Part shown: piece by piece, positions 1-64,000 of the stretch
How the letters are laid out: each line of letters starts with the position of its first letter
How positions within the stretch are numbered: position 1 is the stretch's first letter
Virus record (IMG/VR): IMGVR_UViG_3300017761_005636
Coordinates: 14,693 to 78,692 of that record
Strand: one strand, 5' to 3'
From: a virus
Lineage: Duplodnaviria; Caudoviricetes
Length of the DNA: 64,000 bases
Notes under the pieces: generated by a model
Databases searched by the model: none
Told to the model about the DNA's origin: nothing
What the model saw: only the letters and a program-made list of their open reading frames with translations
Made by a program: the position numbers and the translations under genes

Positions 1-2
1 AT

Positions 3-2228
3 GCAGCTAGAGCAATTGAATGTGATGTTTATAATTTTAATCAAGATTATAATTATCCTGTTTCAAGTACAGGTAGAACTTCTCCATATCCACAAAGAAG
101 TTCAAATATATTTGGTACAACACAATTAACATTTGCTGAATATGTACAAGAAATATATTCTAAATTTATTAATGCACAGAATAGAAAAGTTACTGAATCG
201 GCAATTGGTTCTCACTATCCTTCATTAACAAAACTTTATTATGATTATTATTCAAATAATAATTCAAATAAAAGAAATTTTGCTGATTTAAATAAATATA
301 TTGATAATTTAGATAATATTTTCGATACTTTTGTTAAACAATTTATTCCTGCTACGACCATATTCAATGATAGTGCATTTAATATAAGAAATAGTGTTTT
401 TACACCTCAAAAATATGCATATAAACATGGTATTGATGATGGTTCTGAGTTTGAAGTTGAAATACAATTGCCAATTGAAACTGATGTATCTTTAGTTAGT
501 ATTGAGTCTGAATTTTTTGATACATTTGATAATGATATACCAATAGCAACAATAGAGAGTAGTGTAAGTGTTAGTGATAATGGTAATATTGATACTGATT
601 TTTTTGCAAATGTTGAACAAAATGTAAATTTATCACCATTATGGAATTCAAAGGTTTGTGAAAACGAAAAATCTTCTTTTGCTTTAACAGGTGCAACAAA
701 AATTGAATTGTCTAGTTTAACTCAAACATCAATATTTAATAAAACAACTGAAACAGGACATACTTTAACATTTAACTTTACATCTGCTACTTCAACATTG
801 TCAGCAAATACTACTTTATTCTATTATTCAATTCACAAATATGATAGAGATATTGGTGGATTTAGTGAAACATCTGTTTATACTGCTAAGACATTAGGTT
901 ATACAGCATTTACGGGTTCTAGTATATTAACAAATGTAATAAGTGGTTCATATTTATCTTGTGATTCAGAATATATAATTAAACCATATTTTGAATATAC
1001 AACTTGTCTTGATACAGGTACAACAATTACAATTATACCATCATCAAGTACAGTATATGAATATTTTATTATTTCAGGTTATCCATATCAATCATTTACA
1101 AGAACCACATATGAGTTTATTGAACCTAGTACAATAACTTCATCAATACCAATTAATGTTATTTCAAGTGAAAATAAATTATATTCAGAAAGTAACTTAT
1201 TTTTTAATTATAATACATTAACTGCAAATACAGGTTCAAATATTACAACATTAATTAATAAAACTGCTTATACACCATCATTTAATTATTACAATAAATT
1301 AGATGATTATTATTTTGTTTCACTTTGTGAACCTGAAAAACCTGTTTTATCTTTTCCGTCAACAAGACCTGACGACCAAAGTTCATTATTTGTAGAAACA
1401 ATACCTGTTACTAATGATGTTTTTTCATCATTTACAATAACATATGAACCAATTGGTGAAGTTTTAGTTTCTGTAAATGGATTAACATTACAAAAAAATT
1501 TAGAATATAGTAATGATGCTAGTATTACAATTACAAGCATAAGAAACAGGTCTTTTACGTTATCACAATCTTTAATAAAAAATCAGAGTGATGTTTTAAC
1601 TGTTGCTTACTATAGAAATGTTGCTAATACGCAACAATTGGTTAAAGAAGATTTATTATATACAGGTTCAAGTCAAATAGTTAGTGCAAGTACGGGTTTT
1701 TATGAAATAACTTTATCAAAGAATAGAATTAATAATAGTGATATTGCGGTTTTTGCAAATGGTAGCTTATTAATGAAAAATACTGATTATCAAGTATCAT
1801 CATATGATGATAATAAAGTAATATTATTATTTCAACCACCAACTAATCCTATTACAATATCTGTTTCGTATTTATCAAATTTTTTATTTGATTCCTCTAC
1901 ACTAATTGAAGCAACAGGTCCAAATTATACTGTTAATTGGTCATTGAATAATATAATATCTAATAATCAAATTGGTAAATTTGTTCATCAATTTTATGAT
2001 TTAGCAAATACAGGATTGACAGGAACGACTCTTTATTCAGCAGAAACAGCATATGCTTATAATACAACACAATTCTCAAATACATTTGGATGGCAAAGTG
2101 TATCATTAACACCAGGAACAACGTATTATTATAGAATTTCATCTGAAAAATATTTTACAACAATAAATAATATTAATTTAAGTTCAGTAACTTATAGTGA
2201 AACATATAGACTAAAAATACCATTATAA
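3..2228 (+). CDS. Virion structural protein (baseplate/tail-associated), 5'-truncated by the window edge
   Basis: The frame of ORF 468..2228 stays open back to base 3 (AARAIECDVYNF...FVKQFIPATTIFND). It is Ser/Thr-rich, has two V-x-x-NG-x-x-L-x-x-N-x-(E/D)Y beta-sandwich repeats and an FN3-like end (LTPGTTYYYRIS), and lies directly before the spike and sheath genes. Confidence 0.65.
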   Translation, partial: AARAIECDVYNFNQDYNYPVSSTGRTSPYPQRSSNIFGTTQLTFAEYVQEIYSKFINAQNRKVTESAIGSHYPSLTKLYYDYYSNNNSNKRNFADLNKYIDNLDNIFDTFVKQFIPATTIFNDSAFNIRNSVFTPQKYAYKHGIDDGSEFEVEIQLPIETDVSLVSIESEFFDTFDNDIPIATIESSVSVSDNGNIDTDFFANVEQNVNLSPLWNSKVCENEKSSFALTGATKIELSSLTQTSIFNKTTETGHTLTFNFTSATSTLSANTTLFYYSIHKYDRDIGGFSETSVYTAKTLGYTAFTGSSILTNVISGSYLSCDSEYIIKPYFEYTTCLDTGTTITIIPSSSTVYEYFIISGYPYQSFTRTTYEFIEPSTITSSIPINVISSENKLYSESNLFFNYNTLTANTGSNITTLINKTAYTPSFNYYNKLDDYYFVSLCEPEKPVLSFPSTRPDDQSSLFVETIPVTNDVFSSFTITYEPIGEVLVSVNGLTLQKNLEYSNDASITITSIRNRSFTLSQSLIKNQSDVLTVAYYRNVANTQQLVKEDLLYTGSSQIVSASTGFYEITLSKNRINNSDIAVFANGSLLMKNTDYQVSSYDDNKVILLFQPPTNPITISVSYLSNFLFDSSTLIEATGPNYTVNWSLNNIISNNQIGKFVHQFYDLANTGLTGTTLYSAETAYAYNTTQFSNTFGWQSVSLTPGTTYYYRISSEKYFTTINNINLSSVTYSETYRLKIPL

Positions 2229-2229
2229 T

Positions 2230-3222
2230 ATGTCAGAATTAACTTACGGAAGAGAATATATTAAAACATCATTAAATAATAATAAACCATTAGCAATTAA
2301 TAAAAATGTTGTTATTGCAAAGGTACTTGATACTGATGACCCTAAAAATGGAGGAAGAATAAAAGTTTTTATTGATGGTATTGACCAAGTAACAACACCT
2401 GTAACTTCATTACCATATGCATATCCATTAATGTCAAGAGTATTACATGTAATGCCAAAAGTTGGTGAGGCAGTATTAATATTGATGGCAGATATAAAAG
2501 TTGATAAGCAAGACCAATTAACAGGTAATAGATTTTGGATTGGTCCATTACTTACCAATTATGAATTTATTAATTATGATAATACAGATGTAACTGCATT
2601 ACTTACCACAAAAAATACATATGCAATAAATAAAAATATTACTTCTGACCCTTTACAAGGTTCTAAATCACAAAATAGAAAGTCTGATGAATTAGATATT
2701 TTTCCTGTTGATACTAACACACCACCTCAAAGAGAATCTAATTTAGATGATGTGACAATAGTTGGTAGAAATAATACGGATATTACTCAATCTGAAAATA
2801 AAATTACATTAAGAGCAGGTAAACATAAAAAAGATAAACCAACAAACTTTAATAATATTAATCCTGCATATTCTATTTTAGAATTTATTCGTGAAAATGA
2901 AAACGAAAATGAAAAAAACTCATATTCATTAACTGTTGGTGATGAAATATTTCTAATAAGTCATAAAGGTAAATATAGTTTTAAAAAAGTATTAACAAAA
3001 GATGATATTGATTCAATGAGACAAAATTCTCAATCAATGCTTTATGGTGAATTAACCGTTACTTATTTAAAAACATTAACAGAAGTATTTTTAAATCATA
3101 TACATACACATCCACAAGAAACACCAACATATAAGGATGGTAAAAGAGGTAGGATAGATGAATTAAGAGAGCAATTGAAAAACATTGAAAATTTATTAGC
3201 TAAAAACGTCAAAATTAACTAA
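2230..3222 (+). CDS. Baseplate central spike/hub protein (gp5/gpV-like OB fold)
   Basis: N-terminal IAKVLDTDDPKNGGRIKV...PYAYPL...PKVGEAVLI OB-fold signature. The C-terminal HIHTHP is the metal-binding apex motif of contractile-tail spikes. Confidence 0.8.
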   Translation: MSELTYGREYIKTSLNNNKPLAINKNVVIAKVLDTDDPKNGGRIKVFIDGIDQVTTPVTSLPYAYPLMSRVLHVMPKVGEAVLILMADIKVDKQDQLTGNRFWIGPLLTNYEFINYDNTDVTALLTTKNTYAINKNITSDPLQGSKSQNRKSDELDIFPVDTNTPPQRESNLDDVTIVGRNNTDITQSENKITLRAGKHKKDKPTNFNNINPAYSILEFIRENENENEKNSYSLTVGDEIFLISHKGKYSFKKVLTKDDIDSMRQNSQSMLYGELTVTYLKTLTEVFLNHIHTHPQETPTYKDGKRGRIDELREQLKNIENLLAKNVKIN

Positions 3223-3237
3223 GTTTTGGTTTTCTAA

Positions 3238-3247
3238 ACTATTTATA
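3238..3247 (+). promoter_or_regulatory. ACTATTTATA motif (putative phage late promoter) upstream of the tail sheath gene
   Basis: Starts 29 nt before the sheath ATG; the same motif recurs before several other genes. Confidence 0.6.
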
Positions 3248-3266
3248 ATAAATCATATTATAAAAC

Positions 3267-6032
3267 ATGGCAAATTTTAATTTTAAATCACCTAGCGTCA
3301 AATTTCAAGAAATAGACAGGAGTTTTGCTTCAACTCCATCGTTGGGTATCACATCAGTTGGTATGGTTGGGGAAACCTTGAAAGGTCCAGCTTTCTCACC
3401 TGTTCTGATTACAGATAGAACTGAATTCAGAAGATACTTTGGTGGTACAAGTACTGTAAAATTTCCTGATACTTCAGGAAGAATGAAGTACTTAGCACCA
3501 ACATATGCTAATGCCTTTTTGGAAGAAGGTAATCAACTTTATTTTACAAGAATTCTTGGAAAATCAGGTTATAATGCAGGTAAGGCTTTTGCTATTACAG
3601 TTGGTGGTAATTGTTTAACATCTACATCAGCACAAACATCGGTATTTTCGTCTTCTACGGGTACAACTACTTTTAGTGGTGCAAATGTTGTTACATTTAC
3701 TTCAAATTCAGTAAATTTTAGTTTTTCAATAACAGGAAATGGAACATACGATAATGTTTCAAGTATTTCTTTTGTAAAAAATTCAAGCAATGTATTTACG
3801 GCATCTAGTGCTTATGTAACGGTTAGTTCATATAGTGGTAGTCCAATAAGTGGTTCAGCTTCATTTACTTCATTTACTTATACTGCTCAAACTGACCCAA
3901 CTTATGATAATATGGTCGTTGCAATTTTAAGAAGTAGAGGTAGCGGATTACAAGATGCTGCCACATTTAATATTTCATCTGTAACAGGAAGTTTTGGAAA
4001 TACAATAGGAAGTCCTCTTTCAAACTTTACATTAACTGCGGTTGGTACAAATGTTACTGAAAACTTCCAATTTAATTTAGATGTAACATCTTCAAATTAT
4101 ATTGCTAAAGCAATGGGTTCTAGAAACTCTGATACTAAATCCAATCTTTGGGTTGATGCTGTTTATCCTGATTTAATTAGAAAGATTGCTACTGAGAATT
4201 TAATTCTTGATATTAAAAATGTTCTTACATTAACAAGCACAACATTTTCTAATTATAAATCACAATATACTAATCCTGAAACTCCTTGGTTAGTTTCCGA
4301 ACTTAATGGTAGTAAAGTAAGTAGACTTTTCAAATTTATTTCTTTCTCTGATGGTAATGCCGCAAATAGAGAAGTTAAAATTGCAATTGAAAATATTAAT
4401 CCAACTACAAAAGAATTTGATATTGTTGTAAGAGATTTTACTGATACTGATGCTAATCCTTCAATTCTTGAAAGATTTGGAAGATGTACTATGAATCCTG
4501 ATGATAATAACTTTATCATGAGAAGAATTGGTGGTGTATATAGTGATTCAGATACTTCTTTCTTAGAAGATGCAAAATCTGCTTACATTTATGTAAATGT
4601 TAATGTAAATGCTCCAATAACTTCAATTCCTTGTGGTTTTGAAGGTTATAATTTAAGAAATTATTCAACTTCATCCACAGGTGCTGCTACTTCGGCTTTA
4701 ACTCCTACAATAATTTATAAAACAAGATATGCTACAACTGATAAGGTACTTAAAACATACCTTGGAATTTCTGAAAAAGCATTTGATACTTCATCAACTA
4801 ATGGTTTATCTATTAATGATGACTTATTTAAATTCTTAGGTGCTAATATTGCTGCTACTAGTCTTTACAAAACTAAAGGTTTCCACTTAGATTCAGGTGC
4901 TACTGGTACATATATTGATTCGGTTGGTAATGAAATTGGTCAATTTAGTGTAGGTGCAGGTGCAATTTCAAATACTGTAAGTGTTGCAGCAGGAACTTAC
5001 TATGCTGATTCAAATAGACGTAAATTTGTAGTTGTTCCGGCAGGTGGTTTTGATGGTTGGGATGTAAATTATGAAATGGTGGCAGGTAGGTCTATTGGTG
5101 CTACATTCGCACAAGGTGGTGTTAACGCATTCATAGGTTCTGATTATAATGCTTACTTAGAAGCATATCAGCTTTATGAAGATACTGAAAGAACACCAAT
5201 TAACTTATTTTCAACTCCAGGAATTGATTGGTTAAGTAATTCTGACCTTGTTGCTGATGCTCTTGAAATTGTTGAAGAAATACGTCAAGATTCACTTTAT
5301 ATTATTGATGCTCCTGATGCAAGTTTAACTGATACTTCAACAGTTGTTGCAGGTTCTTATGTTGATGATTTAGATAGTGCAAATATTGATTCTTCTTATG
5401 CTGCTACTTATGTACCTTACATTAAAAGAAAAGATGTTGATTCTAATACTAATATCTTCATTCCTCCAACAGGTGAAATCTTAAAAGCTATGGCTCTTTC
5501 TGATAGAACTTCATTTATTTGGTTTGCTACGGCAGGTTTAAATAGAGGTGGATTACCTAATGCTAGAGATGTTAGAAAAACCTTTAAAGAATCTGATAGA
5601 GATACATTGTACTTGGGTAGACTTAATCCAATCGTTAAATTCTCAAATAATACACCAGGAATTTTCGTTTATGGTCAAAAGACTTTACAAGTTGCTGATT
5701 CTAAACTTGATAGAATTGATGTAAGAAGACTACTTCTTTATGCAAAACAAATCATTTCTTCTCAAGCTAGAGTTTACTTGTTCGAACCTAATGATGATGT
5801 GTTAGCAACAAACTTTATTGCTGAATCAAATAAAAAACTTAAAGTTATCCAAGATAATAGAGGTTTGCAAACATTCAGAGTTAGACTAGATAATAGTTTA
5901 AATACACCTGAAAGTAGAGATAGAAATGAAATTTACTTTGTAATTGAATTGTTACCAATCGGTGCTGTTGAATTCATTGGTCTGACATTTGTGGTAAATA
6001 AATCAACAACTGCAATTCAATTTAATGGATAA
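3267..6032 (+). CDS. Tail sheath protein (T4 gp18-like)
   Basis: SPSVKFQEIDRS...GMVGETLKGPAF N-terminus. The C-terminal LYLGRLNPI...YGQKTLQ...LDRIDVRRLL...FEPND is the sheath signature. Confidence 0.95.
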   Translation: MANFNFKSPSVKFQEIDRSFASTPSLGITSVGMVGETLKGPAFSPVLITDRTEFRRYFGGTSTVKFPDTSGRMKYLAPTYANAFLEEGNQLYFTRILGKSGYNAGKAFAITVGGNCLTSTSAQTSVFSSSTGTTTFSGANVVTFTSNSVNFSFSITGNGTYDNVSSISFVKNSSNVFTASSAYVTVSSYSGSPISGSASFTSFTYTAQTDPTYDNMVVAILRSRGSGLQDAATFNISSVTGSFGNTIGSPLSNFTLTAVGTNVTENFQFNLDVTSSNYIAKAMGSRNSDTKSNLWVDAVYPDLIRKIATENLILDIKNVLTLTSTTFSNYKSQYTNPETPWLVSELNGSKVSRLFKFISFSDGNAANREVKIAIENINPTTKEFDIVVRDFTDTDANPSILERFGRCTMNPDDNNFIMRRIGGVYSDSDTSFLEDAKSAYIYVNVNVNAPITSIPCGFEGYNLRNYSTSSTGAATSALTPTIIYKTRYATTDKVLKTYLGISEKAFDTSSTNGLSINDDLFKFLGANIAATSLYKTKGFHLDSGATGTYIDSVGNEIGQFSVGAGAISNTVSVAAGTYYADSNRRKFVVVPAGGFDGWDVNYEMVAGRSIGATFAQGGVNAFIGSDYNAYLEAYQLYEDTERTPINLFSTPGIDWLSNSDLVADALEIVEEIRQDSLYIIDAPDASLTDTSTVVAGSYVDDLDSANIDSSYAATYVPYIKRKDVDSNTNIFIPPTGEILKAMALSDRTSFIWFATAGLNRGGLPNARDVRKTFKESDRDTLYLGRLNPIVKFSNNTPGIFVYGQKTLQVADSKLDRIDVRRLLLYAKQIISSQARVYLFEPNDDVLATNFIAESNKKLKVIQDNRGLQTFRVRLDNSLNTPESRDRNEIYFVIELLPIGAVEFIGLTFVVNKSTTAIQFNG

Positions 6033-6068
6033 ACAATAAAAAGATACTAATTAAAATAAAGAAATAAA

Positions 6069-6563
6069 ATGCCACAAGGATTTAGAAATGTACCTACCCA
6101 ATATGAACCACTCAGACCTAATAGGTTTGAGTTGTTCTTCCCTCAAGATATTGAATTGAGTAAATATACTTGGATTATTAATGCTGTTGATAGACCTAAA
6201 ATGAAAGTTAACTCAGTTCCGATTAAATATTTGAACTATGAGCAGAAGGTTGCAGGTCATGTAACTTTTGATGACTTAACAGTTGAATTAATTGATTTGC
6301 AAGGACCATCATCAGTACAGTTAATACTGGAATGGTACAGACTATGTGCTGAAAACTTAACAGGTAGAATGGGTTATGCTTCAGGTTATAAGAAAGACTT
6401 GAGACTTGTTGCTCTTGACCCGACTCTTGTAGGTGTTCAACAGTTCACAATTTTTGGTGCTTTCATCTCTAATCTTGACTTCGGTAAAAATGAATACTCA
6501 AGTGATGACGTACAAAAGATTACATTGACACTTAGCTATGATATAGCTGAAAATAATTACTAA
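6069..6563 (+). CDS. Tail tube protein (T4 gp19-like)
   Basis: 164 aa directly after the sheath, with the PLRPNRF...RPK...W...G...YKKD...LDY/YD pattern of gp19-like tubes. Confidence 0.9.
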   Translation: MPQGFRNVPTQYEPLRPNRFELFFPQDIELSKYTWIINAVDRPKMKVNSVPIKYLNYEQKVAGHVTFDDLTVELIDLQGPSSVQLILEWYRLCAENLTGRMGYASGYKKDLRLVALDPTLVGVQQFTIFGAFISNLDFGKNEYSSDDVQKITLTLSYDIAENNY

Positions 6564-6584
6564 CAATAGTAATATTCTAAAATT

Positions 6585-6618
6585 AAAAATCCCATTGGTT
6601 TCCGATGGGATTTTTTTT
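6585..6618 (+). terminator. Intrinsic terminator after the sheath-tube operon
   Basis: Stem aaaaatcccattgg / ttt / ccgatgggattttt followed by a T run. Confidence 0.85.
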
Positions 6619-6661
6619 GGTATAAATATTGTATATTTATAATTATAAAACAATTATTTTT

Positions 6662-7027
6662 ATGATAAATTATAAATTAGACCAGTTTTTAACAAACGAA
6701 ATGAAGTATTTCGATACGCTTACAACAGCAAGCACAACACTAAAGGATTATTTTGAAAAATCTTATCCGTACAAAGATTTTAAAAAACAATTACAATTTG
6801 CAGGTTTTGATAGAGAAGAACTTTCTGTATCGTATGAGAATGACTATCTGACAATTGATGGTAAATCTGTCATGTTAGATAGTTTGTATAGTAAAAAATA
6901 TTATCTACCATCAAAACATTATGATGTTAATAACATTTCTGTAAAATTTGAAAAGTGTATCTTAACTGTTGAATGCAAATTGAAAGAAGAAAAAGAATCA
7001 AAAGTGGTAAAAATTGTAATTAAATAA
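6662..7027 (+). CDS. Small heat-shock protein (Hsp20/alpha-crystallin-like)
   Basis: AGFDREELSVSYENDYLTIDG...YYLP...ISVKFEKCILTV resembles the alpha-crystallin core. Start moved to the ATG at 6662. Confidence 0.7.
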   Translation: MINYKLDQFLTNEMKYFDTLTTASTTLKDYFEKSYPYKDFKKQLQFAGFDREELSVSYENDYLTIDGKSVMLDSLYSKKYYLPSKHYDVNNISVKFEKCILTVECKLKEEKESKVVKIVIK

Positions 7028-7028
7028 G

Positions 7029-7451
7029 CTAGGGTCTCCACTTAATTTTAATTACTTTATTCAACCGTTCTGAAGAGGGATTGAAAGTTTTTTCATAGCG
7101 TTTTTTACTTGTGTAAACCTTTATGATAAAATTGTATTTCCCTCTTTTCTTTTTTAACATATTTAATCTTAATATTTTTGTTTGAAAACCAATATTATCT
7201 TCACTAATAAGATAATAATCATCATAACTATCATAATTTATTACATGGGTATAATTTTTTCTATTTAAATCAATTATTTCAATTTTTTGAAATATACCAC
7301 CCATTCTTAGATTTGTTATTTCAATTTCAATATAATTATTTATCCTAACAATAGGTATACTCATTCTTTGACCATAAATATTAAAAATAAAAAATCCCCA
7401 AATTATGGGGATTAATATTAATACATTAATTTTAATTTTTCGCAATCCCAT
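7029..7451 (-). CDS. Hypothetical exported or membrane-anchored protein
   Basis: Basic N-terminus followed by a hydrophobic stretch (VLILIPIIWGFFIFNIYG). Confidence 0.5.
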   Translation of the reverse strand: MGLRKIKINVLILIPIIWGFFIFNIYGQRMSIPIVRINNYIEIEITNLRMGGIFQKIEIIDLNRKNYTHVINYDSYDDYYLISEDNIGFQTKILRLNMLKKKRGKYNFIIKVYTSKKRYEKTFNPSSERLNKVIKIKWRP

Positions 7452-7828
7452 TTTTCACCTAGTTTCAACAAACATTTTTTTAAGTCCATTTTAGTTTTAA
7501 ACCATTTTTTGTCAGAATAGATTTCAGTAACTTTACAATTTCTTGCTAAAATAACATCATCATTTGAATTGTGAATAACTTTTAAGATAACTGATTTTTT
7601 TATTGAATCAGATTTATCCCATGCTTTAGAAATTCTTTCTAATAATAATTGCTGTCCTATTGGAATAATAACACCTTCTTTTTCAAATTTAAACTCCATA
7701 AGAATTAAATATGTATCATTAAATTCTAAAACACAATCTATATCAGATGGATGTATTTTTTTATTACTGATTCCTGTAAAATCAATAACTTTTTTTACAT
7801 AATTTTTATTTCTAATTAATGATTCCAT
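7418..7828 (-). CDS. Hypothetical protein, possible PD-(D/E)xK nuclease fold
   Basis: PSDID...LILMEFK matches the PD...D/E-x-K arrangement. Confidence 0.45.
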   Translation of the reverse strand: MESLIRNKNYVKKVIDFTGISNKKIHPSDIDCVLEFNDTYLILMEFKFEKEGVIIPIGQQLLLERISKAWDKSDSIKKSVILKVIHNSNDDVILARNCKVTEIYSDKKWFKTKMDLKKCLLKLGEKWDCEKLKLMY

Positions 7829-9565
7829 TTATCCTTCGCACATTATACATTCTGAATATAAATCTCTTTGTTCTTTTGTATCTGCTCTTAATACGGATTC
7901 TGACCTAAGATAATATAAAGATTTTAATCCAAGTTTCCATGCCTCAATGTGAACTTGATTAATAAACTTAGCAGGTGCATCATTAAAGAATGCAAGATTC
8001 AATGATTGTCCTTGGTCAATGTATTTCTGACGAATACCTGCTTGTCTAACAAGTTCAAGTTGATTAATCTCCTTGAATGTTTTAAATACGGCCTTTTCTT
8101 CAGCACTCATACACCTAACATTAAGAACTGAACCCTTATCTTCAGAAATTGCATCCCATACTTGTGGTACATTCTTACCTTTAGATTCTAATAATTCTTC
8201 TAAAAATGGATTTCTTCTAATGTGTAAACCTTTTGCATCATCATCCATATAAATATTTGCTGCAATTGGTTCAACACCTTGTGAATATCCACCTGCAAGC
8301 TTACTAGAAGAACGATTAGGTGCAATAGCAAGAAGTGTTAAGTTTCTTCTTCCTGTTCCTTGACACCATTCAGGTTCACCATATTCTTTAGCCAAATCCA
8401 TTGTTGCTTTTTCTGACTCTTCTTTAATATATTTGAAGATAATATTTGTCCAAGAATTGGCCTCAATAGAAACAAATGGAATTAGTTTGCTTTGTAAGAA
8501 ACTATGCCATCCTAAAGCACCCAATCCTAACGCTCTTGACTTCGTAGCAAAGCGTACAGCGTCTTCAATACCTTTGTAAGCATATGAGTTACCCTTCTGA
8601 AGAAAGTCCTCCATTACGGCATCTAAAAACAGTACAGAGAGATATACAGTATCGGTATTTCTCCATTCATCAAACTTAACAAGGTTTAAAGAAGAAAGAC
8701 AACATACTAAAGTATGGTTTTCATCTGTTGGCAAAAAGATTTCAGAACAAAGATTTGAATGTCTAATCTTTAAATCATTTTTATGCCACCACTCAGGAAC
8801 AGCATTATTGGCATTGTCAATAAACATAGTATAAGGTTCACCTGTCTTTACTCTTTTCTTTAGAGTTTCAAGCCAAATTTCCCTTTCTTTACCATTTTTA
8901 TCAACAACTTTATTCATAAATTCATCTGTAAAGATTGCACCTTGATGAATATTATGTGATTGTCTATTTACATCACCTTTTGGTTCTCTTACTTCAAGAA
9001 AGTCTTTAAATTCTCCATGTTCTGCATTCAAATAAATAGCTACAGCACCTCTTCTTGTCTTTCCTTGTTTAGATGCTAAGATAGTTGAGTCATAAGATTT
9101 AATAAATGGAATAATACCATCGGAAGTTCCACCTCTACCATCTTTGATTTTAGTACCCATTGCTCTAATTGAAGAGAAGTCATAAGCAGTACCTCCACCA
9201 TATTTTGAAAGCATTGCCATCTCAAGATTTTTACGATAGATTTCATACATAGAATCACCAACATGAGAAGAAAAACAACTAATTGGTAATGCCACATCTG
9301 TTCCAAGATTAGCCATTACAGGTGTTGAAGGAATTAACCATCCTTTCCAAAGAATATCAAAAAATCTTTCTTGCAATTCAGGTTTATTTAATAACTCTGC
9401 TGCTCTTGATGATACTCTTACATAACCATCTTTTGGTGTTTCACCATCAATAAGATATCCACCTTTAATTGTTGTTAGGTAAAGTGCATTGTTGCCCCAT
9501 TCAGGAAAGTCAATACCAACTTTCCAACCCATGTTTTTTGCTATGTCGTGTGTTTCTAGTTTCAT
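7829..9565 (-). CDS. nrdA: Ribonucleotide reductase class Ia alpha subunit (short, no ATP cone)
   Basis: STPVMAN, LPISCF, RRGA, SNLCSEI, CCLSSLNL, APNRSSS, IDQGQSLN, LKSLYYLR motifs and a C-terminal CxxC (CIMCEG). Confidence 0.97.
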   Translation of the reverse strand: MKLETHDIAKNMGWKVGIDFPEWGNNALYLTTIKGGYLIDGETPKDGYVRVSSRAAELLNKPELQERFFDILWKGWLIPSTPVMANLGTDVALPISCFSSHVGDSMYEIYRKNLEMAMLSKYGGGTAYDFSSIRAMGTKIKDGRGGTSDGIIPFIKSYDSTILASKQGKTRRGAVAIYLNAEHGEFKDFLEVREPKGDVNRQSHNIHQGAIFTDEFMNKVVDKNGKEREIWLETLKKRVKTGEPYTMFIDNANNAVPEWWHKNDLKIRHSNLCSEIFLPTDENHTLVCCLSSLNLVKFDEWRNTDTVYLSVLFLDAVMEDFLQKGNSYAYKGIEDAVRFATKSRALGLGALGWHSFLQSKLIPFVSIEANSWTNIIFKYIKEESEKATMDLAKEYGEPEWCQGTGRRNLTLLAIAPNRSSSKLAGGYSQGVEPIAANIYMDDDAKGLHIRRNPFLEELLESKGKNVPQVWDAISEDKGSVLNVRCMSAEEKAVFKTFKEINQLELVRQAGIRQKYIDQGQSLNLAFFNDAPAKFINQVHIEAWKLGLKSLYYLRSESVLRADTKEQRDLYSECIMCEG

Positions 9566-9572
9566 TTTTTAT

Positions 9573-10538
9573 TTAAAATAAGTCATCAGTATCGTTCCAA
9601 TCTTCATTTGGTTTTGAGTATCCGTGTTCACGATTTGCAAAAAAATCAGTTTGTTGTTCTCCTGATGTTGTAATATAAAACCATTCCATATCGTTAAGTA
9701 ATTCATCATCAACGGTATAAACAGGTTTTAACATTAACTCTTTAAGTTTTCTGTTTGCTCTGTCATACATAAAGTTTTTAAGAATATCTTTTGAAATTGT
9801 TTCTAAATCACCAAGTTCAAATATTTTATCAATATAGTTGAATTCATTTACTAATGCTAAATCAACACCTTGATAAATTGTATCTTTTAATTCTTCAGTC
9901 CAAATGTAAGGATTTTCTTCTACAAGTGTTCTAAATAATTTACAACCTGATTCAGAGTGTAAAGATTCATCACGAACTGAGAAAATCATTTGTTGACCAA
10001 TACCTGTCATTAGATTCTTTTTTCTAAAAGATAAAAGAACTGCAAATGAAGAATATAATTGAATACCTTCAGCACAAGCAGAGAATAAAGCAAGACTTCT
10101 TGCAATATTAGTTAGATTAGTATCATTAGGGTCAATTTCCATCAATGCTTCTAGTTTAGCCATAGTAGCATCATCTTCCATAAATGATTTAAAGTCTGTT
10201 AAACCTAATGTATCATTAAGGTATGAATAAGCAACTGCATGGATTGTTTCAAATGCACCAAATGTACTTGCCATCATTTTAATTTCAGGAACAGGAAACC
10301 ATTTAGTTACATATGTTGACCAATAATCATTAACAACAGTTTCTGTTTGTGTAAATCCTTTTAGGATATTACCAATAACATTTTTTTCTTCCAATGTTAA
10401 TCCATCATTCCAATCTTTAACATCTTTTTGCATAGAGATTTCTGTATGTAACCAATGTGCATTTTGCTGTTTAAACCATGCTTCATAAGCCCATTGATAT
10501 TCAAATGGTTTAAATTCTAATCTTTGTTCTGTAATCAT
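9573..10538 (-). CDS. nrdB: Ribonucleotide reductase class Ia beta subunit
   Basis: KPFEYQWA, ETIHAVAYSYL, AEGIQLYSSF, RDESLH and DFFA di-iron/tyrosyl radical motifs. Confidence 0.97.
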   Translation of the reverse strand: MITEQRLEFKPFEYQWAYEAWFKQQNAHWLHTEISMQKDVKDWNDGLTLEEKNVIGNILKGFTQTETVVNDYWSTYVTKWFPVPEIKMMASTFGAFETIHAVAYSYLNDTLGLTDFKSFMEDDATMAKLEALMEIDPNDTNLTNIARSLALFSACAEGIQLYSSFAVLLSFRKKNLMTGIGQQMIFSVRDESLHSESGCKLFRTLVEENPYIWTEELKDTIYQGVDLALVNEFNYIDKIFELGDLETISKDILKNFMYDRANRKLKELMLKPVYTVDDELLNDMEWFYITTSGEQQTDFFANREHGYSKPNEDWNDTDDLF

Positions 10539-10558
10539 TTTTATAATTTTTTATGTAT

Positions 10559-10594
10559 AAAAAAATCCTGCTTATATTTTACTATAAACAGGAT
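10559..10594 (-). terminator. Probable intrinsic terminator of the phoH operon
   Basis: Imperfect stem atcctg-c-ttata / tataa-a-caggat with a U-tract on the minus strand (a-run 10559-10564). Confidence 0.5.
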
Positions 10595-10609
10595 AGTATT
10601 TTTAATTGT

Positions 10610-10861
10610 TTAGTTTTTTGTTGTTCTATAGATGAACCAAAATGCACCTAAAAGAAAAATTGGTAAGATTCCTAATGTTAAATTTATCAAAAAAATATCC
10701 GTTATTAATTTAACACCAAAGAATTTCATAAATGAGAGTATAAATGTTGGTACAATCAAATATACGGCAAATTTTGGCAAAAAGAAATCAAAACCAACAA
10801 AAAGATGGTCTAAAATTTTGCCCAATCTGCTGTTTGCTATGTTATCTAAAAAATTTTTCAT
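10610..10861 (-). CDS. Small membrane protein (two predicted TM segments)
   Basis: Two hydrophobic stretches; overlaps the phoH stop codon by 4 nt. Confidence 0.55.
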   Translation of the reverse strand: MKNFLDNIANSRLGKILDHLFVGFDFFLPKFAVYLIVPTFILSFMKFFGVKLITDIFLINLTLGILPIFLLGAFWFIYRTTKN

Positions 10862-11613
10862 ATTGGTTTTTTTTCATCAAATAATTTAGTAATTTTTTGG
10901 ATTAGTTGGCTTCTCACGCAATCGGAATCAACGAATTCAATAACCTTAACATGGTCATCAAAATCTCTAAAGTGTTCAGTTAAAAACATTAATCCATTAT
11001 CTTTTTTATCTTTAAAATCTCTTTGGCGAATATCACCAATGATAATCATTTTAGCATCTTCTTCAAGACGAGTTAAAACTGTTTCAGTATTATCAACTGA
11101 TACGTTTTGGAATTCATCAAAGATGTTAATATTATCAAGGGATAGACCTCTTAGATTACCCATTGGAATTACTTCAATGATTTTTTCTTTGAATAGTATC
11201 TCTAATGCAATTGGGGATAATAGTTTATTTAATTGCATTGAATATGACATTAAGACATATTCTAATTTTTCTTCAACACCACCTGGTAGAATACCAATGT
11301 CTTCGTTTTGTAATTGTTTTAGAGGTTTAAATATCCTAATCTTTGTATATTCATTATCATGAGATAATAATAGGTTTATTGCTTGAACTAAAGCTAAAAA
11401 TGTTTTACCTGCTCCTGCAATACCTGTTGCAATAACATACATTGATTCATCGTCCAAAATATCTTTGATAAATTTTTCTTGATTTTCAGTTTTAGGAACT
11501 ATCTTTAGATATGGTTTTCCAACTTTTTTTCTAATCTCTTCTTTCTTTGCTCTTAGCCTATCGGCATCAGTTTCTTCGCCACCGTATTTTTTTACTTTCC
11601 TATTCACACGCAT
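10858..11613 (-). CDS. phoH: PhoH-family ATPase
   Basis: GIAGAGKT Walker A, DIGILPGGVEEK, LRGLSL, DEFQN, IIGDIRQRD, CVRS. Confidence 0.93.
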   Translation of the reverse strand: MRVNRKVKKYGGEETDADRLRAKKEEIRKKVGKPYLKIVPKTENQEKFIKDILDDESMYVIATGIAGAGKTFLALVQAINLLLSHDNEYTKIRIFKPLKQLQNEDIGILPGGVEEKLEYVLMSYSMQLNKLLSPIALEILFKEKIIEVIPMGNLRGLSLDNINIFDEFQNVSVDNTETVLTRLEEDAKMIIIGDIRQRDFKDKKDNGLMFLTEHFRDFDDHVKVIEFVDSDCVRSQLIQKITKLFDEKKPI

Positions 11614-11619
11614 TTGTTT

Positions 11620-12141
11620 TCATGTAAATAGGTTGTCTGAAAGATTTGTCTTTAAAAAACTTACTAATTTTTGGTCAAAATCTTTAATTTTTTGATAAGA
11701 AAGATTCATTTCTTTTATAATCGTCTTATTGTCATAGTGTTTCAAATATTTATATTCATAAAAATTTTTTAATGTTTCATCTTGACAAATTTTCATAATT
11801 TCACTAACAGAATTGAATTGAGTTTCATAATCAGAAGTAATGTAAACAGGCTCAAGCCTTTCTATATTATTTTCTAATGATGTATATTTTTTGTATTTTT
11901 TTCTATTAATTTTTCTAACATAATCATAAAAGTGATTTTGTGTAACAGTATAAACCCAATTATCTAAAGTTTTTTTATTTAGTTTTTTGTGATAATTGAT
12001 AATAATCTTACTCATTGTTTCTGCACTTAAATCTTTTGATAATTGTGCATCGGATGTTTTTGAATAAAAATAATTAAGTACTAATTTTTCATATTTTTTA
12101 AAAATTTCTTTGTCTAATTTTTCTTTTTGTATATCTAACAT
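11620..12141 (-). CDS. ECF-type (group 4) sigma factor
   Basis: Region 2 pattern (DLSAETMSKI...LDNWVYTVTQNHFYDYVRK) and a region-4-like helix-turn-helix at the C-terminus; 173 aa. Confidence 0.7.
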   Translation of the reverse strand: MLDIQKEKLDKEIFKKYEKLVLNYFYSKTSDAQLSKDLSAETMSKIIINYHKKLNKKTLDNWVYTVTQNHFYDYVRKINRKKYKKYTSLENNIERLEPVYITSDYETQFNSVSEIMKICQDETLKNFYEYKYLKHYDNKTIIKEMNLSYQKIKDFDQKLVSFLKTNLSDNLFT

Positions 12142-12167
12142 TTATTTCCATATAATAAAACATTTAA

Positions 12168-13139
12168 TTATTGTTTTAAATTTGATTTCATTAAGTCAAA
12201 TATATAATTTTTTCCGTAGTTTTGCATATTTTTATTTAAATCATTATCATCATTATACGTTTGAACTTTAACATTTGTTAAACCCAGACTCAATAATCGT
12301 TCCTGAATTTCTAAAGATGAATTTGGTGTCATATTATAATTAAAATTTTGTCTTTTTTCTATTGCATCGGGATTTAATAATATTACAACATTTGGTTTAT
12401 ATTTTATTAATTTTGAAAGTATATTATCATAAAGAGATTTGCCCAATAAAACTATAGTATTAACAGGTATAGTTGTATATTCAAAATATGCTTCAACAAT
12501 ATAAACAGTAGCATTCCAATTAATATTTTTTTCATTAAAAATTATCTCTCTTTTATCAGCTTTAGGTAATTTATATGCTTGATACTTTTCAACATCATCT
12601 TTAAATGTTCTAGTGATATAATAGTTGAGTTTATTTTGTGAATCATATGATGGAATTACAATTCTATCTTTATAAAACCCTTCAAGACAAAAACCTATTT
12701 TATCTTTTTTAATAATAGAATCAGTAACCTTTCTTTTATTTTTAATATAATCATATGCTTCCATATGTAACGGATTATTCTTGTCAACATTTTGAAAACT
12801 AATAAATTCTTTTGGTAGTTTAAATACTTTAAATTTTTTTATTTGAGAAAGAATCATAGGTTCATTCTCATATTTTAAAAATTCATCTATTTGTTGTTTA
12901 TTTGCATATCTTTTAAAAACAAAAAAAAGTGGACCTGATAGACCGCACTTCCAACATTTGCAAACTTTATTGTATTTTCCTTTATTATTTAATGCAATAT
13001 TAACTTCAAGGTTGTATTTGTTATCACAAACACCATAATTTAATTTGGAACATTGGGGACAATTAAATTGTAATTGGACTGATGAGTTATCTTTAGGATA
13101 TCCAAAGACAGATTCAAGCAAATTATAAATCATTGCCAA
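12168..13139 (-). CDS. dnaG: DNA primase (zinc finger + TOPRIM), divergent active site
   Basis: CPQC...CWKC zinc finger, RIVIPSYD, YYITR, and a TOPRIM-like YIVEAYFE...LLGKSL...LLNPDA. Confidence 0.8.
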   Translation of the reverse strand: MAMIYNLLESVFGYPKDNSSVQLQFNCPQCSKLNYGVCDNKYNLEVNIALNNKGKYNKVCKCWKCGLSGPLFFVFKRYANKQQIDEFLKYENEPMILSQIKKFKVFKLPKEFISFQNVDKNNPLHMEAYDYIKNKRKVTDSIIKKDKIGFCLEGFYKDRIVIPSYDSQNKLNYYITRTFKDDVEKYQAYKLPKADKREIIFNEKNINWNATVYIVEAYFEYTTIPVNTIVLLGKSLYDNILSKLIKYKPNVVILLNPDAIEKRQNFNYNMTPNSSLEIQERLLSLGLTNVKVQTYNDDNDLNKNMQNYGKNYIFDLMKSNLKQ

Positions 13140-13965
13140 TAATTTTTAAAGCCTTGTCGTGAATTTTTTTAATTTGCTTTTCTTTTATATTGAGTAAATT
13201 ACCAATCTGTTTGAAATTTAATTCAGGTTTTTCATCAAATCCATAAGTGTAACAGATAACCAATTTTTCAATTATATTCAATTTCTTAAAATTAATATTA
13301 TTTAAATCAGATAAAGAATATATGAAATTTTCATCCATGATTGTTGATAATAATAAATCCTCATAATTTAAACCTTCGTCTGAATTTAAAGAAGTATTAA
13401 TTGAAACAATATTATTATCATCAATAGCATTGATTGATTTTGCCAATATTTCACTTGCAGTATTTTCTCCAATATCTTCTCTTATATCATCAATAGTTGG
13501 TTCAAAACCATATTGATTATAAAATTTGTTTCTTGCTTTGAGAAATTTTTGATTTACAGTATGTGATTTGATTGGTTGTTTAATCATTTTAGATTCTTTA
13601 CCAATACCTTCTAAAATAGACTGTTTAATCCACCATACAGCGTATGTACTGAATTGAAATCCTTTATATGGGTCAAAGTCTTCAACCGCCCTTATTAGTC
13701 CAATAGTGCCTGTATTAATTATATCGTTAAGTTCGTAAAAATAACCATTATGATAATATTTGGATACATTGAGAACAAATCTTAAATTATTATTTATTAA
13801 CAATTTTTTTATTTCTGGACACTTTGTTTTTTGATATTTAAAAAACAAAACCATTTCATCTTTTTTAGAAATTAGTTTTATATTCCTGATTTCCTGATAA
13901 TAAAGCTTTAATGATTCTGATGTATCTTTTGTTATTTTGACTGATTTTGAATTGATGCTTTTCAT
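13123..13965 (-). CDS. rpoD: RpoD-like sigma-70 factor of Bacteroidota type (no region 1.1)
   Basis: SLKLYYQEI, NLRFVLNVSKYY, GTIGLIRAVEDFDPYKGFQFSTYAVWWIKQSI (regions 1.2-2.4) and a region 4 HTH. Confidence 0.85.
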   Translation of the reverse strand: MKSINSKSVKITKDTSESLKLYYQEIRNIKLISKKDEMVLFFKYQKTKCPEIKKLLINNNLRFVLNVSKYYHNGYFYELNDIINTGTIGLIRAVEDFDPYKGFQFSTYAVWWIKQSILEGIGKESKMIKQPIKSHTVNQKFLKARNKFYNQYGFEPTIDDIREDIGENTASEILAKSINAIDDNNIVSINTSLNSDEGLNYEDLLLSTIMDENFIYSLSDLNNINFKKLNIIEKLVICYTYGFDEKPELNFKQIGNLLNIKEKQIKKIHDKALKIIGNDL

Positions 13966-13981
13966 GAAAAGGAGATAATAG

Positions 13982-14012
13982 CAAATCTAAGAAAAAAATA
14001 AATAAAAGCAAA
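13982..14012 (-). promoter_or_regulatory. Bacteroidota primary-sigma promoter (-33 TTTG / -7 TAnnTTTG)
   Basis: The minus strand reads TTTG (14012-14009), a 19-nt spacer, then TAGATTTG (13989-13982), ending 16 nt before the sigma ATG. Confidence 0.75.
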
Positions 14013-14019
14013 TAAAATT

Positions 14020-14319
14020 TTAGCTTTTTTTATTATATCTTTCATTTAAAATGATAATCAATTCTGACCATCGTTTTTCTATTGACATAATATTTTTTTC
14101 AAGATGTTCGCCTCTTTTTTTGTAATCTTCTTTTTTAACATTTTTGAAAAAGAAGTCATCCTCAATTGGTTGATTTTCAATATCTTCCAATAAAGAATTC
14201 AATTCATTTTGGTTTTTATCAAACTCATCAACTAGGTAGTTAATTGTTTGAGTTATATTTTCGTTTTTCTCTTTTAAAAAGGAAGAGATAGGTCTTTCTA
14301 AGATTTCATTTAATTTCAT
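14020..14319 (-). CDS. Hypothetical coiled-coil protein
   Basis: 99-aa ORF with an A-rich start context; ATATTTAT motif variant upstream. Confidence 0.55.
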   Translation of the reverse strand: MKLNEILERPISSFLKEKNENITQTINYLVDEFDKNQNELNSLLEDIENQPIEDDFFFKNVKKEDYKKRGEHLEKNIMSIEKRWSELIIILNERYNKKS

Positions 14320-14340
14320 AATATATAAATATAAAATAAT

Positions 14341-14739
14341 TTATTGAATAACACCACCACCGAATGAATAATTTACTGTTTTTCCATATAATGGACCTAT
14401 TGGTGTTGCAATAAGAACGTCAGTACCAGGAAAATCTGCTGTGTATACTTTACTGTATAATGTAATTTCATCAACAATAGCTTTTATAATTTCTCTTATT
14501 ATTTCATCATCATAATTTTTACTTCCATCAGGAAGTGTACCAACAAATAAACCAAGGTCTTTTTTCTTTTCTAAAACTTTAAACCATGCTCTATCAACCG
14601 ATATGCCAGGTCTTATTCTAGAATTTGTAACAGTAAATGATGGTATTGAACCAAAATTAGGCAACTCTTTTATTGATAATATATTATCTAATGCAATGAC
14701 TGCATTGTCCATTAATACTTTTGTATATTTTTCATTCAT
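14341..14739 (-). CDS. Hypothetical protein (possibly virion)
   Basis: Tightly packed in an operon downstream of the gp6-like wedge gene. Confidence 0.5.
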   Translation of the reverse strand: MNEKYTKVLMDNAVIALDNILSIKELPNFGSIPSFTVTNSRIRPGISVDRAWFKVLEKKKDLGLFVGTLPDGSKNYDDEIIREIIKAIVDEITLYSKVYTADFPGTDVLIATPIGPLYGKTVNYSFGGGVIQ

Positions 14740-14743
14740 AATT

Positions 14744-16015
14744 TTATATTTGTGCTATTGTTGGAATACTACCAACACCTGTTAATGAAAGTAATACTTT
14801 TGTACGTCTTTCTAATTGTTCTCTTAATAATTTTATTGCAACTGAAACAACTACTCTTAAAATATTCTTTTTAACCCAATTAAAAATTACACAAAAGAAC
14901 TCTTCATAAATCATATCAAAAATTTTTTCTAATAATGGTTTTAATTTTTGCATTATATCATTTATGTTACTTTCAAAATTAAAATTTAAATTTTGTAATT
15001 TTTCAAAGGTATTAATTATAAATAATATAACAGGTTGTTTTAAAATTATACTTAATAATGCTTCACCTAATGCGTTGATTAATTTCTTAAAGAAATCATT
15101 TTTTGCGTTTGTTAATGTTTCTTGAGTTGTTGAAACATTTAGTTCAGGTACTAAATCTGTAAATTTTTTTACGGTTGGTTGGGTAATTACATCATTTATT
15201 TGTTGTTGTGTAATTGTTATATTCTCCCTGTAACAACTTATATCAATATTATATCCTTCAATGGTAGAATCATTTTCAATATCTAATAATTTTTTTAAAT
15301 CTAACTTAAAAATATCATCACTTTCATAATTTGTATATGAACGAATTAGTGTCAAAACTTGTGCATCTTCTTTTTTAAAATTTGTATGAAATAAAATTTT
15401 TATAATTTCACTAACAACAATTGATGAATTAAACATTGGTCCTATCATACCTCTCATTCCCTCAAATAATTCTAAAAGCTTTATATCAGGTAATCCTAGT
15501 CTTATTTCATTTGTAGCATCATTATAATTCATTGAAATATTATATGGAATACCAACTAATGAAAAAGTTACATCTGAATTTGCTTTTGGTAATACTTGAG
15601 TTTTTATAAATTCAAAAAATGCATTTGTATTTTTTGTACCACCACTTAAATTACTATTTCTAAAACTATCAGTAGGGTCAATACTTTTAACAGGAATTTT
15701 CATTCCATTTTGTTTTATGTCGGGTGGTAAAACACCTTTTTCGGCTAAACTATTACCAATTAAATCATATAATTTATCACTTAAATCATTTAATTTATTC
15801 TGTGATAAAATTTTACTAAGAACTACTTGTGTTAAAACTTCTAATCCGTTTTCACCCACACTTGCTTTAACAATATCAAATAAAAAATCAACAGGACTAT
15901 TTGTAGTTGATAAAAGCGAATCAAAATTTTGACTATCAGTATCAACACTATTAGCTAAACTATAGTATATTTTTATTTTACTAATTATTTCCGATTTACT
16001 TGATGCTATACTCAT
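14744..16015 (-). CDS. Hypothetical protein (probably virion/baseplate-associated)
   Basis: 423-aa ORF starting 1 nt after the wedge gene; mostly helical pattern. Confidence 0.55.
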   Translation of the reverse strand: MSIASSKSEIISKIKIYYSLANSVDTDSQNFDSLLSTTNSPVDFLFDIVKASVGENGLEVLTQVVLSKILSQNKLNDLSDKLYDLIGNSLAEKGVLPPDIKQNGMKIPVKSIDPTDSFRNSNLSGGTKNTNAFFEFIKTQVLPKANSDVTFSLVGIPYNISMNYNDATNEIRLGLPDIKLLELFEGMRGMIGPMFNSSIVVSEIIKILFHTNFKKEDAQVLTLIRSYTNYESDDIFKLDLKKLLDIENDSTIEGYNIDISCYRENITITQQQINDVITQPTVKKFTDLVPELNVSTTQETLTNAKNDFFKKLINALGEALLSIILKQPVILFIINTFEKLQNLNFNFESNINDIMQKLKPLLEKIFDMIYEEFFCVIFNWVKKNILRVVVSVAIKLLREQLERRTKVLLSLTGVGSIPTIAQI

Positions 16016-16016
16016 A

Positions 16017-17834
16017 TTATCCTAATTTAGAAACTGTTATTTTTATATCCGTATTATATTTAATTTCAAAAATTCCATCATAAGAATTATAAAGTGTACC
16101 ATCTGATAAATCAATTTCTTTGGTTGTATCATCTAAAAAATTTGTATTCATCTGATTTTTTGAGTAAGTACCAGATACTTTATTAAAACATTTAATTGAA
16201 TTAATGTTTATTACATTAGGTACATTATTGATTGCTTCAATCAATCTACCAACATAAATATTTTCACCAATTTTAGATTTATATACAGAATGAAAATCTA
16301 AAACTTCTTTAATAACTCTAGCAATAATATCCAAATCATTTGTTGTTGTTTTTTCAACCAAAACATTAATATTATATGCTATATTATAAATTTGACCATC
16401 TTCAACTTCAATATAATCATTAACCATTCTGTATGATGTCAAAAATTCAGCAATATTTCCCTTTAAAAGGTCAGTAGATGTATTATTTAATTTACCATCA
16501 TTTCCTAAACCAATAATATTATAAATTATTTTATTATCTTTAAGTGATGTTGTAAATTTAAATGGAACACCATATCTACCATCCATTTTAAATAAAATTG
16601 CATAATAATCTTCTAATGTAACTGCTCTATTTTGTGCAGAATAATTATAAGAAATCATATTTCTTATTTCATCAATATTAAGTGAATCTTTTCCACCTAA
16701 AGCAGGAATTGGATTATTACAAGTTATTGAATTTATTACTGCTTGATTAATTGTATTGTTTATTCCATTAACAACAACATTTTTATTTGTAATAATATTT
16801 ACACTATTTGGACCAAGATTAGTATTAAATCCACCACCTGTTCTATATTTTATAAAAATAGTACTATTTGCAGGTATTTTTTCACCTAATGCATTATTAT
16901 ATAAATATGATTCAATTTTAGAAAAATTATCTAAATTTTCTAATGTATTATTGAATATATTTAAGTTACCATCACCTCCACCAAATGTTAATCTACAATT
17001 TCCATCTTCATTAAATTCTTTGATAAATTTTTTCTTTATTTTTTTCCAATTACCCTTTCTAACACCATTTTGTGATATTAAAGGTGATGTTTCAACAAAT
17101 TTTTCAGTTTCAGCTAAATAATCAACTTCAAAATATTGTAAATCTTGGTCATTAAAATCATCGCTCGTTGGTAATGTGGTAATATTACCACTTTTAACAA
17201 TAATTGATGTTATATCAATTATATCATCTTCAGGAAGAATAAGTTGATAAAATGGTACAGATTCATCAATGTTTATAAATCTTCTTGCAATCTTACTTGT
17301 ACCATTATAAACTATTTCTCTCTTTGCAATTCTATATGCTGTAATTTCACTAAAATTATTTTGGATTGGAATAATAGTTCTATTATTAATCCCTTCGTTA
17401 GACACTTGTAATGTAAAATCTACATCATGTAATAATTCAAAAGAAACATTACCATTAGTAAATTGTGTTCCAGCTTTTACTATGGGTAAATAACTATCGT
17501 TATATGAGTCATTTTGAGCAGGAACTATAGCCTCAATATCAATTAATGTAATTGATGGTTTTTTATTTGGTAATTTAATACCTAAGTTTTTAGCAATGTT
17601 GAATAGAGATTTTTTTAATTGTGCATTCTCAAGTTGTGTTTCTTGAAAAGTACGGTCAAGGTTAAAATATAACATTTCACTTGTACCTGCAAGAATATCA
17701 ACAAAGACAGACCCAACTGAATTATCCTCTAAATTTAGAAAAACATCGGGATAATTGGTTTTAACATAATTCTTTATCTCATCTTTTAATTCGTAAAAGT
17801 TTCTTTTGTTATAATTGAGAACAGTAGTTGCCAT
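16017..17834 (-). CDS. Baseplate wedge protein (T4 gp6 / baseplate J-like)
   Basis: YNKRNFYELKDEI...SVGSVFVDILA...ETQLENAQ...SLFNIAKNLG, YRTGGG...N and AQNRAVTLEDY motifs. Confidence 0.9.
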   Translation of the reverse strand: MATTVLNYNKRNFYELKDEIKNYVKTNYPDVFLNLEDNSVGSVFVDILAGTSEMLYFNLDRTFQETQLENAQLKKSLFNIAKNLGIKLPNKKPSITLIDIEAIVPAQNDSYNDSYLPIVKAGTQFTNGNVSFELLHDVDFTLQVSNEGINNRTIIPIQNNFSEITAYRIAKREIVYNGTSKIARRFINIDESVPFYQLILPEDDIIDITSIIVKSGNITTLPTSDDFNDQDLQYFEVDYLAETEKFVETSPLISQNGVRKGNWKKIKKKFIKEFNEDGNCRLTFGGGDGNLNIFNNTLENLDNFSKIESYLYNNALGEKIPANSTIFIKYRTGGGFNTNLGPNSVNIITNKNVVVNGINNTINQAVINSITCNNPIPALGGKDSLNIDEIRNMISYNYSAQNRAVTLEDYYAILFKMDGRYGVPFKFTTSLKDNKIIYNIIGLGNDGKLNNTSTDLLKGNIAEFLTSYRMVNDYIEVEDGQIYNIAYNINVLVEKTTTNDLDIIARVIKEVLDFHSVYKSKIGENIYVGRLIEAINNVPNVININSIKCFNKVSGTYSKNQMNTNFLDDTTKEIDLSDGTLYNSYDGIFEIKYNTDIKITVSKLG

Positions 17835-17849
17835 TTAATAGTTATTTAC

Positions 17850-17878
17850 CTTAAATAGTAAATTTTTTACTATTTATA
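17850..17878. promoter_or_regulatory. Back-to-back ACTATTTA motifs in a divergent intergenic region
   Basis: Minus-strand ACTATTTAAG (17859-17850) starts 25 nt before the wedge ATG. Plus-strand ACTATTTATA (17869-17878) starts 19 nt before ATG 17888. Confidence 0.6.
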
Positions 17879-17887
17879 ATAAACTAT

Positions 17888-18310
17888 ATGCCAAGACTTA
17901 AACGCTCCAAATTATCATTAACACAAGAAAGTATTGAGAAACATATGAATGAGGTTTATAGCATTCTTGAGAACTATAAACAAATGGGTGTGAGGCATTA
18001 TAATTTTGTGCTTCGTATTATTGAAGAGTTAGGCTCAGACAGCATTGAAGACCCTGTAAGGCTTCAATTAATGGCGCAGCTTGAGCAGTCAAGGAACAAT
18101 TCTTTGAATGCGTTTAAAGAGTATTTAAAGATGAAAACAGACTTAATTACCAAACATCTTAATAGTGTTAAAATATTTGGTGATTTAGATATTAAAACTA
18201 ATAAATCTAAAAATACTAGTGGTGATGATTCTTCTTTAAGTAAAGAAGACCAAGATGAGGTTCAGAAAATGATTCAAGAACTTATGACCATGAAGCAAAC
18301 TAAATTCTAA
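17888..18310 (+). CDS. Hypothetical coiled-coil protein (small-terminase-like size and shape, unproven)
   Basis: 140-aa helical ORF with the promoter motif upstream. Confidence 0.5.
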   Translation: MPRLKRSKLSLTQESIEKHMNEVYSILENYKQMGVRHYNFVLRIIEELGSDSIEDPVRLQLMAQLEQSRNNSLNAFKEYLKMKTDLITKHLNSVKIFGDLDIKTNKSKNTSGDDSSLSKEDQDEVQKMIQELMTMKQTKF

Positions 18311-18876
18311 CTAAAAATTATAGAATTTAATTTTTCTGTATTTAATGTTGGATTTGGTGAATATGAAAAAATATCTATATGATTTAAAAAGATAATTGAA
18401 TTATCTTCTTTATTCTTTATATTTATTTGTTTTAAATTCAAACCATGTTTATTTCCCAAATATAATATTAAATGACCAAGCGATTCGGTTTGGATTTTGG
18501 TGTATATTTCATAATAAGAAAATTCTTTACTTGATACAACTTCCTCAACATCTTTAACATCAATAATTTCATTGCACCAATTAAAAAATACATCATCTTC
18601 TTTTGAAAGTTTGCCTGAATTTTCAAGAGCAATAAAAATTGATGACTTGTTTATTTTTTCTATTGTTGTGAAATCAGAATAATATTTTTCATCAAATAAT
18701 TTATGAATACTACCATCTCTTTTTACAATATAAGAAGGGGTGTAATCTTTCTTTTTTAATGATAAAATGTATTTATCAAAATTGCTTCTTAAAGAATCAC
18801 AAATGATAATATATTTTTTCTCAGTCTCTGACTTTATAAAATTATCAATAGGATTGATTAGAATTTCTTTAAGCAT
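18307..18876 (-). CDS. Amidase_2-like (PGRP/T7-lysozyme fold) protein lacking the usual Zn ligands
   Basis: SYIVKRDGSIHKL, INKSSIFIALEN and YTKIQTESL match the amidase scaffold, but IICDS stands where IxHHT is expected. Confidence 0.55.
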   Translation of the reverse strand: MLKEILINPIDNFIKSETEKKYIIICDSLRSNFDKYILSLKKKDYTPSYIVKRDGSIHKLFDEKYYSDFTTIEKINKSSIFIALENSGKLSKEDDVFFNWCNEIIDVKDVEEVVSSKEFSYYEIYTKIQTESLGHLILYLGNKHGLNLKQINIKNKEDNSIIFLNHIDIFSYSPNPTLNTEKLNSIIFS

Positions 18877-19588
18877 CAATGCACAATCTTTTCATTACCT
18901 TTCCTGTTAAAGCAACATCCATTTCACAATAGTCAACAATCTTTTTTAGATTCTTTTCTTTGTGGAATGTTGAACCAACCATTGACCCATCCATTGTATC
19001 TTTATGTGTTTCAAGACCTAAACAACTGGCAACGGCATCCAAAGAAACAAAATTTCTTGTATTCATTTGCCATAAAAGAAATATATCTTTAAATTTTGCT
19101 GATAATTCCCAAGGTTTCTTGTCAAAAATTCTAAAAATAGGTGGGATTTGTTTAATATTATTAATAAATGCCCTTTTTATAATAAAAGGTACATCAAATG
19201 TATTAATATTATATCCAACAATGCAACTTGTTGGAGTTTTTGAAATCTTTTTGTTAATAAATGTAAAAAAGTTGTTAATAATTTCTGCTTCATTATATAC
19301 AGATGAGAATGAAATGGTTACTACTTCATCATCTTTGAATCCACCACAACTGATTACAACAATTTTACCATATTCTGAATAAAGAGGTGCTTTCTCAAAA
19401 TAAATTTTACTTAGAAGTTCATCAGTTAAGTCAGAACGATATTCATTATCAGCATACCATTTTGCTCTTTTTTGAAAACTTGCTGCTAATGCAGGTTTTA
19501 ATTTTTTACATTCTTCAAATGACGAAAATTCGGGTACGGTTTCAATGTCAATGATAATACCGTTTTCAATATCGTATCTTGTAATCAT
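18869..19588 (-). CDS. DEDD 3'-5' exonuclease (PolB-exo-like, standalone)
   Basis: IIIDIETVP (ExoI), VGYNINTFDVPFI (ExoII), YCEMDV (ExoIII). Confidence 0.85.
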   Translation of the reverse strand: MITRYDIENGIIIDIETVPEFSSFEECKKLKPALAASFQKRAKWYADNEYRSDLTDELLSKIYFEKAPLYSEYGKIVVISCGGFKDDEVVTISFSSVYNEAEIINNFFTFINKKISKTPTSCIVGYNINTFDVPFIIKRAFINNIKQIPPIFRIFDKKPWELSAKFKDIFLLWQMNTRNFVSLDAVASCLGLETHKDTMDGSMVGSTFHKEKNLKKIVDYCEMDVALTGKVMKRLCIDA

Positions 19589-19591
19589 AAA

Positions 19592-21181
19592 TTAATAAAG
19601 TACTTCGTTTGTAAAACTAAATCCTGAGTTTTCACATATTCCTAAAAGAAATCCTGGAAGTTGATTATTACCTAGTCTATCCAAAATAAACTCATCTACT
19701 GAGCAGACAGATGGTAAAGAGATTTCCATATAATTTGTTCCTGCATTGAATGAAATTTCACTTGAATGCCAATGACCATTAACAACTAAATGATATCCTG
19801 ATGTACCAATACCATAAAGATTAACAAGTTCATGTCCTTTCTTCTTAATGATTTCAGCATCACCATGATGTGCAATAATACACAAATCATTCATATCATG
19901 ATTTTGATGTTTTTCAACATATACTTGTTTTCTTGGTATATTAAATTTGATAAAATCATCATTTTTAAATTCTCTTTCAATCATATGATAAGCAATTAAA
20001 GAACCAGTTCTTTCTTGGTCATCATCTCTATCCTTACCAATTCTATCGTGATTACCACCAATGTATGTAACAACAATTGGGAATTCATTTCCTAATTCTT
20101 TTCTTAATACATTTAAGAATTCAATTTGAGAATCAACACCAAAAATAAGTTGGTCAATACCTGTAATATCCATTGATTTAAGGTGTTCTGCTCTCATTCC
20201 ACCTGTCATGATTGATTCATACATATCACCACCAAAAAGAACATAAAGTTTATTAAGATTTTTAAATCTAATATAATCTACTGTCTTTTTAGCAATTTGT
20301 AACATTCTTTCATGTGCAATGTCTTTGTTGTAACCTCTACCAAATACAGGATTACTGTATTTCTTACCATAGTGAATATCAGAATACATTAGATAACAAA
20401 TATCTGTATATTGACCAAAAATTTGAGGTTTTGACAATTCATTTGTTTCTTCTCTTGTATAATATTTTTCAATACTTTCCTCAATAAACTTTTGAATATT
20501 TTTTAAATCATGAATTTTTTCTTGACTTTCAAAATATTTCTTTTCAATAAATGAAGACCTTTTTTCAACAATTTTATTAAGACTTGCTGATGCTTTATTT
20601 TTCAATGCAAATTCAGCAATTTCTTCCTCTGTATGTTCTTCAAGAATATGCAAAGGAAAGAGCATATCTTTTGTGATGTTAAAACATCTGATAACTCTTT
20701 TAAATTGTTGAAATGTTAAATAAGGAAAGTAAGAAGAAACATTCATCATTGTCACATGAGGATAATATTGATGAATAGTTTCAAGTTGTTCTCTTGTTAG
20801 TTTACCAACAAATGGTTTTTCTCCTTGAACATAGATTGTAAAAGAATAATCAATAATTTTGTTATCCTCATCACGATTACCTATCCAAGTACTTCTATTA
20901 TCGTATTTCTCTTCTTTATCTACATCCACTCTATGAACAATGCTAGGTATTGTTTTAATACCTTTTAAAGAGTTATATTTATTTCTTAATTCAACCAATT
21001 CAAAATATCTACTAGATTCTTTTATAGAATTACTTATAAATATTTTTTTAATAAAACCCTCATAAAAACCTAAATCAAGTTCGGCTTTATTGATAGACAC
21101 ATTATTTTGAAAACAGTAATTGAAGATTTTAATTGCATTTTCAATTCTATTCTCAACTGAAATATAATTTTGTGTATTCAT
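19592..21181 (-). CDS. Calcineurin-like metallophosphoesterase with a long unknown N-terminal region
   Basis: SDIHYG, GGDMYE, GNHDR, HHGD and GHWH motifs in the C-terminal half. Confidence 0.8.
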   Translation of the reverse strand: MNTQNYISVENRIENAIKIFNYCFQNNVSINKAELDLGFYEGFIKKIFISNSIKESSRYFELVELRNKYNSLKGIKTIPSIVHRVDVDKEEKYDNRSTWIGNRDEDNKIIDYSFTIYVQGEKPFVGKLTREQLETIHQYYPHVTMMNVSSYFPYLTFQQFKRVIRCFNITKDMLFPLHILEEHTEEEIAEFALKNKASASLNKIVEKRSSFIEKKYFESQEKIHDLKNIQKFIEESIEKYYTREETNELSKPQIFGQYTDICYLMYSDIHYGKKYSNPVFGRGYNKDIAHERMLQIAKKTVDYIRFKNLNKLYVLFGGDMYESIMTGGMRAEHLKSMDITGIDQLIFGVDSQIEFLNVLRKELGNEFPIVVTYIGGNHDRIGKDRDDDQERTGSLIAYHMIEREFKNDDFIKFNIPRKQVYVEKHQNHDMNDLCIIAHHGDAEIIKKKGHELVNLYGIGTSGYHLVVNGHWHSSEISFNAGTNYMEISLPSVCSVDEFILDRLGNNQLPGFLLGICENSGFSFTNEVLY

Positions 21182-21195
21182 ACGACAAATATAAA

Positions 21196-21708
21196 CTATT
21201 TTTTAATCTTTTTGATTTTTTCTCTAATTTTAACAGCTAATTCGTAATTCTCTATTTTAAGAGCATCATCCAACTCCGATTGAAGTTCAATCTCCGTTTT
21301 TTTCCTTCTTTTTGTTTTTATTTTAAAAAGGTCAACAACATAAAGAGTTGTAAAATGTTCATCACCACCATAGTGAACTGTTACAGGAATAAGCAAATCA
21401 ATGTAATCTTTTTTAATATGTTTCTTTTTATCTTCTATTGATATCTGTTCCCAAGTATTGATAAAGTCAATAAATTCAGTATCAACAAGAGTTCCTGTCA
21501 AATACATTACTCTATGTGATTGTTCAAGTATTGGGTCAAGTGTTTCAAAAAACTCTTCTGTATTTTCATACTCTTTACCATACTCTTCAAAAAACTCATC
21601 AACATCTTCTGGTAATATCATTTCACAAGAGAAATATGAAAACATATTAATCGTTGTTAACAAATCAATATATATTTTTGGTTTATCTTTTTTAATATTC
21701 TTTTTCAT
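21196..21708 (-). CDS. Hypothetical protein with C-terminal UVR (UvrB/C) motif
   Basis: ELQSELDDALKIENYELAVKIREKI; start moved to the ATG at 21708. Confidence 0.65.
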   Translation of the reverse strand: MKKNIKKDKPKIYIDLLTTINMFSYFSCEMILPEDVDEFFEEYGKEYENTEEFFETLDPILEQSHRVMYLTGTLVDTEFIDFINTWEQISIEDKKKHIKKDYIDLLIPVTVHYGGDEHFTTLYVVDLFKIKTKRRKKTEIELQSELDDALKIENYELAVKIREKIKKIKK

Positions 21709-22312
21709 AGTATTTTTTAAATGATGATTTTGCAAGTGCAATAGAATCTGTGATATCAAAATTTTCAGTTTTTAACTTACCGTTTTTGTTAAATAACCAA
21801 GAGATGTTTTCATAGTCTTTTGCAATCTTTTCAAAAATATAAGTTTTGGGGTCTACTTTCCTAGATTTAAATTTTAATGTAAACTTGTTTTTCTTTTCAT
21901 CATATTCTGTCATTTCAGGACAGAATATCCTTCTAACTTCATCTACACTCATAAATTTAGGAATAATACCAAGAACATCTCTTAAAATGTAAGAACATAT
22001 TCCATTAAATTTAAGGAGTTTATTTACGGTATATACGTTATTTGATTTCACAAGAGGTTCTTCAACAAATATATCAATAATTTCGTAAATTTTTAATTCT
22101 TCAACAAATTTTTTAAATCCATCACCCTTGGTGATTTCAGGGTCATCTTGACAATCTTTGTTTGTTGTCATTTTAAGTGCCTTTACAGAAGTAAGTTCAA
22201 AATTTTCATTAAAAATTGAAACACCAATGCAACTTGTTGAAATATCAAAAGACACAAATACTCTATCTTTGGGTATCATAATCCCCAAATCTTTAAAATC
22301 AATAATTTCCAT
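21692..22312 (-). CDS. RuvC-like Holliday junction resolvase
   Basis: SFDISTSCIGVS, FVEEP and DITDSIALA acidic catalytic motifs of the RNase H fold. Confidence 0.75.
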   Translation of the reverse strand: MEIIDFKDLGIMIPKDRVFVSFDISTSCIGVSIFNENFELTSVKALKMTTNKDCQDDPEITKGDGFKKFVEELKIYEIIDIFVEEPLVKSNNVYTVNKLLKFNGICSYILRDVLGIIPKFMSVDEVRRIFCPEMTEYDEKKNKFTLKFKSRKVDPKTYIFEKIAKDYENISWLFNKNGKLKTENFDITDSIALAKSSFKKYYEKEY

Positions 22313-22325
22313 AACTTAAAATACG

Positions 22326-23768
22326 TTATAGTTTAAGCTTTACATTAAAAGGAATAATGCTACTTTTTTCTTTTTTAATTGGTTCGCTCATCTTTCCAAT
22401 ACCAATCAATTCACCAAACTTATTATACAAACCAACAGATGTTATAAATGTGGGTCTATTTGTTATATTTTCATCATAGGAATCTGGATATGTAGAATTA
22501 TTCGTATAAAAAAATTCATTTGGCATAGCAATACACATAACACTTTGAACAATTTCAGTTGTTATAGATTTATAATTTGATTCACATAGTGTTGATGATG
22601 TAAAATAAATCTTTGCAAAATTCGTATCACCATTATATGGACTTCCTGATGCAATACCGTTATATCCTGAACTTGTAGCTGCTGAATATCTAAAACCTGA
22701 AACTAATTCAGAATCTGTAATAACTGCTAATCCTTTATCATTATATAATATACCAACAGGTTTATCATAGCTTTTTACAAATTGTGTATTATTGCCAAAA
22801 TTTACATAAAACCCATCATAAATTGCATATCTTTTTCCTGAAGTATCATCATTCGAATTTGTTGTAAATTTATTGCTACTTGTATATTGATTCCAAGATA
22901 AACTACTAGCTGTTACTTTACTTATTTTAATGCTTAAGCTTTTATTAACTCTAGTTCCTACAAAAAAATTTGTATCGTCAAAATACATTTTTAATGGTTT
23001 ATTTGTAACATTTTGTTTTGTTATTACGGTCACAAGATTTTTTGTTATAACTTGAGAATCAACTGTAACCTTAATATCATTAATATCTGGAATTCTTGAA
23101 AGGTTGGTAATTTCAAAAAAAATAATATCACCTGTGCTTGCTGAAATTCCGCTAAAAACATATGCTGTTGTTTCACTAACTGCGGTTTTATTCAATGTAA
23201 AGATTGGTTCTTCAAATATAGTGGTAACATTTCTTGACCCTTTTGGTTTTTGTATTTCGTTGGAATATAAAAGTGTAATATTTGAATTTGGTGAACTTGC
23301 TGCTCCTAAACTTCCAACAAAACTTCTACCTTCACACCTTTCATTATTTAATGATGAAACAAATATTTTTTGTGTACCTATTCCATCAAACCCAAAATAA
23401 GAGCCATAAACTGTAGTTGCTGTTGGAACACCATTTAATGTAACAGGTATTGTTAATTTAAAAGTTTTACCATCAATAAGTTCACCATATTGACCTTTTG
23501 GAATTTCAGCAACAATTATTTCTCTTTTATTTAACCAAGACATAGCACTCTCTTTATGAGTGTCTGAAAATAAATTTATTTCATCATTTGTAATTGGAAG
23601 TCTTAAAGACTTAAATAAATTAGCATAAGGTGTTGTTACTGTGTCTAAATTGGCATAAGTAAATAATATTTGACTATTAAGTTGATTTTCTGTGGTTGTC
23701 TCCGAATTTTGAAACCCTAAACTTTCAGTTGGATTATCGCTTGGTTTCTCTACTTTTTTGTAAAACAT
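22326..23768 (-). CDS. Virion structural protein with tail-collar-like C-terminal motif
   Basis: C-terminal FITSVGLYNKFGELIGIGKMSEPIKK; Ser/Thr-rich. Confidence 0.6.
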   Translation of the reverse strand: MFYKKVEKPSDNPTESLGFQNSETTTENQLNSQILFTYANLDTVTTPYANLFKSLRLPITNDEINLFSDTHKESAMSWLNKREIIVAEIPKGQYGELIDGKTFKLTIPVTLNGVPTATTVYGSYFGFDGIGTQKIFVSSLNNERCEGRSFVGSLGAASSPNSNITLLYSNEIQKPKGSRNVTTIFEEPIFTLNKTAVSETTAYVFSGISASTGDIIFFEITNLSRIPDINDIKVTVDSQVITKNLVTVITKQNVTNKPLKMYFDDTNFFVGTRVNKSLSIKISKVTASSLSWNQYTSSNKFTTNSNDDTSGKRYAIYDGFYVNFGNNTQFVKSYDKPVGILYNDKGLAVITDSELVSGFRYSAATSSGYNGIASGSPYNGDTNFAKIYFTSSTLCESNYKSITTEIVQSVMCIAMPNEFFYTNNSTYPDSYDENITNRPTFITSVGLYNKFGELIGIGKMSEPIKKEKSSIIPFNVKLKL

Positions 23769-23805
23769 ATTTTTAATTTTTTATTTTATTGCGCTTACAG
23801 ACCTC

Positions 23806-24591
23806 CTACTCCTCCCCTACTCCACCACCACCTGTGGATATTGTTGCTGTATATGTAACAGAAGTGTTTGTACCTAAATCAACAAATGAACGAAAAGGTG
23901 TTATTACTATTGTAAAGTTTACTGGTATAGAACCACTTAAAGAGACTACACTTCCCTTTTTAAAGGTAATATTAATAGGTATTGTTGCTGCTGAAGGTTT
24001 AATTAAAAGTTTGGTTGATGAAGTTCCATTTATTGTAAAACTATTTGCACCGCCATCACTATCTTTAATTTCAATATAAAATTGAGTATTTCCTATTTCA
24101 GAACTATTAATAACAATAGTATCTAAAGCAGGAGGTGATATAACAACATTAAATTGTGCAGTATATGTTGTGGAATTAGGGTTTAATGAACCACCATTAA
24201 TTCTTGATACTGATGCACCAATAGTACAAACTCTTGTATTAATATTTCCATCTGTACCGATTCTACCAACTGTTAATCTAGTTGTGGAATCGGTGATAGT
24301 TGAGCCTGAGAGAGAAGACATTAAATTTACATTTGTTCCATTTGCAATACTTTTAATACAGGTATCGGCATCGCCTGTGATATCAGGAACAAATCCGCTT
24401 GGTAGTGTTAGGTATGTTGAGGTTGTACCTGCTGAAATATTTGAAGAAACAAGATAATTCACATCATCATCGTGAAGAGTAAAATATGTAACTTGAAAAT
24501 CTTCTTTGTTACCGTCTAATATGTATTCTCTACCTTTTGGTGTGAGATAAGCATAAAGTGTTTTTGTGTTAGTTTGTGGTATAAATCCCAT
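23806..24591 (-). CDS. Virion structural protein with tail-collar-like N-terminal motif
   Basis: YAYLTPKGREYIL...YFTLHDDDVNY followed by a beta-rich domain. Confidence 0.6.
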   Translation of the reverse strand: MGFIPQTNTKTLYAYLTPKGREYILDGNKEDFQVTYFTLHDDDVNYLVSSNISAGTTSTYLTLPSGFVPDITGDADTCIKSIANGTNVNLMSSLSGSTITDSTTRLTVGRIGTDGNINTRVCTIGASVSRINGGSLNPNSTTYTAQFNVVISPPALDTIVINSSEIGNTQFYIEIKDSDGGANSFTINGTSSTKLLIKPSAATIPINITFKKGSVVSLSGSIPVNFTIVITPFRSFVDLGTNTSVTYTATISTGGGGVGEE

Positions 24592-24592
24592 A

Positions 24593-26644
24593 TTAAAAAT
24601 CCATGTCTAATTCTAATGCAAATAGTTTATTGTTATTCTTTTTAACTGGGTTATTCAACTTCCCTATTGCTACTAAATTATTGTTATCATCATAAATACC
24701 TGCTTCAGTTATATAAACATCATCTTCACTATCGTTAAAAGTTGGGTTATTTGATGTATTATATTGGTTAAAATTAAGTTTATAAACAATTTTAGTTCTA
24801 TAAACAAGTGCTTTTATATCTGAATTAATATTTCCAAGTAAAATACTTTCTTCACCAAAAGCCAGTCCTGTATTTGGTAATGCAGTTGTTGGTAAAGCAC
24901 CAATATAACTTGTAACATCATATGATGCACCTACTGTATATTCTGCATTTGTAAAGATGTAGATTATATCAGCTAGACCTGAATTATTTGGCGGTATTGT
25001 AGTTGCACTCCAAGAACTATAGTTTTGTAATTTTGGTGTGTAATCATATTCAATCCACAATGCAGGGTTAGGTTCTGAACCTATTGGAACCTTTTGTGCA
25101 ATAATTTTAAATGTATTAGCATTGAATCCTGTTCCTGCTGTTAATCCTGCTGAAGATTGCATAAATTGCAATTCATTGGATGGTATATTAAATTCAACAA
25201 CTTGTGGTAAAATTTGTGGATAAAGTTTTGTAATATATCCACAATGAATACCTGTTGAATAGCCATAATTTGTTGTGTCACTATAATTATTATTTGAACC
25301 AAGTAAATATGTTATAGCTAAATAATTATTTTCACTTGATGATGCACCTAATAATGAATTAGTGTTTGATGGTCTTAATCTAAAATTAGCATCAGGTAAT
25401 GTCCAAGACCTATTTGATTTTAGTGAAAGTGTATTTAAAATTTCTTGGTCTTCAATTACTGCTATTTTTAAGTCATTAAATACTTTACCAACAATATTTT
25501 GTGATGATGTTTCAATAAGGTCATAATATTCTGTTGTAAATCCTGTTAAAGTTGTTGGCTGTAGTTTTTTAGCACCTGTTAAAGTAGAACCTGAAGATTT
25601 TAAAGTAATACCCATTGTTGTAGCACTTTTCTTATGATACATAACAGTTGGTAAATCAATTTTAAATGTGTTACCATTAAATCCTTCACCATAATAGTTT
25701 GAGATGGATTTATTAGTAAAGTGAATAACACCTAACATTGTATCACCTGATTTGTTTGTATAACCTTGTATATATTCTTTAAACCCTGAGAAAATAGCAC
25801 TATCATAATATGGTGGTATTAAACCATTTTTTACACCTGCTGGTGCATATTTATAAAGAATATTAAAATTCCATACATTTACATTATCACTTGCTATATT
25901 ACAATTTGAATTAAATGCTAATGTATTATCATTCCAATATGATACTGATGTTCCTGTACTATAATAAGTATCAATTGCATTGTTTGTAGGATAAACATAA
26001 ACAATACTTTTTACTGTTTGACCTTGACCTGAAAAGTTTGGTAATGTTTTATCAACTGTAATATCATTACCATTTACAGCCAATGCTTTATACCAAATAA
26101 ATGGTCTTGGATATAATTCACCGATTGCACCTGTAGTATTTGTAAATGCTGAAACTTTTGGATTTCTCCAATCAACTAAAAGCATATTACCGACTGTTAC
26201 GGCACTTGCTGAGTCTAATCTAAGAATTGTGTTTCCTGTTAATCCACTTGATGCAATAATTCTTTTATCTAAAATATATGCATTAGTTGTAAAAGATGTA
26301 AAACCACTATCTGTTGACCCTGTAAAAAATCCTCTTTGTGAAGCCGTATTTAATACTACTTTAATATCGGGACTGACTTGACCTATACTTGTTTTAGTAT
26401 CAGGTAAAGTATCTAAAATTGGAATTGGGTATTTAATATACGGATTTGCATCTTTTGGACGAATTATAATCAAATCAGTACCATCAATAATCGTATCATT
26501 ACCCCTCAAGAATTCATAATCAATTTCTGAATCACCAAATTCAATTTTTTTAAATGTTAGTGAACCAGATGCTAACAAAAGTCTACCTGTACTTGTTAGT
26601 TTTGTGTTGATTACAGTTAAGTCACTTTTTTGTATAAAACTCAT
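24593..26644 (-). CDS. Virion structural protein (both tail-collar-like motifs)
   Basis: N-terminal INTKLTSTGRLLLA...FGDSEIDY and C-terminal YITEAGIYDDNNNLVAIGKLNNPVKK. Confidence 0.65.
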   Translation of the reverse strand: MSFIQKSDLTVINTKLTSTGRLLLASGSLTFKKIEFGDSEIDYEFLRGNDTIIDGTDLIIIRPKDANPYIKYPIPILDTLPDTKTSIGQVSPDIKVVLNTASQRGFFTGSTDSGFTSFTTNAYILDKRIIASSGLTGNTILRLDSASAVTVGNMLLVDWRNPKVSAFTNTTGAIGELYPRPFIWYKALAVNGNDITVDKTLPNFSGQGQTVKSIVYVYPTNNAIDTYYSTGTSVSYWNDNTLAFNSNCNIASDNVNVWNFNILYKYAPAGVKNGLIPPYYDSAIFSGFKEYIQGYTNKSGDTMLGVIHFTNKSISNYYGEGFNGNTFKIDLPTVMYHKKSATTMGITLKSSGSTLTGAKKLQPTTLTGFTTEYYDLIETSSQNIVGKVFNDLKIAVIEDQEILNTLSLKSNRSWTLPDANFRLRPSNTNSLLGASSSENNYLAITYLLGSNNNYSDTTNYGYSTGIHCGYITKLYPQILPQVVEFNIPSNELQFMQSSAGLTAGTGFNANTFKIIAQKVPIGSEPNPALWIEYDYTPKLQNYSSWSATTIPPNNSGLADIIYIFTNAEYTVGASYDVTSYIGALPTTALPNTGLAFGEESILLGNINSDIKALVYRTKIVYKLNFNQYNTSNNPTFNDSEDDVYITEAGIYDDNNNLVAIGKLNNPVKKNNNKLFALELDMDF

Positions 26645-26649
26645 TAGAA

Positions 26650-26670
26650 AACTATTTATAATAAATAGTT
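26650..26670. promoter_or_regulatory. Perfect palindrome carrying ACTATTTAT on both strands (bidirectional promoter candidate)
   Basis: AACTATTTAT-A-ATAAATAGTT fills most of the 26-nt gap between divergent start codons at 26644 (-) and 26671 (+). Confidence 0.7.
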
Positions 26671-26976
26671 ATGTTCAACTTCTTTTCCAACCCAAAATTT
26701 ATGAAATTTATAAATGATTTGTTTAGAGATAGTAATTCTAAAAAAACATCATTTAGTAGATTACTTGCTTTTCTTTTATTTATTATGGTTTTATGGTTTC
26801 ATGTTGAAGCCATTAGAATAATGATAGAGAAAAAAGAAATTGACCATGCTTTATTGTTGGAAGATTTTGCTTTCATTAGTGCAATCATTATGCAAAAGAA
26901 TTATATTAATAGTAAAAATATAGAAGGTGATTCTACAGCACCACCTATAGAACCACCAACTGAGCAACCAAGTTAA
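26671..26976 (+). CDS. Small membrane protein, holin candidate
   Basis: KKTSFSRLLAFLLFIMVLWF hydrophobic segment, a second weakly hydrophobic segment and a charged, Pro-rich tail. Confidence 0.45.
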   Translation: MFNFFSNPKFMKFINDLFRDSNSKKTSFSRLLAFLLFIMVLWFHVEAIRIMIEKKEIDHALLLEDFAFISAIIMQKNYINSKNIEGDSTAPPIEPPTEQPS

Positions 26977-28376
26977 ACCAATTCTAATTTTTCTTGTTTA
27001 ATCATACTTCTGTAAAAATCTGCTCTAATATGACTTAGAACATCAATATCATATCTTTTACAAGCAAGTTCATATGCTGCTTCACCCATATCTTTAACAT
27101 GATTTGGATTATTGATACAATATTTAATTTTCTTATACCAATCTTTATATTGTCTATCGGGATTTACATATAAAATGTTTTTTCCATCAACCCAATCCTT
27201 ATCATGATTGTAAATTGGAACATCAGAAGCAATGACAGGAACTTTATGGAATGCAGCCTCAATTACTTTAAGATTTGATTTGGCAAATTGATAGCGATTA
27301 TCTGAATTATCATCCATTACACCCTTACCATATACTTTAATTGGTGCAAGTGCAACGTCACCATGTTTATAGTTTGCAGCAAATTTATAAAGACCTTGTG
27401 TTTTATGTCTAAAATAGTTTTGTTCAGATTGTTTTTCATAAACTGCATCTAAATCAAATTTCATTAAGAAATCATAATAATCTTTATCTTTAATTAATTT
27501 ATAATTACCTGTAAAAATCTCTTCATATCTTGTCCAAACAGTATCTTGAGGTTTAATTGGTTGTGTATGTTCGTTTAAAACATTACCATTATATTTTTGT
27601 ACAATTTCTCTTGGAATTTCAGGTGTATTAATAATATCAAAATTATTTGCAATAAGTTTTTTATAAAGTTGTTCATTAAAAATACCCATTGCTTGAATTT
27701 CTTTAATAAAATCTTCATTTACACTATAGTTTGTGGTTGTTCCTCTAAGGTCAAAACCAGAAAGATGAAATTGAAATTTATTTGCAACGGAAATATCATC
27801 AACTAGTTTTTCTATACTGTCTTTCAATAAAGAAACATCTTGTAAGTGAGAAGAACCTGCAAGATAAAGAATTCTCATTTTATCATATGAACACTTATCA
27901 TTAGCAGGAGTCCATTCTTTTAAATTTCTATTAATACCATTTGGAATAACTAAAATATTTTTATTATAAGGTTTAATATAATTTTCATATACAGGTGTTG
28001 TTGTTGAGACAGCATCAATAATTTTAAGATTAGCAACAATCTTTTCTTTTAAACCATCTTTTTTAACTGCATGATAAAGAGGATGTTCTTTTGATACTTC
28101 CCAATAATCATCAATGTCAAGAATTACTTTAATTCCAAACGATTGTAATTTTTGAACCAAAAATGGCATTTGTGCAAAATCACATAAGGTTCTGTGTCCA
28201 TGAATAATATCGTATTGCTTTAAAAAAGCATCATCATTCCAATCGGGGTTTTTGATATAATCAATTTCAAATTCATCATCATATAGTTTTGAAAGAGAAA
28301 TGGCAGGTTGTTCAGAACGGTAAAAGTTTACACCATGAACATCTTGATTTGTAATCAATATTTTTGGTTTACTCAT
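26973..28376 (-). CDS. GT-B (GT4-like) glycosyltransferase with internal insertion
   Basis: GVNFYRSEQP, ILDIDDYW and KSNLKVIEAAFHKVPVIASDVPIY donor-binding region. Confidence 0.8.
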   Translation of the reverse strand: MSKPKILITNQDVHGVNFYRSEQPAISLSKLYDDEFEIDYIKNPDWNDDAFLKQYDIIHGHRTLCDFAQMPFLVQKLQSFGIKVILDIDDYWEVSKEHPLYHAVKKDGLKEKIVANLKIIDAVSTTTPVYENYIKPYNKNILVIPNGINRNLKEWTPANDKCSYDKMRILYLAGSSHLQDVSLLKDSIEKLVDDISVANKFQFHLSGFDLRGTTTNYSVNEDFIKEIQAMGIFNEQLYKKLIANNFDIINTPEIPREIVQKYNGNVLNEHTQPIKPQDTVWTRYEEIFTGNYKLIKDKDYYDFLMKFDLDAVYEKQSEQNYFRHKTQGLYKFAANYKHGDVALAPIKVYGKGVMDDNSDNRYQFAKSNLKVIEAAFHKVPVIASDVPIYNHDKDWVDGKNILYVNPDRQYKDWYKKIKYCINNPNHVKDMGEAAYELACKRYDIDVLSHIRADFYRSMIKQEKLELV

Positions 28377-28408
28377 AAATAAATTTTGATGTATAATACG
28401 TCAAAATA

Positions 28409-28801
28409 TTATCCATTAAATATAAATGAAATATTATCCTCAAGAGTATTGAATAAATTACTGTAAAGAAAAGAAATATTAATTTGTAGTTTATTTGTTT
28501 GTTCGGATTGGTCTATATTGATGTCTTGTATCTTTACATTATTAAAATATTTTTCAATATCTGTTTTTAACGATAATTTTATATCTGAAGCTACTATTGC
28601 ATCATTTTTTTCAAATAAAAATTCATATAATCTAGTACCAAAATCAGGGTCATACCATCTTTCACCCTTTTTTGTTGATATAAAAAAATATAATGAAGAA
28701 CGAATATCATCAACTGTGGTTGTATTCATTTTAAATAACTTACCATCAACAGTATCGTCTTTAAATGGAAAATTTATTGATATTGTTCTATTATTAGCCA
28801 T
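28409..28801 (-). CDS. Baseplate wedge subunit (T4 gp25 / GPW-like)
   Basis: INFPF...IRSSL...TKKGERWYDPDFGTRLYEFLFE. Confidence 0.92.
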   Translation of the reverse strand: MANNRTISINFPFKDDTVDGKLFKMNTTTVDDIRSSLYFFISTKKGERWYDPDFGTRLYEFLFEKNDAIVASDIKLSLKTDIEKYFNNVKIQDINIDQSEQTNKLQINISFLYSNLFNTLEDNISFIFNG

Positions 28802-29676
28802 TATGTAATTATTAGCATTAATTTATCACCAAAATTGATTCCATCATATCCTGCTCTTTTTGCAAAACCATTTAATCTATCCTTAATGAATTCGGCATGG
28901 ACTTTATTTACATCTGAAGCCATCTTTTTAATTTTTCCTGAGTCTTTTTCAAAACTAGGGTCAAGAATATACATAGCAGCTAAATAAAATGGGTCATATA
29001 AATCCATTTGTTCAACAGGTACATTTAAAAGTTTATCAAAAAGAATTTCATATTCTTTATCATAACCTTTGTCTTTTGTAAATGACATAATAAAACCTGA
29101 AGTATTTCCTTTATCAAAAGGTCTAACAGAATAAAGTGTTACTGCCTTATTGGTTACATCATCAAATGTTAATCTATCAGAAACTTCTTGTTGTTGTTGT
29201 TCTTTATCTGCCCCTAAATACTTTGCTTGAGGTTTTGACATACTACTCATTACCTTTTCAATAGGGTCAAGTATATTAAATGTACTTTGTGTTGTTATAC
29301 CAAATTCATTTTTAAATTCAATTCTATCTTGAATTTTATTCAATAATCTACAAGCATCTTGAGAATTCAAAAATATTTTATAACATTCTACTTTGTCAAT
29401 ATCTGGTCTTGATTGATATGCATATACTCTATGATGTCCATCTAATATATTGTTATTAGCATCAACCCAAGACTTTGGTAAATATTCATCATTATCAATA
29501 ACTCTATTAATATCATCAATTTTTGACTTCATAACCTTTTTCTGTAAAGGTTTCAAATAACTTGGTTCTACCATAACTTTTTTAACAATGATTCCACTAT
29601 CCTTTAATTCTTGAAGGATTTCATTAACATTATCATCTTTTACTTGTGGTAACCAAATTGGTTGAGCAGTATTCAT
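28801..29676 (-). CDS. ParB/Srx-like N-terminal domain protein with unknown C-terminal domain
   Basis: LKPLQ...WVDANNNILDGHHRVYA ParB-type motif; C-terminal AKRAGYDGI. Confidence 0.6.
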   Translation of the reverse strand: MNTAQPIWLPQVKDDNVNEILQELKDSGIIVKKVMVEPSYLKPLQKKVMKSKIDDINRVIDNDEYLPKSWVDANNNILDGHHRVYAYQSRPDIDKVECYKIFLNSQDACRLLNKIQDRIEFKNEFGITTQSTFNILDPIEKVMSSMSKPQAKYLGADKEQQQQEVSDRLTFDDVTNKAVTLYSVRPFDKGNTSGFIMSFTKDKGYDKEYEILFDKLLNVPVEQMDLYDPFYLAAMYILDPSFEKDSGKIKKMASDVNKVHAEFIKDRLNGFAKRAGYDGINFGDKLMLIIT

Positions 29677-29689
29677 GTATATATTTTTT

Positions 29690-29722
29690 AATAAATAGTA
29701 AATTCAAATCATACTATTTATA
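29690..29722. promoter_or_regulatory. Back-to-back ACTATTTAT motifs in a divergent intergenic region
   Basis: Minus ACTATTTATT (29699-29690) starts 23 nt before ATG 29676. Plus ACTATTTATA (29713-29722) starts 25 nt before ATG 29738. Confidence 0.65.
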
Positions 29723-29737
29723 TAAAATTATTTATCT

Positions 29738-30532
29738 ATGGAAAATGTTTCAAATTTAAAGGCAAAGCTAGATAGCTTATTGCCTAAAGTCGTGTCAGAC
29801 TATGTTGATTTACCTTCTGAAGGTTTGTTTTATGAGAGTGGTATTGATAAGTTGATGGTTGAATATATGACCGCTTCTGATGAACAATATCTTCTTTCTG
29901 AAAACTATATCAAGAATGGTACAGGTATGGAATTATTAGCAAAAAACAAAATCAAAGACCCTGAATTCAATTCAAATATGCGTGTTGAAGACTTACTAAC
30001 AGGTGATTTAGATGCTGTTCTATTGTTTTTAAGAAGATTTGCTTATGGTGATGATTATCCTGTTCAAGTTCGTGATACAGATGGAAAAATGTTTGATACT
30101 GTAGTAAAATTATCAGAAATTAAATATAAAGAAGTTGTAAGACCTGATAATATTGATTTAACATATAATTTTAAATTACCATTATGTAAAATTGATTTAA
30201 CTTTCAAACTTTTAACTTATGGTGAAAAGAAAAAGTTAGACCAAAGATTAGAAAAAATTTCAAAGTATAAAAGTGATTCTCCAATTTTTGAAATACAAGA
30301 AAGAATTATTGCTCAAATACAAACAATAGCAGGTGAGTCTGATAGAAATTTTATTGAGAAATTTGTTAAACTTATGCCACCGATAGACTCGTTGGATTTA
30401 AGAACGTATATATTAAGTGTAGAACCTGGGTTAGATTACAATTATGAATTTGAAGGCAAATTCACAGGGGACTTTTTTCGTCAGAAATTTACCCTTGGTT
30501 TCGACTTTTTTTATCCAAGAGCAAAAGTATGA
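29738..30532 (+). CDS. Baseplate hub / tail assembly chaperone (T4 gp26-like)
   Basis: VDLPSEGLFY, MTASDEQYL, DLLTGDLDAVLLFLRRFAYG and a C-terminal LGFDFFYP. Confidence 0.8.
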   Translation: MENVSNLKAKLDSLLPKVVSDYVDLPSEGLFYESGIDKLMVEYMTASDEQYLLSENYIKNGTGMELLAKNKIKDPEFNSNMRVEDLLTGDLDAVLLFLRRFAYGDDYPVQVRDTDGKMFDTVVKLSEIKYKEVVRPDNIDLTYNFKLPLCKIDLTFKLLTYGEKKKLDQRLEKISKYKSDSPIFEIQERIIAQIQTIAGESDRNFIEKFVKLMPPIDSLDLRTYILSVEPGLDYNYEFEGKFTGDFFRQKFTLGFDFFYPRAKV

Positions 30533-30704
30533 GGAAGTTATAGCACACGAAGTTAACTTTCTTGTTGAAAGTAAATATTCTTATAATGATATTTTATATA
30601 CAATGCCTGTATATATGCGTAAAAATATAATTTCAATACTTTTAGAAAGAAATCAAAAGTTATTGAAAGAAAAAGAAAGAGCAGCAGGTTACAAAGATAT
30701 TTAA
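30444..30704 (+). CDS. Overlapping +1-frame ORF, chaperone extension (lambda GT / T4 gp51-like)
   Basis: EVNFLVESKYSYNDILYTMPVYMRK resembles the short chaperone partners. It overlaps the upstream gene by 89 nt, so the true start is uncertain and it may be reached by frameshift. Confidence 0.55.
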   Translation: MNLKANSQGTFFVRNLPLVSTFFIQEQKYEEVIAHEVNFLVESKYSYNDILYTMPVYMRKNIISILLERNQKLLKEKERAAGYKDI

Positions 30705-30728
30705 TTCTATTTATATTAAAAATGTAAT

Positions 30729-31589
30729 ATGAAGATATTATCTTATAAAATATTAAGTGAAGCCGCATTTGGTGATATTAAAACTATAGCAAAGCTAAAA
30801 TTATTAACAAAACAAGGAGGTAATCCAACTTATAGTTTAACATATTTTAAATATTTGGTTAAAATTACTTTTGGAATTTCACCAATAAATGATGATGTTA
30901 AAAATTTTATATCGCCAACTTTTGCAGTAAATTTTGAGGGTAATAAAATGTTTTTATATCCTTGGTATAGCGAACAGGTAGCAGCATTAGAAGAAACAAA
31001 TGCTAAAAAATGGGGTAGTTTAGAGTTGTATGATTTAAATGATGAAACTGCTATACAAGACATTGAAGGATATTTTTTAAACCCATCAGCCTTAGAATTT
31101 AGATTTCATTTTGAGGTTGGTGATACCACTATATTTAATCAGGCAAATAAATTATATAGATTTGCTAATCTTGATTTTTTATCAAATTTTCAAGGTGGTC
31201 CATCAGCAGCTTTTAAAATAAAAATGACAAATACAATTATGCGTGATTTGTCAATTTCAAGGAATCAACAAAGTAATGTAAGTAATAAGTATGCTATTGA
31301 TATAGAACTTGACCCTGCAATATCAGGAGTTACTAATCCTGTTACAGGAAATTATAAAATTATATTTAATAATACAAGAAGCCCACTTGGAACTATACAA
31401 GGTTTTCCCAATGTATCATCATTTGGAAAAGTTAATAGTGGTGCTGTAAATTTTTATATTTATACACAACAACCATTTACTACAACACCTAATACAGATG
31501 TAGAATGTCATGTTGTTCATTATGACAATAATTCATGGAAAAAAACAGGCAAAATAAAATATAAAATAAACTCATTATCTCAAATCTAA
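30729..31589 (+). CDS. Hypothetical protein (probably virion)
   Basis: 286-aa ORF between chaperone and tape measure; TCTATTTATA motif variant at 30706-30715. Confidence 0.55.
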   Translation: MKILSYKILSEAAFGDIKTIAKLKLLTKQGGNPTYSLTYFKYLVKITFGISPINDDVKNFISPTFAVNFEGNKMFLYPWYSEQVAALEETNAKKWGSLELYDLNDETAIQDIEGYFLNPSALEFRFHFEVGDTTIFNQANKLYRFANLDFLSNFQGGPSAAFKIKMTNTIMRDLSISRNQQSNVSNKYAIDIELDPAISGVTNPVTGNYKIIFNNTRSPLGTIQGFPNVSSFGKVNSGAVNFYIYTQQPFTTTPNTDVECHVVHYDNNSWKKTGKIKYKINSLSQI

Positions 31590-31600
31590 TAATTTAAAAT

Positions 31601-34123
31601 ATGGCAATGACACCTGAAGAAATATTGAGTACATCAATACAAAATCTTAATACTGCTGAACAATTAAGTCAAGTATATGAACGTCTTAGTGGTATTTTAG
31701 AAGACCAAAATAAGTCAATAAGTAGCTATGAAAATGCACAAAAAATAATTAAAGAATATAAAAAAAATGAATTATTATTTACTACTCAAATAGAAAAAGC
31801 AGAAGCCGAAATACTTAAACTAACAGGTTCAATACTTGATACGGACATTGAAAGATTAAGATTATTAAATGAAGAAGTAAAATCATATCAAAAACAAAAA
31901 ACACTATTAATACAGAATAGGGAAGCACTTGAAGAAAATAGTAATATTATAGAAGCTTATCGTACTGATTTATATGAACAAGCAAAAAGTTGGGCAAAAC
32001 AAGAATTTGGAATTAGAAGTATGTCTTCATATTTAATGACAGTTGATAAACAAATAAAAGGCTTAACATTAAATTTAGGATTATCGGGAAATAGGGCTGA
32101 ATCATTAAGAGAGCAAATGTATGAAGCAACAAATGCCGCACAAAGGTTTGGTGCTTCTGCTGCTGATATTGTTGAAATACAAAGTAAAGTTAATGAATTA
32201 ACTGGAAGAGCAACTGTTTTTAATGAAAAACAAGTTGCAAATATGGTTTTAATTGCCAAGGGAACAGGTATGGCAAATCAAGAAGCAGGACAATTTGTTG
32301 GTAATATGTTATCACTTGGTTCATCTGTTGAAGATGCGACTAAATTAATTGAAGATACTGTAAATGAAACTGCCAAACTTGGATTAAATTCTTCAAATGT
32401 TTTAAAAGGAATAACAGCAAATATTGGCAATCTTAATAAGTATAGATTCCAAAATGGTGTTGAAGGATTAAAGAAAATGGTTCAATCATCTGAGAAATTT
32501 AAATTTTCAATTGATGGTGCTTTTGCTGCTGCTGAAAAGTTTAGAACTCTTGAAGGGTTACTTGAAGCAGGTGCTAATTTAAGGGTATTGGGTGGTGAAT
32601 TTGCTAAAATGGATGAATTTAAACTTTCATTCCTTGCAAGAAATAAACCCGAAGAGTTTGCTGTTGAAATGGCTAAACTTACAAAAGGTATGGCTAGTTT
32701 CAATAAAGAGACAGGTGTTTTTGATGTCGCTGATGTTGATATGGATAAATTTAGGTCTGTTGCAGAATTAACAGGTCAAGAAGTTGGTAAGTTGGTAGAG
32801 TCAACAAAAGAAATGGCTAAAATTGACCTTGCAAAAAGTCAAATATTTGTTGGTGATGATGCTGATAGAGAAATGATAGCAAAGTTGGCTTCCTTTGGTA
32901 AAGGTTCAACAATAGGTACAATTGAAATAGGTGATAAGAATGTAAGAATAGACCAACTAACAAGTGACCAATTAGAAATATTGAGACAAACACAAAAAAC
33001 ATTAAAACAAAGGGCAGAAGATTCTCAAACATTTGGTGAAACATTTGAAAATACAATTATGCAGTTGAAGTCTACATTGTTACCAATATTAGATGCTATA
33101 AATTATGTTTTAAAAGGTTTTAATAAAATTATAGATGTTTTCAGAAATGAAACTACAGGAAAAATGAATAAGATTGGACTTGTTATACCTGCCGCAATTT
33201 TATTATTATCAACTGGTATTGTAGGTATTTTAACAAAAATGGTACTTAGAATACCTTCTCTTTTAAGTAATGTTTTATCAAAAATTCCTGTTTTGGGTAA
33301 TTTATTTGGGAAAGGAACAGGGCCAGTAGCAGCTACTACCCCTTTAAGTGGTGGACAGGCTTTGGGTTCAGGTTTGGGTGGTGCTGCAAAAATGGCTGCA
33401 ATAGGTGTTGCGGCAGTTGGTATTGGTTTTGGTTTTAAAATGGCTGCTGAAGGTGCTGCCTCACTTTCTGATTCAATAAGTAAATTAACAGGACCGCAAT
33501 TAACTGCATTAACAGATTCACTAAAAACTCTTGGTTTTTTATTAGGGGGAACTCTTGTAGTGGGTGTTTTAGCATTGGGTGCTGCAACTACTGCAACTTC
33601 CTATGGATTACTTGCTTTTGGTGCTGCTGCATTGATGGTGGGCGCAGGTATTGGATTGGCAGCTATGGGTATTGGTGAAATGGCTAAAGGTTTTTCAACA
33701 CTTGGTAATGTTGATTTAACTAAGGTTGGTTTGGGAATGATGGGTATTGCAGGTGCGGCTTTAATGTTGGCTAATCCTATAGCGATGCTTGGTTTGGCTT
33801 CTATTGGGGTTGCTTTAGCAGGGATAAGCGCACTTAATTTTGATAATGTCATGCCATTGCAAAATTTAAAATTTATTGATGCCGATATAAAAAATATGAA
33901 AATGATGGTCGATTTATTGAATAAGATAAATTCCATTGATACAAGTAAACTTGATGCTCTTGGTAAACTATTTTCAGAGGGTACTATGAAAGTGGAACTA
34001 GTTGGTTCTCCGACAATTAACAATATGATTACTGTTGATGTTGATGGGGAGAAGTTCTATAAGAAGGTAAAACAAATGATACCAATTCAGATTAAAAAAG
34101 GTGTTCAACCGCAGGGTGGGTAA
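31601..34123 (+). CDS. Tail tape measure protein
   Basis: Long helical coiled-coil N-terminus, Gly/Ala-rich hydrophobic C-terminal segments, position after the chaperone. Confidence 0.85.
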   Translation: MAMTPEEILSTSIQNLNTAEQLSQVYERLSGILEDQNKSISSYENAQKIIKEYKKNELLFTTQIEKAEAEILKLTGSILDTDIERLRLLNEEVKSYQKQKTLLIQNREALEENSNIIEAYRTDLYEQAKSWAKQEFGIRSMSSYLMTVDKQIKGLTLNLGLSGNRAESLREQMYEATNAAQRFGASAADIVEIQSKVNELTGRATVFNEKQVANMVLIAKGTGMANQEAGQFVGNMLSLGSSVEDATKLIEDTVNETAKLGLNSSNVLKGITANIGNLNKYRFQNGVEGLKKMVQSSEKFKFSIDGAFAAAEKFRTLEGLLEAGANLRVLGGEFAKMDEFKLSFLARNKPEEFAVEMAKLTKGMASFNKETGVFDVADVDMDKFRSVAELTGQEVGKLVESTKEMAKIDLAKSQIFVGDDADREMIAKLASFGKGSTIGTIEIGDKNVRIDQLTSDQLEILRQTQKTLKQRAEDSQTFGETFENTIMQLKSTLLPILDAINYVLKGFNKIIDVFRNETTGKMNKIGLVIPAAILLLSTGIVGILTKMVLRIPSLLSNVLSKIPVLGNLFGKGTGPVAATTPLSGGQALGSGLGGAAKMAAIGVAAVGIGFGFKMAAEGAASLSDSISKLTGPQLTALTDSLKTLGFLLGGTLVVGVLALGAATTATSYGLLAFGAAALMVGAGIGLAAMGIGEMAKGFSTLGNVDLTKVGLGMMGIAGAALMLANPIAMLGLASIGVALAGISALNFDNVMPLQNLKFIDADIKNMKMMVDLLNKINSIDTSKLDALGKLFSEGTMKVELVGSPTINNMITVDVDGEKFYKKVKQMIPIQIKKGVQPQGG

Positions 34124-34203
34124 TTATTTGTCAAAATAAAGTCTATATTTGGTTTCAATAGTTTTTGGCTTTGAATACGATTAAAATTTTTGAAAGGACA
34201 CAT

Positions 34204-35094
34204 ATGCACATTCCGTTACAGATGATGGGATGTATTATGTCTTCTTCAACATATAATTTTAACGAGTTCAAGACCTATCTAAGTTTTGCATTCAGGACTT
34301 CTGGCAATTGTAAATTAAATAATACGATTAAGGAAAGGGTATGTAACCATCTTGATATTAGTCAAAGAACGCTTAATAAACATATAAAATCTTTAATTGA
34401 AAAGGGATACTTTGGATATAATTCAAAGACAAATATACTTTTTATAAATGGTTTATCAAAAATCAAAAAGTTAGTGTTTATTAATAATGATTACAATGAA
34501 CGTATTTTAGGTAAGACAAGTTTTAAATTAGATATATCTGATTTTGATAAATTAAAGTTTTTAACGTTTAGTGCAATGGAACAATATATTCTTTTGCGAC
34601 AATCTAAGTACAAAAATAGATTGAAACTTGAAGAATATTTAGTTGACAACAATTTAATAGAACGTTATGAGAATGGGAACGAATCAACAAAGACCAATCT
34701 AAAAAAAATCTATCGGACAGAAAAGAAAACCAAAGGAGATTCAATGAAAAAGGAAAATCCCAACCGCTTTGGTTTAAATCTTTTTACAGATGATAGAGAT
34801 TATTTAGGTGTTTCAAACTCTTTTATTTCTGATAAATTTAATAGAACTAAATCATGGGGTTCTAAGATTAAAAAGAAATCAAGTTCATTAGGACTATTAG
34901 AGTACAATAAGAAATCAATATTTGTTGATTCTTTTCCATCTACATTTAATGTTAGGAGATATTTATCAATTAATAGTCCTGTTAAATATGGTAGATACTT
35001 TACAAGAAAAGATAATGATACAATTCTAGTATTTGAAACAGGATATGATGAAATCATTAGTAATGTTAAGTTAACTACAAGAAGAAGTAAATAA
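34204..35094 (+). CDS. Basic winged-HTH DNA-binding protein (replication-initiator-like or mobile)
   Basis: RVCNHLDISQRTLNKHIKSLIEKGYF HTH; Lys/Arg-rich. Start uncertain (TTG 34165 or ATG 34204). Confidence 0.55.
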   Translation: MHIPLQMMGCIMSSSTYNFNEFKTYLSFAFRTSGNCKLNNTIKERVCNHLDISQRTLNKHIKSLIEKGYFGYNSKTNILFINGLSKIKKLVFINNDYNERILGKTSFKLDISDFDKLKFLTFSAMEQYILLRQSKYKNRLKLEEYLVDNNLIERYENGNESTKTNLKKIYRTEKKTKGDSMKKENPNRFGLNLFTDDRDYLGVSNSFISDKFNRTKSWGSKIKKKSSSLGLLEYNKKSIFVDSFPSTFNVRRYLSINSPVKYGRYFTRKDNDTILVFETGYDEIISNVKLTTRRSK

Positions 35095-35227
35095 TGATTT
35101 TTTGGAAAATTTGGAAACCATATATAAAAGGAAATTATTAAATACTAATATATAGAAACTATTTATTAGAAATATATAATACTTTATTATAAATATTATA
35201 TTATCAATATTCTATTATCAATACTCT

Positions 35228-38200
35228 ATGGCTGATATCAATTTTAATTTAATAGACCCTAATAATGAAATACTAAAAGGAACTCCTTGGTATGATATTA
35301 ATAGCACTAATCCATTATTAGCAGATGGATATAAAACTAATGGTATACCTAGATTTGAAGATATAAGGTCTTTTGTTGAGTTTTCAATGAGACCAAAGAA
35401 TGCAAATTACATTGAAATAACTAATCAAAGAATCACAAGTAATGCAGCTATTTCTGATGATAATAATATTATCTTAGGTGGATATTATAAAAGAAAAGAT
35501 AGTAAAGGAAATGTTATTCAATCTTATTATTCAACAAATTATACTGATGAAATAATGGGTAGTAATGTTGAACAAAAAGAATATGAAGGTTTTGGAATTA
35601 AAAGTATTGATATAGTGTTTGATGCTAATAAAATACCTCAAGTTTCAGTTGTTTTTTATGATTTAAGAGGAAATGTATTAAATGATTTTAATAGTAAGTT
35701 TGCTAAAATGTTTCAATTACCTTATCCAGTTTTTCAACTAAGAATTAAAGGAGGTTTTGGACCATTGATAAAGTTTAGACTTCAAAAAATTAAAGATGAT
35801 ATATCTGTTGATGAATCAGGTAATTTTATTATTAATAGTAAATTTATTGGTGATAAATTCGCACCATTAAGTGATGTTCCATTACAATATTTAAATACTG
35901 TTTCTTATTTTGATGATAAAACAATTGATTTACTTGATAATCAAATTAAATCATTTCAAGATTTAATTGTATCTTCAAGAAGATTATATGAAAAAGCAAA
36001 TCAAGTACTTGAATCAGACCAAGAAAATGCAAATAAAGAAGATTTAAAAAAAATAACTGAAAAAAGAAGTACAATATTTGGTATTTATAGTAATATATCT
36101 GATATAATAAAATTTAAATCACTCTTTACAAAAGAAACAATAAAAGAAACAATTCAAACAATAAAACCTGATGAAATTAATTCAATTATTAATTATATTG
36201 CTCAAACAACAATATTAAAAGACAGTAACAAAATTTCATTTGTTAATCAAACCATAACTATAGATAATAATAATAATTTAGTTAATCCACCATTAACAGA
36301 AACTTCTTTTTATGTAATCAATAAAATTGTAATCAATTATATTAATACAATTAACACTAATATTAAATCAGCAGGATTTCCTTCAACCATTTCAGTTTTT
36401 CCTTTTAAAACTTTTACTCCAAGAATTGATATTGCTTTTATACCAATTTTTTTAAACCAAATAAACATTATAAATAATATTGATTTTAATGCTATAGCAA
36501 CTGAACTTAAAAATATAGATAATCAAATTAAAGAATCTGCCGTTAAAGGTAATGATGAACTTAATAGAAAAATGAGGGCATTAACAAAACAAGTTTTAGG
36601 TGACACAAAATTGACCATTGGGACTGTTTTTAAATTTATGATTGATGATTATAATGCATTAATGAAATTAGTTAAAAAAGCAGGTGATGATGGAGGTGCA
36701 AATAATCTTAGATTTGGTATTGACACATATGATAAAATTGGTTTTCCAAAAGTAATAGATACAATAGATGGTGTTGGTACATTAATATACCCTGGTTCAA
36801 AACCTCAATTTCAAGATTGGCCCGAAGTTAAATTTATTGAAGACTTTATAAAAGCATATTCAAAAGCATTAATTAATAATGAACTTACAACACTTTTAAA
36901 TTCAAAGAATGAGGATGGTTCAAGTAGATATATACCTATAAACCCAAGAGAAGTTTATCAACTAACAAGAGATAATTCACCAAGTTCTGATATATTAAAT
37001 GAACCAAAAAATGTTTATTTTAATAAATCAGCAGAAGAAATATGTCAATTAATTTATGAAAGATTTTTAATTCTTACAAATATTAATGCAGTTATTACAA
37101 CAAATGATTATCAAAGTTGGAATAACGGTTCACAGTCTCAAACATTTCTTGGTTTTTTTAAAGATGTTTTTGGAAAATTAGACCTTAGTGATGACGATGT
37201 ACAAAAACAACAATTCCTATCAACAATTCAAATTGAAGCAAGAAATATTGCATATGCTGTTGCGGCTTCAGAACAAAAAGTAAAAGATTATTTTAAAAAT
37301 CTTAATACTAATTTTAATGATGATTTTTTAACAAGGAATCCGAAAGATATAATAACAAAAGGTATTATTAATCCATCTAATAATAATTTAATTAATATGG
37401 GTAAAGCATATCTCGAAAATATTATAACATTTGGCTCTCTTGATTATAATTATATAACAGTTGCAAGTGTAAAACCTCAATTAATAAATACCGATGGTCA
37501 AGAATCAGATGTTATAAGTATATATATGAAATCTGTTACAGAAGAATTAAAAGATTTTGACCAAGTAAAAATTACAAAAGATAATATTTTTTATTTTCCT
37601 GATTCTTTATTATCTGAAAAGGGTAATGAAAGTGATTATGATAAAGTTTCAGGATTTGGTTCTGTATTTGGTCTTGCATATCAAAAAAGAGATAAGAAAA
37701 AAATAGAGATAATTTATCAAAATATTGGGGATAAAGTATATGGGTGTTTTGATGTTAGTAAATTTATTAAAAACATAAAAACAACAGGTTTATATCAAGT
37801 ACCAAGAGGTATTTTGGTTATATTAGGTTCAATATTAAAAACCTATTATAATACTCTTCTTAGTGAAGAAAAAATTAGACAAGAAATGTATAATCTAAAT
37901 TTTGGTAATATGAATATTATTGATGATATTGATACAATAAAAATCATTAGGAATAGTTCATTTTTTAAATATCTTTATGAAGAAGCTGAAGACTTTGAAG
38001 AAGCCTTTCCATCATATGTATCAACTTTTTTTAGAGATTCTAATAATGTTTTTGCCCCTAATCAAGGTTTTAAACTTACACTACCCCAAGGTACTATAGT
38101 TACACCAGAAGAGACTGATAAACTTATTGCTTATATGTATCAAAAAAGATATGTAAGCATTAATGACATACAAGCAACAACAATATATAATAAAAATTAT

Positions 38201-39772
38201 AATCCAACTTTAATAAATTCTAAATATCCTGATAGTGGATTATATGTAAAATATTTAAAAAATCTTTTACAAAAATTATCACCATTAATTGCAGATGATG
38301 AAAAGAAATTAAATGATAAGATAGATAAATATAAATCAATGATTTATGATAATGATATTAAATTAGCTGCTTACAAATCTTTTCAAGTAATTTATGAAAA
38401 TTATCTTCATGGTGTATCTGAAAATGAATTCACTTTAAAAGTAAATTCCAATCAAGAAGATAGTTCATTTATTTTTGTTGATAGAGCATATAATGATATA
38501 TCCGACCTTTGTATATTAGATATTAAAACATTAATAGATGAAACCGAAGATAGTAATGCTAATTTACTAACCGCTATTAGTAGAGTATTGAGTGATAATA
38601 ACTTTTGGTTTTATCCTTTTCAAGGATTTTTAACAACAACAAAAAATTATGATGAGTTATTTAAAATAAATTATGATAAGGAAACAGAAGTAAGACCATT
38701 ATTTGTTGCAATGTATGTTGGTGGATTATCAAGTAATCCAAATGCGAATGTAAACTCAACCTTAGAAAATGATGGTATTATGAAAAATAATATACCATCT
38801 GATTTTAAAAAGAAAACTGGTTCATTGAATGCGTTTTTAGTTAAATATACAGGTACACAAAATCAAATGGTTTTTTCAAATTTTGAGCATTCCACAGAAT
38901 CTTTAAAAAATACCGATGAAGGTTTAAGAATTCAATCTGATATTATTAAAAATGGAAGTAATTCATTTTCAATACCAAAAGGACAATCACTATTAACTGT
39001 TTATCAAAAACAAAGTTATTCATCTACAATTAAAATTCCATTCGGTAATATGGGTATTCAACCTACACAATATTATTATGAAGATTTTATACCAATATTT
39101 GAAGGTTTATATATTATTTATAATGTAACACATTCTATTGACGCTGATAATCAAAGACTTGAAACCACATTTAAAGGATATAGACTTAAAAAAGATGTTA
39201 ATCCTATTGTAACACAAGAGTTAGTTGAATTTGGTAAAAATAATGCATATTTAGATGCTCTTGGACAAATTGGCTTCGTTTCTAATAAAACAAATCTAAC
39301 ATCACAAGAAATAGAAATTATTCAAAGAGATACACCTAAAACAGTTAGTGGATATAAAGTTACAAGTGGATTTTTAAGAAACAAAGATGGTAGTTTGCAT
39401 GGTGGTATTGATGTTGGAACACCTACTGGTACATCTATTACATTTACAAACCCTGATACTACATTTGTTACTACTGAGTTTGATGAAGGTGGTTATGGTA
39501 ATTATATTGTTTTAAGGTCTAAGAAAAATAAAGTTGATTTTATATTTGCTCATTTAAAAGAATTTAGTGTAGAATTACAAAAATTAAAAATAGGAGACCC
39601 AGTTCCTATCACAATGATAATAGGTAAAACAGGTAAAACAGGTGGACCAAGAACAATAGGAGCAAGTTATTTTGGACCTCATTTGCATTTTGAAGTTAGA
39701 GAAATGCCTTGGGAAACTAATAAAAAAGTTTCTTATATCCCATATACTAAAAATTTAGTTTTGGGTAAATAA
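35228..39772 (+). CDS. Large baseplate hub/tail protein with C-terminal M23 peptidase
   Basis: N-terminal FGIKSIDIVFD...PQVSVVFYDLRG...FQLPYPVFQLRIKG hub-like region. C-terminal HGGIDVG, GGYGNYIVL, FAHL and GPHLHFEVR are M23 Zn motifs. Confidence 0.8.
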   Translation: MADINFNLIDPNNEILKGTPWYDINSTNPLLADGYKTNGIPRFEDIRSFVEFSMRPKNANYIEITNQRITSNAAISDDNNIILGGYYKRKDSKGNVIQSYYSTNYTDEIMGSNVEQKEYEGFGIKSIDIVFDANKIPQVSVVFYDLRGNVLNDFNSKFAKMFQLPYPVFQLRIKGGFGPLIKFRLQKIKDDISVDESGNFIINSKFIGDKFAPLSDVPLQYLNTVSYFDDKTIDLLDNQIKSFQDLIVSSRRLYEKANQVLESDQENANKEDLKKITEKRSTIFGIYSNISDIIKFKSLFTKETIKETIQTIKPDEINSIINYIAQTTILKDSNKISFVNQTITIDNNNNLVNPPLTETSFYVINKIVINYINTINTNIKSAGFPSTISVFPFKTFTPRIDIAFIPIFLNQINIINNIDFNAIATELKNIDNQIKESAVKGNDELNRKMRALTKQVLGDTKLTIGTVFKFMIDDYNALMKLVKKAGDDGGANNLRFGIDTYDKIGFPKVIDTIDGVGTLIYPGSKPQFQDWPEVKFIEDFIKAYSKALINNELTTLLNSKNEDGSSRYIPINPREVYQLTRDNSPSSDILNEPKNVYFNKSAEEICQLIYERFLILTNINAVITTNDYQSWNNGSQSQTFLGFFKDVFGKLDLSDDDVQKQQFLSTIQIEARNIAYAVAASEQKVKDYFKNLNTNFNDDFLTRNPKDIITKGIINPSNNNLINMGKAYLENIITFGSLDYNYITVASVKPQLINTDGQESDVISIYMKSVTEELKDFDQVKITKDNIFYFPDSLLSEKGNESDYDKVSGFGSVFGLAYQKRDKKKIEIIYQNIGDKVYGCFDVSKFIKNIKTTGLYQVPRGILVILGSILKTYYNTLLSEEKIRQEMYNLNFGNMNIIDDIDTIKIIRNSSFFKYLYEEAEDFEEAFPSYVSTFFRDSNNVFAPNQGFKLTLPQGTIVTPEETDKLIAYMYQKRYVSINDIQATTIYNKNYNPTLINSKYPDSGLYVKYLKNLLQKLSPLIADDEKKLNDKIDKYKSMIYDNDIKLAAYKSFQVIYENYLHGVSENEFTLKVNSNQEDSSFIFVDRAYNDISDLCILDIKTLIDETEDSNANLLTAISRVLSDNNFWFYPFQGFLTTTKNYDELFKINYDKETEVRPLFVAMYVGGLSSNPNANVNSTLENDGIMKNNIPSDFKKKTGSLNAFLVKYTGTQNQMVFSNFEHSTESLKNTDEGLRIQSDIIKNGSNSFSIPKGQSLLTVYQKQSYSSTIKIPFGNMGIQPTQYYYEDFIPIFEGLYIIYNVTHSIDADNQRLETTFKGYRLKKDVNPIVTQELVEFGKNNAYLDALGQIGFVSNKTNLTSQEIEIIQRDTPKTVSGYKVTSGFLRNKDGSLHGGIDVGTPTGTSITFTNPDTTFVTTEFDEGGYGNYIVLRSKKNKVDFIFAHLKEFSVELQKLKIGDPVPITMIIGKTGKTGGPRTIGASYFGPHLHFEVREMPWETNKKVSYIPYTKNLVLGK

Positions 39773-39814
39773 AACTACGGCAAATGTAAAAACTTGCCGT
39801 ATATTTGTGCAATT

Positions 39815-40453
39815 ATGAAATTAGCCTATCTGTACGGAATTGAACCAACAAATCCGTATCTGTCCACTTATTCTCATTATCCCTTGACAAAGAAATTTTC
39901 ATTTGTTGATGAGATTTTAGATGACAAACCCCTGCTTATTGTGGGGATTAAAAAGGCTAGAGAACTTTATCCAAATCAGATTGACTTAGATAAGAACCAC
40001 ATTGAAAAAAATATTTATTGGTGTTATTCACCTGAAGAATATCTTTCAGAATTCTTAAAAAAATATGAAGAATTTATTTTAAATATACATAATTCATATT
40101 TAGATTTTTTAGATTTTGAAATTATTGATTTGTTTTTTAAGAATATCAATGAAGATGGAAAATTAATTGATTTTTTGAATGATTCTAATATTGATAATTA
40201 TTATCAATTAAATAAGATGCTTTATTGTTATTCAAAATCAAATAATAAAATTTATATAATAAATATTAATGAGTTTGTTTGGTTTGACAAATTAAAAATT
40301 AACTTTTTATATGATTTTTTAAGTGATAAACAATACCATAATGATTCAGAATTAAAAATTAGTAATTATTTTACTAATTTATTTCATAATCAAGATACTT
40401 TCTTTGTTGAGAAAACAATTCCGTATTTTATTTTTATAAATCTATCTAAATAG
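39815..40453 (+). CDS. Hypothetical protein
   Basis: ATG at 39815, 7 nt after a TATATTTG (-7-like) element at 39800-39807. Confidence 0.55.
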   Translation: MKLAYLYGIEPTNPYLSTYSHYPLTKKFSFVDEILDDKPLLIVGIKKARELYPNQIDLDKNHIEKNIYWCYSPEEYLSEFLKKYEEFILNIHNSYLDFLDFEIIDLFFKNINEDGKLIDFLNDSNIDNYYQLNKMLYCYSKSNNKIYIININEFVWFDKLKINFLYDFLSDKQYHNDSELKISNYFTNLFHNQDTFFVEKTIPYFIFINLSK

Positions 40454-40476
40454 ATACTAATTATAAGAAAAGAAAT

Positions 40477-40677
40477 ATGGAAAATATAGATTTAAACAAA
40501 AAACTTTCTGATATTATTTCTTCAAAAGACAATAATGAATTGGTGGATACCAATGAAGAACAACAAGTAACTATAAAAGTGATTGATGGTTTATTTGAAC
40601 ATGCAGAAGTTATTAATAAGAAATTTGTAACAACTGATGGCAGACAACTATTAAAAGAAGTAAGATTTGAACAGTAA
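40477..40677 (+). CDS. Small hypothetical protein
   Basis: 66 aa; ACTAATTATA motif variant at 40456-40465; tightly packed with the next ORF. Confidence 0.55.
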   Translation: MENIDLNKKLSDIISSKDNNELVDTNEEQQVTIKVIDGLFEHAEVINKKFVTTDGRQLLKEVRFEQ

Positions 40678-40679
40678 TT

Positions 40680-41345
40680 ATGAGAATCAGAGAAAAGAAA
40701 AATCAATCATATGACCGTTTTAGATATTTACTTGAGTTTCAGGTAAAAAGGGGCAATGTTATAGAACAAGAAGAGCCTGAAACAGAAACAAGTGGAGATA
40801 TCTTTGACCAAATATCAGGCGCAATGGATGGCAGACAACCTGTTGCACCTGCATCTGTTGATGCAGAACAACCTATTTCAGATGAAGTGGTTGCTGATGT
40901 GGATGTAAATGATAACCAAACATTTGAAGATACAGCAAGTGATTTATTAAAAATTCATGCATCTAAAATTGATAACTTAACTCAATACATTAATGATTCT
41001 GTTAATATACTTAAAGTTTTATCACAAAAAACTAATGATATTACATCAAATGTTGATGAGATGGGTAATAAAATAGGTGAATTAAATCAAAGAGTTGATA
41101 AACTAACACCTCCAACACCTCTTGAGTCTTTAAATCAAATGGTTAAGAATACAACAGGAGGGCAATCAATTGAAGATTATTGGAATGACTATTTTAGAAA
41201 ACATGGTAGGGCTGATATGGTAAATGGTTCTATTTATTACAATGATAAACAATATGATGAAAATGAAAAAGGTATGACATCAGGTGTTTATAGAACTCCT
41301 GAAATAAGCGACAATCAAATTAAAGACATAATCAAAAATTCATAA
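40680..41345 (+). CDS. Hypothetical acidic/coiled-coil protein (possibly head-associated)
   Basis: Acidic low-complexity linker followed by a coiled coil; operon-packed. Confidence 0.55.
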   Translation: MRIREKKNQSYDRFRYLLEFQVKRGNVIEQEEPETETSGDIFDQISGAMDGRQPVAPASVDAEQPISDEVVADVDVNDNQTFEDTASDLLKIHASKIDNLTQYINDSVNILKVLSQKTNDITSNVDEMGNKIGELNQRVDKLTPPTPLESLNQMVKNTTGGQSIEDYWNDYFRKHGRADMVNGSIYYNDKQYDENEKGMTSGVYRTPEISDNQIKDIIKNS

Positions 41346-43324
41346 TGATTCTTAGGTCATATTTTAAAAAACAAGCAACATTAATAAGAAATTCTTTTAC
41401 TAATAGTTCAAGAAATCCTGTATTTGAACTATCATATGGTGGTACAAACAATTCAGCTACCACATATGTTAGTCGCTATGTTTTTAATGTAGACCTAGAC
41501 AATTTAATTTCAAAAATAACAAGCAATACAATTAATCAAAGTACTGTTCAATCTCATATTTTAAAAATTAAAAATTGCATTTCTTTAAATGATGGTTATA
41601 TTGGTGTTGACCTTATTACATCAAAAAGAGCAAGTGGTTTTGATTTAGCATTTATTAAATTAAACGAATCCTTTGATGAAGGAACAGGTTATGATTATAT
41701 TTATAATGATTCTCAATATAGAGAAGTTGAATTAAATAAATCATCAGCCAATTGGTATAATAGAAAAAATCCACAAATTACTTGGACACAACCAGGTGTT
41801 TTCTTATATGATACTGATTATATTGATGATATAATAACATTAACAGGTATCACAACAGGAAATACACCAAATCAATTCATTGATGGTGATTTTGGAACTT
41901 TTGAAACAAATATATCAGGTATAACTAGTAATACACTTAATACTATATTAACATCATCAACATTATATAAATATAGTGGAAGCAGTTCACTATTATTAAA
42001 AAATTCTGACCCATTAAATTACTCTTTTAATTCACCAACAAATACTCTTTTTACATTTACAACACCTTTAAGTATATCAGCTAATACAACATCAAGTACA
42101 ATATATTCATTATCTGGTAAATTTTTAGATTTAAATAGTTACACATGTAATTATAAAAGTATTTATCTTGATTTATCACCTAGTTTAGATAGTGGTATAA
42201 CATTAAATTCAAACATTGAATATAATTCATCATCAAGTGCAGCAACATGGAATACATTATCAAAAATATTTACAGTTCCTAGTGGATTTACAGGAAATAC
42301 ATCTTATAAATTATCCGTAAAGATAGATGGAACAAGTGGAGTTAGTGATAATTATAATTTCTTTTTTGATAATTTTGATTTTTCAACAATAGTTAAAACA
42401 TCATATACATTTACAACAGCAGCAACAAATTTATCAATATTAACAACACAAAGATTTGAAATTGGTAATGAAGATATTGAAGTTGACATTACCAATTATG
42501 TAAATGGTATATTATTTTCAGGACAACCAAATAATGGTATATGTATTGCTTATTCAGCAAATACAGAGTCATTAACACCAATCACAAAAAATGTTGTCAC
42601 ATTCTTTTCTAAGTATACTCAAACATTTTTTGAACCATTCTTAGAAACAAGTTATGATGACAGAGTAAATGATGAACTTTGTTGTATGAACTTTGATGTA
42701 CCAAATGATTTCTTTTTTGTTTCTCAATCACCTATAACTTCAGTAAATAAATTTGAAATAGTAGATTCAGATGATTTAGTTTATTCAAGTATAACATCAT
42801 TTACACAACTTAATAATTTTAATTACAAAGTTTCTGCCACAATTGATTCTGAAAATTATCAAGACCAAGAAATATTTACATACAAATGGTATTATATTCA
42901 AAATGGTAAATACAAAATTCTTGAAAAACAATTTAATATATCTAAAATAGACCTAAATGATGGTATGTCTTTAACATATAGTACAGAAGTATTTATAAAT
43001 GTTTTAGGTATTAAATCAAATGAAATTATAACAAAAAAAGTTGGTGTAAAAAGATTAATTTTCAAACCAAAAAGTTTAATCCAATCAAGAATATTAAAAA
43101 ATATAGTTGGTGACATTGAATTTAGAATTTATGTCAATCAAGGAAAGAATCAGATTGATGTAATTCCCTTTACAAAGGCTTCAAAAGTCAATGATGAATA
43201 TTTTACCGAAATTGATTTTTCTTGGTTCATTTCTCACGATTACACAATAGAAATCAGAGGTTTAGACAGAAATGGTGTTCAATATCCGAACACGAATTAT
43301 GTTAAATTTAGAGTGACAAATTAA
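41345..43324 (+). CDS. Virion structural protein with putative carbohydrate-binding insertion
   Basis: Ser/Thr-rich, with a central NQFIDGDFGTFE...YSGSSSLLL...FFFDNFDF jelly-roll-like segment. Confidence 0.55.
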   Translation: MILRSYFKKQATLIRNSFTNSSRNPVFELSYGGTNNSATTYVSRYVFNVDLDNLISKITSNTINQSTVQSHILKIKNCISLNDGYIGVDLITSKRASGFDLAFIKLNESFDEGTGYDYIYNDSQYREVELNKSSANWYNRKNPQITWTQPGVFLYDTDYIDDIITLTGITTGNTPNQFIDGDFGTFETNISGITSNTLNTILTSSTLYKYSGSSSLLLKNSDPLNYSFNSPTNTLFTFTTPLSISANTTSSTIYSLSGKFLDLNSYTCNYKSIYLDLSPSLDSGITLNSNIEYNSSSSAATWNTLSKIFTVPSGFTGNTSYKLSVKIDGTSGVSDNYNFFFDNFDFSTIVKTSYTFTTAATNLSILTTQRFEIGNEDIEVDITNYVNGILFSGQPNNGICIAYSANTESLTPITKNVVTFFSKYTQTFFEPFLETSYDDRVNDELCCMNFDVPNDFFFVSQSPITSVNKFEIVDSDDLVYSSITSFTQLNNFNYKVSATIDSENYQDQEIFTYKWYYIQNGKYKILEKQFNISKIDLNDGMSLTYSTEVFINVLGIKSNEIITKKVGVKRLIFKPKSLIQSRILKNIVGDIEFRIYVNQGKNQIDVIPFTKASKVNDEYFTEIDFSWFISHDYTIEIRGLDRNGVQYPNTNYVKFRVTN

Positions 43325-43352
43325 ATTTTTTATTTTTTTTCACCAAAATTCG

Positions 43353-43362
43353 ACTATTTATA
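43353..43362 (+). promoter_or_regulatory. ACTATTTATA motif upstream of the SSB-like gene
   Basis: Exact motif copy in the intergenic region, 73 nt before ATG 43426. Confidence 0.5.
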
Positions 43363-43425
43363 AATGAAACACATATATTTGTTTTAACAATAAATTTTTA
43401 TTAACATTTAAAATTTTTTAACATT

Positions 43426-44277
43426 ATGGGATTTGAATCATCCGAAAGAAAAATAAAGACATATATGTCTTTAGGAACAACAAAAACAAATGACAATAAA
43501 GTACTTTCAAAGTTCTTTGTCATTACCAAGAAGAATAGCCAAGGTCAGTATGAAAAACTACCTATGCTTGACTCAACCAACTACCCAAAACCTTTTTATG
43601 GGTTTTTAACAAGGATTACACCACTACTTGATAATACAATTACAAGAACAGATGGAACAAGAATCCCTTCACCAAAAATAAACTTTGAATTTACAGATGA
43701 TTGCGGTGAAATCTATGTATTGGACATTCCATTTATAACTCAAGATAAAAGAGTGTCTCCACAAATCTTTGGCTTTATTAATTCTCTTGCTGATTTAGCC
43801 GAAAAAAAGAAACTTGGATACATTAAAATGTTTATTAACCAAGCTGCCGATAAAAATGACGTAAAAAGATTTAATCTTTCTTTAAGATGTTCTACACAAT
43901 GGACAGCAGGTAGTAAAAACTTTGGTATCTTTCAAGAAGATATAACTAAAGTTGATTGGAAATACAATGCAAAAGATATTCCATCATTTGAAGTAACTAA
44001 AACAGTTGATGGTGAAATGGTAACTATTGACAATAGAAAAAAACAACAAGATTTCTTTTTGAAAGAAATTGAAGTTATCAATAAAGCAATTAGTGAGGCT
44101 AAATACGATATTGGTGAGAATTCATCAGCATCTATGAATAATGCAATCACACCATCAGTCATATATGATGACGATGATGACACTAGTGCTGATTTTGAAA
44201 TGACAACATCATCTACAAAAGATACTAGTCCTGTATCAGTCAGTAGTGACGATGAAGATGATGACCTTCCCTTCTAG
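43426..44277 (+). CDS. Putative single-stranded DNA-binding protein
   Basis: Acidic tail ending DDEDDDLPF (SSB C-terminal signature); first gene of the RecA-exonuclease-helicase block. Confidence 0.65.
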   Translation: MGFESSERKIKTYMSLGTTKTNDNKVLSKFFVITKKNSQGQYEKLPMLDSTNYPKPFYGFLTRITPLLDNTITRTDGTRIPSPKINFEFTDDCGEIYVLDIPFITQDKRVSPQIFGFINSLADLAEKKKLGYIKMFINQAADKNDVKRFNLSLRCSTQWTAGSKNFGIFQEDITKVDWKYNAKDIPSFEVTKTVDGEMVTIDNRKKQQDFFLKEIEVINKAISEAKYDIGENSSASMNNAITPSVIYDDDDDTSADFEMTTSSTKDTSPVSVSSDDEDDDLPF

Positions 44278-44349
44278 TTAAGGGTTTTTAAGGATACAGC
44301 ACAATAAGTCTAACTCCCCTCTTACTTATTGTTGTTGTATCCTTTTTTT
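44269..44349 (+). terminator. Tandem hairpins with U-tracts between the SSB-like gene and recA
   Basis: Short ccctt/aaggg stem plus T5 overlapping the stop codon. It is followed by an about 20-bp stem (44290-44309 with 44324-44344) with a 14-nt loop and a T7 run. Confidence 0.75.
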
Positions 44350-44378
44350 ATGTACAATAATTAAAATAATTAAATATC

Positions 44379-45437
44379 ATGGGTAGAACTTTAATAAACG
44401 ATTCCGAAGAAAAAAAACCAATCAAAAAGAAAGAGTTTTCATTAGCAGATTTTAAACAAAAGTTTAAAATTAATGATGAAGATGTAAAACCATTATCTTG
44501 GTTACCAATGGGTAGTGCTTATCAAGAAGTCATTGGTCTTGAAGGTATACCACGTTGTGAATTAACATTGGTAAGAGGATATTCAGATACAGGTAAATCA
44601 ACATTTGTATATGCAGCAGCAGTTTCTGGTCAACAAAATGGTGAACTACCAATTATCATTGATACTGAAAACGCAATGAAGAAAGACCACCTTACAAAAA
44701 TGGGTTTTGACTTTGATTTGCCTCATCTATATGTTGATACTGATTATTTACTTCAAAATTACGGTAAAAAATATAATAAAGAATTTAAAGAATCGTCCAT
44801 TGAGGATATTTCAGAATTCATGCATGATATATTAGATGCACAAGAAAAAGATGAACTTCAAATGGATGTCGTATTCTGTATTGACTCATTTGGTTCAAGT
44901 GATTGTAGAAAAACATTATCCGCAAAAGAGAAAGATAAAGAAGCAAATAATATGTGGAATGCAGGTGCAATGGAACAATGTTTTAAAGGTATTTTCCATC
45001 AAAGAATTCCATCCACAAGAAAAGTAAGTAAAAAATATACAGCAACCGCTATTGGTGTTCAAAAGATTTGGTTTGATTCACAAGCAGGTGGACAAGGTGT
45101 TGTTAGACATAAAGGTGGTGAATCAGCATATTCAGTTGCTAGATTAATCATTCACGTTGGTGGTGTAAAAACTAGAGGTGTTGAAAAGATTAATATCACT
45201 AAGAATAAAAAAGTAACCTCACTTGGTATTCTAGCACCTGTAAAAGTTGCAAAGAATCACGTTTCAAATATTTCTTTTGAAGGTAAGATTTTATCAACAA
45301 GTTATGGGCTTGTATTGGAATCAGAACTTGAAGAGTTCAAAAAGAATCACTTGTCCGAATTGCTTTCCGAAATCGGTGAAGATGGTGATGATGATGTTCA
45401 ATTGGTACGCATTCAAGATAATTCTAAAGAAGAATAA
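44379..45437 (+). CDS. recA: RecA/UvsX recombinase
   Basis: GIPRCELTLVRGYSDTGKST Walker A, IIDTENA, FCIDSFG Walker B, KGGES and KNHV. Confidence 0.9.
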   Translation: MGRTLINDSEEKKPIKKKEFSLADFKQKFKINDEDVKPLSWLPMGSAYQEVIGLEGIPRCELTLVRGYSDTGKSTFVYAAAVSGQQNGELPIIIDTENAMKKDHLTKMGFDFDLPHLYVDTDYLLQNYGKKYNKEFKESSIEDISEFMHDILDAQEKDELQMDVVFCIDSFGSSDCRKTLSAKEKDKEANNMWNAGAMEQCFKGIFHQRIPSTRKVSKKYTATAIGVQKIWFDSQAGGQGVVRHKGGESAYSVARLIIHVGGVKTRGVEKINITKNKKVTSLGILAPVKVAKNHVSNISFEGKILSTSYGLVLESELEEFKKNHLSELLSEIGEDGDDDVQLVRIQDNSKEE

Positions 45438-45667
45438 TGAATAAAGAACAACTAGAAGAAGAATTAGAAAAGTTCAAAAATGTTGATTATCGCATAGATA
45501 ATGAAGGTTTAGAATATTGTTTTGTAAATTATTCAACTTTTTCAGAAATTAAAGATAAACAATTTCATAAATTAAGGGTACAATTACTCCTATCAATTTA
45601 TAAAATGAAGGGATATGTTAGTGACAAAATAAATGAACTTGAATCTTCTTTAGAAGATAATGAATAA
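45437..45667 (+). CDS. Hypothetical protein
   Basis: 76 aa, with TAATG-style coupling on both sides. Confidence 0.6.
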   Translation: MNKEQLEEELEKFKNVDYRIDNEGLEYCFVNYSTFSEIKDKQFHKLRVQLLLSIYKMKGYVSDKINELESSLEDNE

Positions 45668-46746
45668 TGGTAAGTAAATTCCCTATAAATACATTATTAA
45701 TTGATGGAAACTACCTTTTAAAACGGTCTTTTAATGGTGCTAAACACACATTTAATGGAACTCGTCACATTGGTGGTCTCTATCAATTCATAATGCAAAC
45801 CCGAAGTCTTGTCCGTTCTCAAAATATTAATAAAGTTGTTGTATTTTGGGATGGAGAGAACGGTGGTAAACTCAGATATGATATTTATAGAGAATATAAA
45901 GCAAATCGTGAAGGAAAAGAATGGTATAAAAAGATTGATTTGACCCCTTATGAACTCAGAAAACAACAGCAGGAGAAAGAATCATATCTTTGGCAGATGG
46001 TTAGAGTAAAAAACTATCTTGAGGAATTATTTATAAGACAAGTTCAGGTTGACCAAATTGAATCAGATGACATGATTGCATATTATTGTCAAAAGTATCA
46101 TGATAAAGAGAATATAACTATTTACACTAACGATAGAGATATTTGTCAACTTCTTGAATATGATAATGTATCTGTTTATCTTGCTAATTTAAAACAGAAT
46201 GTTACCAAAAAAAATTACTATCTTCTTTTCAAACATCACTATAGTAATCTCACAGTTATTAAAACTATGTGTGGGGATGATTCTGATAATATTAGTGGTA
46301 TTGATGGTTTGGGCGAAAACACTCTTCTCAAGCATTTTCCAAAGATTCAAACTCAAAAAGTCAAAGCAGCAACTATTATTAGAGAAGCAAGAGAAATAAA
46401 TGAACAACGAATCACCAATAAAAAGAAACCTCTTAAAGTTCTTGAAAATATTGTTGAAGGCGTTTTCAAAACATATGGTAAGATAGGTTTAGAACAATAT
46501 AAATTAAATTATAAAATAATTAATTTGCTTGAACCATTTCTTACAAAAGAAGCAATGGCAGAATTAGTACTTGTAGCAGAAGAACCATTAGACCCAAATG
46601 GTAGAGGTGAAGAGAATTTATTAAAAATGATGACAGAAGATGCATATCTTGAAAATTATAATGCAGATTTTTTAAGATTTCATGAACCCTTTTACCCCGT
46701 TATTTTAAGAGAAAAAGATTTTTTTAAAAAAAAATCATATATTTGA
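45667..46746 (+). CDS. 5'-3' exonuclease / flap endonuclease (PolI-N / T4 RNase H-like)
   Basis: LLIDGNY, VFWDG, YKANR, ESDDMIA, TNDRD and GDDSDNISGIDGLGENT (H3TH). Confidence 0.92.
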   Translation: MVSKFPINTLLIDGNYLLKRSFNGAKHTFNGTRHIGGLYQFIMQTRSLVRSQNINKVVVFWDGENGGKLRYDIYREYKANREGKEWYKKIDLTPYELRKQQQEKESYLWQMVRVKNYLEELFIRQVQVDQIESDDMIAYYCQKYHDKENITIYTNDRDICQLLEYDNVSVYLANLKQNVTKKNYYLLFKHHYSNLTVIKTMCGDDSDNISGIDGLGENTLLKHFPKIQTQKVKAATIIREAREINEQRITNKKKPLKVLENIVEGVFKTYGKIGLEQYKLNYKIINLLEPFLTKEAMAELVLVAEEPLDPNGRGEENLLKMMTEDAYLENYNADFLRFHEPFYPVILREKDFFKKKSYI

Positions 46747-46768
46747 ATAAAGCTAAGTGATTTTTAAA

Positions 46769-47569
46769 ATGAATAAAAACTATTTCAAGTTTTCCCTCTC
46801 TTATAGAGACAAAGTTGTATCGGAAAGAATTTTTGATGCTGATTGTTATAATCCACAAATTAGACAAATGGTCAATATCAAGGATTTAGTTCCTGAAATC
46901 CGTAAAGTTTTACAAAAGGTATTATCAACACCAAGTCAAAAACTTTCAAATGAGTATTATACTGGTTTTAATAAAAACAATAAACCTGTCACAATTAAGA
47001 TTGATGATTTAAAAGATAAGAAACTTAATCATAGATTTCAATATCTTAAAGAAAAGCATAAAACAAACACATCCTCTATTAAGGATAAAAATATTAATAA
47101 GGTTTCAATTGAAAGTAATCTTAGTAAGATTAATGACAAGTATATGATTGTTATTTCTTTGAGAGATGGTTCTACTGAACTTTTTTACAAGAAAAATATT
47201 CAAGTGCTTGAAGATTCTGTTAAAGATGTACAAGCAAAATCAAGTATTCCTTTTGCAAATATTAGACAAATTGAATTTGTTGAAGAACTTCAATTCGACT
47301 TTGCACTTTACTTTAATGATAATTATGTCATTCAAAGAAAGTTTACTGTTTTTAATTTTAATCCTGATTCTTTTCTTTCCGAAGAATTTATCAGAATCAA
47401 TAATGACATTTGCAATGTGATTAAAAATCATATTAAAAAAGAAGATATTAAAATGCAATATGCTGATTATGAAATTATGCAAAAACATGATATATCTTTC
47501 AATGATTTGAAGGTATTATCTCAAGATGAGAAGAAAAAACTTCTTAGAATGGATTACATCCTAAATTAA
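46769..47569 (+). CDS. Hypothetical protein with internally duplicated motif
   Basis: FKFSLSYRDKVVSERIFDADCYNP at the N-terminus versus FDFALYFNDNYVIQRKFTVFNFNP near the C-terminus. Confidence 0.6.
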   Translation: MNKNYFKFSLSYRDKVVSERIFDADCYNPQIRQMVNIKDLVPEIRKVLQKVLSTPSQKLSNEYYTGFNKNNKPVTIKIDDLKDKKLNHRFQYLKEKHKTNTSSIKDKNINKVSIESNLSKINDKYMIVISLRDGSTELFYKKNIQVLEDSVKDVQAKSSIPFANIRQIEFVEELQFDFALYFNDNYVIQRKFTVFNFNPDSFLSEEFIRINNDICNVIKNHIKKEDIKMQYADYEIMQKHDISFNDLKVLSQDEKKKLLRMDYILN

Positions 47570-47599
47570 TTTTAAACTTTTAATTTTTTATTAACAATA

Positions 47600-49054
47600 A
47601 TGCGTAATAACATGTTATCGCTAGGTTCTGATAGACATCAGAGAAGAATACTATTTCATATTTTTTATAGTGACTTCCCTAAAGATGTTATTCTAAAACT
47701 AGAATCGAGTCATTTTACAGAAGAAAAACATAAAATTATTTTTTCATTAATTAAACAATATGTAGAAGAATATACCAATCTTCCCACATTAAGAAACATT
47801 GGTGAAATTATTAAAGCAAATAAAAATCATACAAAAGAACAAAAAGATGCTTGGATAAATGAGTTATCTAGCATCCATAAAGATTATAAAAATCTTCTTG
47901 ATGGAAATGAAAGAAATGATTTTGATTTCATTAAAAAAACAACAAATGCATTTATTCAGGTTCAAGAACTGAAGAATCTTTCAGAAGGTGATATTAGAAA
48001 TATTGTTGAAAGCAATGATTTACTATTACTTGATAAAGTCCTTGAAAAAATGCGTAAAATCATTAACATCGGTACTGAAGATGAAGACCCTGATGATATT
48101 GATGATATTGATGAAACACTCTTTACACAGCGTTATAGAGACTTTATTCAAACAGGTCTTGCAGAGGTTGATAAAATTATTACAGGACTACCAAAGGGTA
48201 AATTAGGTATTCTTATTGCAGGTCAAGGTGTGGGTAAGTCTACTGTTCTTGCAAGTTTTTCTGTTAATGCTTTTAAACAAGGTAAAAAAGTATTACATAT
48301 TATCTTTGGTGAAAACGAAACTAGAGATATCAAATTACTTGTATCAACTGCATTGACAGGTATCTCTTTTAGAGATGCTCAAAAGAATCCTGAAAAAGCA
48401 GCAAAAAGAGCAAATGAGGAAATTGAAAAGATTAAATCAAAACAACTTGGCCTAATCAAAATAAAAAGATTCCCATCGAGCGAAATGACAGTTCCTAAGT
48501 TGAAGAATTGGGTTATTAAGTATCAACAAAAGGTTGGTTATAAATTTGACCAAATCAATATTGACTATGTTGATGAGATGATTTCACATCTTTCAAATCA
48601 AAATAATCCATATCAAGGTGAAAAAGAAGTTGTTGGAGGTATTTTGGATATGCTTGTTGAGTTTGATATCTGCGGATGGACAGCAACACAAGCAAAAAAA
48701 GAATCTAATAACAAAAAACGACTCGATTTGAATGATTCAGGTGGTTCTGTTGCTAAAGTAAAGAAAGCACAAGTAGTTATTACCATTGGTCGTGATTCGG
48801 ATGATAGAAATAATAATCGTGCTACATTCCACTTAGCAAAATCAAACATCTCTCCATCAGGACATTATTTTGAGGATTCTACTTTTGATACTGCTCATAT
48901 GAGATTTGAATTAACTCCACCAACAGGTTCAGTTATTGAAGAATTTGATGATGATGAGATTATTGATAGTGATTATGAAATTGTAGATAATAATAAACAA
49001 TTATTGACTGCAAATAGTAAACCATCCGAAATAGACCTGTTAAAATCTTTATGA
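47600..49054 (+). CDS. dnaB: Replicative DNA helicase (DnaB / T4 gp41-like)
   Basis: GLPKGKLGILIAGQGVGKST Walker A, IDYVD Walker B, WTATQ and LAKSN. Confidence 0.9.
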   Translation: MRNNMLSLGSDRHQRRILFHIFYSDFPKDVILKLESSHFTEEKHKIIFSLIKQYVEEYTNLPTLRNIGEIIKANKNHTKEQKDAWINELSSIHKDYKNLLDGNERNDFDFIKKTTNAFIQVQELKNLSEGDIRNIVESNDLLLLDKVLEKMRKIINIGTEDEDPDDIDDIDETLFTQRYRDFIQTGLAEVDKIITGLPKGKLGILIAGQGVGKSTVLASFSVNAFKQGKKVLHIIFGENETRDIKLLVSTALTGISFRDAQKNPEKAAKRANEEIEKIKSKQLGLIKIKRFPSSEMTVPKLKNWVIKYQQKVGYKFDQINIDYVDEMISHLSNQNNPYQGEKEVVGGILDMLVEFDICGWTATQAKKESNNKKRLDLNDSGGSVAKVKKAQVVITIGRDSDDRNNNRATFHLAKSNISPSGHYFEDSTFDTAHMRFELTPPTGSVIEEFDDDEIIDSDYEIVDNNKQLLTANSKPSEIDLLKSL

Positions 49055-49422
49055 TAGATGACAATCTATACTTTTATAGAACAAAAACACCCTCAACAAA
49101 AGAGGGTGTTCTTGCTTTACAAAGATGGAAAGAAGATTTAATGCTTGATTTGCCAAATGAACATATGGCATTGAAGCTTGAATCAATGCATAATTATATT
49201 TATGATAATTTTTATAATAGAAAGGAACTTAGAAATTCAAAAAGAGTTATAAATTTTATTTATGATTTGTTTTTTGAACTTTATAGTAGAAATAATTATT
49301 TAAATCAAATATATTTAGTCAAATCTTTTGATAGATTTATATCTGACCATAAACATGTTTTATACTCTTATGAAGAAGAAAAAATCGTATTATATTTAAA
49401 TATTTTTATTGAAAGTTTTTGA
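49051..49422 (+). CDS. Hypothetical protein
   Basis: 123 aa; ATGA overlap with the helicase stop codon. Confidence 0.55.
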   Translation: MIDDNLYFYRTKTPSTKEGVLALQRWKEDLMLDLPNEHMALKLESMHNYIYDNFYNRKELRNSKRVINFIYDLFFELYSRNNYLNQIYLVKSFDRFISDHKHVLYSYEEEKIVLYLNIFIESF

Positions 49423-49426
49423 CAAT

Positions 49427-49738
49427 ATGGAAAAAGTTATTAGAGATGGAAAAGTTGCTGTGCTAATATCTCAAGGATGGGGCGCAGGTTGGTATACTTG
49501 GCATAGAGATAATCAAGAATTATTGTTTAGTCCCAAATTGGTTGAAATGGTAGAACAAAATAAAAGAAATGAAATTAATGACCAATGGATTCTTGAAAAT
49601 TTAGGCATTGATATGTATGCAGGTGGTTCTGATGGGTTAGAAATTCATTGGTTACCAATTGGTACAATATTTTGTATTGAAGAATATGATGGTTTTGAAA
49701 CCATACGAACCATTGAAGATTTAGTATTAACAGCTTAA
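49427..49738 (+). CDS. Hypothetical protein
   Basis: KVAVLISQGWGAGWYTW...IEEYDGFE; start moved to the ATG at 49427. Confidence 0.6.
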   Translation: MEKVIRDGKVAVLISQGWGAGWYTWHRDNQELLFSPKLVEMVEQNKRNEINDQWILENLGIDMYAGGSDGLEIHWLPIGTIFCIEEYDGFETIRTIEDLVLTA

Positions 49739-49741
49739 AAT

Positions 49742-50695
49742 ATGAAAATTTATTATTATTGCCCAAATCTGAATCATCCTTCAGGTGGTATGGGTGTTTT
49801 ATTCAAGCAAGCAAAGATTCTTGCTGATAATGGTTATGATGTTACACTTCTTTATGAAGGTCAAGAGACATTCAATCCAACTTGGATGGAATTTAGTATT
49901 GAACATATTCCAAAGGTTAGAATTAACCACCTAGACAGCTTTAAAATCAACTCAAATGATTTATTGGTAATACCAGAAGGTTTTGGTTATTTGATTGATT
50001 CTACCAAGAATATGAAGTGCAAGAGAACAGTTCTTGCACAGAGTTGGATTTATATTTATACATCAATGCCAAGAGCAAAGTCTTGGAAAGAATCAGGTAT
50101 TGAAAGGGTAATTAGTGTTTCACAAGGTATTACTGAATATATTCAAAAGTATATGCCAAGAATTGAGGTTGACCAATACAAACAATCCATAAGTCCAATA
50201 TTTAAATCAAATTTAGATAAAGAATTCAAAGTTTGTTATTCATCCTCAAGGTCAAATACTCAACAGATGAATACATTAAATCTTATTAATATTCTTAAAT
50301 CATCAGATAAGAGATTAAGAAATGTTCAATTTATTGAATTAAAGGGAATGTCAAAACAACAATTTGCAAATGAACTTGCTAATTGTGCTTTTTGTCTTTA
50401 TACAGATGAAATTGCAGGATTTGGAACACTTCCATTAGAAGCAATGGCTTGCAATACACATGTTGTTGGTTTCTCAAACATTGGTAATAAAGAATATGTA
50501 AGAGACAGTAATGGATTTTGGTGTCAAAATGGTGACTATCATACACTTACTGATAATATTATCACAGAATTAAATAGATTTCTTGATGGTTATGAATATG
50601 ATGGTTTGTGTCTTCACGAAATAAATACTTCTTCACAATATAATGAACCGCAGGAAAAAGAACGTATTTTAGATATATTTGAAACTTTTAAATAA
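49742..50695 (+). CDS. GT-B (GT4-like) glycosyltransferase
   Basis: NHPSGGMGV...LADNG N-terminal motif; GFGTLPLEAMAC donor-binding motif. Confidence 0.8.
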   Translation: MKIYYYCPNLNHPSGGMGVLFKQAKILADNGYDVTLLYEGQETFNPTWMEFSIEHIPKVRINHLDSFKINSNDLLVIPEGFGYLIDSTKNMKCKRTVLAQSWIYIYTSMPRAKSWKESGIERVISVSQGITEYIQKYMPRIEVDQYKQSISPIFKSNLDKEFKVCYSSSRSNTQQMNTLNLINILKSSDKRLRNVQFIELKGMSKQQFANELANCAFCLYTDEIAGFGTLPLEAMACNTHVVGFSNIGNKEYVRDSNGFWCQNGDYHTLTDNIITELNRFLDGYEYDGLCLHEINTSSQYNEPQEKERILDIFETFK

Positions 50696-50699
50696 AACT

Positions 50700-51539
50700 A
50701 TGCTGCTAAATTTAATCATTTTTTCAAAAGACAGAGCAATGCAACTTCATTTATTGCTTGAGTCTATTTTATTAAATTTTAATGTTGAGGATTATAAATT
50801 GAATATTCTCTATAAAGCATCAAATGATGAATACAATAGAGGATATAATATGATTAGAGATTTATATCCACAATTTTTATATAAAAGAGAAGAGAATTTT
50901 AAATCTGATTTAATGTCATTTTTCAATAATTCTGAATATACAGTTTTTTTAACTGATGATGATATTATATATCAGTCTCTTAAATTGAATAATGATGAGT
51001 TGCATAATATTTTTATGTTAACAGAAGCAAATTGTTTTTCATTGCGTTTGGGATTGAATACTGTTAATTGTTATACAATGCAAAGATTGAATAAATTGGA
51101 AAATTTTAATAAACATTCATTTTTTCATGACACAGATTTAATTGAACCAGTTATTTCTTGGAAAGTAAAAGATGGCACAAATGATTATGCATATCCTATG
51201 TCTGTTGATGGTCATATTTTTAAAACTGAATACATCAAGAATCTTTGTGAAGTTTTAGAATATACAAACCCTAATTTATTTGAAGGGTTTTTGTCAAATT
51301 TTGGGAAACCTGAAATGATAATTTCATCATATGAACATAGTAAGTTAGTTAATTCACCAATTAATAGAGTTCAAGATACATTTCAAAATTTATCAGGAAT
51401 GAAATATAAATATTCAGTTGAAGATTTGAATGAAATGTATCTGGATGGTCTTATTTTAAATCTTGAAAAAATGAATTTCAATGAAATCACAGGATGCCAT
51501 CAAGAAATTCAACCTATTTTTAAATTAAATGAAGAATAA
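50700..51539 (+). CDS. GT-A-like glycosyltransferase
   Basis: IIFSKDRAMQL and a DDD (FLTDDDII) metal-binding motif. Confidence 0.65.
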   Translation: MLLNLIIFSKDRAMQLHLLLESILLNFNVEDYKLNILYKASNDEYNRGYNMIRDLYPQFLYKREENFKSDLMSFFNNSEYTVFLTDDDIIYQSLKLNNDELHNIFMLTEANCFSLRLGLNTVNCYTMQRLNKLENFNKHSFFHDTDLIEPVISWKVKDGTNDYAYPMSVDGHIFKTEYIKNLCEVLEYTNPNLFEGFLSNFGKPEMIISSYEHSKLVNSPINRVQDTFQNLSGMKYKYSVEDLNEMYLDGLILNLEKMNFNEITGCHQEIQPIFKLNEE

Positions 51540-52257
51540 TTTTTTAATAGTATGTTTTTTTTATAATGCTGCTGAATACATTGAAAAATGTATTGGCTCA
51601 ATTATATCACAAGATTATCAAAACTATCGTGTTCTTTTTGTTGATGATGCATCAACTGATAATGGATTTGATTTAATTGATGATGATGAAAGTTTCATAA
51701 AAATTAAAAACCAAGAAAATAAAGGTTTATTGTATAATTATGCAACATATCTTCAATTATATGCAAATGAGGATGATATTATAATTGTATTAGATGGGGA
51801 TGATTCTTTATATGGCAATAAAGTACTTTCTTATTTAAATGATTTTTATAATGAACATAATTGTTTAGTTACATATGGACAATCATTATGGACAGATGGT
51901 AGAAAAGGATTTGCAAGACCTTACACAGAATCAGAATTTACAAATCTTAGAAAAACACAATTTTTAGCATCACATCTTAGAACATTTAAATACGAATGTT
52001 TTAAAGAATTAATGAATCAAGACCCAAATTTTGATTGTTTTAAGGATAAAAATGGAGATTTTTATATGATGGCAGGTGATGTTGCAACAATGTATCCAAT
52101 TATGGAAATTGCAGGTTTTGAAAAAGTGAAATATATTGATAAAATATTATATCTTTATAACATACATAATCCATTATCTGACCATATGAAAAATCAACAA
52201 CTTCAATGGTCAATTAATAGTGAAATTAATAATAAGAAAAAATTTAAAACTTTATGA
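51529..52257 (+). CDS. GT2 family glycosyltransferase
   Basis: YNAAEYIEKCIGSIISQDY, FVDDASTD, VLDGDD. Confidence 0.9.
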   Translation: MKNNFLIVCFFYNAAEYIEKCIGSIISQDYQNYRVLFVDDASTDNGFDLIDDDESFIKIKNQENKGLLYNYATYLQLYANEDDIIIVLDGDDSLYGNKVLSYLNDFYNEHNCLVTYGQSLWTDGRKGFARPYTESEFTNLRKTQFLASHLRTFKYECFKELMNQDPNFDCFKDKNGDFYMMAGDVATMYPIMEIAGFEKVKYIDKILYLYNIHNPLSDHMKNQQLQWSINSEINNKKKFKTL

Positions 52258-52865
52258 TACTAGATTTTAATCAACTTTTAAGAAAATACAATATGGACAT
52301 CAAGGGCATTATCCATATTGGTGGTCATTATGGTGAAGAACATTCTCTTTACAAACAAAACAATATAAAAAATATTGTATATTTTGAACCATTAAAATCA
52401 AATTTTGAGGTATTAAAAAATAATGTAAAAGATGATGCATTGCTATACAATATTGCATTAGGTAATGATGATTGTGATATTGAAATGAATGTTGAAACAG
52501 CAAATAATGGACAATCATCTTCAATTTTAGAACCCGATTTACATCTTTTACAATATCCTAGTATTGTTTTTGATAAAAAAGAAACAGTACAAATGAAAAA
52601 ACTTGATAATGTTGGATTAGAAAATAATTACAACTTTATCAATATAGATGTTCAAGGATATGAACTTGAAGTTTTTAAAGGTGCTGAAAACACACTAAAA
52701 AACATTGATTATATTATCTCAGAAATTAATAGGGCTGATGTTTATAAAAATTGTGCAAAAATTGAAGAACTTTGCGACTTTTTAGGAAGATTTGGTTTTA
52801 AATTAGTTGAAGAAAATTGGTTAGGCCAAACTTGGGGTGATGGTTTATTTATTAAAAAATTCTAA
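52254..52865 (+). CDS. FkbM-family methyltransferase
   Basis: IHIGGHYGEE, YFEP, NIDVQGYELEVFKGA. Confidence 0.88.
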   Translation: MILDFNQLLRKYNMDIKGIIHIGGHYGEEHSLYKQNNIKNIVYFEPLKSNFEVLKNNVKDDALLYNIALGNDDCDIEMNVETANNGQSSSILEPDLHLLQYPSIVFDKKETVQMKKLDNVGLENNYNFINIDVQGYELEVFKGAENTLKNIDYIISEINRADVYKNCAKIEELCDFLGRFGFKLVEENWLGQTWGDGLFIKKF

Positions 52866-52870
52866 ATACA

Positions 52871-53563
52871 ATGGCATTATATCATCAACTTGAACAAAAT
52901 GAAATTGATATAGTAAATTATCTACATCAAACCAATACAAATGAAAACTTAACAGTATTTGATGTTGGGGCAAATAGAGGTTTATTTATTGATTTATTTT
53001 TAAACAAATTCAAAAATATAAAAATACATTCATTTGAACCAATAACAAATCTTTTTGATAATTTATCTTTAAAATATAAAGATAATCAAAATGTTATATT
53101 AAATAAACTTGGAATCTCAGATGATGAAAAAACACTTGAATTCTGTGAATTAATAAATCCTGTCACAGATGGTTGTTCATCACTTATAGAAAGACCTGTT
53201 TTTAAAGAAATGGGATGGGAATATAAAAAATATGAAATACCAACAATAAGTATTGATAAATATTGTTTAGATAATAATATTTCATATGTTGATTTTATTA
53301 AGATTGATGTTGAAGGTGCTGAAATGATGGTATTAAAAGGTTGTCAACAATTATTTCAAAATAATGCAATAAATCTTATCCATTTTGAATATGGTAATAC
53401 ATTTCAAGATGCTGGTATTACATTATATGATGTTAAAGATTTTGTTGAAAAATATGGTTATAATATTTATTATTTTGAAGATAATAAATTCAATAAAATT
53501 GATACTTTAAATATCAAACAATACGCAAAAATTAGTATTGTTAATTTTGTTATTAAAAAATAA
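52871..53563 (+). CDS. FkbM-family methyltransferase
   Basis: FDVGANRG, SFEP, IKIDVEGAEMMVLKG. Confidence 0.9.
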   Translation: MALYHQLEQNEIDIVNYLHQTNTNENLTVFDVGANRGLFIDLFLNKFKNIKIHSFEPITNLFDNLSLKYKDNQNVILNKLGISDDEKTLEFCELINPVTDGCSSLIERPVFKEMGWEYKKYEIPTISIDKYCLDNNISYVDFIKIDVEGAEMMVLKGCQQLFQNNAINLIHFEYGNTFQDAGITLYDVKDFVEKYGYNIYYFEDNKFNKIDTLNIKQYAKISIVNFVIKK

Positions 53564-53569
53564 ATAATT

Positions 53570-54310
53570 ATGGAAAAAATAAGTCTTTGCATACCAAATT
53601 ATACTAGAACACATTTTCTTATAGAATCTTTCAATAAGGTTATTAATGATGATAGAATCAGCGAAATTATTATTAATGACGATTGTTCTTCAAATTTTGA
53701 AGAAGCAATTAAACTATTAGAAGATTTAAATTCCAATAAAATAAAAATCTTTAGAAATGAAGTAAATTTAGGTCCAATGTTTAATAAATTGGAAACAATA
53801 AAAAAAGCATCTAATGAATTTTGCATCTTGTTAGATTCAGATAATGTCATCTCTAAAGAATATCTTGATACTATCTATTCTCAAGAATGGTCAAAACATA
53901 AAATAATTTGTCCTGAATTATTAATACATCATGAAGAAAATATATGGAATCAAAAAGATGTATTTATTCCTTATACTGATTTTTTAAATATAAAGATTGA
54001 TTTTCAATATGTAAAAAATTGTATTTTAAATGGTAAAAATATAGAAACATTACTAAATACAGGTAATTTTTTTGTTAATAAAGATATGTATGTAAATTCA
54101 TTTGTAAATAATACATTTGATAGAAGTGTAGATGTTTGTGATGTTTGTTTTTTTTCTTATTTATTTTTATTATTTGATAATCAAAATTATTTAGAAGTTT
54201 GTAAGGGTTTAAATTATGTACATAGAGTACATAATGGAAGTTTTTATCTGAATAACGCACATAATGGGGCATTACAATTAGGAATTTTAAGACAAAATTT
54301 TATCAAATAA
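53570..54310 (+). CDS. GT2-like glycosyltransferase
   Basis: ISLCIPNY, IIINDDCS, N-x-G-x-x-x-N, ILLDSDN. Confidence 0.82.
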   Translation: MEKISLCIPNYTRTHFLIESFNKVINDDRISEIIINDDCSSNFEEAIKLLEDLNSNKIKIFRNEVNLGPMFNKLETIKKASNEFCILLDSDNVISKEYLDTIYSQEWSKHKIICPELLIHHEENIWNQKDVFIPYTDFLNIKIDFQYVKNCILNGKNIETLLNTGNFFVNKDMYVNSFVNNTFDRSVDVCDVCFFSYLFLLFDNQNYLEVCKGLNYVHRVHNGSFYLNNAHNGALQLGILRQNFIK

Positions 54311-54314
54311 AAAT

Positions 54315-55154
54315 ATGATACTTCAGTCACCTGATTTTTTAAGAGTAAATATTAATACAATTTATCCACCTTATAATAGTGTTCTTTTTGAAGAATATTT
54401 TTATAGAGAATTTGTATCTAATAATGAAATTACAAATAGAATTTATATACCTGCATTTTGGACAAGTCTATATGTTAATAGAAATTATGGACATGGTGAT
54501 TTATCTGATATACAGAATTTTATTGATAATTTAGATAGAAATCAAAAATATTTTACAATTGTTCAATATGATGATAATATTTTAAATGATTTTAAAGATT
54601 TAGATATTAAAATATTTACTATGGGTGGTCATGGAAAATATAAAGATAAGTCATATCCAATTCCATTAAATTGTTTACCTCCTAAAGGTCTACAAATTAT
54701 GAATAAAGATATTTTAGGGTCTTTTATTGGTAGTATAAATGGTAGACATATTATTAGAGAAAAAATGGCAAATGTTTTAAAAGACAATAATAAATATATT
54801 ATTTCTGAACATATAAGTTACCCTCAATTTAGAGAAATAATGTCAAGAAGCATTTTTTCATTATGTCCAAGAGGTTACGGTCAAACATCTTTTAGAATTT
54901 GTGAAGCATTACAAGTTCAATCTATTCCTGTTTATATTTATGATGAACCATTAATTCCGTTTTATACTGAATTTGATTTTAATGATATCGGAATCTTGAT
55001 TCATGAAAGTGAGATTGATAAAATTGATGAAATCTTATCTTCAAAAACTTCAGAAGATATTCAAAATTATGTTAATAATGGAATTAAAATTTATAATGAA
55101 TTTTTTGATTATAAAGGATGTTATAAAGCAATAATTAAAATACTAAATAAGTAA
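54315..55154 (+). CDS. Exostosin-family (GT47-like) glycosyltransferase
   Basis: SIFSLCPRGYGQTSFRICEALQVQSIPVYI...LIPF. Confidence 0.82.
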   Translation: MILQSPDFLRVNINTIYPPYNSVLFEEYFYREFVSNNEITNRIYIPAFWTSLYVNRNYGHGDLSDIQNFIDNLDRNQKYFTIVQYDDNILNDFKDLDIKIFTMGGHGKYKDKSYPIPLNCLPPKGLQIMNKDILGSFIGSINGRHIIREKMANVLKDNNKYIISEHISYPQFREIMSRSIFSLCPRGYGQTSFRICEALQVQSIPVYIYDEPLIPFYTEFDFNDIGILIHESEIDKIDEILSSKTSEDIQNYVNNGIKIYNEFFDYKGCYKAIIKILNK

Positions 55155-55158
55155 AAAA

Positions 55159-55758
55159 ATGATAAAAGAAGAAAAAAAAAATATTGAGGATGATTTTATT
55201 AAAAAATATCCTGAAGTGGTGTTAACATCTTGGGGTGATAGTCACAATAAAATTACAAAAATCATCAATGAAAATAATTATAAAATTGGTGTTGAAATTG
55301 GTGTAGCATATGGTGGTCACTCAACAAGCATATTAGAAACAACTAATGTAGACAAATTATATGGCATTGACCCATATATGAATTATGATGCCTATAAAGG
55401 TGATACACAATGTTTTGAAAATACTAAAATCAATGACTTACATGATTTTGTTAAACTTAGAATGTCATTTTATGATAATAGATTTGAACTTGTTAGAAAA
55501 TTGTCACACGAATGTTCTGATATGTTTGAAAATGAATCTTTAGATTTTGTATATATTGATGGCAATCATTATGAAGAATATGTAAAAAGAGACATTGAAA
55601 TTTGGTGGGATAAAGTAAAAAAGGGTGGGATTTTATCAGGACACGATTACAACCATCCTTCATTTCCATACGTTACAACTAGTGTAAATGATTTTTTTTC
55701 TAAGTTAAACAAAGAAGTAAATTACTTAGAATCACACGTTTGGTGTGTTTATAAATAA
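55159..55758 (+). CDS. Class I SAM methyltransferase (Methyltransf_24-like)
   Basis: GVEIGVAYG, LDFVYIDGNHYEE, GGILSGHDY. Confidence 0.85.
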   Translation: MIKEEKKNIEDDFIKKYPEVVLTSWGDSHNKITKIINENNYKIGVEIGVAYGGHSTSILETTNVDKLYGIDPYMNYDAYKGDTQCFENTKINDLHDFVKLRMSFYDNRFELVRKLSHECSDMFENESLDFVYIDGNHYEEYVKRDIEIWWDKVKKGGILSGHDYNHPSFPYVTTSVNDFFSKLNKEVNYLESHVWCVYK

Positions 55759-55762
55759 AAAA

Positions 55763-56518
55763 ATGAATTGTGATATAATAATAAAATCAAATAGTCATTA
55801 TTCACATTTATGGCCTATTATAAATGATACCACATCTCATTTTAATAAAGTATATTTATGTATAGATGATGATTTAGGTTTTAAATTTAATAATAATATT
55901 AATATTATAAAATATGATTTAAATTTATCATATCCATCTAGATTAATATCTATATTAGAAAATATAGATTCTGATTACATTTTATTAAGTCATGATGTTG
56001 ACATATTATTAAATTTTGATATTATTAAATATAATAAATATCTAAACATTATCAAAGATAATAATATAGATAGATTAAGTATGGGTGTATTTGTAGGAAA
56101 TGATATTATTGAAGATGGTATGTTAAAAATATGTAAATTAGAAAAACATATGAGTACTAATTTTTTAACTCCATATGATTATGCACCATCAATTTATAAT
56201 AGAATTAAAATTTTAGATTTTTATAAAAATTTCAGAACAGAAACTTATAAAAATTTGGAACATAATGAATTGGCTCAGTCATATATTAATGATAATTTAA
56301 ATTGTTATGGTATACAAAAAAATGAAAATTTAAAATTAATTTATCATAGAGGATTTGTATATACTTCTGATTTTAATTTTTTACATTTAACTATTTCAGG
56401 TAAATTTATGAATGAGGAAAATTATTTTGATTTAATAAGTGACTTTAATAAAATTAAAGATAAATATAATTTAAATCTACCTATAAAAAATTACAATTTA
56501 TCAAAACAGGAAATATGA
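55763..56518 (+). CDS. Hypothetical, possibly GT-A-like protein
   Basis: YPSRLISIL...YILLSHDVDIL (DxD-like) in the middle of the GT cluster. Confidence 0.45.
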   Translation: MNCDIIIKSNSHYSHLWPIINDTTSHFNKVYLCIDDDLGFKFNNNINIIKYDLNLSYPSRLISILENIDSDYILLSHDVDILLNFDIIKYNKYLNIIKDNNIDRLSMGVFVGNDIIEDGMLKICKLEKHMSTNFLTPYDYAPSIYNRIKILDFYKNFRTETYKNLEHNELAQSYINDNLNCYGIQKNENLKLIYHRGFVYTSDFNFLHLTISGKFMNEENYFDLISDFNKIKDKYNLNLPIKNYNLSKQEI

Positions 56519-56550
56519 TAAAATATATTGTTATTTACATATAGATAAAC

Positions 56551-57729
56551 ATGAAACTTTTTTTAAAAGATAATAATAGAGAAATTAATATTTACAAAAC
56601 AAAAAAAATTAAATTAATAGGTAATAATATATTTTACCCAAATTGCTTAATGTATTCATTAGATAATAATGAAATATATAAACCAATTAATGAAAATATC
56701 ATGTCATTATTAAATTTTGAAGATAACTATTCATTTAATATTGATATTACTTATAATAATATAATAAAATCTCCTGTATTTTTTTTTATTTACAATACAG
56801 ATAACTATTATCATTTTGTATATGATACATTACCTTATTTAATTTCTTTTTTTGAACTTAAAAAAGAGATTAAAAATCTTAAATTGTTAATGAATTATCC
56901 AAATATATCAAAAAATAAACATTATAAATTTGTGTTAGAATTTTTAGAAATATTAGGTATTAGCTATGATGACATAATTATAGGAAATCAAGACACTCTT
57001 TATAGTGAAGTTTATTTTTCTACATCATATACTCATGATTCAAAATCCAATTTACCACCAAGAAAAGAAATTTATGAATTTTATCAATCAATCGTAAATA
57101 AAGTAAAATCTAAAAATAAAATAGATAATTTACCCAAGAAAATATATGTTTCTAGAAGAACTTGGATTCATAATGATTTATCAAATATTGGTACAAATTA
57201 TACAACTAGAAGAAAACTTATAAATGAAGATGAATTAGTTAATAATCTTGAAAAAATAGGTTATAAAGAAATATTTACAGAAAAGTTATCAACTATTGAA
57301 AAAATACTAATGTTTGCACAAGCAGAATCAGTTATAGGTTCTATAGGTGGTGGTCTCTGTAATGTATTATTTTCTAATAAAAATACAAAATTATATGCAA
57401 TTATATCACCAACATTTTTAGATGTTAACTATAGATTTAAATATTCATTTTCAAATGTTAATACAGTATATTTTTATGAAACAAGTCATGTTGAAACTGA
57501 TAAGTTTAAAAAATATATCAGAGTTAAATTTAATAATTTTATTGGTGAAATAGAAGATATAAATAATGATGAAATTTTAATTTCATATGTTGACCAAAAA
57601 GTTGCAGGTTGGAATAGTGAAATGGAATTAAAAACAATTACTGCTAAAAAAGAAGAATGTGAATTATTGGACAATGGTTTAAATTCTGCGTGGCAAGTTA
57701 ATATACTAAAATTATTAGAGATTTTATGA
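56551..57729 (+). CDS. GT61 / DUF563-like glycosyltransferase
   Basis: NYYHFVYDTLP, KIYVSRR, RKLINEDEL, QAESVIGSIGGGLCNVLF. Confidence 0.8.
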   Translation: MKLFLKDNNREINIYKTKKIKLIGNNIFYPNCLMYSLDNNEIYKPINENIMSLLNFEDNYSFNIDITYNNIIKSPVFFFIYNTDNYYHFVYDTLPYLISFFELKKEIKNLKLLMNYPNISKNKHYKFVLEFLEILGISYDDIIIGNQDTLYSEVYFSTSYTHDSKSNLPPRKEIYEFYQSIVNKVKSKNKIDNLPKKIYVSRRTWIHNDLSNIGTNYTTRRKLINEDELVNNLEKIGYKEIFTEKLSTIEKILMFAQAESVIGSIGGGLCNVLFSNKNTKLYAIISPTFLDVNYRFKYSFSNVNTVYFYETSHVETDKFKKYIRVKFNNFIGEIEDINNDEILISYVDQKVAGWNSEMELKTITAKKEECELLDNGLNSAWQVNILKLLEIL

Positions 57730-59126
57730 AAGTAGCATTATTAATATCAGGATATCTAAGAAGTTATAAAAATAATATAAAATATATACAAGATGAAATT
57801 ATTAGTAATTTTAGTGATGTTGATATTTATTTACATATTACAAAAAATGAAAGTAAAGAGGATAAATATTTAAATTTTATTGATGAAGAAAATGATGTAA
57901 AAAATATTGTTTCTATTTTAAAACCTAAATCTTTATTGGTTGAAAATAATGCAGATGCTAACATTTTGAAAAATCAATGGTCAAAACTTTATAAATTAAA
58001 TCAATTAAAAATAACTAATGAAATATTAGAAAATAAAAAATACGATTTAGTTATACGTTATAGATTTGATTTAAGGCTAAAAACATATCATGTATTTAAT
58101 AATATAGAATCTAATAAAATTTATATCCCAAAAAATAGTAAAATAGATAAATCAAAACTTCAAAATCCTGATGATAATTATATATGTGATGCATTAGCAT
58201 TTGGTGATTCATATATAATGGACAAATATTTTGATATATTTAAATATTTAGATAAATATGGTAATGTATCGGAAACTAGTCTTTATAAATATTTAAAGAA
58301 TTTTAATATAAAATATGATTTAATTGATATTGATTATGAGTTTATATTATCATCTTGTAATATATTTGGTATATGTGGTGATTCAGGTTCAGGTAAAACA
58401 CGTTTAGGAAATAGGTTAAAAGAATTTTTTTCTAATTCATTTATGTTAGAATGTGATAGATATCATAAATGGGAGAGAGGTGACGAAAATTGGTCTAAAT
58501 TTACACATTTAAATCCTGATGCAAATTATATTTCTAAAATGAATGAAGATATTTTTAATTTAAAAGTTGGAAATTCAATTTATCAAGTTGATTATAATCA
58601 TAAAAACGGTAGGTTTACGGAAAATAAAATAATTGACCCAAGTGAAAATACAATAATATGTGGTTTACATAGTTTATATCAAGAAAATGAAAATTTATAT
58701 GATATAAAAATTTTTATTGATACTGATGAAATTTTAAAAACAAAATGGAAAATAGAAAGAGATGTAAATGAACGTGGTTATAAATTGGAAAATGTATTAG
58801 CACAAATTGAAAAAAGAAGAGAAGATTATATAAAATATATTTACCCACAAAAATATAAATCAGATGTTATAATTAATTTTTTTCCATTTAATGATGAAAT
58901 CGGTCTTAGACTTTTAATTAAAAAAGATTTTAATATTAATTTTTTATTTGATAAATTAAAAAATAATAATATTGGTTTTATCTATGATAATAATGATATT
59001 AAATTTAATATAATTATATTTAATAAATATTTTTATATTGATTTTTGGGAAAATTCTATAGTACCAAAATTTAATGACTTTTATGATTATATAATTTACA
59101 TCATTTTAAATATGAAAAGACAATGA
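57726..59126 (+). CDS. Fusion: GT-like N-terminal domain + phosphoribulokinase-like kinase
   Basis: N-terminal MKVALLISGYLRSY...YDLVIRYRFD. C-terminal GDSGSGKT, DRYH, NPDAN, YNHKNG, GLHSLY, WKIERDVNERG and YIYPQK. Confidence 0.8.
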   Translation: MKVALLISGYLRSYKNNIKYIQDEIISNFSDVDIYLHITKNESKEDKYLNFIDEENDVKNIVSILKPKSLLVENNADANILKNQWSKLYKLNQLKITNEILENKKYDLVIRYRFDLRLKTYHVFNNIESNKIYIPKNSKIDKSKLQNPDDNYICDALAFGDSYIMDKYFDIFKYLDKYGNVSETSLYKYLKNFNIKYDLIDIDYEFILSSCNIFGICGDSGSGKTRLGNRLKEFFSNSFMLECDRYHKWERGDENWSKFTHLNPDANYISKMNEDIFNLKVGNSIYQVDYNHKNGRFTENKIIDPSENTIICGLHSLYQENENLYDIKIFIDTDEILKTKWKIERDVNERGYKLENVLAQIEKRREDYIKYIYPQKYKSDVIINFFPFNDEIGLRLLIKKDFNINFLFDKLKNNNIGFIYDNNDIKFNIIIFNKYFYIDFWENSIVPKFNDFYDYIIYIILNMKRQ

Positions 59127-59779
59127 AAGATTTAATAAATTTATCACATTCTGTTTCAAAATTTTGCGTTGGCATGGAAGGTAATGTTTCCATGAAAACC
59201 AATTTAGGTTTAACTATAAAAGCAAGTGGTTCTAAATTAAGTAATCTAAATGACAAAGATTTAGTATCTTATGATTTTTTGGGTAAACAGGTTGATAATT
59301 TTGAAAAAAGAGGAAGTATGGAACTTGGTTTTCATATTTTTTTATTACAACAAGAAGATATTAATTTTATAGCACATACACATCCAATAAACACATTAAA
59401 AATACTTTGTACAGAAGATATAGATACATTTGCAAATTATAGATTATTTCCTGACCAAGTAGTTTTCAATGGAAAAAAATCTTGTATTGTACCATATGCA
59501 AAACCTGGAGATGAATTAACAGAAAAGATTAAAACACAAGTCAATATTTTTATAAAAACAAACAATGAATTTCCAAAATTAATTTTATTAAAAAATCATG
59601 GAATTATTGCTTGTGGTAAAACATCAGAAGAATGTATAATAATAAGTGAAATCTGTGAAAAGGCTGCCGAAATATTTATAGGTTCTAAATTAATTGATAA
59701 TATGAATTTTTTATCAAGTTTTCAAGTTAATAACCTTATATTTGATGAAAAGGAAAAATATAGGAAATCTTTAATATGA
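59123..59779 (+). CDS. Class II aldolase/adducin-family protein
   Basis: EGNVS, IKASG, AHTHP and LLKNHGIIACG Zn-binding motifs. Confidence 0.85.
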   Translation: MKDLINLSHSVSKFCVGMEGNVSMKTNLGLTIKASGSKLSNLNDKDLVSYDFLGKQVDNFEKRGSMELGFHIFLLQQEDINFIAHTHPINTLKILCTEDIDTFANYRLFPDQVVFNGKKSCIVPYAKPGDELTEKIKTQVNIFIKTNNEFPKLILLKNHGIIACGKTSEECIIISEICEKAAEIFIGSKLIDNMNFLSSFQVNNLIFDEKEKYRKSLI

Positions 59780-60069
59780 AAATAATTTATATTGATATTG
59801 ATGAAACAATCTGCACAACACCTGAAAGTAGAAAATATGAGGATGCTCAACCAATTTTTTCAAATATCAAAAAGATAAATGAATTATATGACCAAGGAAA
59901 CACTATTGTTTATTGGACCTCAAGAGGAAGTAGGAAACAAATCAATTGGTATGATTTAACATACAAACAATTAGTATCATGGAATGTTAAATTTCATGAA
60001 TTAAGAGTTGATAAACCTTATTATGATTTATTTATTGATGATAAAACTTTAAGAATTGAAGAAATATGA
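59776..60069 (+). CDS. Small HAD phosphatase (capsule-locus EcbF/BcbF-like)
   Basis: IDIDETI (motif I), WTSRG (II), KP and IDDK (III/IV). Confidence 0.8.
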   Translation: MKIIYIDIDETICTTPESRKYEDAQPIFSNIKKINELYDQGNTIVYWTSRGSRKQINWYDLTYKQLVSWNVKFHELRVDKPYYDLFIDDKTLRIEEI

Positions 60070-60518
60070 AAATTATATCACATAGAGGTAATATAAACGG
60101 CTCTATATCTGAAAAAGAAAATAGACCATCATATATTGATTCAGCCATCCAACTTGGTTATGATGTTGAAGTTGATTTAAGAATTATTGATAATGATTTT
60201 TGGTTAGGTCATGATGAACCTCAATATAAAATTCAATTAACATGGATGCGATTAAGAAAAGATAATCTTTGGTTTCATTGTAAAAATATTAATTCAGCAT
60301 TAAATTTAGCTAAATTAGATGAAGATTTTAAATATTTTTGTCATTCACAAGAACCATATGTATGTACAAGTCATAAATATCTTTGGATTCATGATTTAAC
60401 AACTAATATTAACGATAAATGTATAATTCCTCTTTTATCAAAAGAAGATATTAATAATTATACAAATAGCGAACCCTACGCAATTTGCACAGATTTTGTT
60501 AATTATAGTATAAAATGA
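60066..60518 (+). CDS. Small glycerophosphodiester-phosphodiesterase-like protein
   Basis: ISHRGN, DVEVDL, LGHD, ICTD. Confidence 0.7.
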   Translation: MKIISHRGNINGSISEKENRPSYIDSAIQLGYDVEVDLRIIDNDFWLGHDEPQYKIQLTWMRLRKDNLWFHCKNINSALNLAKLDEDFKYFCHSQEPYVCTSHKYLWIHDLTTNINDKCIIPLLSKEDINNYTNSEPYAICTDFVNYSIK

Positions 60519-61426
60519 AAAAAAATATCATACTAATACCGCCATGTTTTACATATGGAGATTGTTTATCAGTAATTGGTATGTTATATTTTTTATTAGA
60601 TTACTATGAAAAAGTGTATTTTTATGTTGGTAACGATACATTAATATTTGAATATTATTTGTGCTATTTTTCCAATGATAAATTATTAAATGAGAGAATT
60701 TTTGTAATAAAAAATCCCGAAATATTATTAAATAATAGCCAATATGGTGAGTATCATATATGTAATACATTAACAGCAGAATGGGATAAAGCAAATTATT
60801 TATTTTATGATAATAAAAATATTGATAGTGAATTTTATTTTAATGATTTAAATCCATTATATAATAAATTAAATATTGATAAAAATCATATTTTTTCACC
60901 AAATTTACATTTACCGAATAAAAATATTGAAACTAATCATTTAATTTATTATAAATTACTTGGTATTAATAATAATGTTAGAATGGATTATTTTAATTAT
61001 GAAAGAAATATAGAAAAAGAAAAAGAAATTAAGTATACTATATTAAAAAGCATAGGAATTAATGAAAAAGAAAAATATAATATCATAAATGACTCAGTTA
61101 ATAATAATCAGAAATTAATTAATAATGATTTACCAATTGTAAATATAAATTTTTTAGCTAAATGTGCAGGAGATTTACTTACATTATTAGAAGATTCTGA
61201 AACAATACATTTTGTAGAAGGTAATAATGTTAATTTTTTCTATCATTCACAATATAAAAATATATTTAAATATGATAAAAAAATTTATTTTCACATTTGG
61301 CTTCGTAATAGAAATTGGACACATCCTAATATGAATTTAGATTATGCATGGAAAATGATGGATGAACCAAAATTAAATAATTGGATTTTTATTTTCAACC
61401 AAAAAGACTTACCTTATATATTATGA
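60515..61426 (+). CDS. Hypothetical protein in the glycan cluster (possibly GT-B-like)
   Basis: YGDCLSVIGM N-terminus and ETIHFVEG near the C-terminus; weak resemblance only. Confidence 0.45.
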   Translation: MKKNIILIPPCFTYGDCLSVIGMLYFLLDYYEKVYFYVGNDTLIFEYYLCYFSNDKLLNERIFVIKNPEILLNNSQYGEYHICNTLTAEWDKANYLFYDNKNIDSEFYFNDLNPLYNKLNIDKNHIFSPNLHLPNKNIETNHLIYYKLLGINNNVRMDYFNYERNIEKEKEIKYTILKSIGINEKEKYNIINDSVNNNQKLINNDLPIVNINFLAKCAGDLLTLLEDSETIHFVEGNNVNFFYHSQYKNIFKYDKKIYFHIWLRNRNWTHPNMNLDYAWKMMDEPKLNNWIFIFNQKDLPYIL

Positions 61427-62970
61427 ATAATATACAATTAATAATTCCAATGTCAGGGATTGGGAAACGATTCATTGACGTAGGATATTCCAACCCAAAA
61501 CCATTAATTGAAGTTGATGGTAAACCCATTATTGAACATGTTATCAATCTTTTTCCAAATGTGACAGATATTACATTCATTTGTAATGACCAACATTTGA
61601 AAGAAACAAATATATGTGAAGTTCTAAATAAAATTGCACCAAATTCTAAAATATTAGAAGTACCTATTGGTTGTAAAGGTCCAGTACATTCAGTTTCACA
61701 AATATTTGATAATATTCAAGATGATAAAGAAATTATTATAAGTTATTGTGATTATAGTACAGTCTGGGATTTTGAAAAATTCTTATTAGAAACTAAAAAT
61801 TGGGATGCAATTATTCCTTGCTATATTGGTTTTCATCCTCATATGCTTGGTTCTGACAATTATGCATTCTGCAAAGTAGATGATAAAAAACTTATAGAAA
61901 TTAAAGAAAAAGAACCTTTTACTGATAATAAAATGTCTGAATATGCATCAAATGGTACATATTATTTCAAATCAGGCGCAATTGTTAAAAAATATTTTCA
62001 AGAATTAATTGATTTAGATGTAAACTTAAAAGGTGAGTATTATGTTAGTCTTGTATATAATCTTCTTGTAAGAGATAACTTAAATGTTGGTATATTTGAG
62101 ATTCAAAAGATGCTTCAATGGGGTACACCATACGATTTGGAGATTTACAAAGGATGGTCTAATTATTTTTCAAAACCATTCCTTAAAACTAAATCCAATC
62201 CTGCAAATACTACTTTAGTTTTACCAATGGCAGGTAAGGGAAGTAGATTTAGCGAAGAAGGATTTACTAATCCAAAACCATTAATTGATGTTGATGGTTT
62301 ACCTATGATATTTAAAGCTGTTAATTGTTTACCAAAATCTGATAAAAATGTTTTTATTTGCCTTGATGAACATATAAAAAATTATGATATTGATACGGTA
62401 TTATGTGATTATTATGATAATACCGAAGTATGGGGTATTAAACAAGTAACCGAAGGTCAAGCATGTACATCTGAAATTGGTATTAATAAATCTAAATTAG
62501 ATTTGAATAATCCTATAATGATTTCAGCTTGCGATAATGGTGTTTACTATGATTCCGAAGAATATAATAGATTAGTCAATGATGAATCAATTGATATAAT
62601 TGTTTGGTCATTTAGGAATAATCAGACAAGTAAAGTTAATCCAAATATGTATGCATGGCTTGATGTGGATAAAGAAGGATTCATTCATCATGTTTCTTGT
62701 AAGAAATTTATTTATGATGACCCATTAAAAACTCATGCAATTATTGGCACTATGTTTTTCAGAAAAGGAAAATATTTTATGGAAGGACTTCAAAAAAATT
62801 ATAATGAGAATATTCGCACAAATGGAGAATTTTATGTTGATGATGTCTTAAATCAAAATATAAAAGATGGTCTTAAAGTAAAAGCATTTGAAGTTGAAAA
62901 TTATATTTGTTGGGGAACACCAAACGATTACAAAACTTATAATTATTGGAAAGAATACTTTAAAAAATAA
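61423..62970 (+). CDS. Tandem double sugar-nucleotidyltransferase (two NTP_transferase/GT-A domains)
   Basis: IIPMSGIGKRF...PKPLIEVDG and again VLPMAGKGSRF...PKPLIDVDG. Both halves end with (K/N)GE(Y/F)YV...WGTP. Confidence 0.88.
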   Translation: MNNIQLIIPMSGIGKRFIDVGYSNPKPLIEVDGKPIIEHVINLFPNVTDITFICNDQHLKETNICEVLNKIAPNSKILEVPIGCKGPVHSVSQIFDNIQDDKEIIISYCDYSTVWDFEKFLLETKNWDAIIPCYIGFHPHMLGSDNYAFCKVDDKKLIEIKEKEPFTDNKMSEYASNGTYYFKSGAIVKKYFQELIDLDVNLKGEYYVSLVYNLLVRDNLNVGIFEIQKMLQWGTPYDLEIYKGWSNYFSKPFLKTKSNPANTTLVLPMAGKGSRFSEEGFTNPKPLIDVDGLPMIFKAVNCLPKSDKNVFICLDEHIKNYDIDTVLCDYYDNTEVWGIKQVTEGQACTSEIGINKSKLDLNNPIMISACDNGVYYDSEEYNRLVNDESIDIIVWSFRNNQTSKVNPNMYAWLDVDKEGFIHHVSCKKFIYDDPLKTHAIIGTMFFRKGKYFMEGLQKNYNENIRTNGEFYVDDVLNQNIKDGLKVKAFEVENYICWGTPNDYKTYNYWKEYFKK

Positions 62971-62975
62971 TAAAC

Positions 62976-63791
62976 ATGATTACACCATATATAAACGGAA
63001 GATTAGGAAATCAATTATTTCAATATGTTTTTGCTAGAATAGCAGCAAATATAAATAAATGTAATTATTGCATACCATCCAATATTGAAGATGCTACCAA
63101 TCTATATAATAATTGTATAAGAAAATTTAATTTTTATGTTGAATTACCAAATTACCCTTTAAATCCTCATTTTTGGACTGGTGATAAAATATTTAATGTT
63201 GATTTAGGATTTAATGACAATTACCTAAACCAAGTTGTTGGAGAATTAGATATTTCACAAATATCTGATGGTATGTTTTTATATGGTTTCTTTCAATCTG
63301 AAAGTTATATGTTACCATATGAAAATGAAATAAAAAATAATTGGTTAATTTTTAAAGACGAATTAAAAGAAAAATCGCAACCAATTATCAATAAATATAA
63401 ACCTGAAGAATATTGTTATATTCATTTTAGAGGTGGTGATTATAAAACAATTGATAAGTATTTTCTACCAAAATCTTATTATGAAAATGCTATATTAAAA
63501 ATAAAAGAAGAAAAAGCAAATATTAAATTTTTAATTATTACGGATGATTTAGAGGAATCAAAAAAAATGTTTCCTGAATTTGAATCAATAAGTAATTCGG
63601 TGGAAGAAGATTTTTACATGCTTACTCAAGCAAAATATATGATAATACCTAATTCATCTTTTTCTTGGTGGGCTGCTTGGTTAAATCAAAACGAACCTAT
63701 CACAATTGCACCTGACAGATGGTTTAACTATAATAGTGGTGATAATTTTGACCCAATTGGTATAAAATGTTCAAAATTTACATATATTTGA
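62976..63791 (+). CDS. GT11 alpha-1,2-fucosyltransferase-like protein
   Basis: GRLGNQLFQY, IHFRGGDY, IIPNSSFSWWAAWL. Confidence 0.9.
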   Translation: MITPYINGRLGNQLFQYVFARIAANINKCNYCIPSNIEDATNLYNNCIRKFNFYVELPNYPLNPHFWTGDKIFNVDLGFNDNYLNQVVGELDISQISDGMFLYGFFQSESYMLPYENEIKNNWLIFKDELKEKSQPIINKYKPEEYCYIHFRGGDYKTIDKYFLPKSYYENAILKIKEEKANIKFLIITDDLEESKKMFPEFESISNSVEEDFYMLTQAKYMIIPNSSFSWWAAWLNQNEPITIAPDRWFNYNSGDNFDPIGIKCSKFTYI

Positions 63792-63794
63792 TAT

Positions 63795-64000
63795 ATGATT
63801 CAAAAAGTCGCTCACCTTGCCGACATACACTTTCAAAATAATTTGGACAGGTTAGCAGAGCAAAAACATATTTCAAGTCTCACAATCAAATCTCTTCTAA
63901 GTGATAGACCTGATTTAATTGTAATTGCAGGAGACCTATTTCATAATTATGTTAAACCTTTTAATGAAATTAACGTCCTTGCAGGTGATTTCCTAACCTC
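63795..64000 (+). CDS. Mre11/SbcD-like metallophosphoesterase (T4 gp47-like), 3'-truncated by the window edge
   Basis: Translated by hand: MIQKVAHLADIHFQ...PDLIVIAGDLFH. Not in the ORF track because no stop codon is reached. Confidence 0.8.
   Translation, partial: MIQKVAHLADIHFQNNLDRLAEQKHISSLTIKSLLSDRPDLIVIAGDLFHNYVKPFNEINVLAGDFLT

Follow-up and report, generated by a model that had tools for sequence, protein, structure and literature searches.

Sugar activation by kinase, phosphatase and nucleotidyltransferase is familiar from the NDP-heptose pathway, in which GmhA is accompanied by the HldE/HddA kinase, the GmhB HAD phosphatase and the HldE/HddC nucleotidyltransferase. The phage UDP-D-arabinofuranose (Araf) pathway, which begins at Ru5P, employs an arabinose-5-phosphate isomerase, the kinase/pyrophosphorylase AfhE and an AfhF-type phosphatase (PMC13326640). 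In the catabolic non-carboxylating pentose bisphosphate pathway of haloarchaea, RuBP is obtained from nucleosides via R15P isomerase and acted on by a characterized RuBP 5-phosphatase and then by a ribulose-1-phosphate aldolase (PMC9700705). Finally, capsule modules of the EcbF/BcbF type (TIGR01689; PDB 9iqw, 1xpj) combine a HAD phosphatase with an adjacent 4evw-like nucleotidyltransferase (NT). Here we describe a phage cassette that shares features with each of these systems, and for which we found no published description in the literature.

The window, a stretch of 64,000 nucleotides from IMG/VR record IMGVR_UViG_3300017761_005636, is part of the genome of a jumbo myophage. Its phage origin, proposed earlier from the sequence alone, is established by genes for a tail sheath, baseplate, RNR and DnaB that the same record carries. 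Positions 56551-62970 hold seven genes in the order GT61, fusion of a GT-A-fold domain and a kinase, class II aldolase-fold enzyme, HAD, GDPD-fold enzyme, probable glycosyltransferase (GT) and tandem nucleotidyltransferase (Table 1). They are joined by six consecutive ATGA start/stop overlaps at 57726, 59123, 59776, 60066, 60515 and 61423, whereas across the window just 8 of the 55 same-strand gene junctions have such an overlap. The sequence-only reading had reported six ORFs coupled by these 4-nt overlaps; the ORFs are as claimed, and because GT61 is coupled as well, the run comprises seven. The overlap at 61423 also places the start of the tandem NT at the ATG there rather than at TTG 61381, the choice of the ORF lister. 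The domain content given by that reading (PRK fusion, class II aldolase, HAD, GDPD-like protein and double nucleotidyltransferase) was recovered throughout, the GDPD-like assignment by fold only.

Table 1. Features of the cassette and the surrounding glycan island (positions in the window).
Feature	Position	Strand	Basis
Upstream half of the 14-kb glycan island	49742..55758	+	Pfam matches; no TM-like segment in any protein
257-aa protein of unknown family, candidate glycosyltransferase	55745..56518	+	Invariant D84-x-D86
GT61-family glycosyltransferase, opens the ATGA-coupled run	56551..57729	+	Pfam Glyco_transf_61 6e-18
Fusion protein, N-terminal domain (aa 1-210), DUF7796-like, GT-A fold	57726..58355	+	AF2 and Foldseek
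Fusion protein, C-terminal domain (aa 211-466), type II phosphoribulokinase-like kinase	58356..59126	+	Pfam, NCBIfam, PDB, tree, residue table
Class II aldolase/epimerase-fold Zn enzyme, 218 aa	59123..59779	+	Pfam Aldolase_II 2e-24
Capless HAD phosphatase, EcbF/BcbF-like, 97 aa	59776..60069	+	PDB 9iqw 1e-10
Trimmed GDPD/PI-PLC-fold enzyme, 150 aa	60066..60518	+	Fold only (AF2, Foldseek)
303-aa accessory protein, probable viral glycosyltransferase	60515..61426	+	Atlas neighbours
Tandem nucleotidyltransferase, 515 aa, two complete NT domains	61423..62970	+	Pfam, NCBIfam on both halves
GT11-like (fucosyltransferase-family) glycosyltransferase, closes the island	62976..63791	+	Pfam Glyco_transf_11 2.5e-20

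Model scores, PDB matches, a tree and a residue table group the kinase domain with plant, cyanobacterial and archaeal-type PRKs and not with Udk, as its motifs had suggested. Its Pfam PRK match is 4e-34. The NCBIfam model for cyanobacterial PRK, PRK07429, reaches 183 bits, and the uridine kinase models reach 76-80 bits. The PRK07429 score is below the curated cut-off of 236 bits, as is true of every NCBIfam match of the cassette proteins relative to its own cut-off, and of the 326 positions in the PRK profile the domain covers just the initial ~190. In PDB, cyanobacterial PRKs match at 1e-33 and Udk at 1e-10. All seven PRK motifs quoted previously were found (GDSGSGK 218-224, DRYH 244-247, NPDAN 263-267, YNHKNG 290-295, GLHSLY 313-318, WKIERDVNERG 341-351 and YIYPQK 371-376). 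Cassette kinases form a single clade (SH-aLRT 97) within the type II PRKs, the viral ones nested among bacterial GT-C-fused kinases and Udk a far outgroup. Public pipelines label the protein 'uridine kinase' (JGI names, RefSeq name).

For catalytic and Ru5P-binding residues of PRK we followed the naming of 10.1101/422709 and PMC9978339. In a residue table of 43 viral, 12 GT-C-fused and 18 standalone PRKs, positions D244, H247, R251, Y290, H292, K342, R345, D346, R350, R364 and Q375 are invariant with two exceptions, Arg for K342 in one GT-C fusion and Leu for Q375 in one viral row. All 43 viral and 12 bacterial cassette kinases keep the Asp/His dyad and the equivalents of Arg64, Tyr103, Arg159, Asp160 and Arg164, and Udk differs from these kinases at H247, R251, H292, R364 and Q375. 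In true PRKs, Arg67 contacts and helps to hold the 5-phosphate. Its equivalent (E254) is the only catalytic or Ru5P-binding residue lost in the cassette kinases, which carry a distinct KWERG..W loop at this place; the distal end of the substrate may therefore be unlike that of Ru5P. Judged by sequence, the domain is a relative of type II phosphoribulokinases and not a uridine kinase. It shares a P-loop and ~40% identity over the catalytic core with the cyanobacterial/plant (6hzk, 6gve, 6h7g) and archaeal (5b3f) enzymes, but it has no RuBisCO partner, is fused to a GT-A domain and has ~75 unrelated residues in place of the C-terminal dimerization half (profile ~190-326).

The domain in front of the kinase, described earlier as GT-like, has a GT-A fold in its AF2 model (pLDDT 91), for which Foldseek returned GT6 and GT31 GT-A enzymes as best matches (probability 1.0, TMq 0.5-0.57). 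Its nearest Atlas clusters are DUF7796 of Uroviricota, and G9, R12, Y106, R113, D115, P135 and D155 are invariant.

The aldolase-fold enzyme is closest in PDB to FucA-type aldolases (~1e-7). The residues of its metal site, base and phosphate site do not vary among 27 family members (N21, S35, G36, S65, E67, H85, H87, H159), in which the equivalent of FucA Tyr113 is not conserved. The mini-HAD matches a 'capsule biosynthesis protein' (9iqw) and, weakly and under cut-off, TIGR01689 (34.8 bits); across 23 homologues, conservation is 95% or higher at D7, D9, T48, K80, D84 and D89. It occurs in 32 viral loci and a HAD-IA protein in 12, never both, with neither inside the flanks of 11 of the 55 viral loci; this mutual exclusion fits a single phosphatase step. 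The best match of the HAD-IA proteins of bacterial cassettes and of one viral locus (L028) is the model of the haloarchaeal RuBP 5-phosphatase, NF053830 (137-177 bits); the window's own mini-HAD has no similarity to that phosphatase. Sequence searches of Pfam and PDB gave no match for the GDPD-fold enzyme, whose AF2 model (pLDDT 94.7) has GDPDs as best Foldseek matches (probability 1.0, TMq 0.52-0.60). It aligns with its 196-aa bacterial partner (hhalign 99.5%) and has invariant H6, R7, N9, E35, D37 and H49. The tandem NT matches 4evw at 3e-10, and each half has its own motif set, more than 90% conserved and including GxGxRF and the CD motif, so that both look catalytic from their sequences; in several bacteria the two halves are adjacent split genes.

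The enzyme set was found again in 55 viral PRK loci, of which 51 have AldII, 49 a GDPD-like gene, 45 NT and 49 GT61. Bacteria carry it at 10 or more loci, and an E. coli plasmid (NZ_CP145712.1) has it too. Every core enzyme was present in 10 of 10 bacterial cassette loci. By contrast, AldII, GDPD-like and NT genes were near none of 20 standalone PRK loci; one of these has a HAD-IA and three adjoin RuBisCO. Fusions recur as well: DUF7796+PRK in 48 loci, HADIA+AldII in 8, PRK+AldII, HADIA+NT and GDPD+NT+NT in 2 each, and NT+miniHAD in 1. The PRK+AldII, HAD+AldII, HAD+NT and GDPD+NT+NT combinations place all five enzymes in one pathway. The five core enzymes are alike in the bacterial Gtr-type form, where a membrane GT-C domain replaces the GT-A domain and GtrA and a GtrB-like GT2 are added; the phage has no GtrB-like GT2 beside its cassette and no GtrA, GT-C domain or membrane protein in the island, and has the soluble GT-A (DUF7796) domain and GT61 instead. 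The 97-aa HAD and each NT half of the cassette resemble proteins of the EcbF/BcbF-type modules, which have no kinase, aldolase-fold or GDPD-fold enzyme. The pairing of BcbF-type HADs with nucleotidyltransferases, placed by the sequence-only reading in capsule loci linked to fructose-decorated polysaccharides, was partly borne out by one gammaproteobacterial locus, where a mini-HAD, an NT, a DUF7796-like protein and a GT2 stand in a row.

The cassette lies in a 14-kb island whose 17 genes encode soluble GTs, methyltransferases and proteins of sugar activation; TM segments were found in none of the 17 proteins. Its upstream half encodes, by Pfam, a GT1-like protein, an unknown, a GT2, two FkbM methyltransferases, a second GT2, a GT47/RXYLT1-like protein and a Methyltransf_24. 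The 257-aa protein, present in 32 of 55 viral loci, matched nothing in Pfam or PDB and showed no relation to DUF7796 by hhalign; Y57, D84, D86, R110, Y168 and H214 are invariant. The 303-aa protein (15 of 55) had no Pfam match, and its neighbours in Atlas, by feature as well as by structure, are viral clusters named 'glycosyltransferase family', a GT9-like identity being a lead only. Given these 17 genes and the absence of RuBisCO from two near-complete relatives (95-96% complete), glycan synthesis rather than the Calvin cycle is the supported setting. The sequence-only reading thus stands as to PRK class, co-conservation across phages and bacteria, and non-Calvin use; its pathway we can restate only conditionally.

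We lean towards a route from Ru5P through RuBP and a pentulose-1-phosphate to an NDP-pentose or NDP-pentulose used by soluble GTs. The likely order is kinase, phosphatase, aldolase-fold enzyme, NT. Family membership, conserved active sites, co-conservation and fusions are shown by the sequences; the substrates, the order of the third and fourth steps, the product and the acceptor are what we infer. The PRK-like domain would phosphorylate Ru5P, or a ketose phosphate much like it, at C1. From the resulting 1,5-bisphosphate the HAD would remove the distal phosphate, so that kinase and phosphatase between them would shift the phosphate from C5 to C1, as happens in the synthesis of NDP-heptose and of phage UDP-Araf. 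The Zn enzyme would then form the C2-C3 enediolate of the ketose-1-phosphate and fix stereochemistry or skeleton, our favoured guess being epimerization to a xylulose-type sugar, with xylulofuranose a candidate product. The tandem NT together with the GDPD-fold enzyme would yield the NDP-sugar, and the fused GT-A domain, GT61 and other GTs and methyltransferases of the island would assemble a cytoplasmic glycan, most likely on virion proteins. In the NDP-heptose and Araf pathways, C1 phosphorylation, removal of the distal phosphate by a HAD and nucleotidyl activation follow the same logic, but the cassette kinase is a P-loop enzyme of PRK type where those pathways have a GHMP/ribokinase/APH-type one, an isomerase is absent, and a second NT domain is present along with the aldolase-fold and GDPD-fold enzymes. 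Its kinase would act on the non-anomeric C1 of a ketose; the resulting ketose-1-phosphate is therefore not an ordinary sugar-1-phosphate NT substrate, and the scheme needs a further step. With the haloarchaeal pathway the cassette would share a HAD on RuBP followed by a class II aldolase fold on ribulose-1-phosphate, but here RuBP would derive from PRK and serve glycan synthesis.

An aldose-1-phosphate would be a normal NT substrate, and pentulose-1-phosphate might instead be isomerized to one and activated as NDP-D-arabinofuranose or NDP-ribofuranose, perhaps for transfer to phage DNA as in RB69-type arabinosylation. GT61 and GT47/RXYLT1-like families, both represented in the island, contain pentosyl transferases, long ThyA-like proteins are encoded by G001 and G002, and the phage UDP-Araf route likewise runs from Ru5P via kinase, HAD phosphatase and NT (PMC13326640). 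We nevertheless consider this unlikely, as the cassette has neither a SIS-type arabinose-5-phosphate isomerase nor an MtnA/eIF2B-type aldose-1-phosphate/ketose-1-phosphate isomerase. To our knowledge, the required isomerization is not catalyzed by any enzyme of class II aldolase or GDPD fold. At least six GTs plus O-methyltransferases suggest a complex glycan and not a modified base, and the bacterial version acts at the cell surface via GtrA, GtrB and GT-C.

Improbable to a similar degree is a shifted kinase substrate (F6P, S7P, a free pentulose or a glycan-attached ketose) leading to another sugar, for example fructofuranose. The missing Arg67 equivalent and remodelled 5-phosphate loop of all cassette kinases, a plant PRK crystal with G6P as substrate analogue (PMC9978339), the kinase-free gammaproteobacterial module and the consistent fusion of the kinase with a GT domain, of GT-A type in the phages and GT-C type in the bacteria, all point this way. 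The remaining Ru5P-contacting residues are nonetheless invariant, the partner HAD-IA most resembles RuBP 5-phosphatase, and a fructose variant would need no kinase because cells make fructose-1,6-bisphosphate anyway. In the bacterial proteins the active site of GT-C points out of the cell and the kinase lies in the cytoplasm; fusion of the two therefore need not mean action on the transferred sugar.

Less probable still is cleavage of ribulose-1-phosphate by the aldolase-fold enzyme to DHAP and glycolaldehyde, with a C2 or C3 fragment, for instance a unit resembling glycerol phosphate, activated and attached via a phosphodiester with the GDPD-fold enzyme assisting. Kinase, RuBP 5-phosphatase-like HAD and FucA-like aldolase would then mirror the last haloarchaeal steps (PMC9700705), GDPD-fold enzymes bind glycerophosphodiesters, IspD-, TagD- and TarI-type NTs use primary phosphates, and weak IspD matches occur here. 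DHAP, however, is plentiful in any host, the cassette has no conserved reductase, the ribulose-1-phosphate aldolase model scores only 38.8 bits, and the bacterial cassettes carry GtrA and a GtrB-like polyprenyl-phosphate glycosyltransferase, as is typical where the donor is a monosaccharide. A nucleotide-salvage uridine kinase or a carbon-fixation auxiliary gene with unrelated neighbours, as the pipeline names or the Calvin-cycle role of PRK might suggest, is very improbable and, as far as sequences can tell, refuted in view of the PRK-over-Udk scores and residues, the lack of RuBisCO in the relatives, and the co-conservation and fusions with AldII, HAD, NT and GDPD-like domains.

In conclusion, the phage carries a widely conserved cassette for what is probably a sugar activation by kinase, phosphatase and nucleotidyltransferase. 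On balance, we regard the phage locus as a soluble, phage-borne form of a widespread pathway that would divert Ru5P from the pentose phosphate pathway.

The kinase half of the fusion protein groups with the phosphoribulokinases (PRKs). All seven motifs that had been quoted for it from the sequence were found in the fusion protein, and its assignment to PRK rather than to uridine kinase (Udk) held up in both a profile comparison and a phylogeny. Against NCBIfam models, it scored 183 bits with cyanobacterial PRK07429 versus 76 and 80 bits with uridine kinase models, both of which are below the respective cut-offs of 220 and 180 bits. The match to NF005655 (183 bits against a cut-off of 236) covered only profile positions 9-190 of 326, and about 75 unrelated residues take the place of the C-terminal dimer-sheet half of PRK. 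Comparison with the PDB gave E values of 1e-33 for cyanobacterial PRKs versus 1e-10 for Udk; a literature search on the entry 9qko, a "Hyella" PRK, found nothing. A kinase-domain tree was calculated from 74 sequences, namely the window, 42 other viral kinases, 12 bacterial kinases fused to a GT-C-like membrane domain (GT-C::PRK), 18 standalone PRKs, three of which are encoded within 1-2 kb of RuBisCO, and a true Udk as outgroup (254 bits). Among type II PRKs, a single clade (SH-aLRT 97) unites every viral kinase with 10 of the 12 bacterial GT-C-fused kinases, and inside it the viral kinases are themselves a clade (SH-aLRT 99) nested among the bacterial GT-C-fused ones. The branch to the Udk outgroup is 3.8 substitutions long.

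Amino acids of the active site agree with this placement. The P-loop GDSGSGK together with D244 and H292, which correspond to the catalytic dyad Asp57/His105 in CrPRK numbering (PMC9978339), is invariant among the 43 viral, 12 GT-C-fused and 18 standalone kinases. The same holds for R251, Y290, R345, D346 and R350, the equivalents of the Ru5P-binding residues Arg64, Tyr103, Arg159, Asp160 and Arg164 (10.1101/422709). The exception is the position of Arg67, the second arginine of the 5-phosphate site: all 18 standalone PRKs have Arg there, the window has Glu, and the cassette clade varies, with just one of its 43 viral sequences having Arg and a KWERG..W loop occupying the region. Even among PRKs at large, conservation of Arg67 is not strict (10.1101/422709). 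Judged by its residues, the cassette kinase is thus PRK-like at the phosphoryl-transfer end, yet it falls outside strict PRK membership. As far as sequence can show, a uridine kinase is ruled out by the model scores, by the tree and by the five PRK-invariant sites at which Udk differs from PRKs. A role as an auxiliary gene of carbon fixation in the Calvin cycle is likewise ruled out, given that no RuBisCO large subunit was found in G000 or in the phage relatives G001 and G002 (95-96% complete), whereas the bona fide PRK loci L070, L078 and L081 adjoin RuBisCO.

The two GT-C::PRK fusions that fall outside the cassette clade, L069 and L088, come from a Myxococcota and a Vulcanimicrobiota MAG. 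Their kinases cluster with RuBisCO-linked PRKs of Dormibacterota (SH-aLRT 99), they retain the Arg67 equivalent, and they have no AldII, nucleotidyltransferase (NT) or GDPD neighbors. This looks like a separate fusion event.

The domain preceding the kinase had been described as glycosyltransferase (GT)-like, which is supported by its predicted structure. These N-terminal 210 amino acids resemble phage DUF7796 proteins and are modeled (pLDDT 91) as a GT-A fold with GT6 and GT31 structures as nearest neighbors. Among INPHARED phages there was no full-length homologue of the fusion; Synechococcus phages B3 and B23 have the N-terminal domain alone (25% identity). AldII is a protein of the class II aldolase/adducin superfamily (FucA, RhaD, AraD, MtnB), with a Pfam score of 86.9 bits against a cut-off of 22.2. 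Invariant in 27 members are H85, H87, H159, E67, N21, S35, G36 and S65, the counterparts of the residues that in L-fuculose-1-phosphate aldolase (FucA) bind zinc (His triad), act as general base (Glu) and form the phosphate pocket. Since these metal, base and phosphate sites are invariant, enediolate chemistry on a ketose phosphate would be expected, although cleavage, epimerization and dehydration cannot be told apart from the sequence. FucA proper was rejected: the best FucA models gave about 50 bits, below the equivalog thresholds of 250-400, and the column of its proton donor Tyr113 is variable (K, N, Y or D).

The mini-HAD (97 amino acids) carries D7, D9, T48, K80, D84 and D89 of motifs I-IV (DxD, S/T, K and DD), with conservation of at least 95% for each across 23 homologues. 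Among solved structures, the closest to it is 9iqw, a "capsule biosynthesis protein" (1e-10), and the score of the mini-HAD with TIGR01689 (EcbF/BcbF), a model with a single match in 401 gammaproteobacterial genomes, is 34.8 bits and thus below the cut-off of 162; a search for literature on 9IQW and BcbF found nothing relevant. A gammaproteobacterial locus, L103, encodes a mini-HAD of 120 amino acids, a single-domain NT that is 28% identical to either half of the phage NT, a 317-amino acid protein with a weakly DUF7796-like N terminus, and a GT2, and lacks both kinase and aldolase. A capsule module of this type may have been the source of the phage mini-HAD.

The protein that resembles glycerophosphodiester phosphodiesterases (GDPD-like; 150 amino acids, compared with about 230-250 for a full-size GDPD barrel) is predicted with a pLDDT of 94.7 to form a trimmed GDPD barrel, for which Foldseek returned GDPDs as best matches (probability 1.0, TMq 0.52-0.60, TMt about 0.4). 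The protein had no Pfam match at E<=1, and neither it nor a profile of its bacterial 196-amino acid homologues had a PDB sequence match. Residues H6, R7, E35, D37 and H49, constituting an H-R...E-x-D...H set, are invariant in 30 sequences, and RefSeq names a homologue on an E. coli plasmid a PI-PLC/GDPD family protein. The NT consists of two complete domains and exceeds the cut-offs of Pfam NTP_transferase and NTP_transf_3. Because each half separately shows more than 90% conservation of P-M-(S/A)-G-x-G-x-R-F, with the G-x-G-x-R signature of RmlA/GlmU/GalU-type pyrophosphorylases, and of a CD motif (39 and 41 sequences), the halves are probably both catalytic, or else an obligate pair.

A search for the gene neighborhood showed that the enzyme set recurs across viral and bacterial loci. 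In metagenomes, full-length homologues of the fusion number more than 1000. Among 55 viral kinase loci, some of them near-identical, HMM scans identified the GT-A domain in 50, AldII in 51, the GDPD-like protein in 49, the NT in 45 and GT61 in 49. Bacterial genomes gave no match to the single fusion protein as query, and in an alignment-based scan only the kinase domain matched, with no GT-A::PRK fusion seen. Instead, in ten bacterial loci from Bacillota, Bacteroidota, Melainabacteria and Pseudomonadota, the kinase follows a polytopic membrane domain of about 400 amino acids that appears GT-C-like by eye, without a model match. These loci additionally encode an HAD of another type (HAD-IA), a longer AldII, two NT domains, either fused or split, GtrA, a GtrB-like GT2 and a 196-amino acid protein that hhalign identifies as a homologue of the phage GDPD-like enzyme (99.5%). 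By comparison, none of 20 standalone PRK loci has AldII, the GDPD-like protein or NT nearby, and one has HAD-IA.

Further fusions were DUF7796 with PRK (48), PRK with AldII (2), HAD-IA with AldII (8), HAD-IA with NT (2), NT with mini-HAD (1) and GDPD with two NT domains (2), so that fusions link every pair along the chain of cassette domains. Mini-HAD is present in 32 loci and HAD-IA in 12, never together, and 11 loci have neither within their flanks; such mutual exclusion is expected of alternative enzymes for one step. Kinase, HAD and NT are co-located, co-conserved and fused in pairs, and we infer that they act in sequence on one sugar.

A complete bacterial cassette (L091) resides on an IncR plasmid of 33 kb in an E. 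coli isolate from human stool, with an identical copy in a bullfrog isolate; its kinase fusion is labeled "uridine kinase" in RefSeq. Of 5426 complete E. coli genomes searched in near and distant modes, two have the cassette, both times on plasmids of about 33 kb. In a compact viral variant, L056 and L057, PRK is fused directly to AldII (479 amino acids), and a beta-phosphoglucomutase-type HAD fused to a single NT domain (453 amino acids) is followed by a GDPD-like gene. Upstream of the bacterial cassette of a Paenibacillus, L064, there are genes for an acetolactate-synthase-like ThDP enzyme and an NAD-dependent epimerase/dehydratase, which may mean that the glycan contains a second sugar as well, possibly a branched-chain one.

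In the window, the cassette is part of a larger glycan island (see table). The ATGA coupling of its open reading frames, proposed in the sequence-only reading, was borne out by six consecutive overlaps that include the GT61 gene. Such overlaps occur at 8 of 55 same-strand junctions of the window, and six of these are the cassette junctions. None of the 17 island proteins contains TM-like segments. The DxD protein preceding GT61 is unrelated to DUF7796 according to hhalign and has no PDB relative. Directly past the island, a gene for a calcineurin-like phosphoesterase with a start of the Mre11/SbcD type runs off the contig end.

Coordinates of the glycan island and of loci compared with it
Feature	Sequence	Coordinates	Content
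Glycan island, 17 co-directional genes	window	49742-63791	Genes 1-8: GT1-like, unknown, GT2, FkbM, FkbM methyltransferases, GT2, GT47/RXYLT1-like, Methyltransf_24; genes 9-17: DxD protein, GT61, kinase fusion, AldII, mini-HAD, GDPD-like, probable GT, tandem nucleotidyltransferase, GT11
ATGA overlaps	window	57726, 59123, 59776, 60066, 60515, 61423	GT61/fusion/AldII/HAD/GDPD-like/303-aa/NT genes; NT gene starts with ATG at 61423
DxD protein	window	55745	
Calcineurin-like phosphoesterase	window	63795-63998	
L091	NZ_CP145712.1	6022-14984	Complete bacterial cassette
L056	IMG/VR contig 3300008107_008124	9965-12762	Compact viral variant
L064	Paenibacillus	4650-7402	Genes upstream of bacterial cassette
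L069	Myxococcota MAG	6805-8967	GT-C::PRK fusion
L088	Vulcanimicrobiota MAG	826-3177	GT-C::PRK fusion
L103	G059:C3:1255500-1275400	ORFs 9930-13164	Mini-HAD and NT module
L092	G002:C1	97090-98121	ThyA-like protein
L093	G001:C1	115018-116157	ThyA-like protein

The IMG/VR virus record that ends with the 64 kb of the window is 78.7 kb long, has a G+C content of about 25% and is about 21% complete (CheckV). The window contains genes for a tail sheath, a baseplate wedge protein, ribonucleotide reductase, a DnaB-type helicase and a UvsX-like recombinase, which assign it to a myophage. Two relatives carrying the same cassette measure 318 kb and 385 kb at 95-96% completeness. Both possess a tail sheath, and neither matched the NCLDV capsid model, a weak negative given that the model was silent in control genomes, too. 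Their size, their tail sheath and the lack of a capsid match identify a jumbo-phage lineage. Eleven cassette contigs are labeled GVMAG in IMG/VR (L007, L014, L027-L029, L032, L044, L046-L048 and L050), and the query match of L028, on a 164-kb GVMAG contig, is identical to that of L033, on a 349-kb IMG/VR contig. A giant-virus origin is nevertheless not supported: both related records tested have a tail sheath and gave no match to the NCLDV capsid model. Considering that the two related records tested are tailed jumbo phages, some GVMAG bins may contain jumbo-phage contigs.

The pathway proposed in the sequence-only reading was right in outline, and the cassette is real. The bacterial HAD-IA proteins and the viral HAD-IA of L028 best match a model of haloarchaeal ribulose-1,5-bisphosphate (RuBP) 5-phosphatase at 137-177 bits, below its cut-off, with the next-best family at 79-133 bits; the viral HAD of L056 is of a different, beta-phosphoglucomutase-like type. 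In haloarchaea, this phosphatase and the subsequent ribulose-1-phosphate aldolase have been characterized (PMC9700705). The resemblance of HAD-IA to RuBP 5-phosphatase, in combination with the conserved PRK active site, supports from sequence a conversion of Ru5P via RuBP to pentulose-1-phosphate by kinase and phosphatase. A phosphate shift by a kinase plus a phosphatase is known from NDP-heptose synthesis, which is alike in this respect. Equally alike is the phage route to UDP-arabinofuranose, which proceeds through Ru5P, Ara5P, Ara-1,5-P2, Ara1P and UDP-Araf (PMC13326640). For all steps downstream of pentulose-1-phosphate, we infer that AldII would act on the ketose-1-phosphate, that the GDPD-fold enzyme would work with both NT domains to yield an activated sugar, and that the soluble GTs would use it.

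A difficulty of this route is that the C1 phosphate of a ketose is non-anomeric and hence not a plain NT substrate for making a glycosyl donor. That there are two NT domains, and that these are found fused to the GDPD-fold enzyme, suggests double activation with cyclization as a possible answer, and some enzymes of the GDPD/PI-PLC fold make cyclic phosphates. In a possible phosphate walk, PRK would phosphorylate C1, HAD would free O5 so that a furanose ring can close, and AldII would epimerize ribulose to xylulose. The first NT domain would then activate the 1-phosphate, the GDPD-fold enzyme would form a 1,2-cyclic phosphate with release of NMP and open it to the anomeric 2-phosphate, and the second NT domain would make the true glycosyl donor. 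We consider it unlikely that all six steps are correct and that the cassette provides, by this walk, ketopentofuranose donors such as NDP-D-xylulofuranose.

GtrA, a GtrB-like polyprenyl-phosphate GT and GT-C, the components of the three-part Gtr system, are present in bacterial cassettes, but the phage island lacks all three. With no membrane component in the phage version, its glycan must be built in the cytoplasm. Virion proteins are the most likely acceptor; DNA is less likely in view of six or more GTs and several methyltransferases. Relevant to DNA modification, the relatives G002 and G001 encode unusually long ThyA-like proteins (L092 and L093, open frames of 360 and 388 amino acids; Pfam Thymidylat_synt 4e-98 and 5e-89).

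Xylulofuranose is a constituent of Yersinia and Campylobacter glycans. It is also present in the E. coli O antigens O95 and O97, for whose gene clusters a review reports no precursor genes (PMC7685785), and the cassette is a candidate for the precursor route. Its occurrence in two complete E. coli genomes is neutral with regard to this link. Our literature search found no paper describing the cassette.

In conclusion, the cassette is probably a kinase/phosphatase/nucleotidyltransferase system of sugar activation assembled from unexpected enzyme families. If this is true, PRK gains a second, non-photosynthetic role: it would open a nucleotide-sugar pathway that jumbo phages share with plasmids and many bacterial phyla. 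Cassette kinase genes are now labeled "uridine kinase", and PRK matches in viral metagenomes can be mistaken for auxiliary genes of carbon fixation. That a jumbo phage has a fully soluble glycan factory of 14 kb suggests virus-made glycans, which are probably attached to the virion and could affect host range and recognition.
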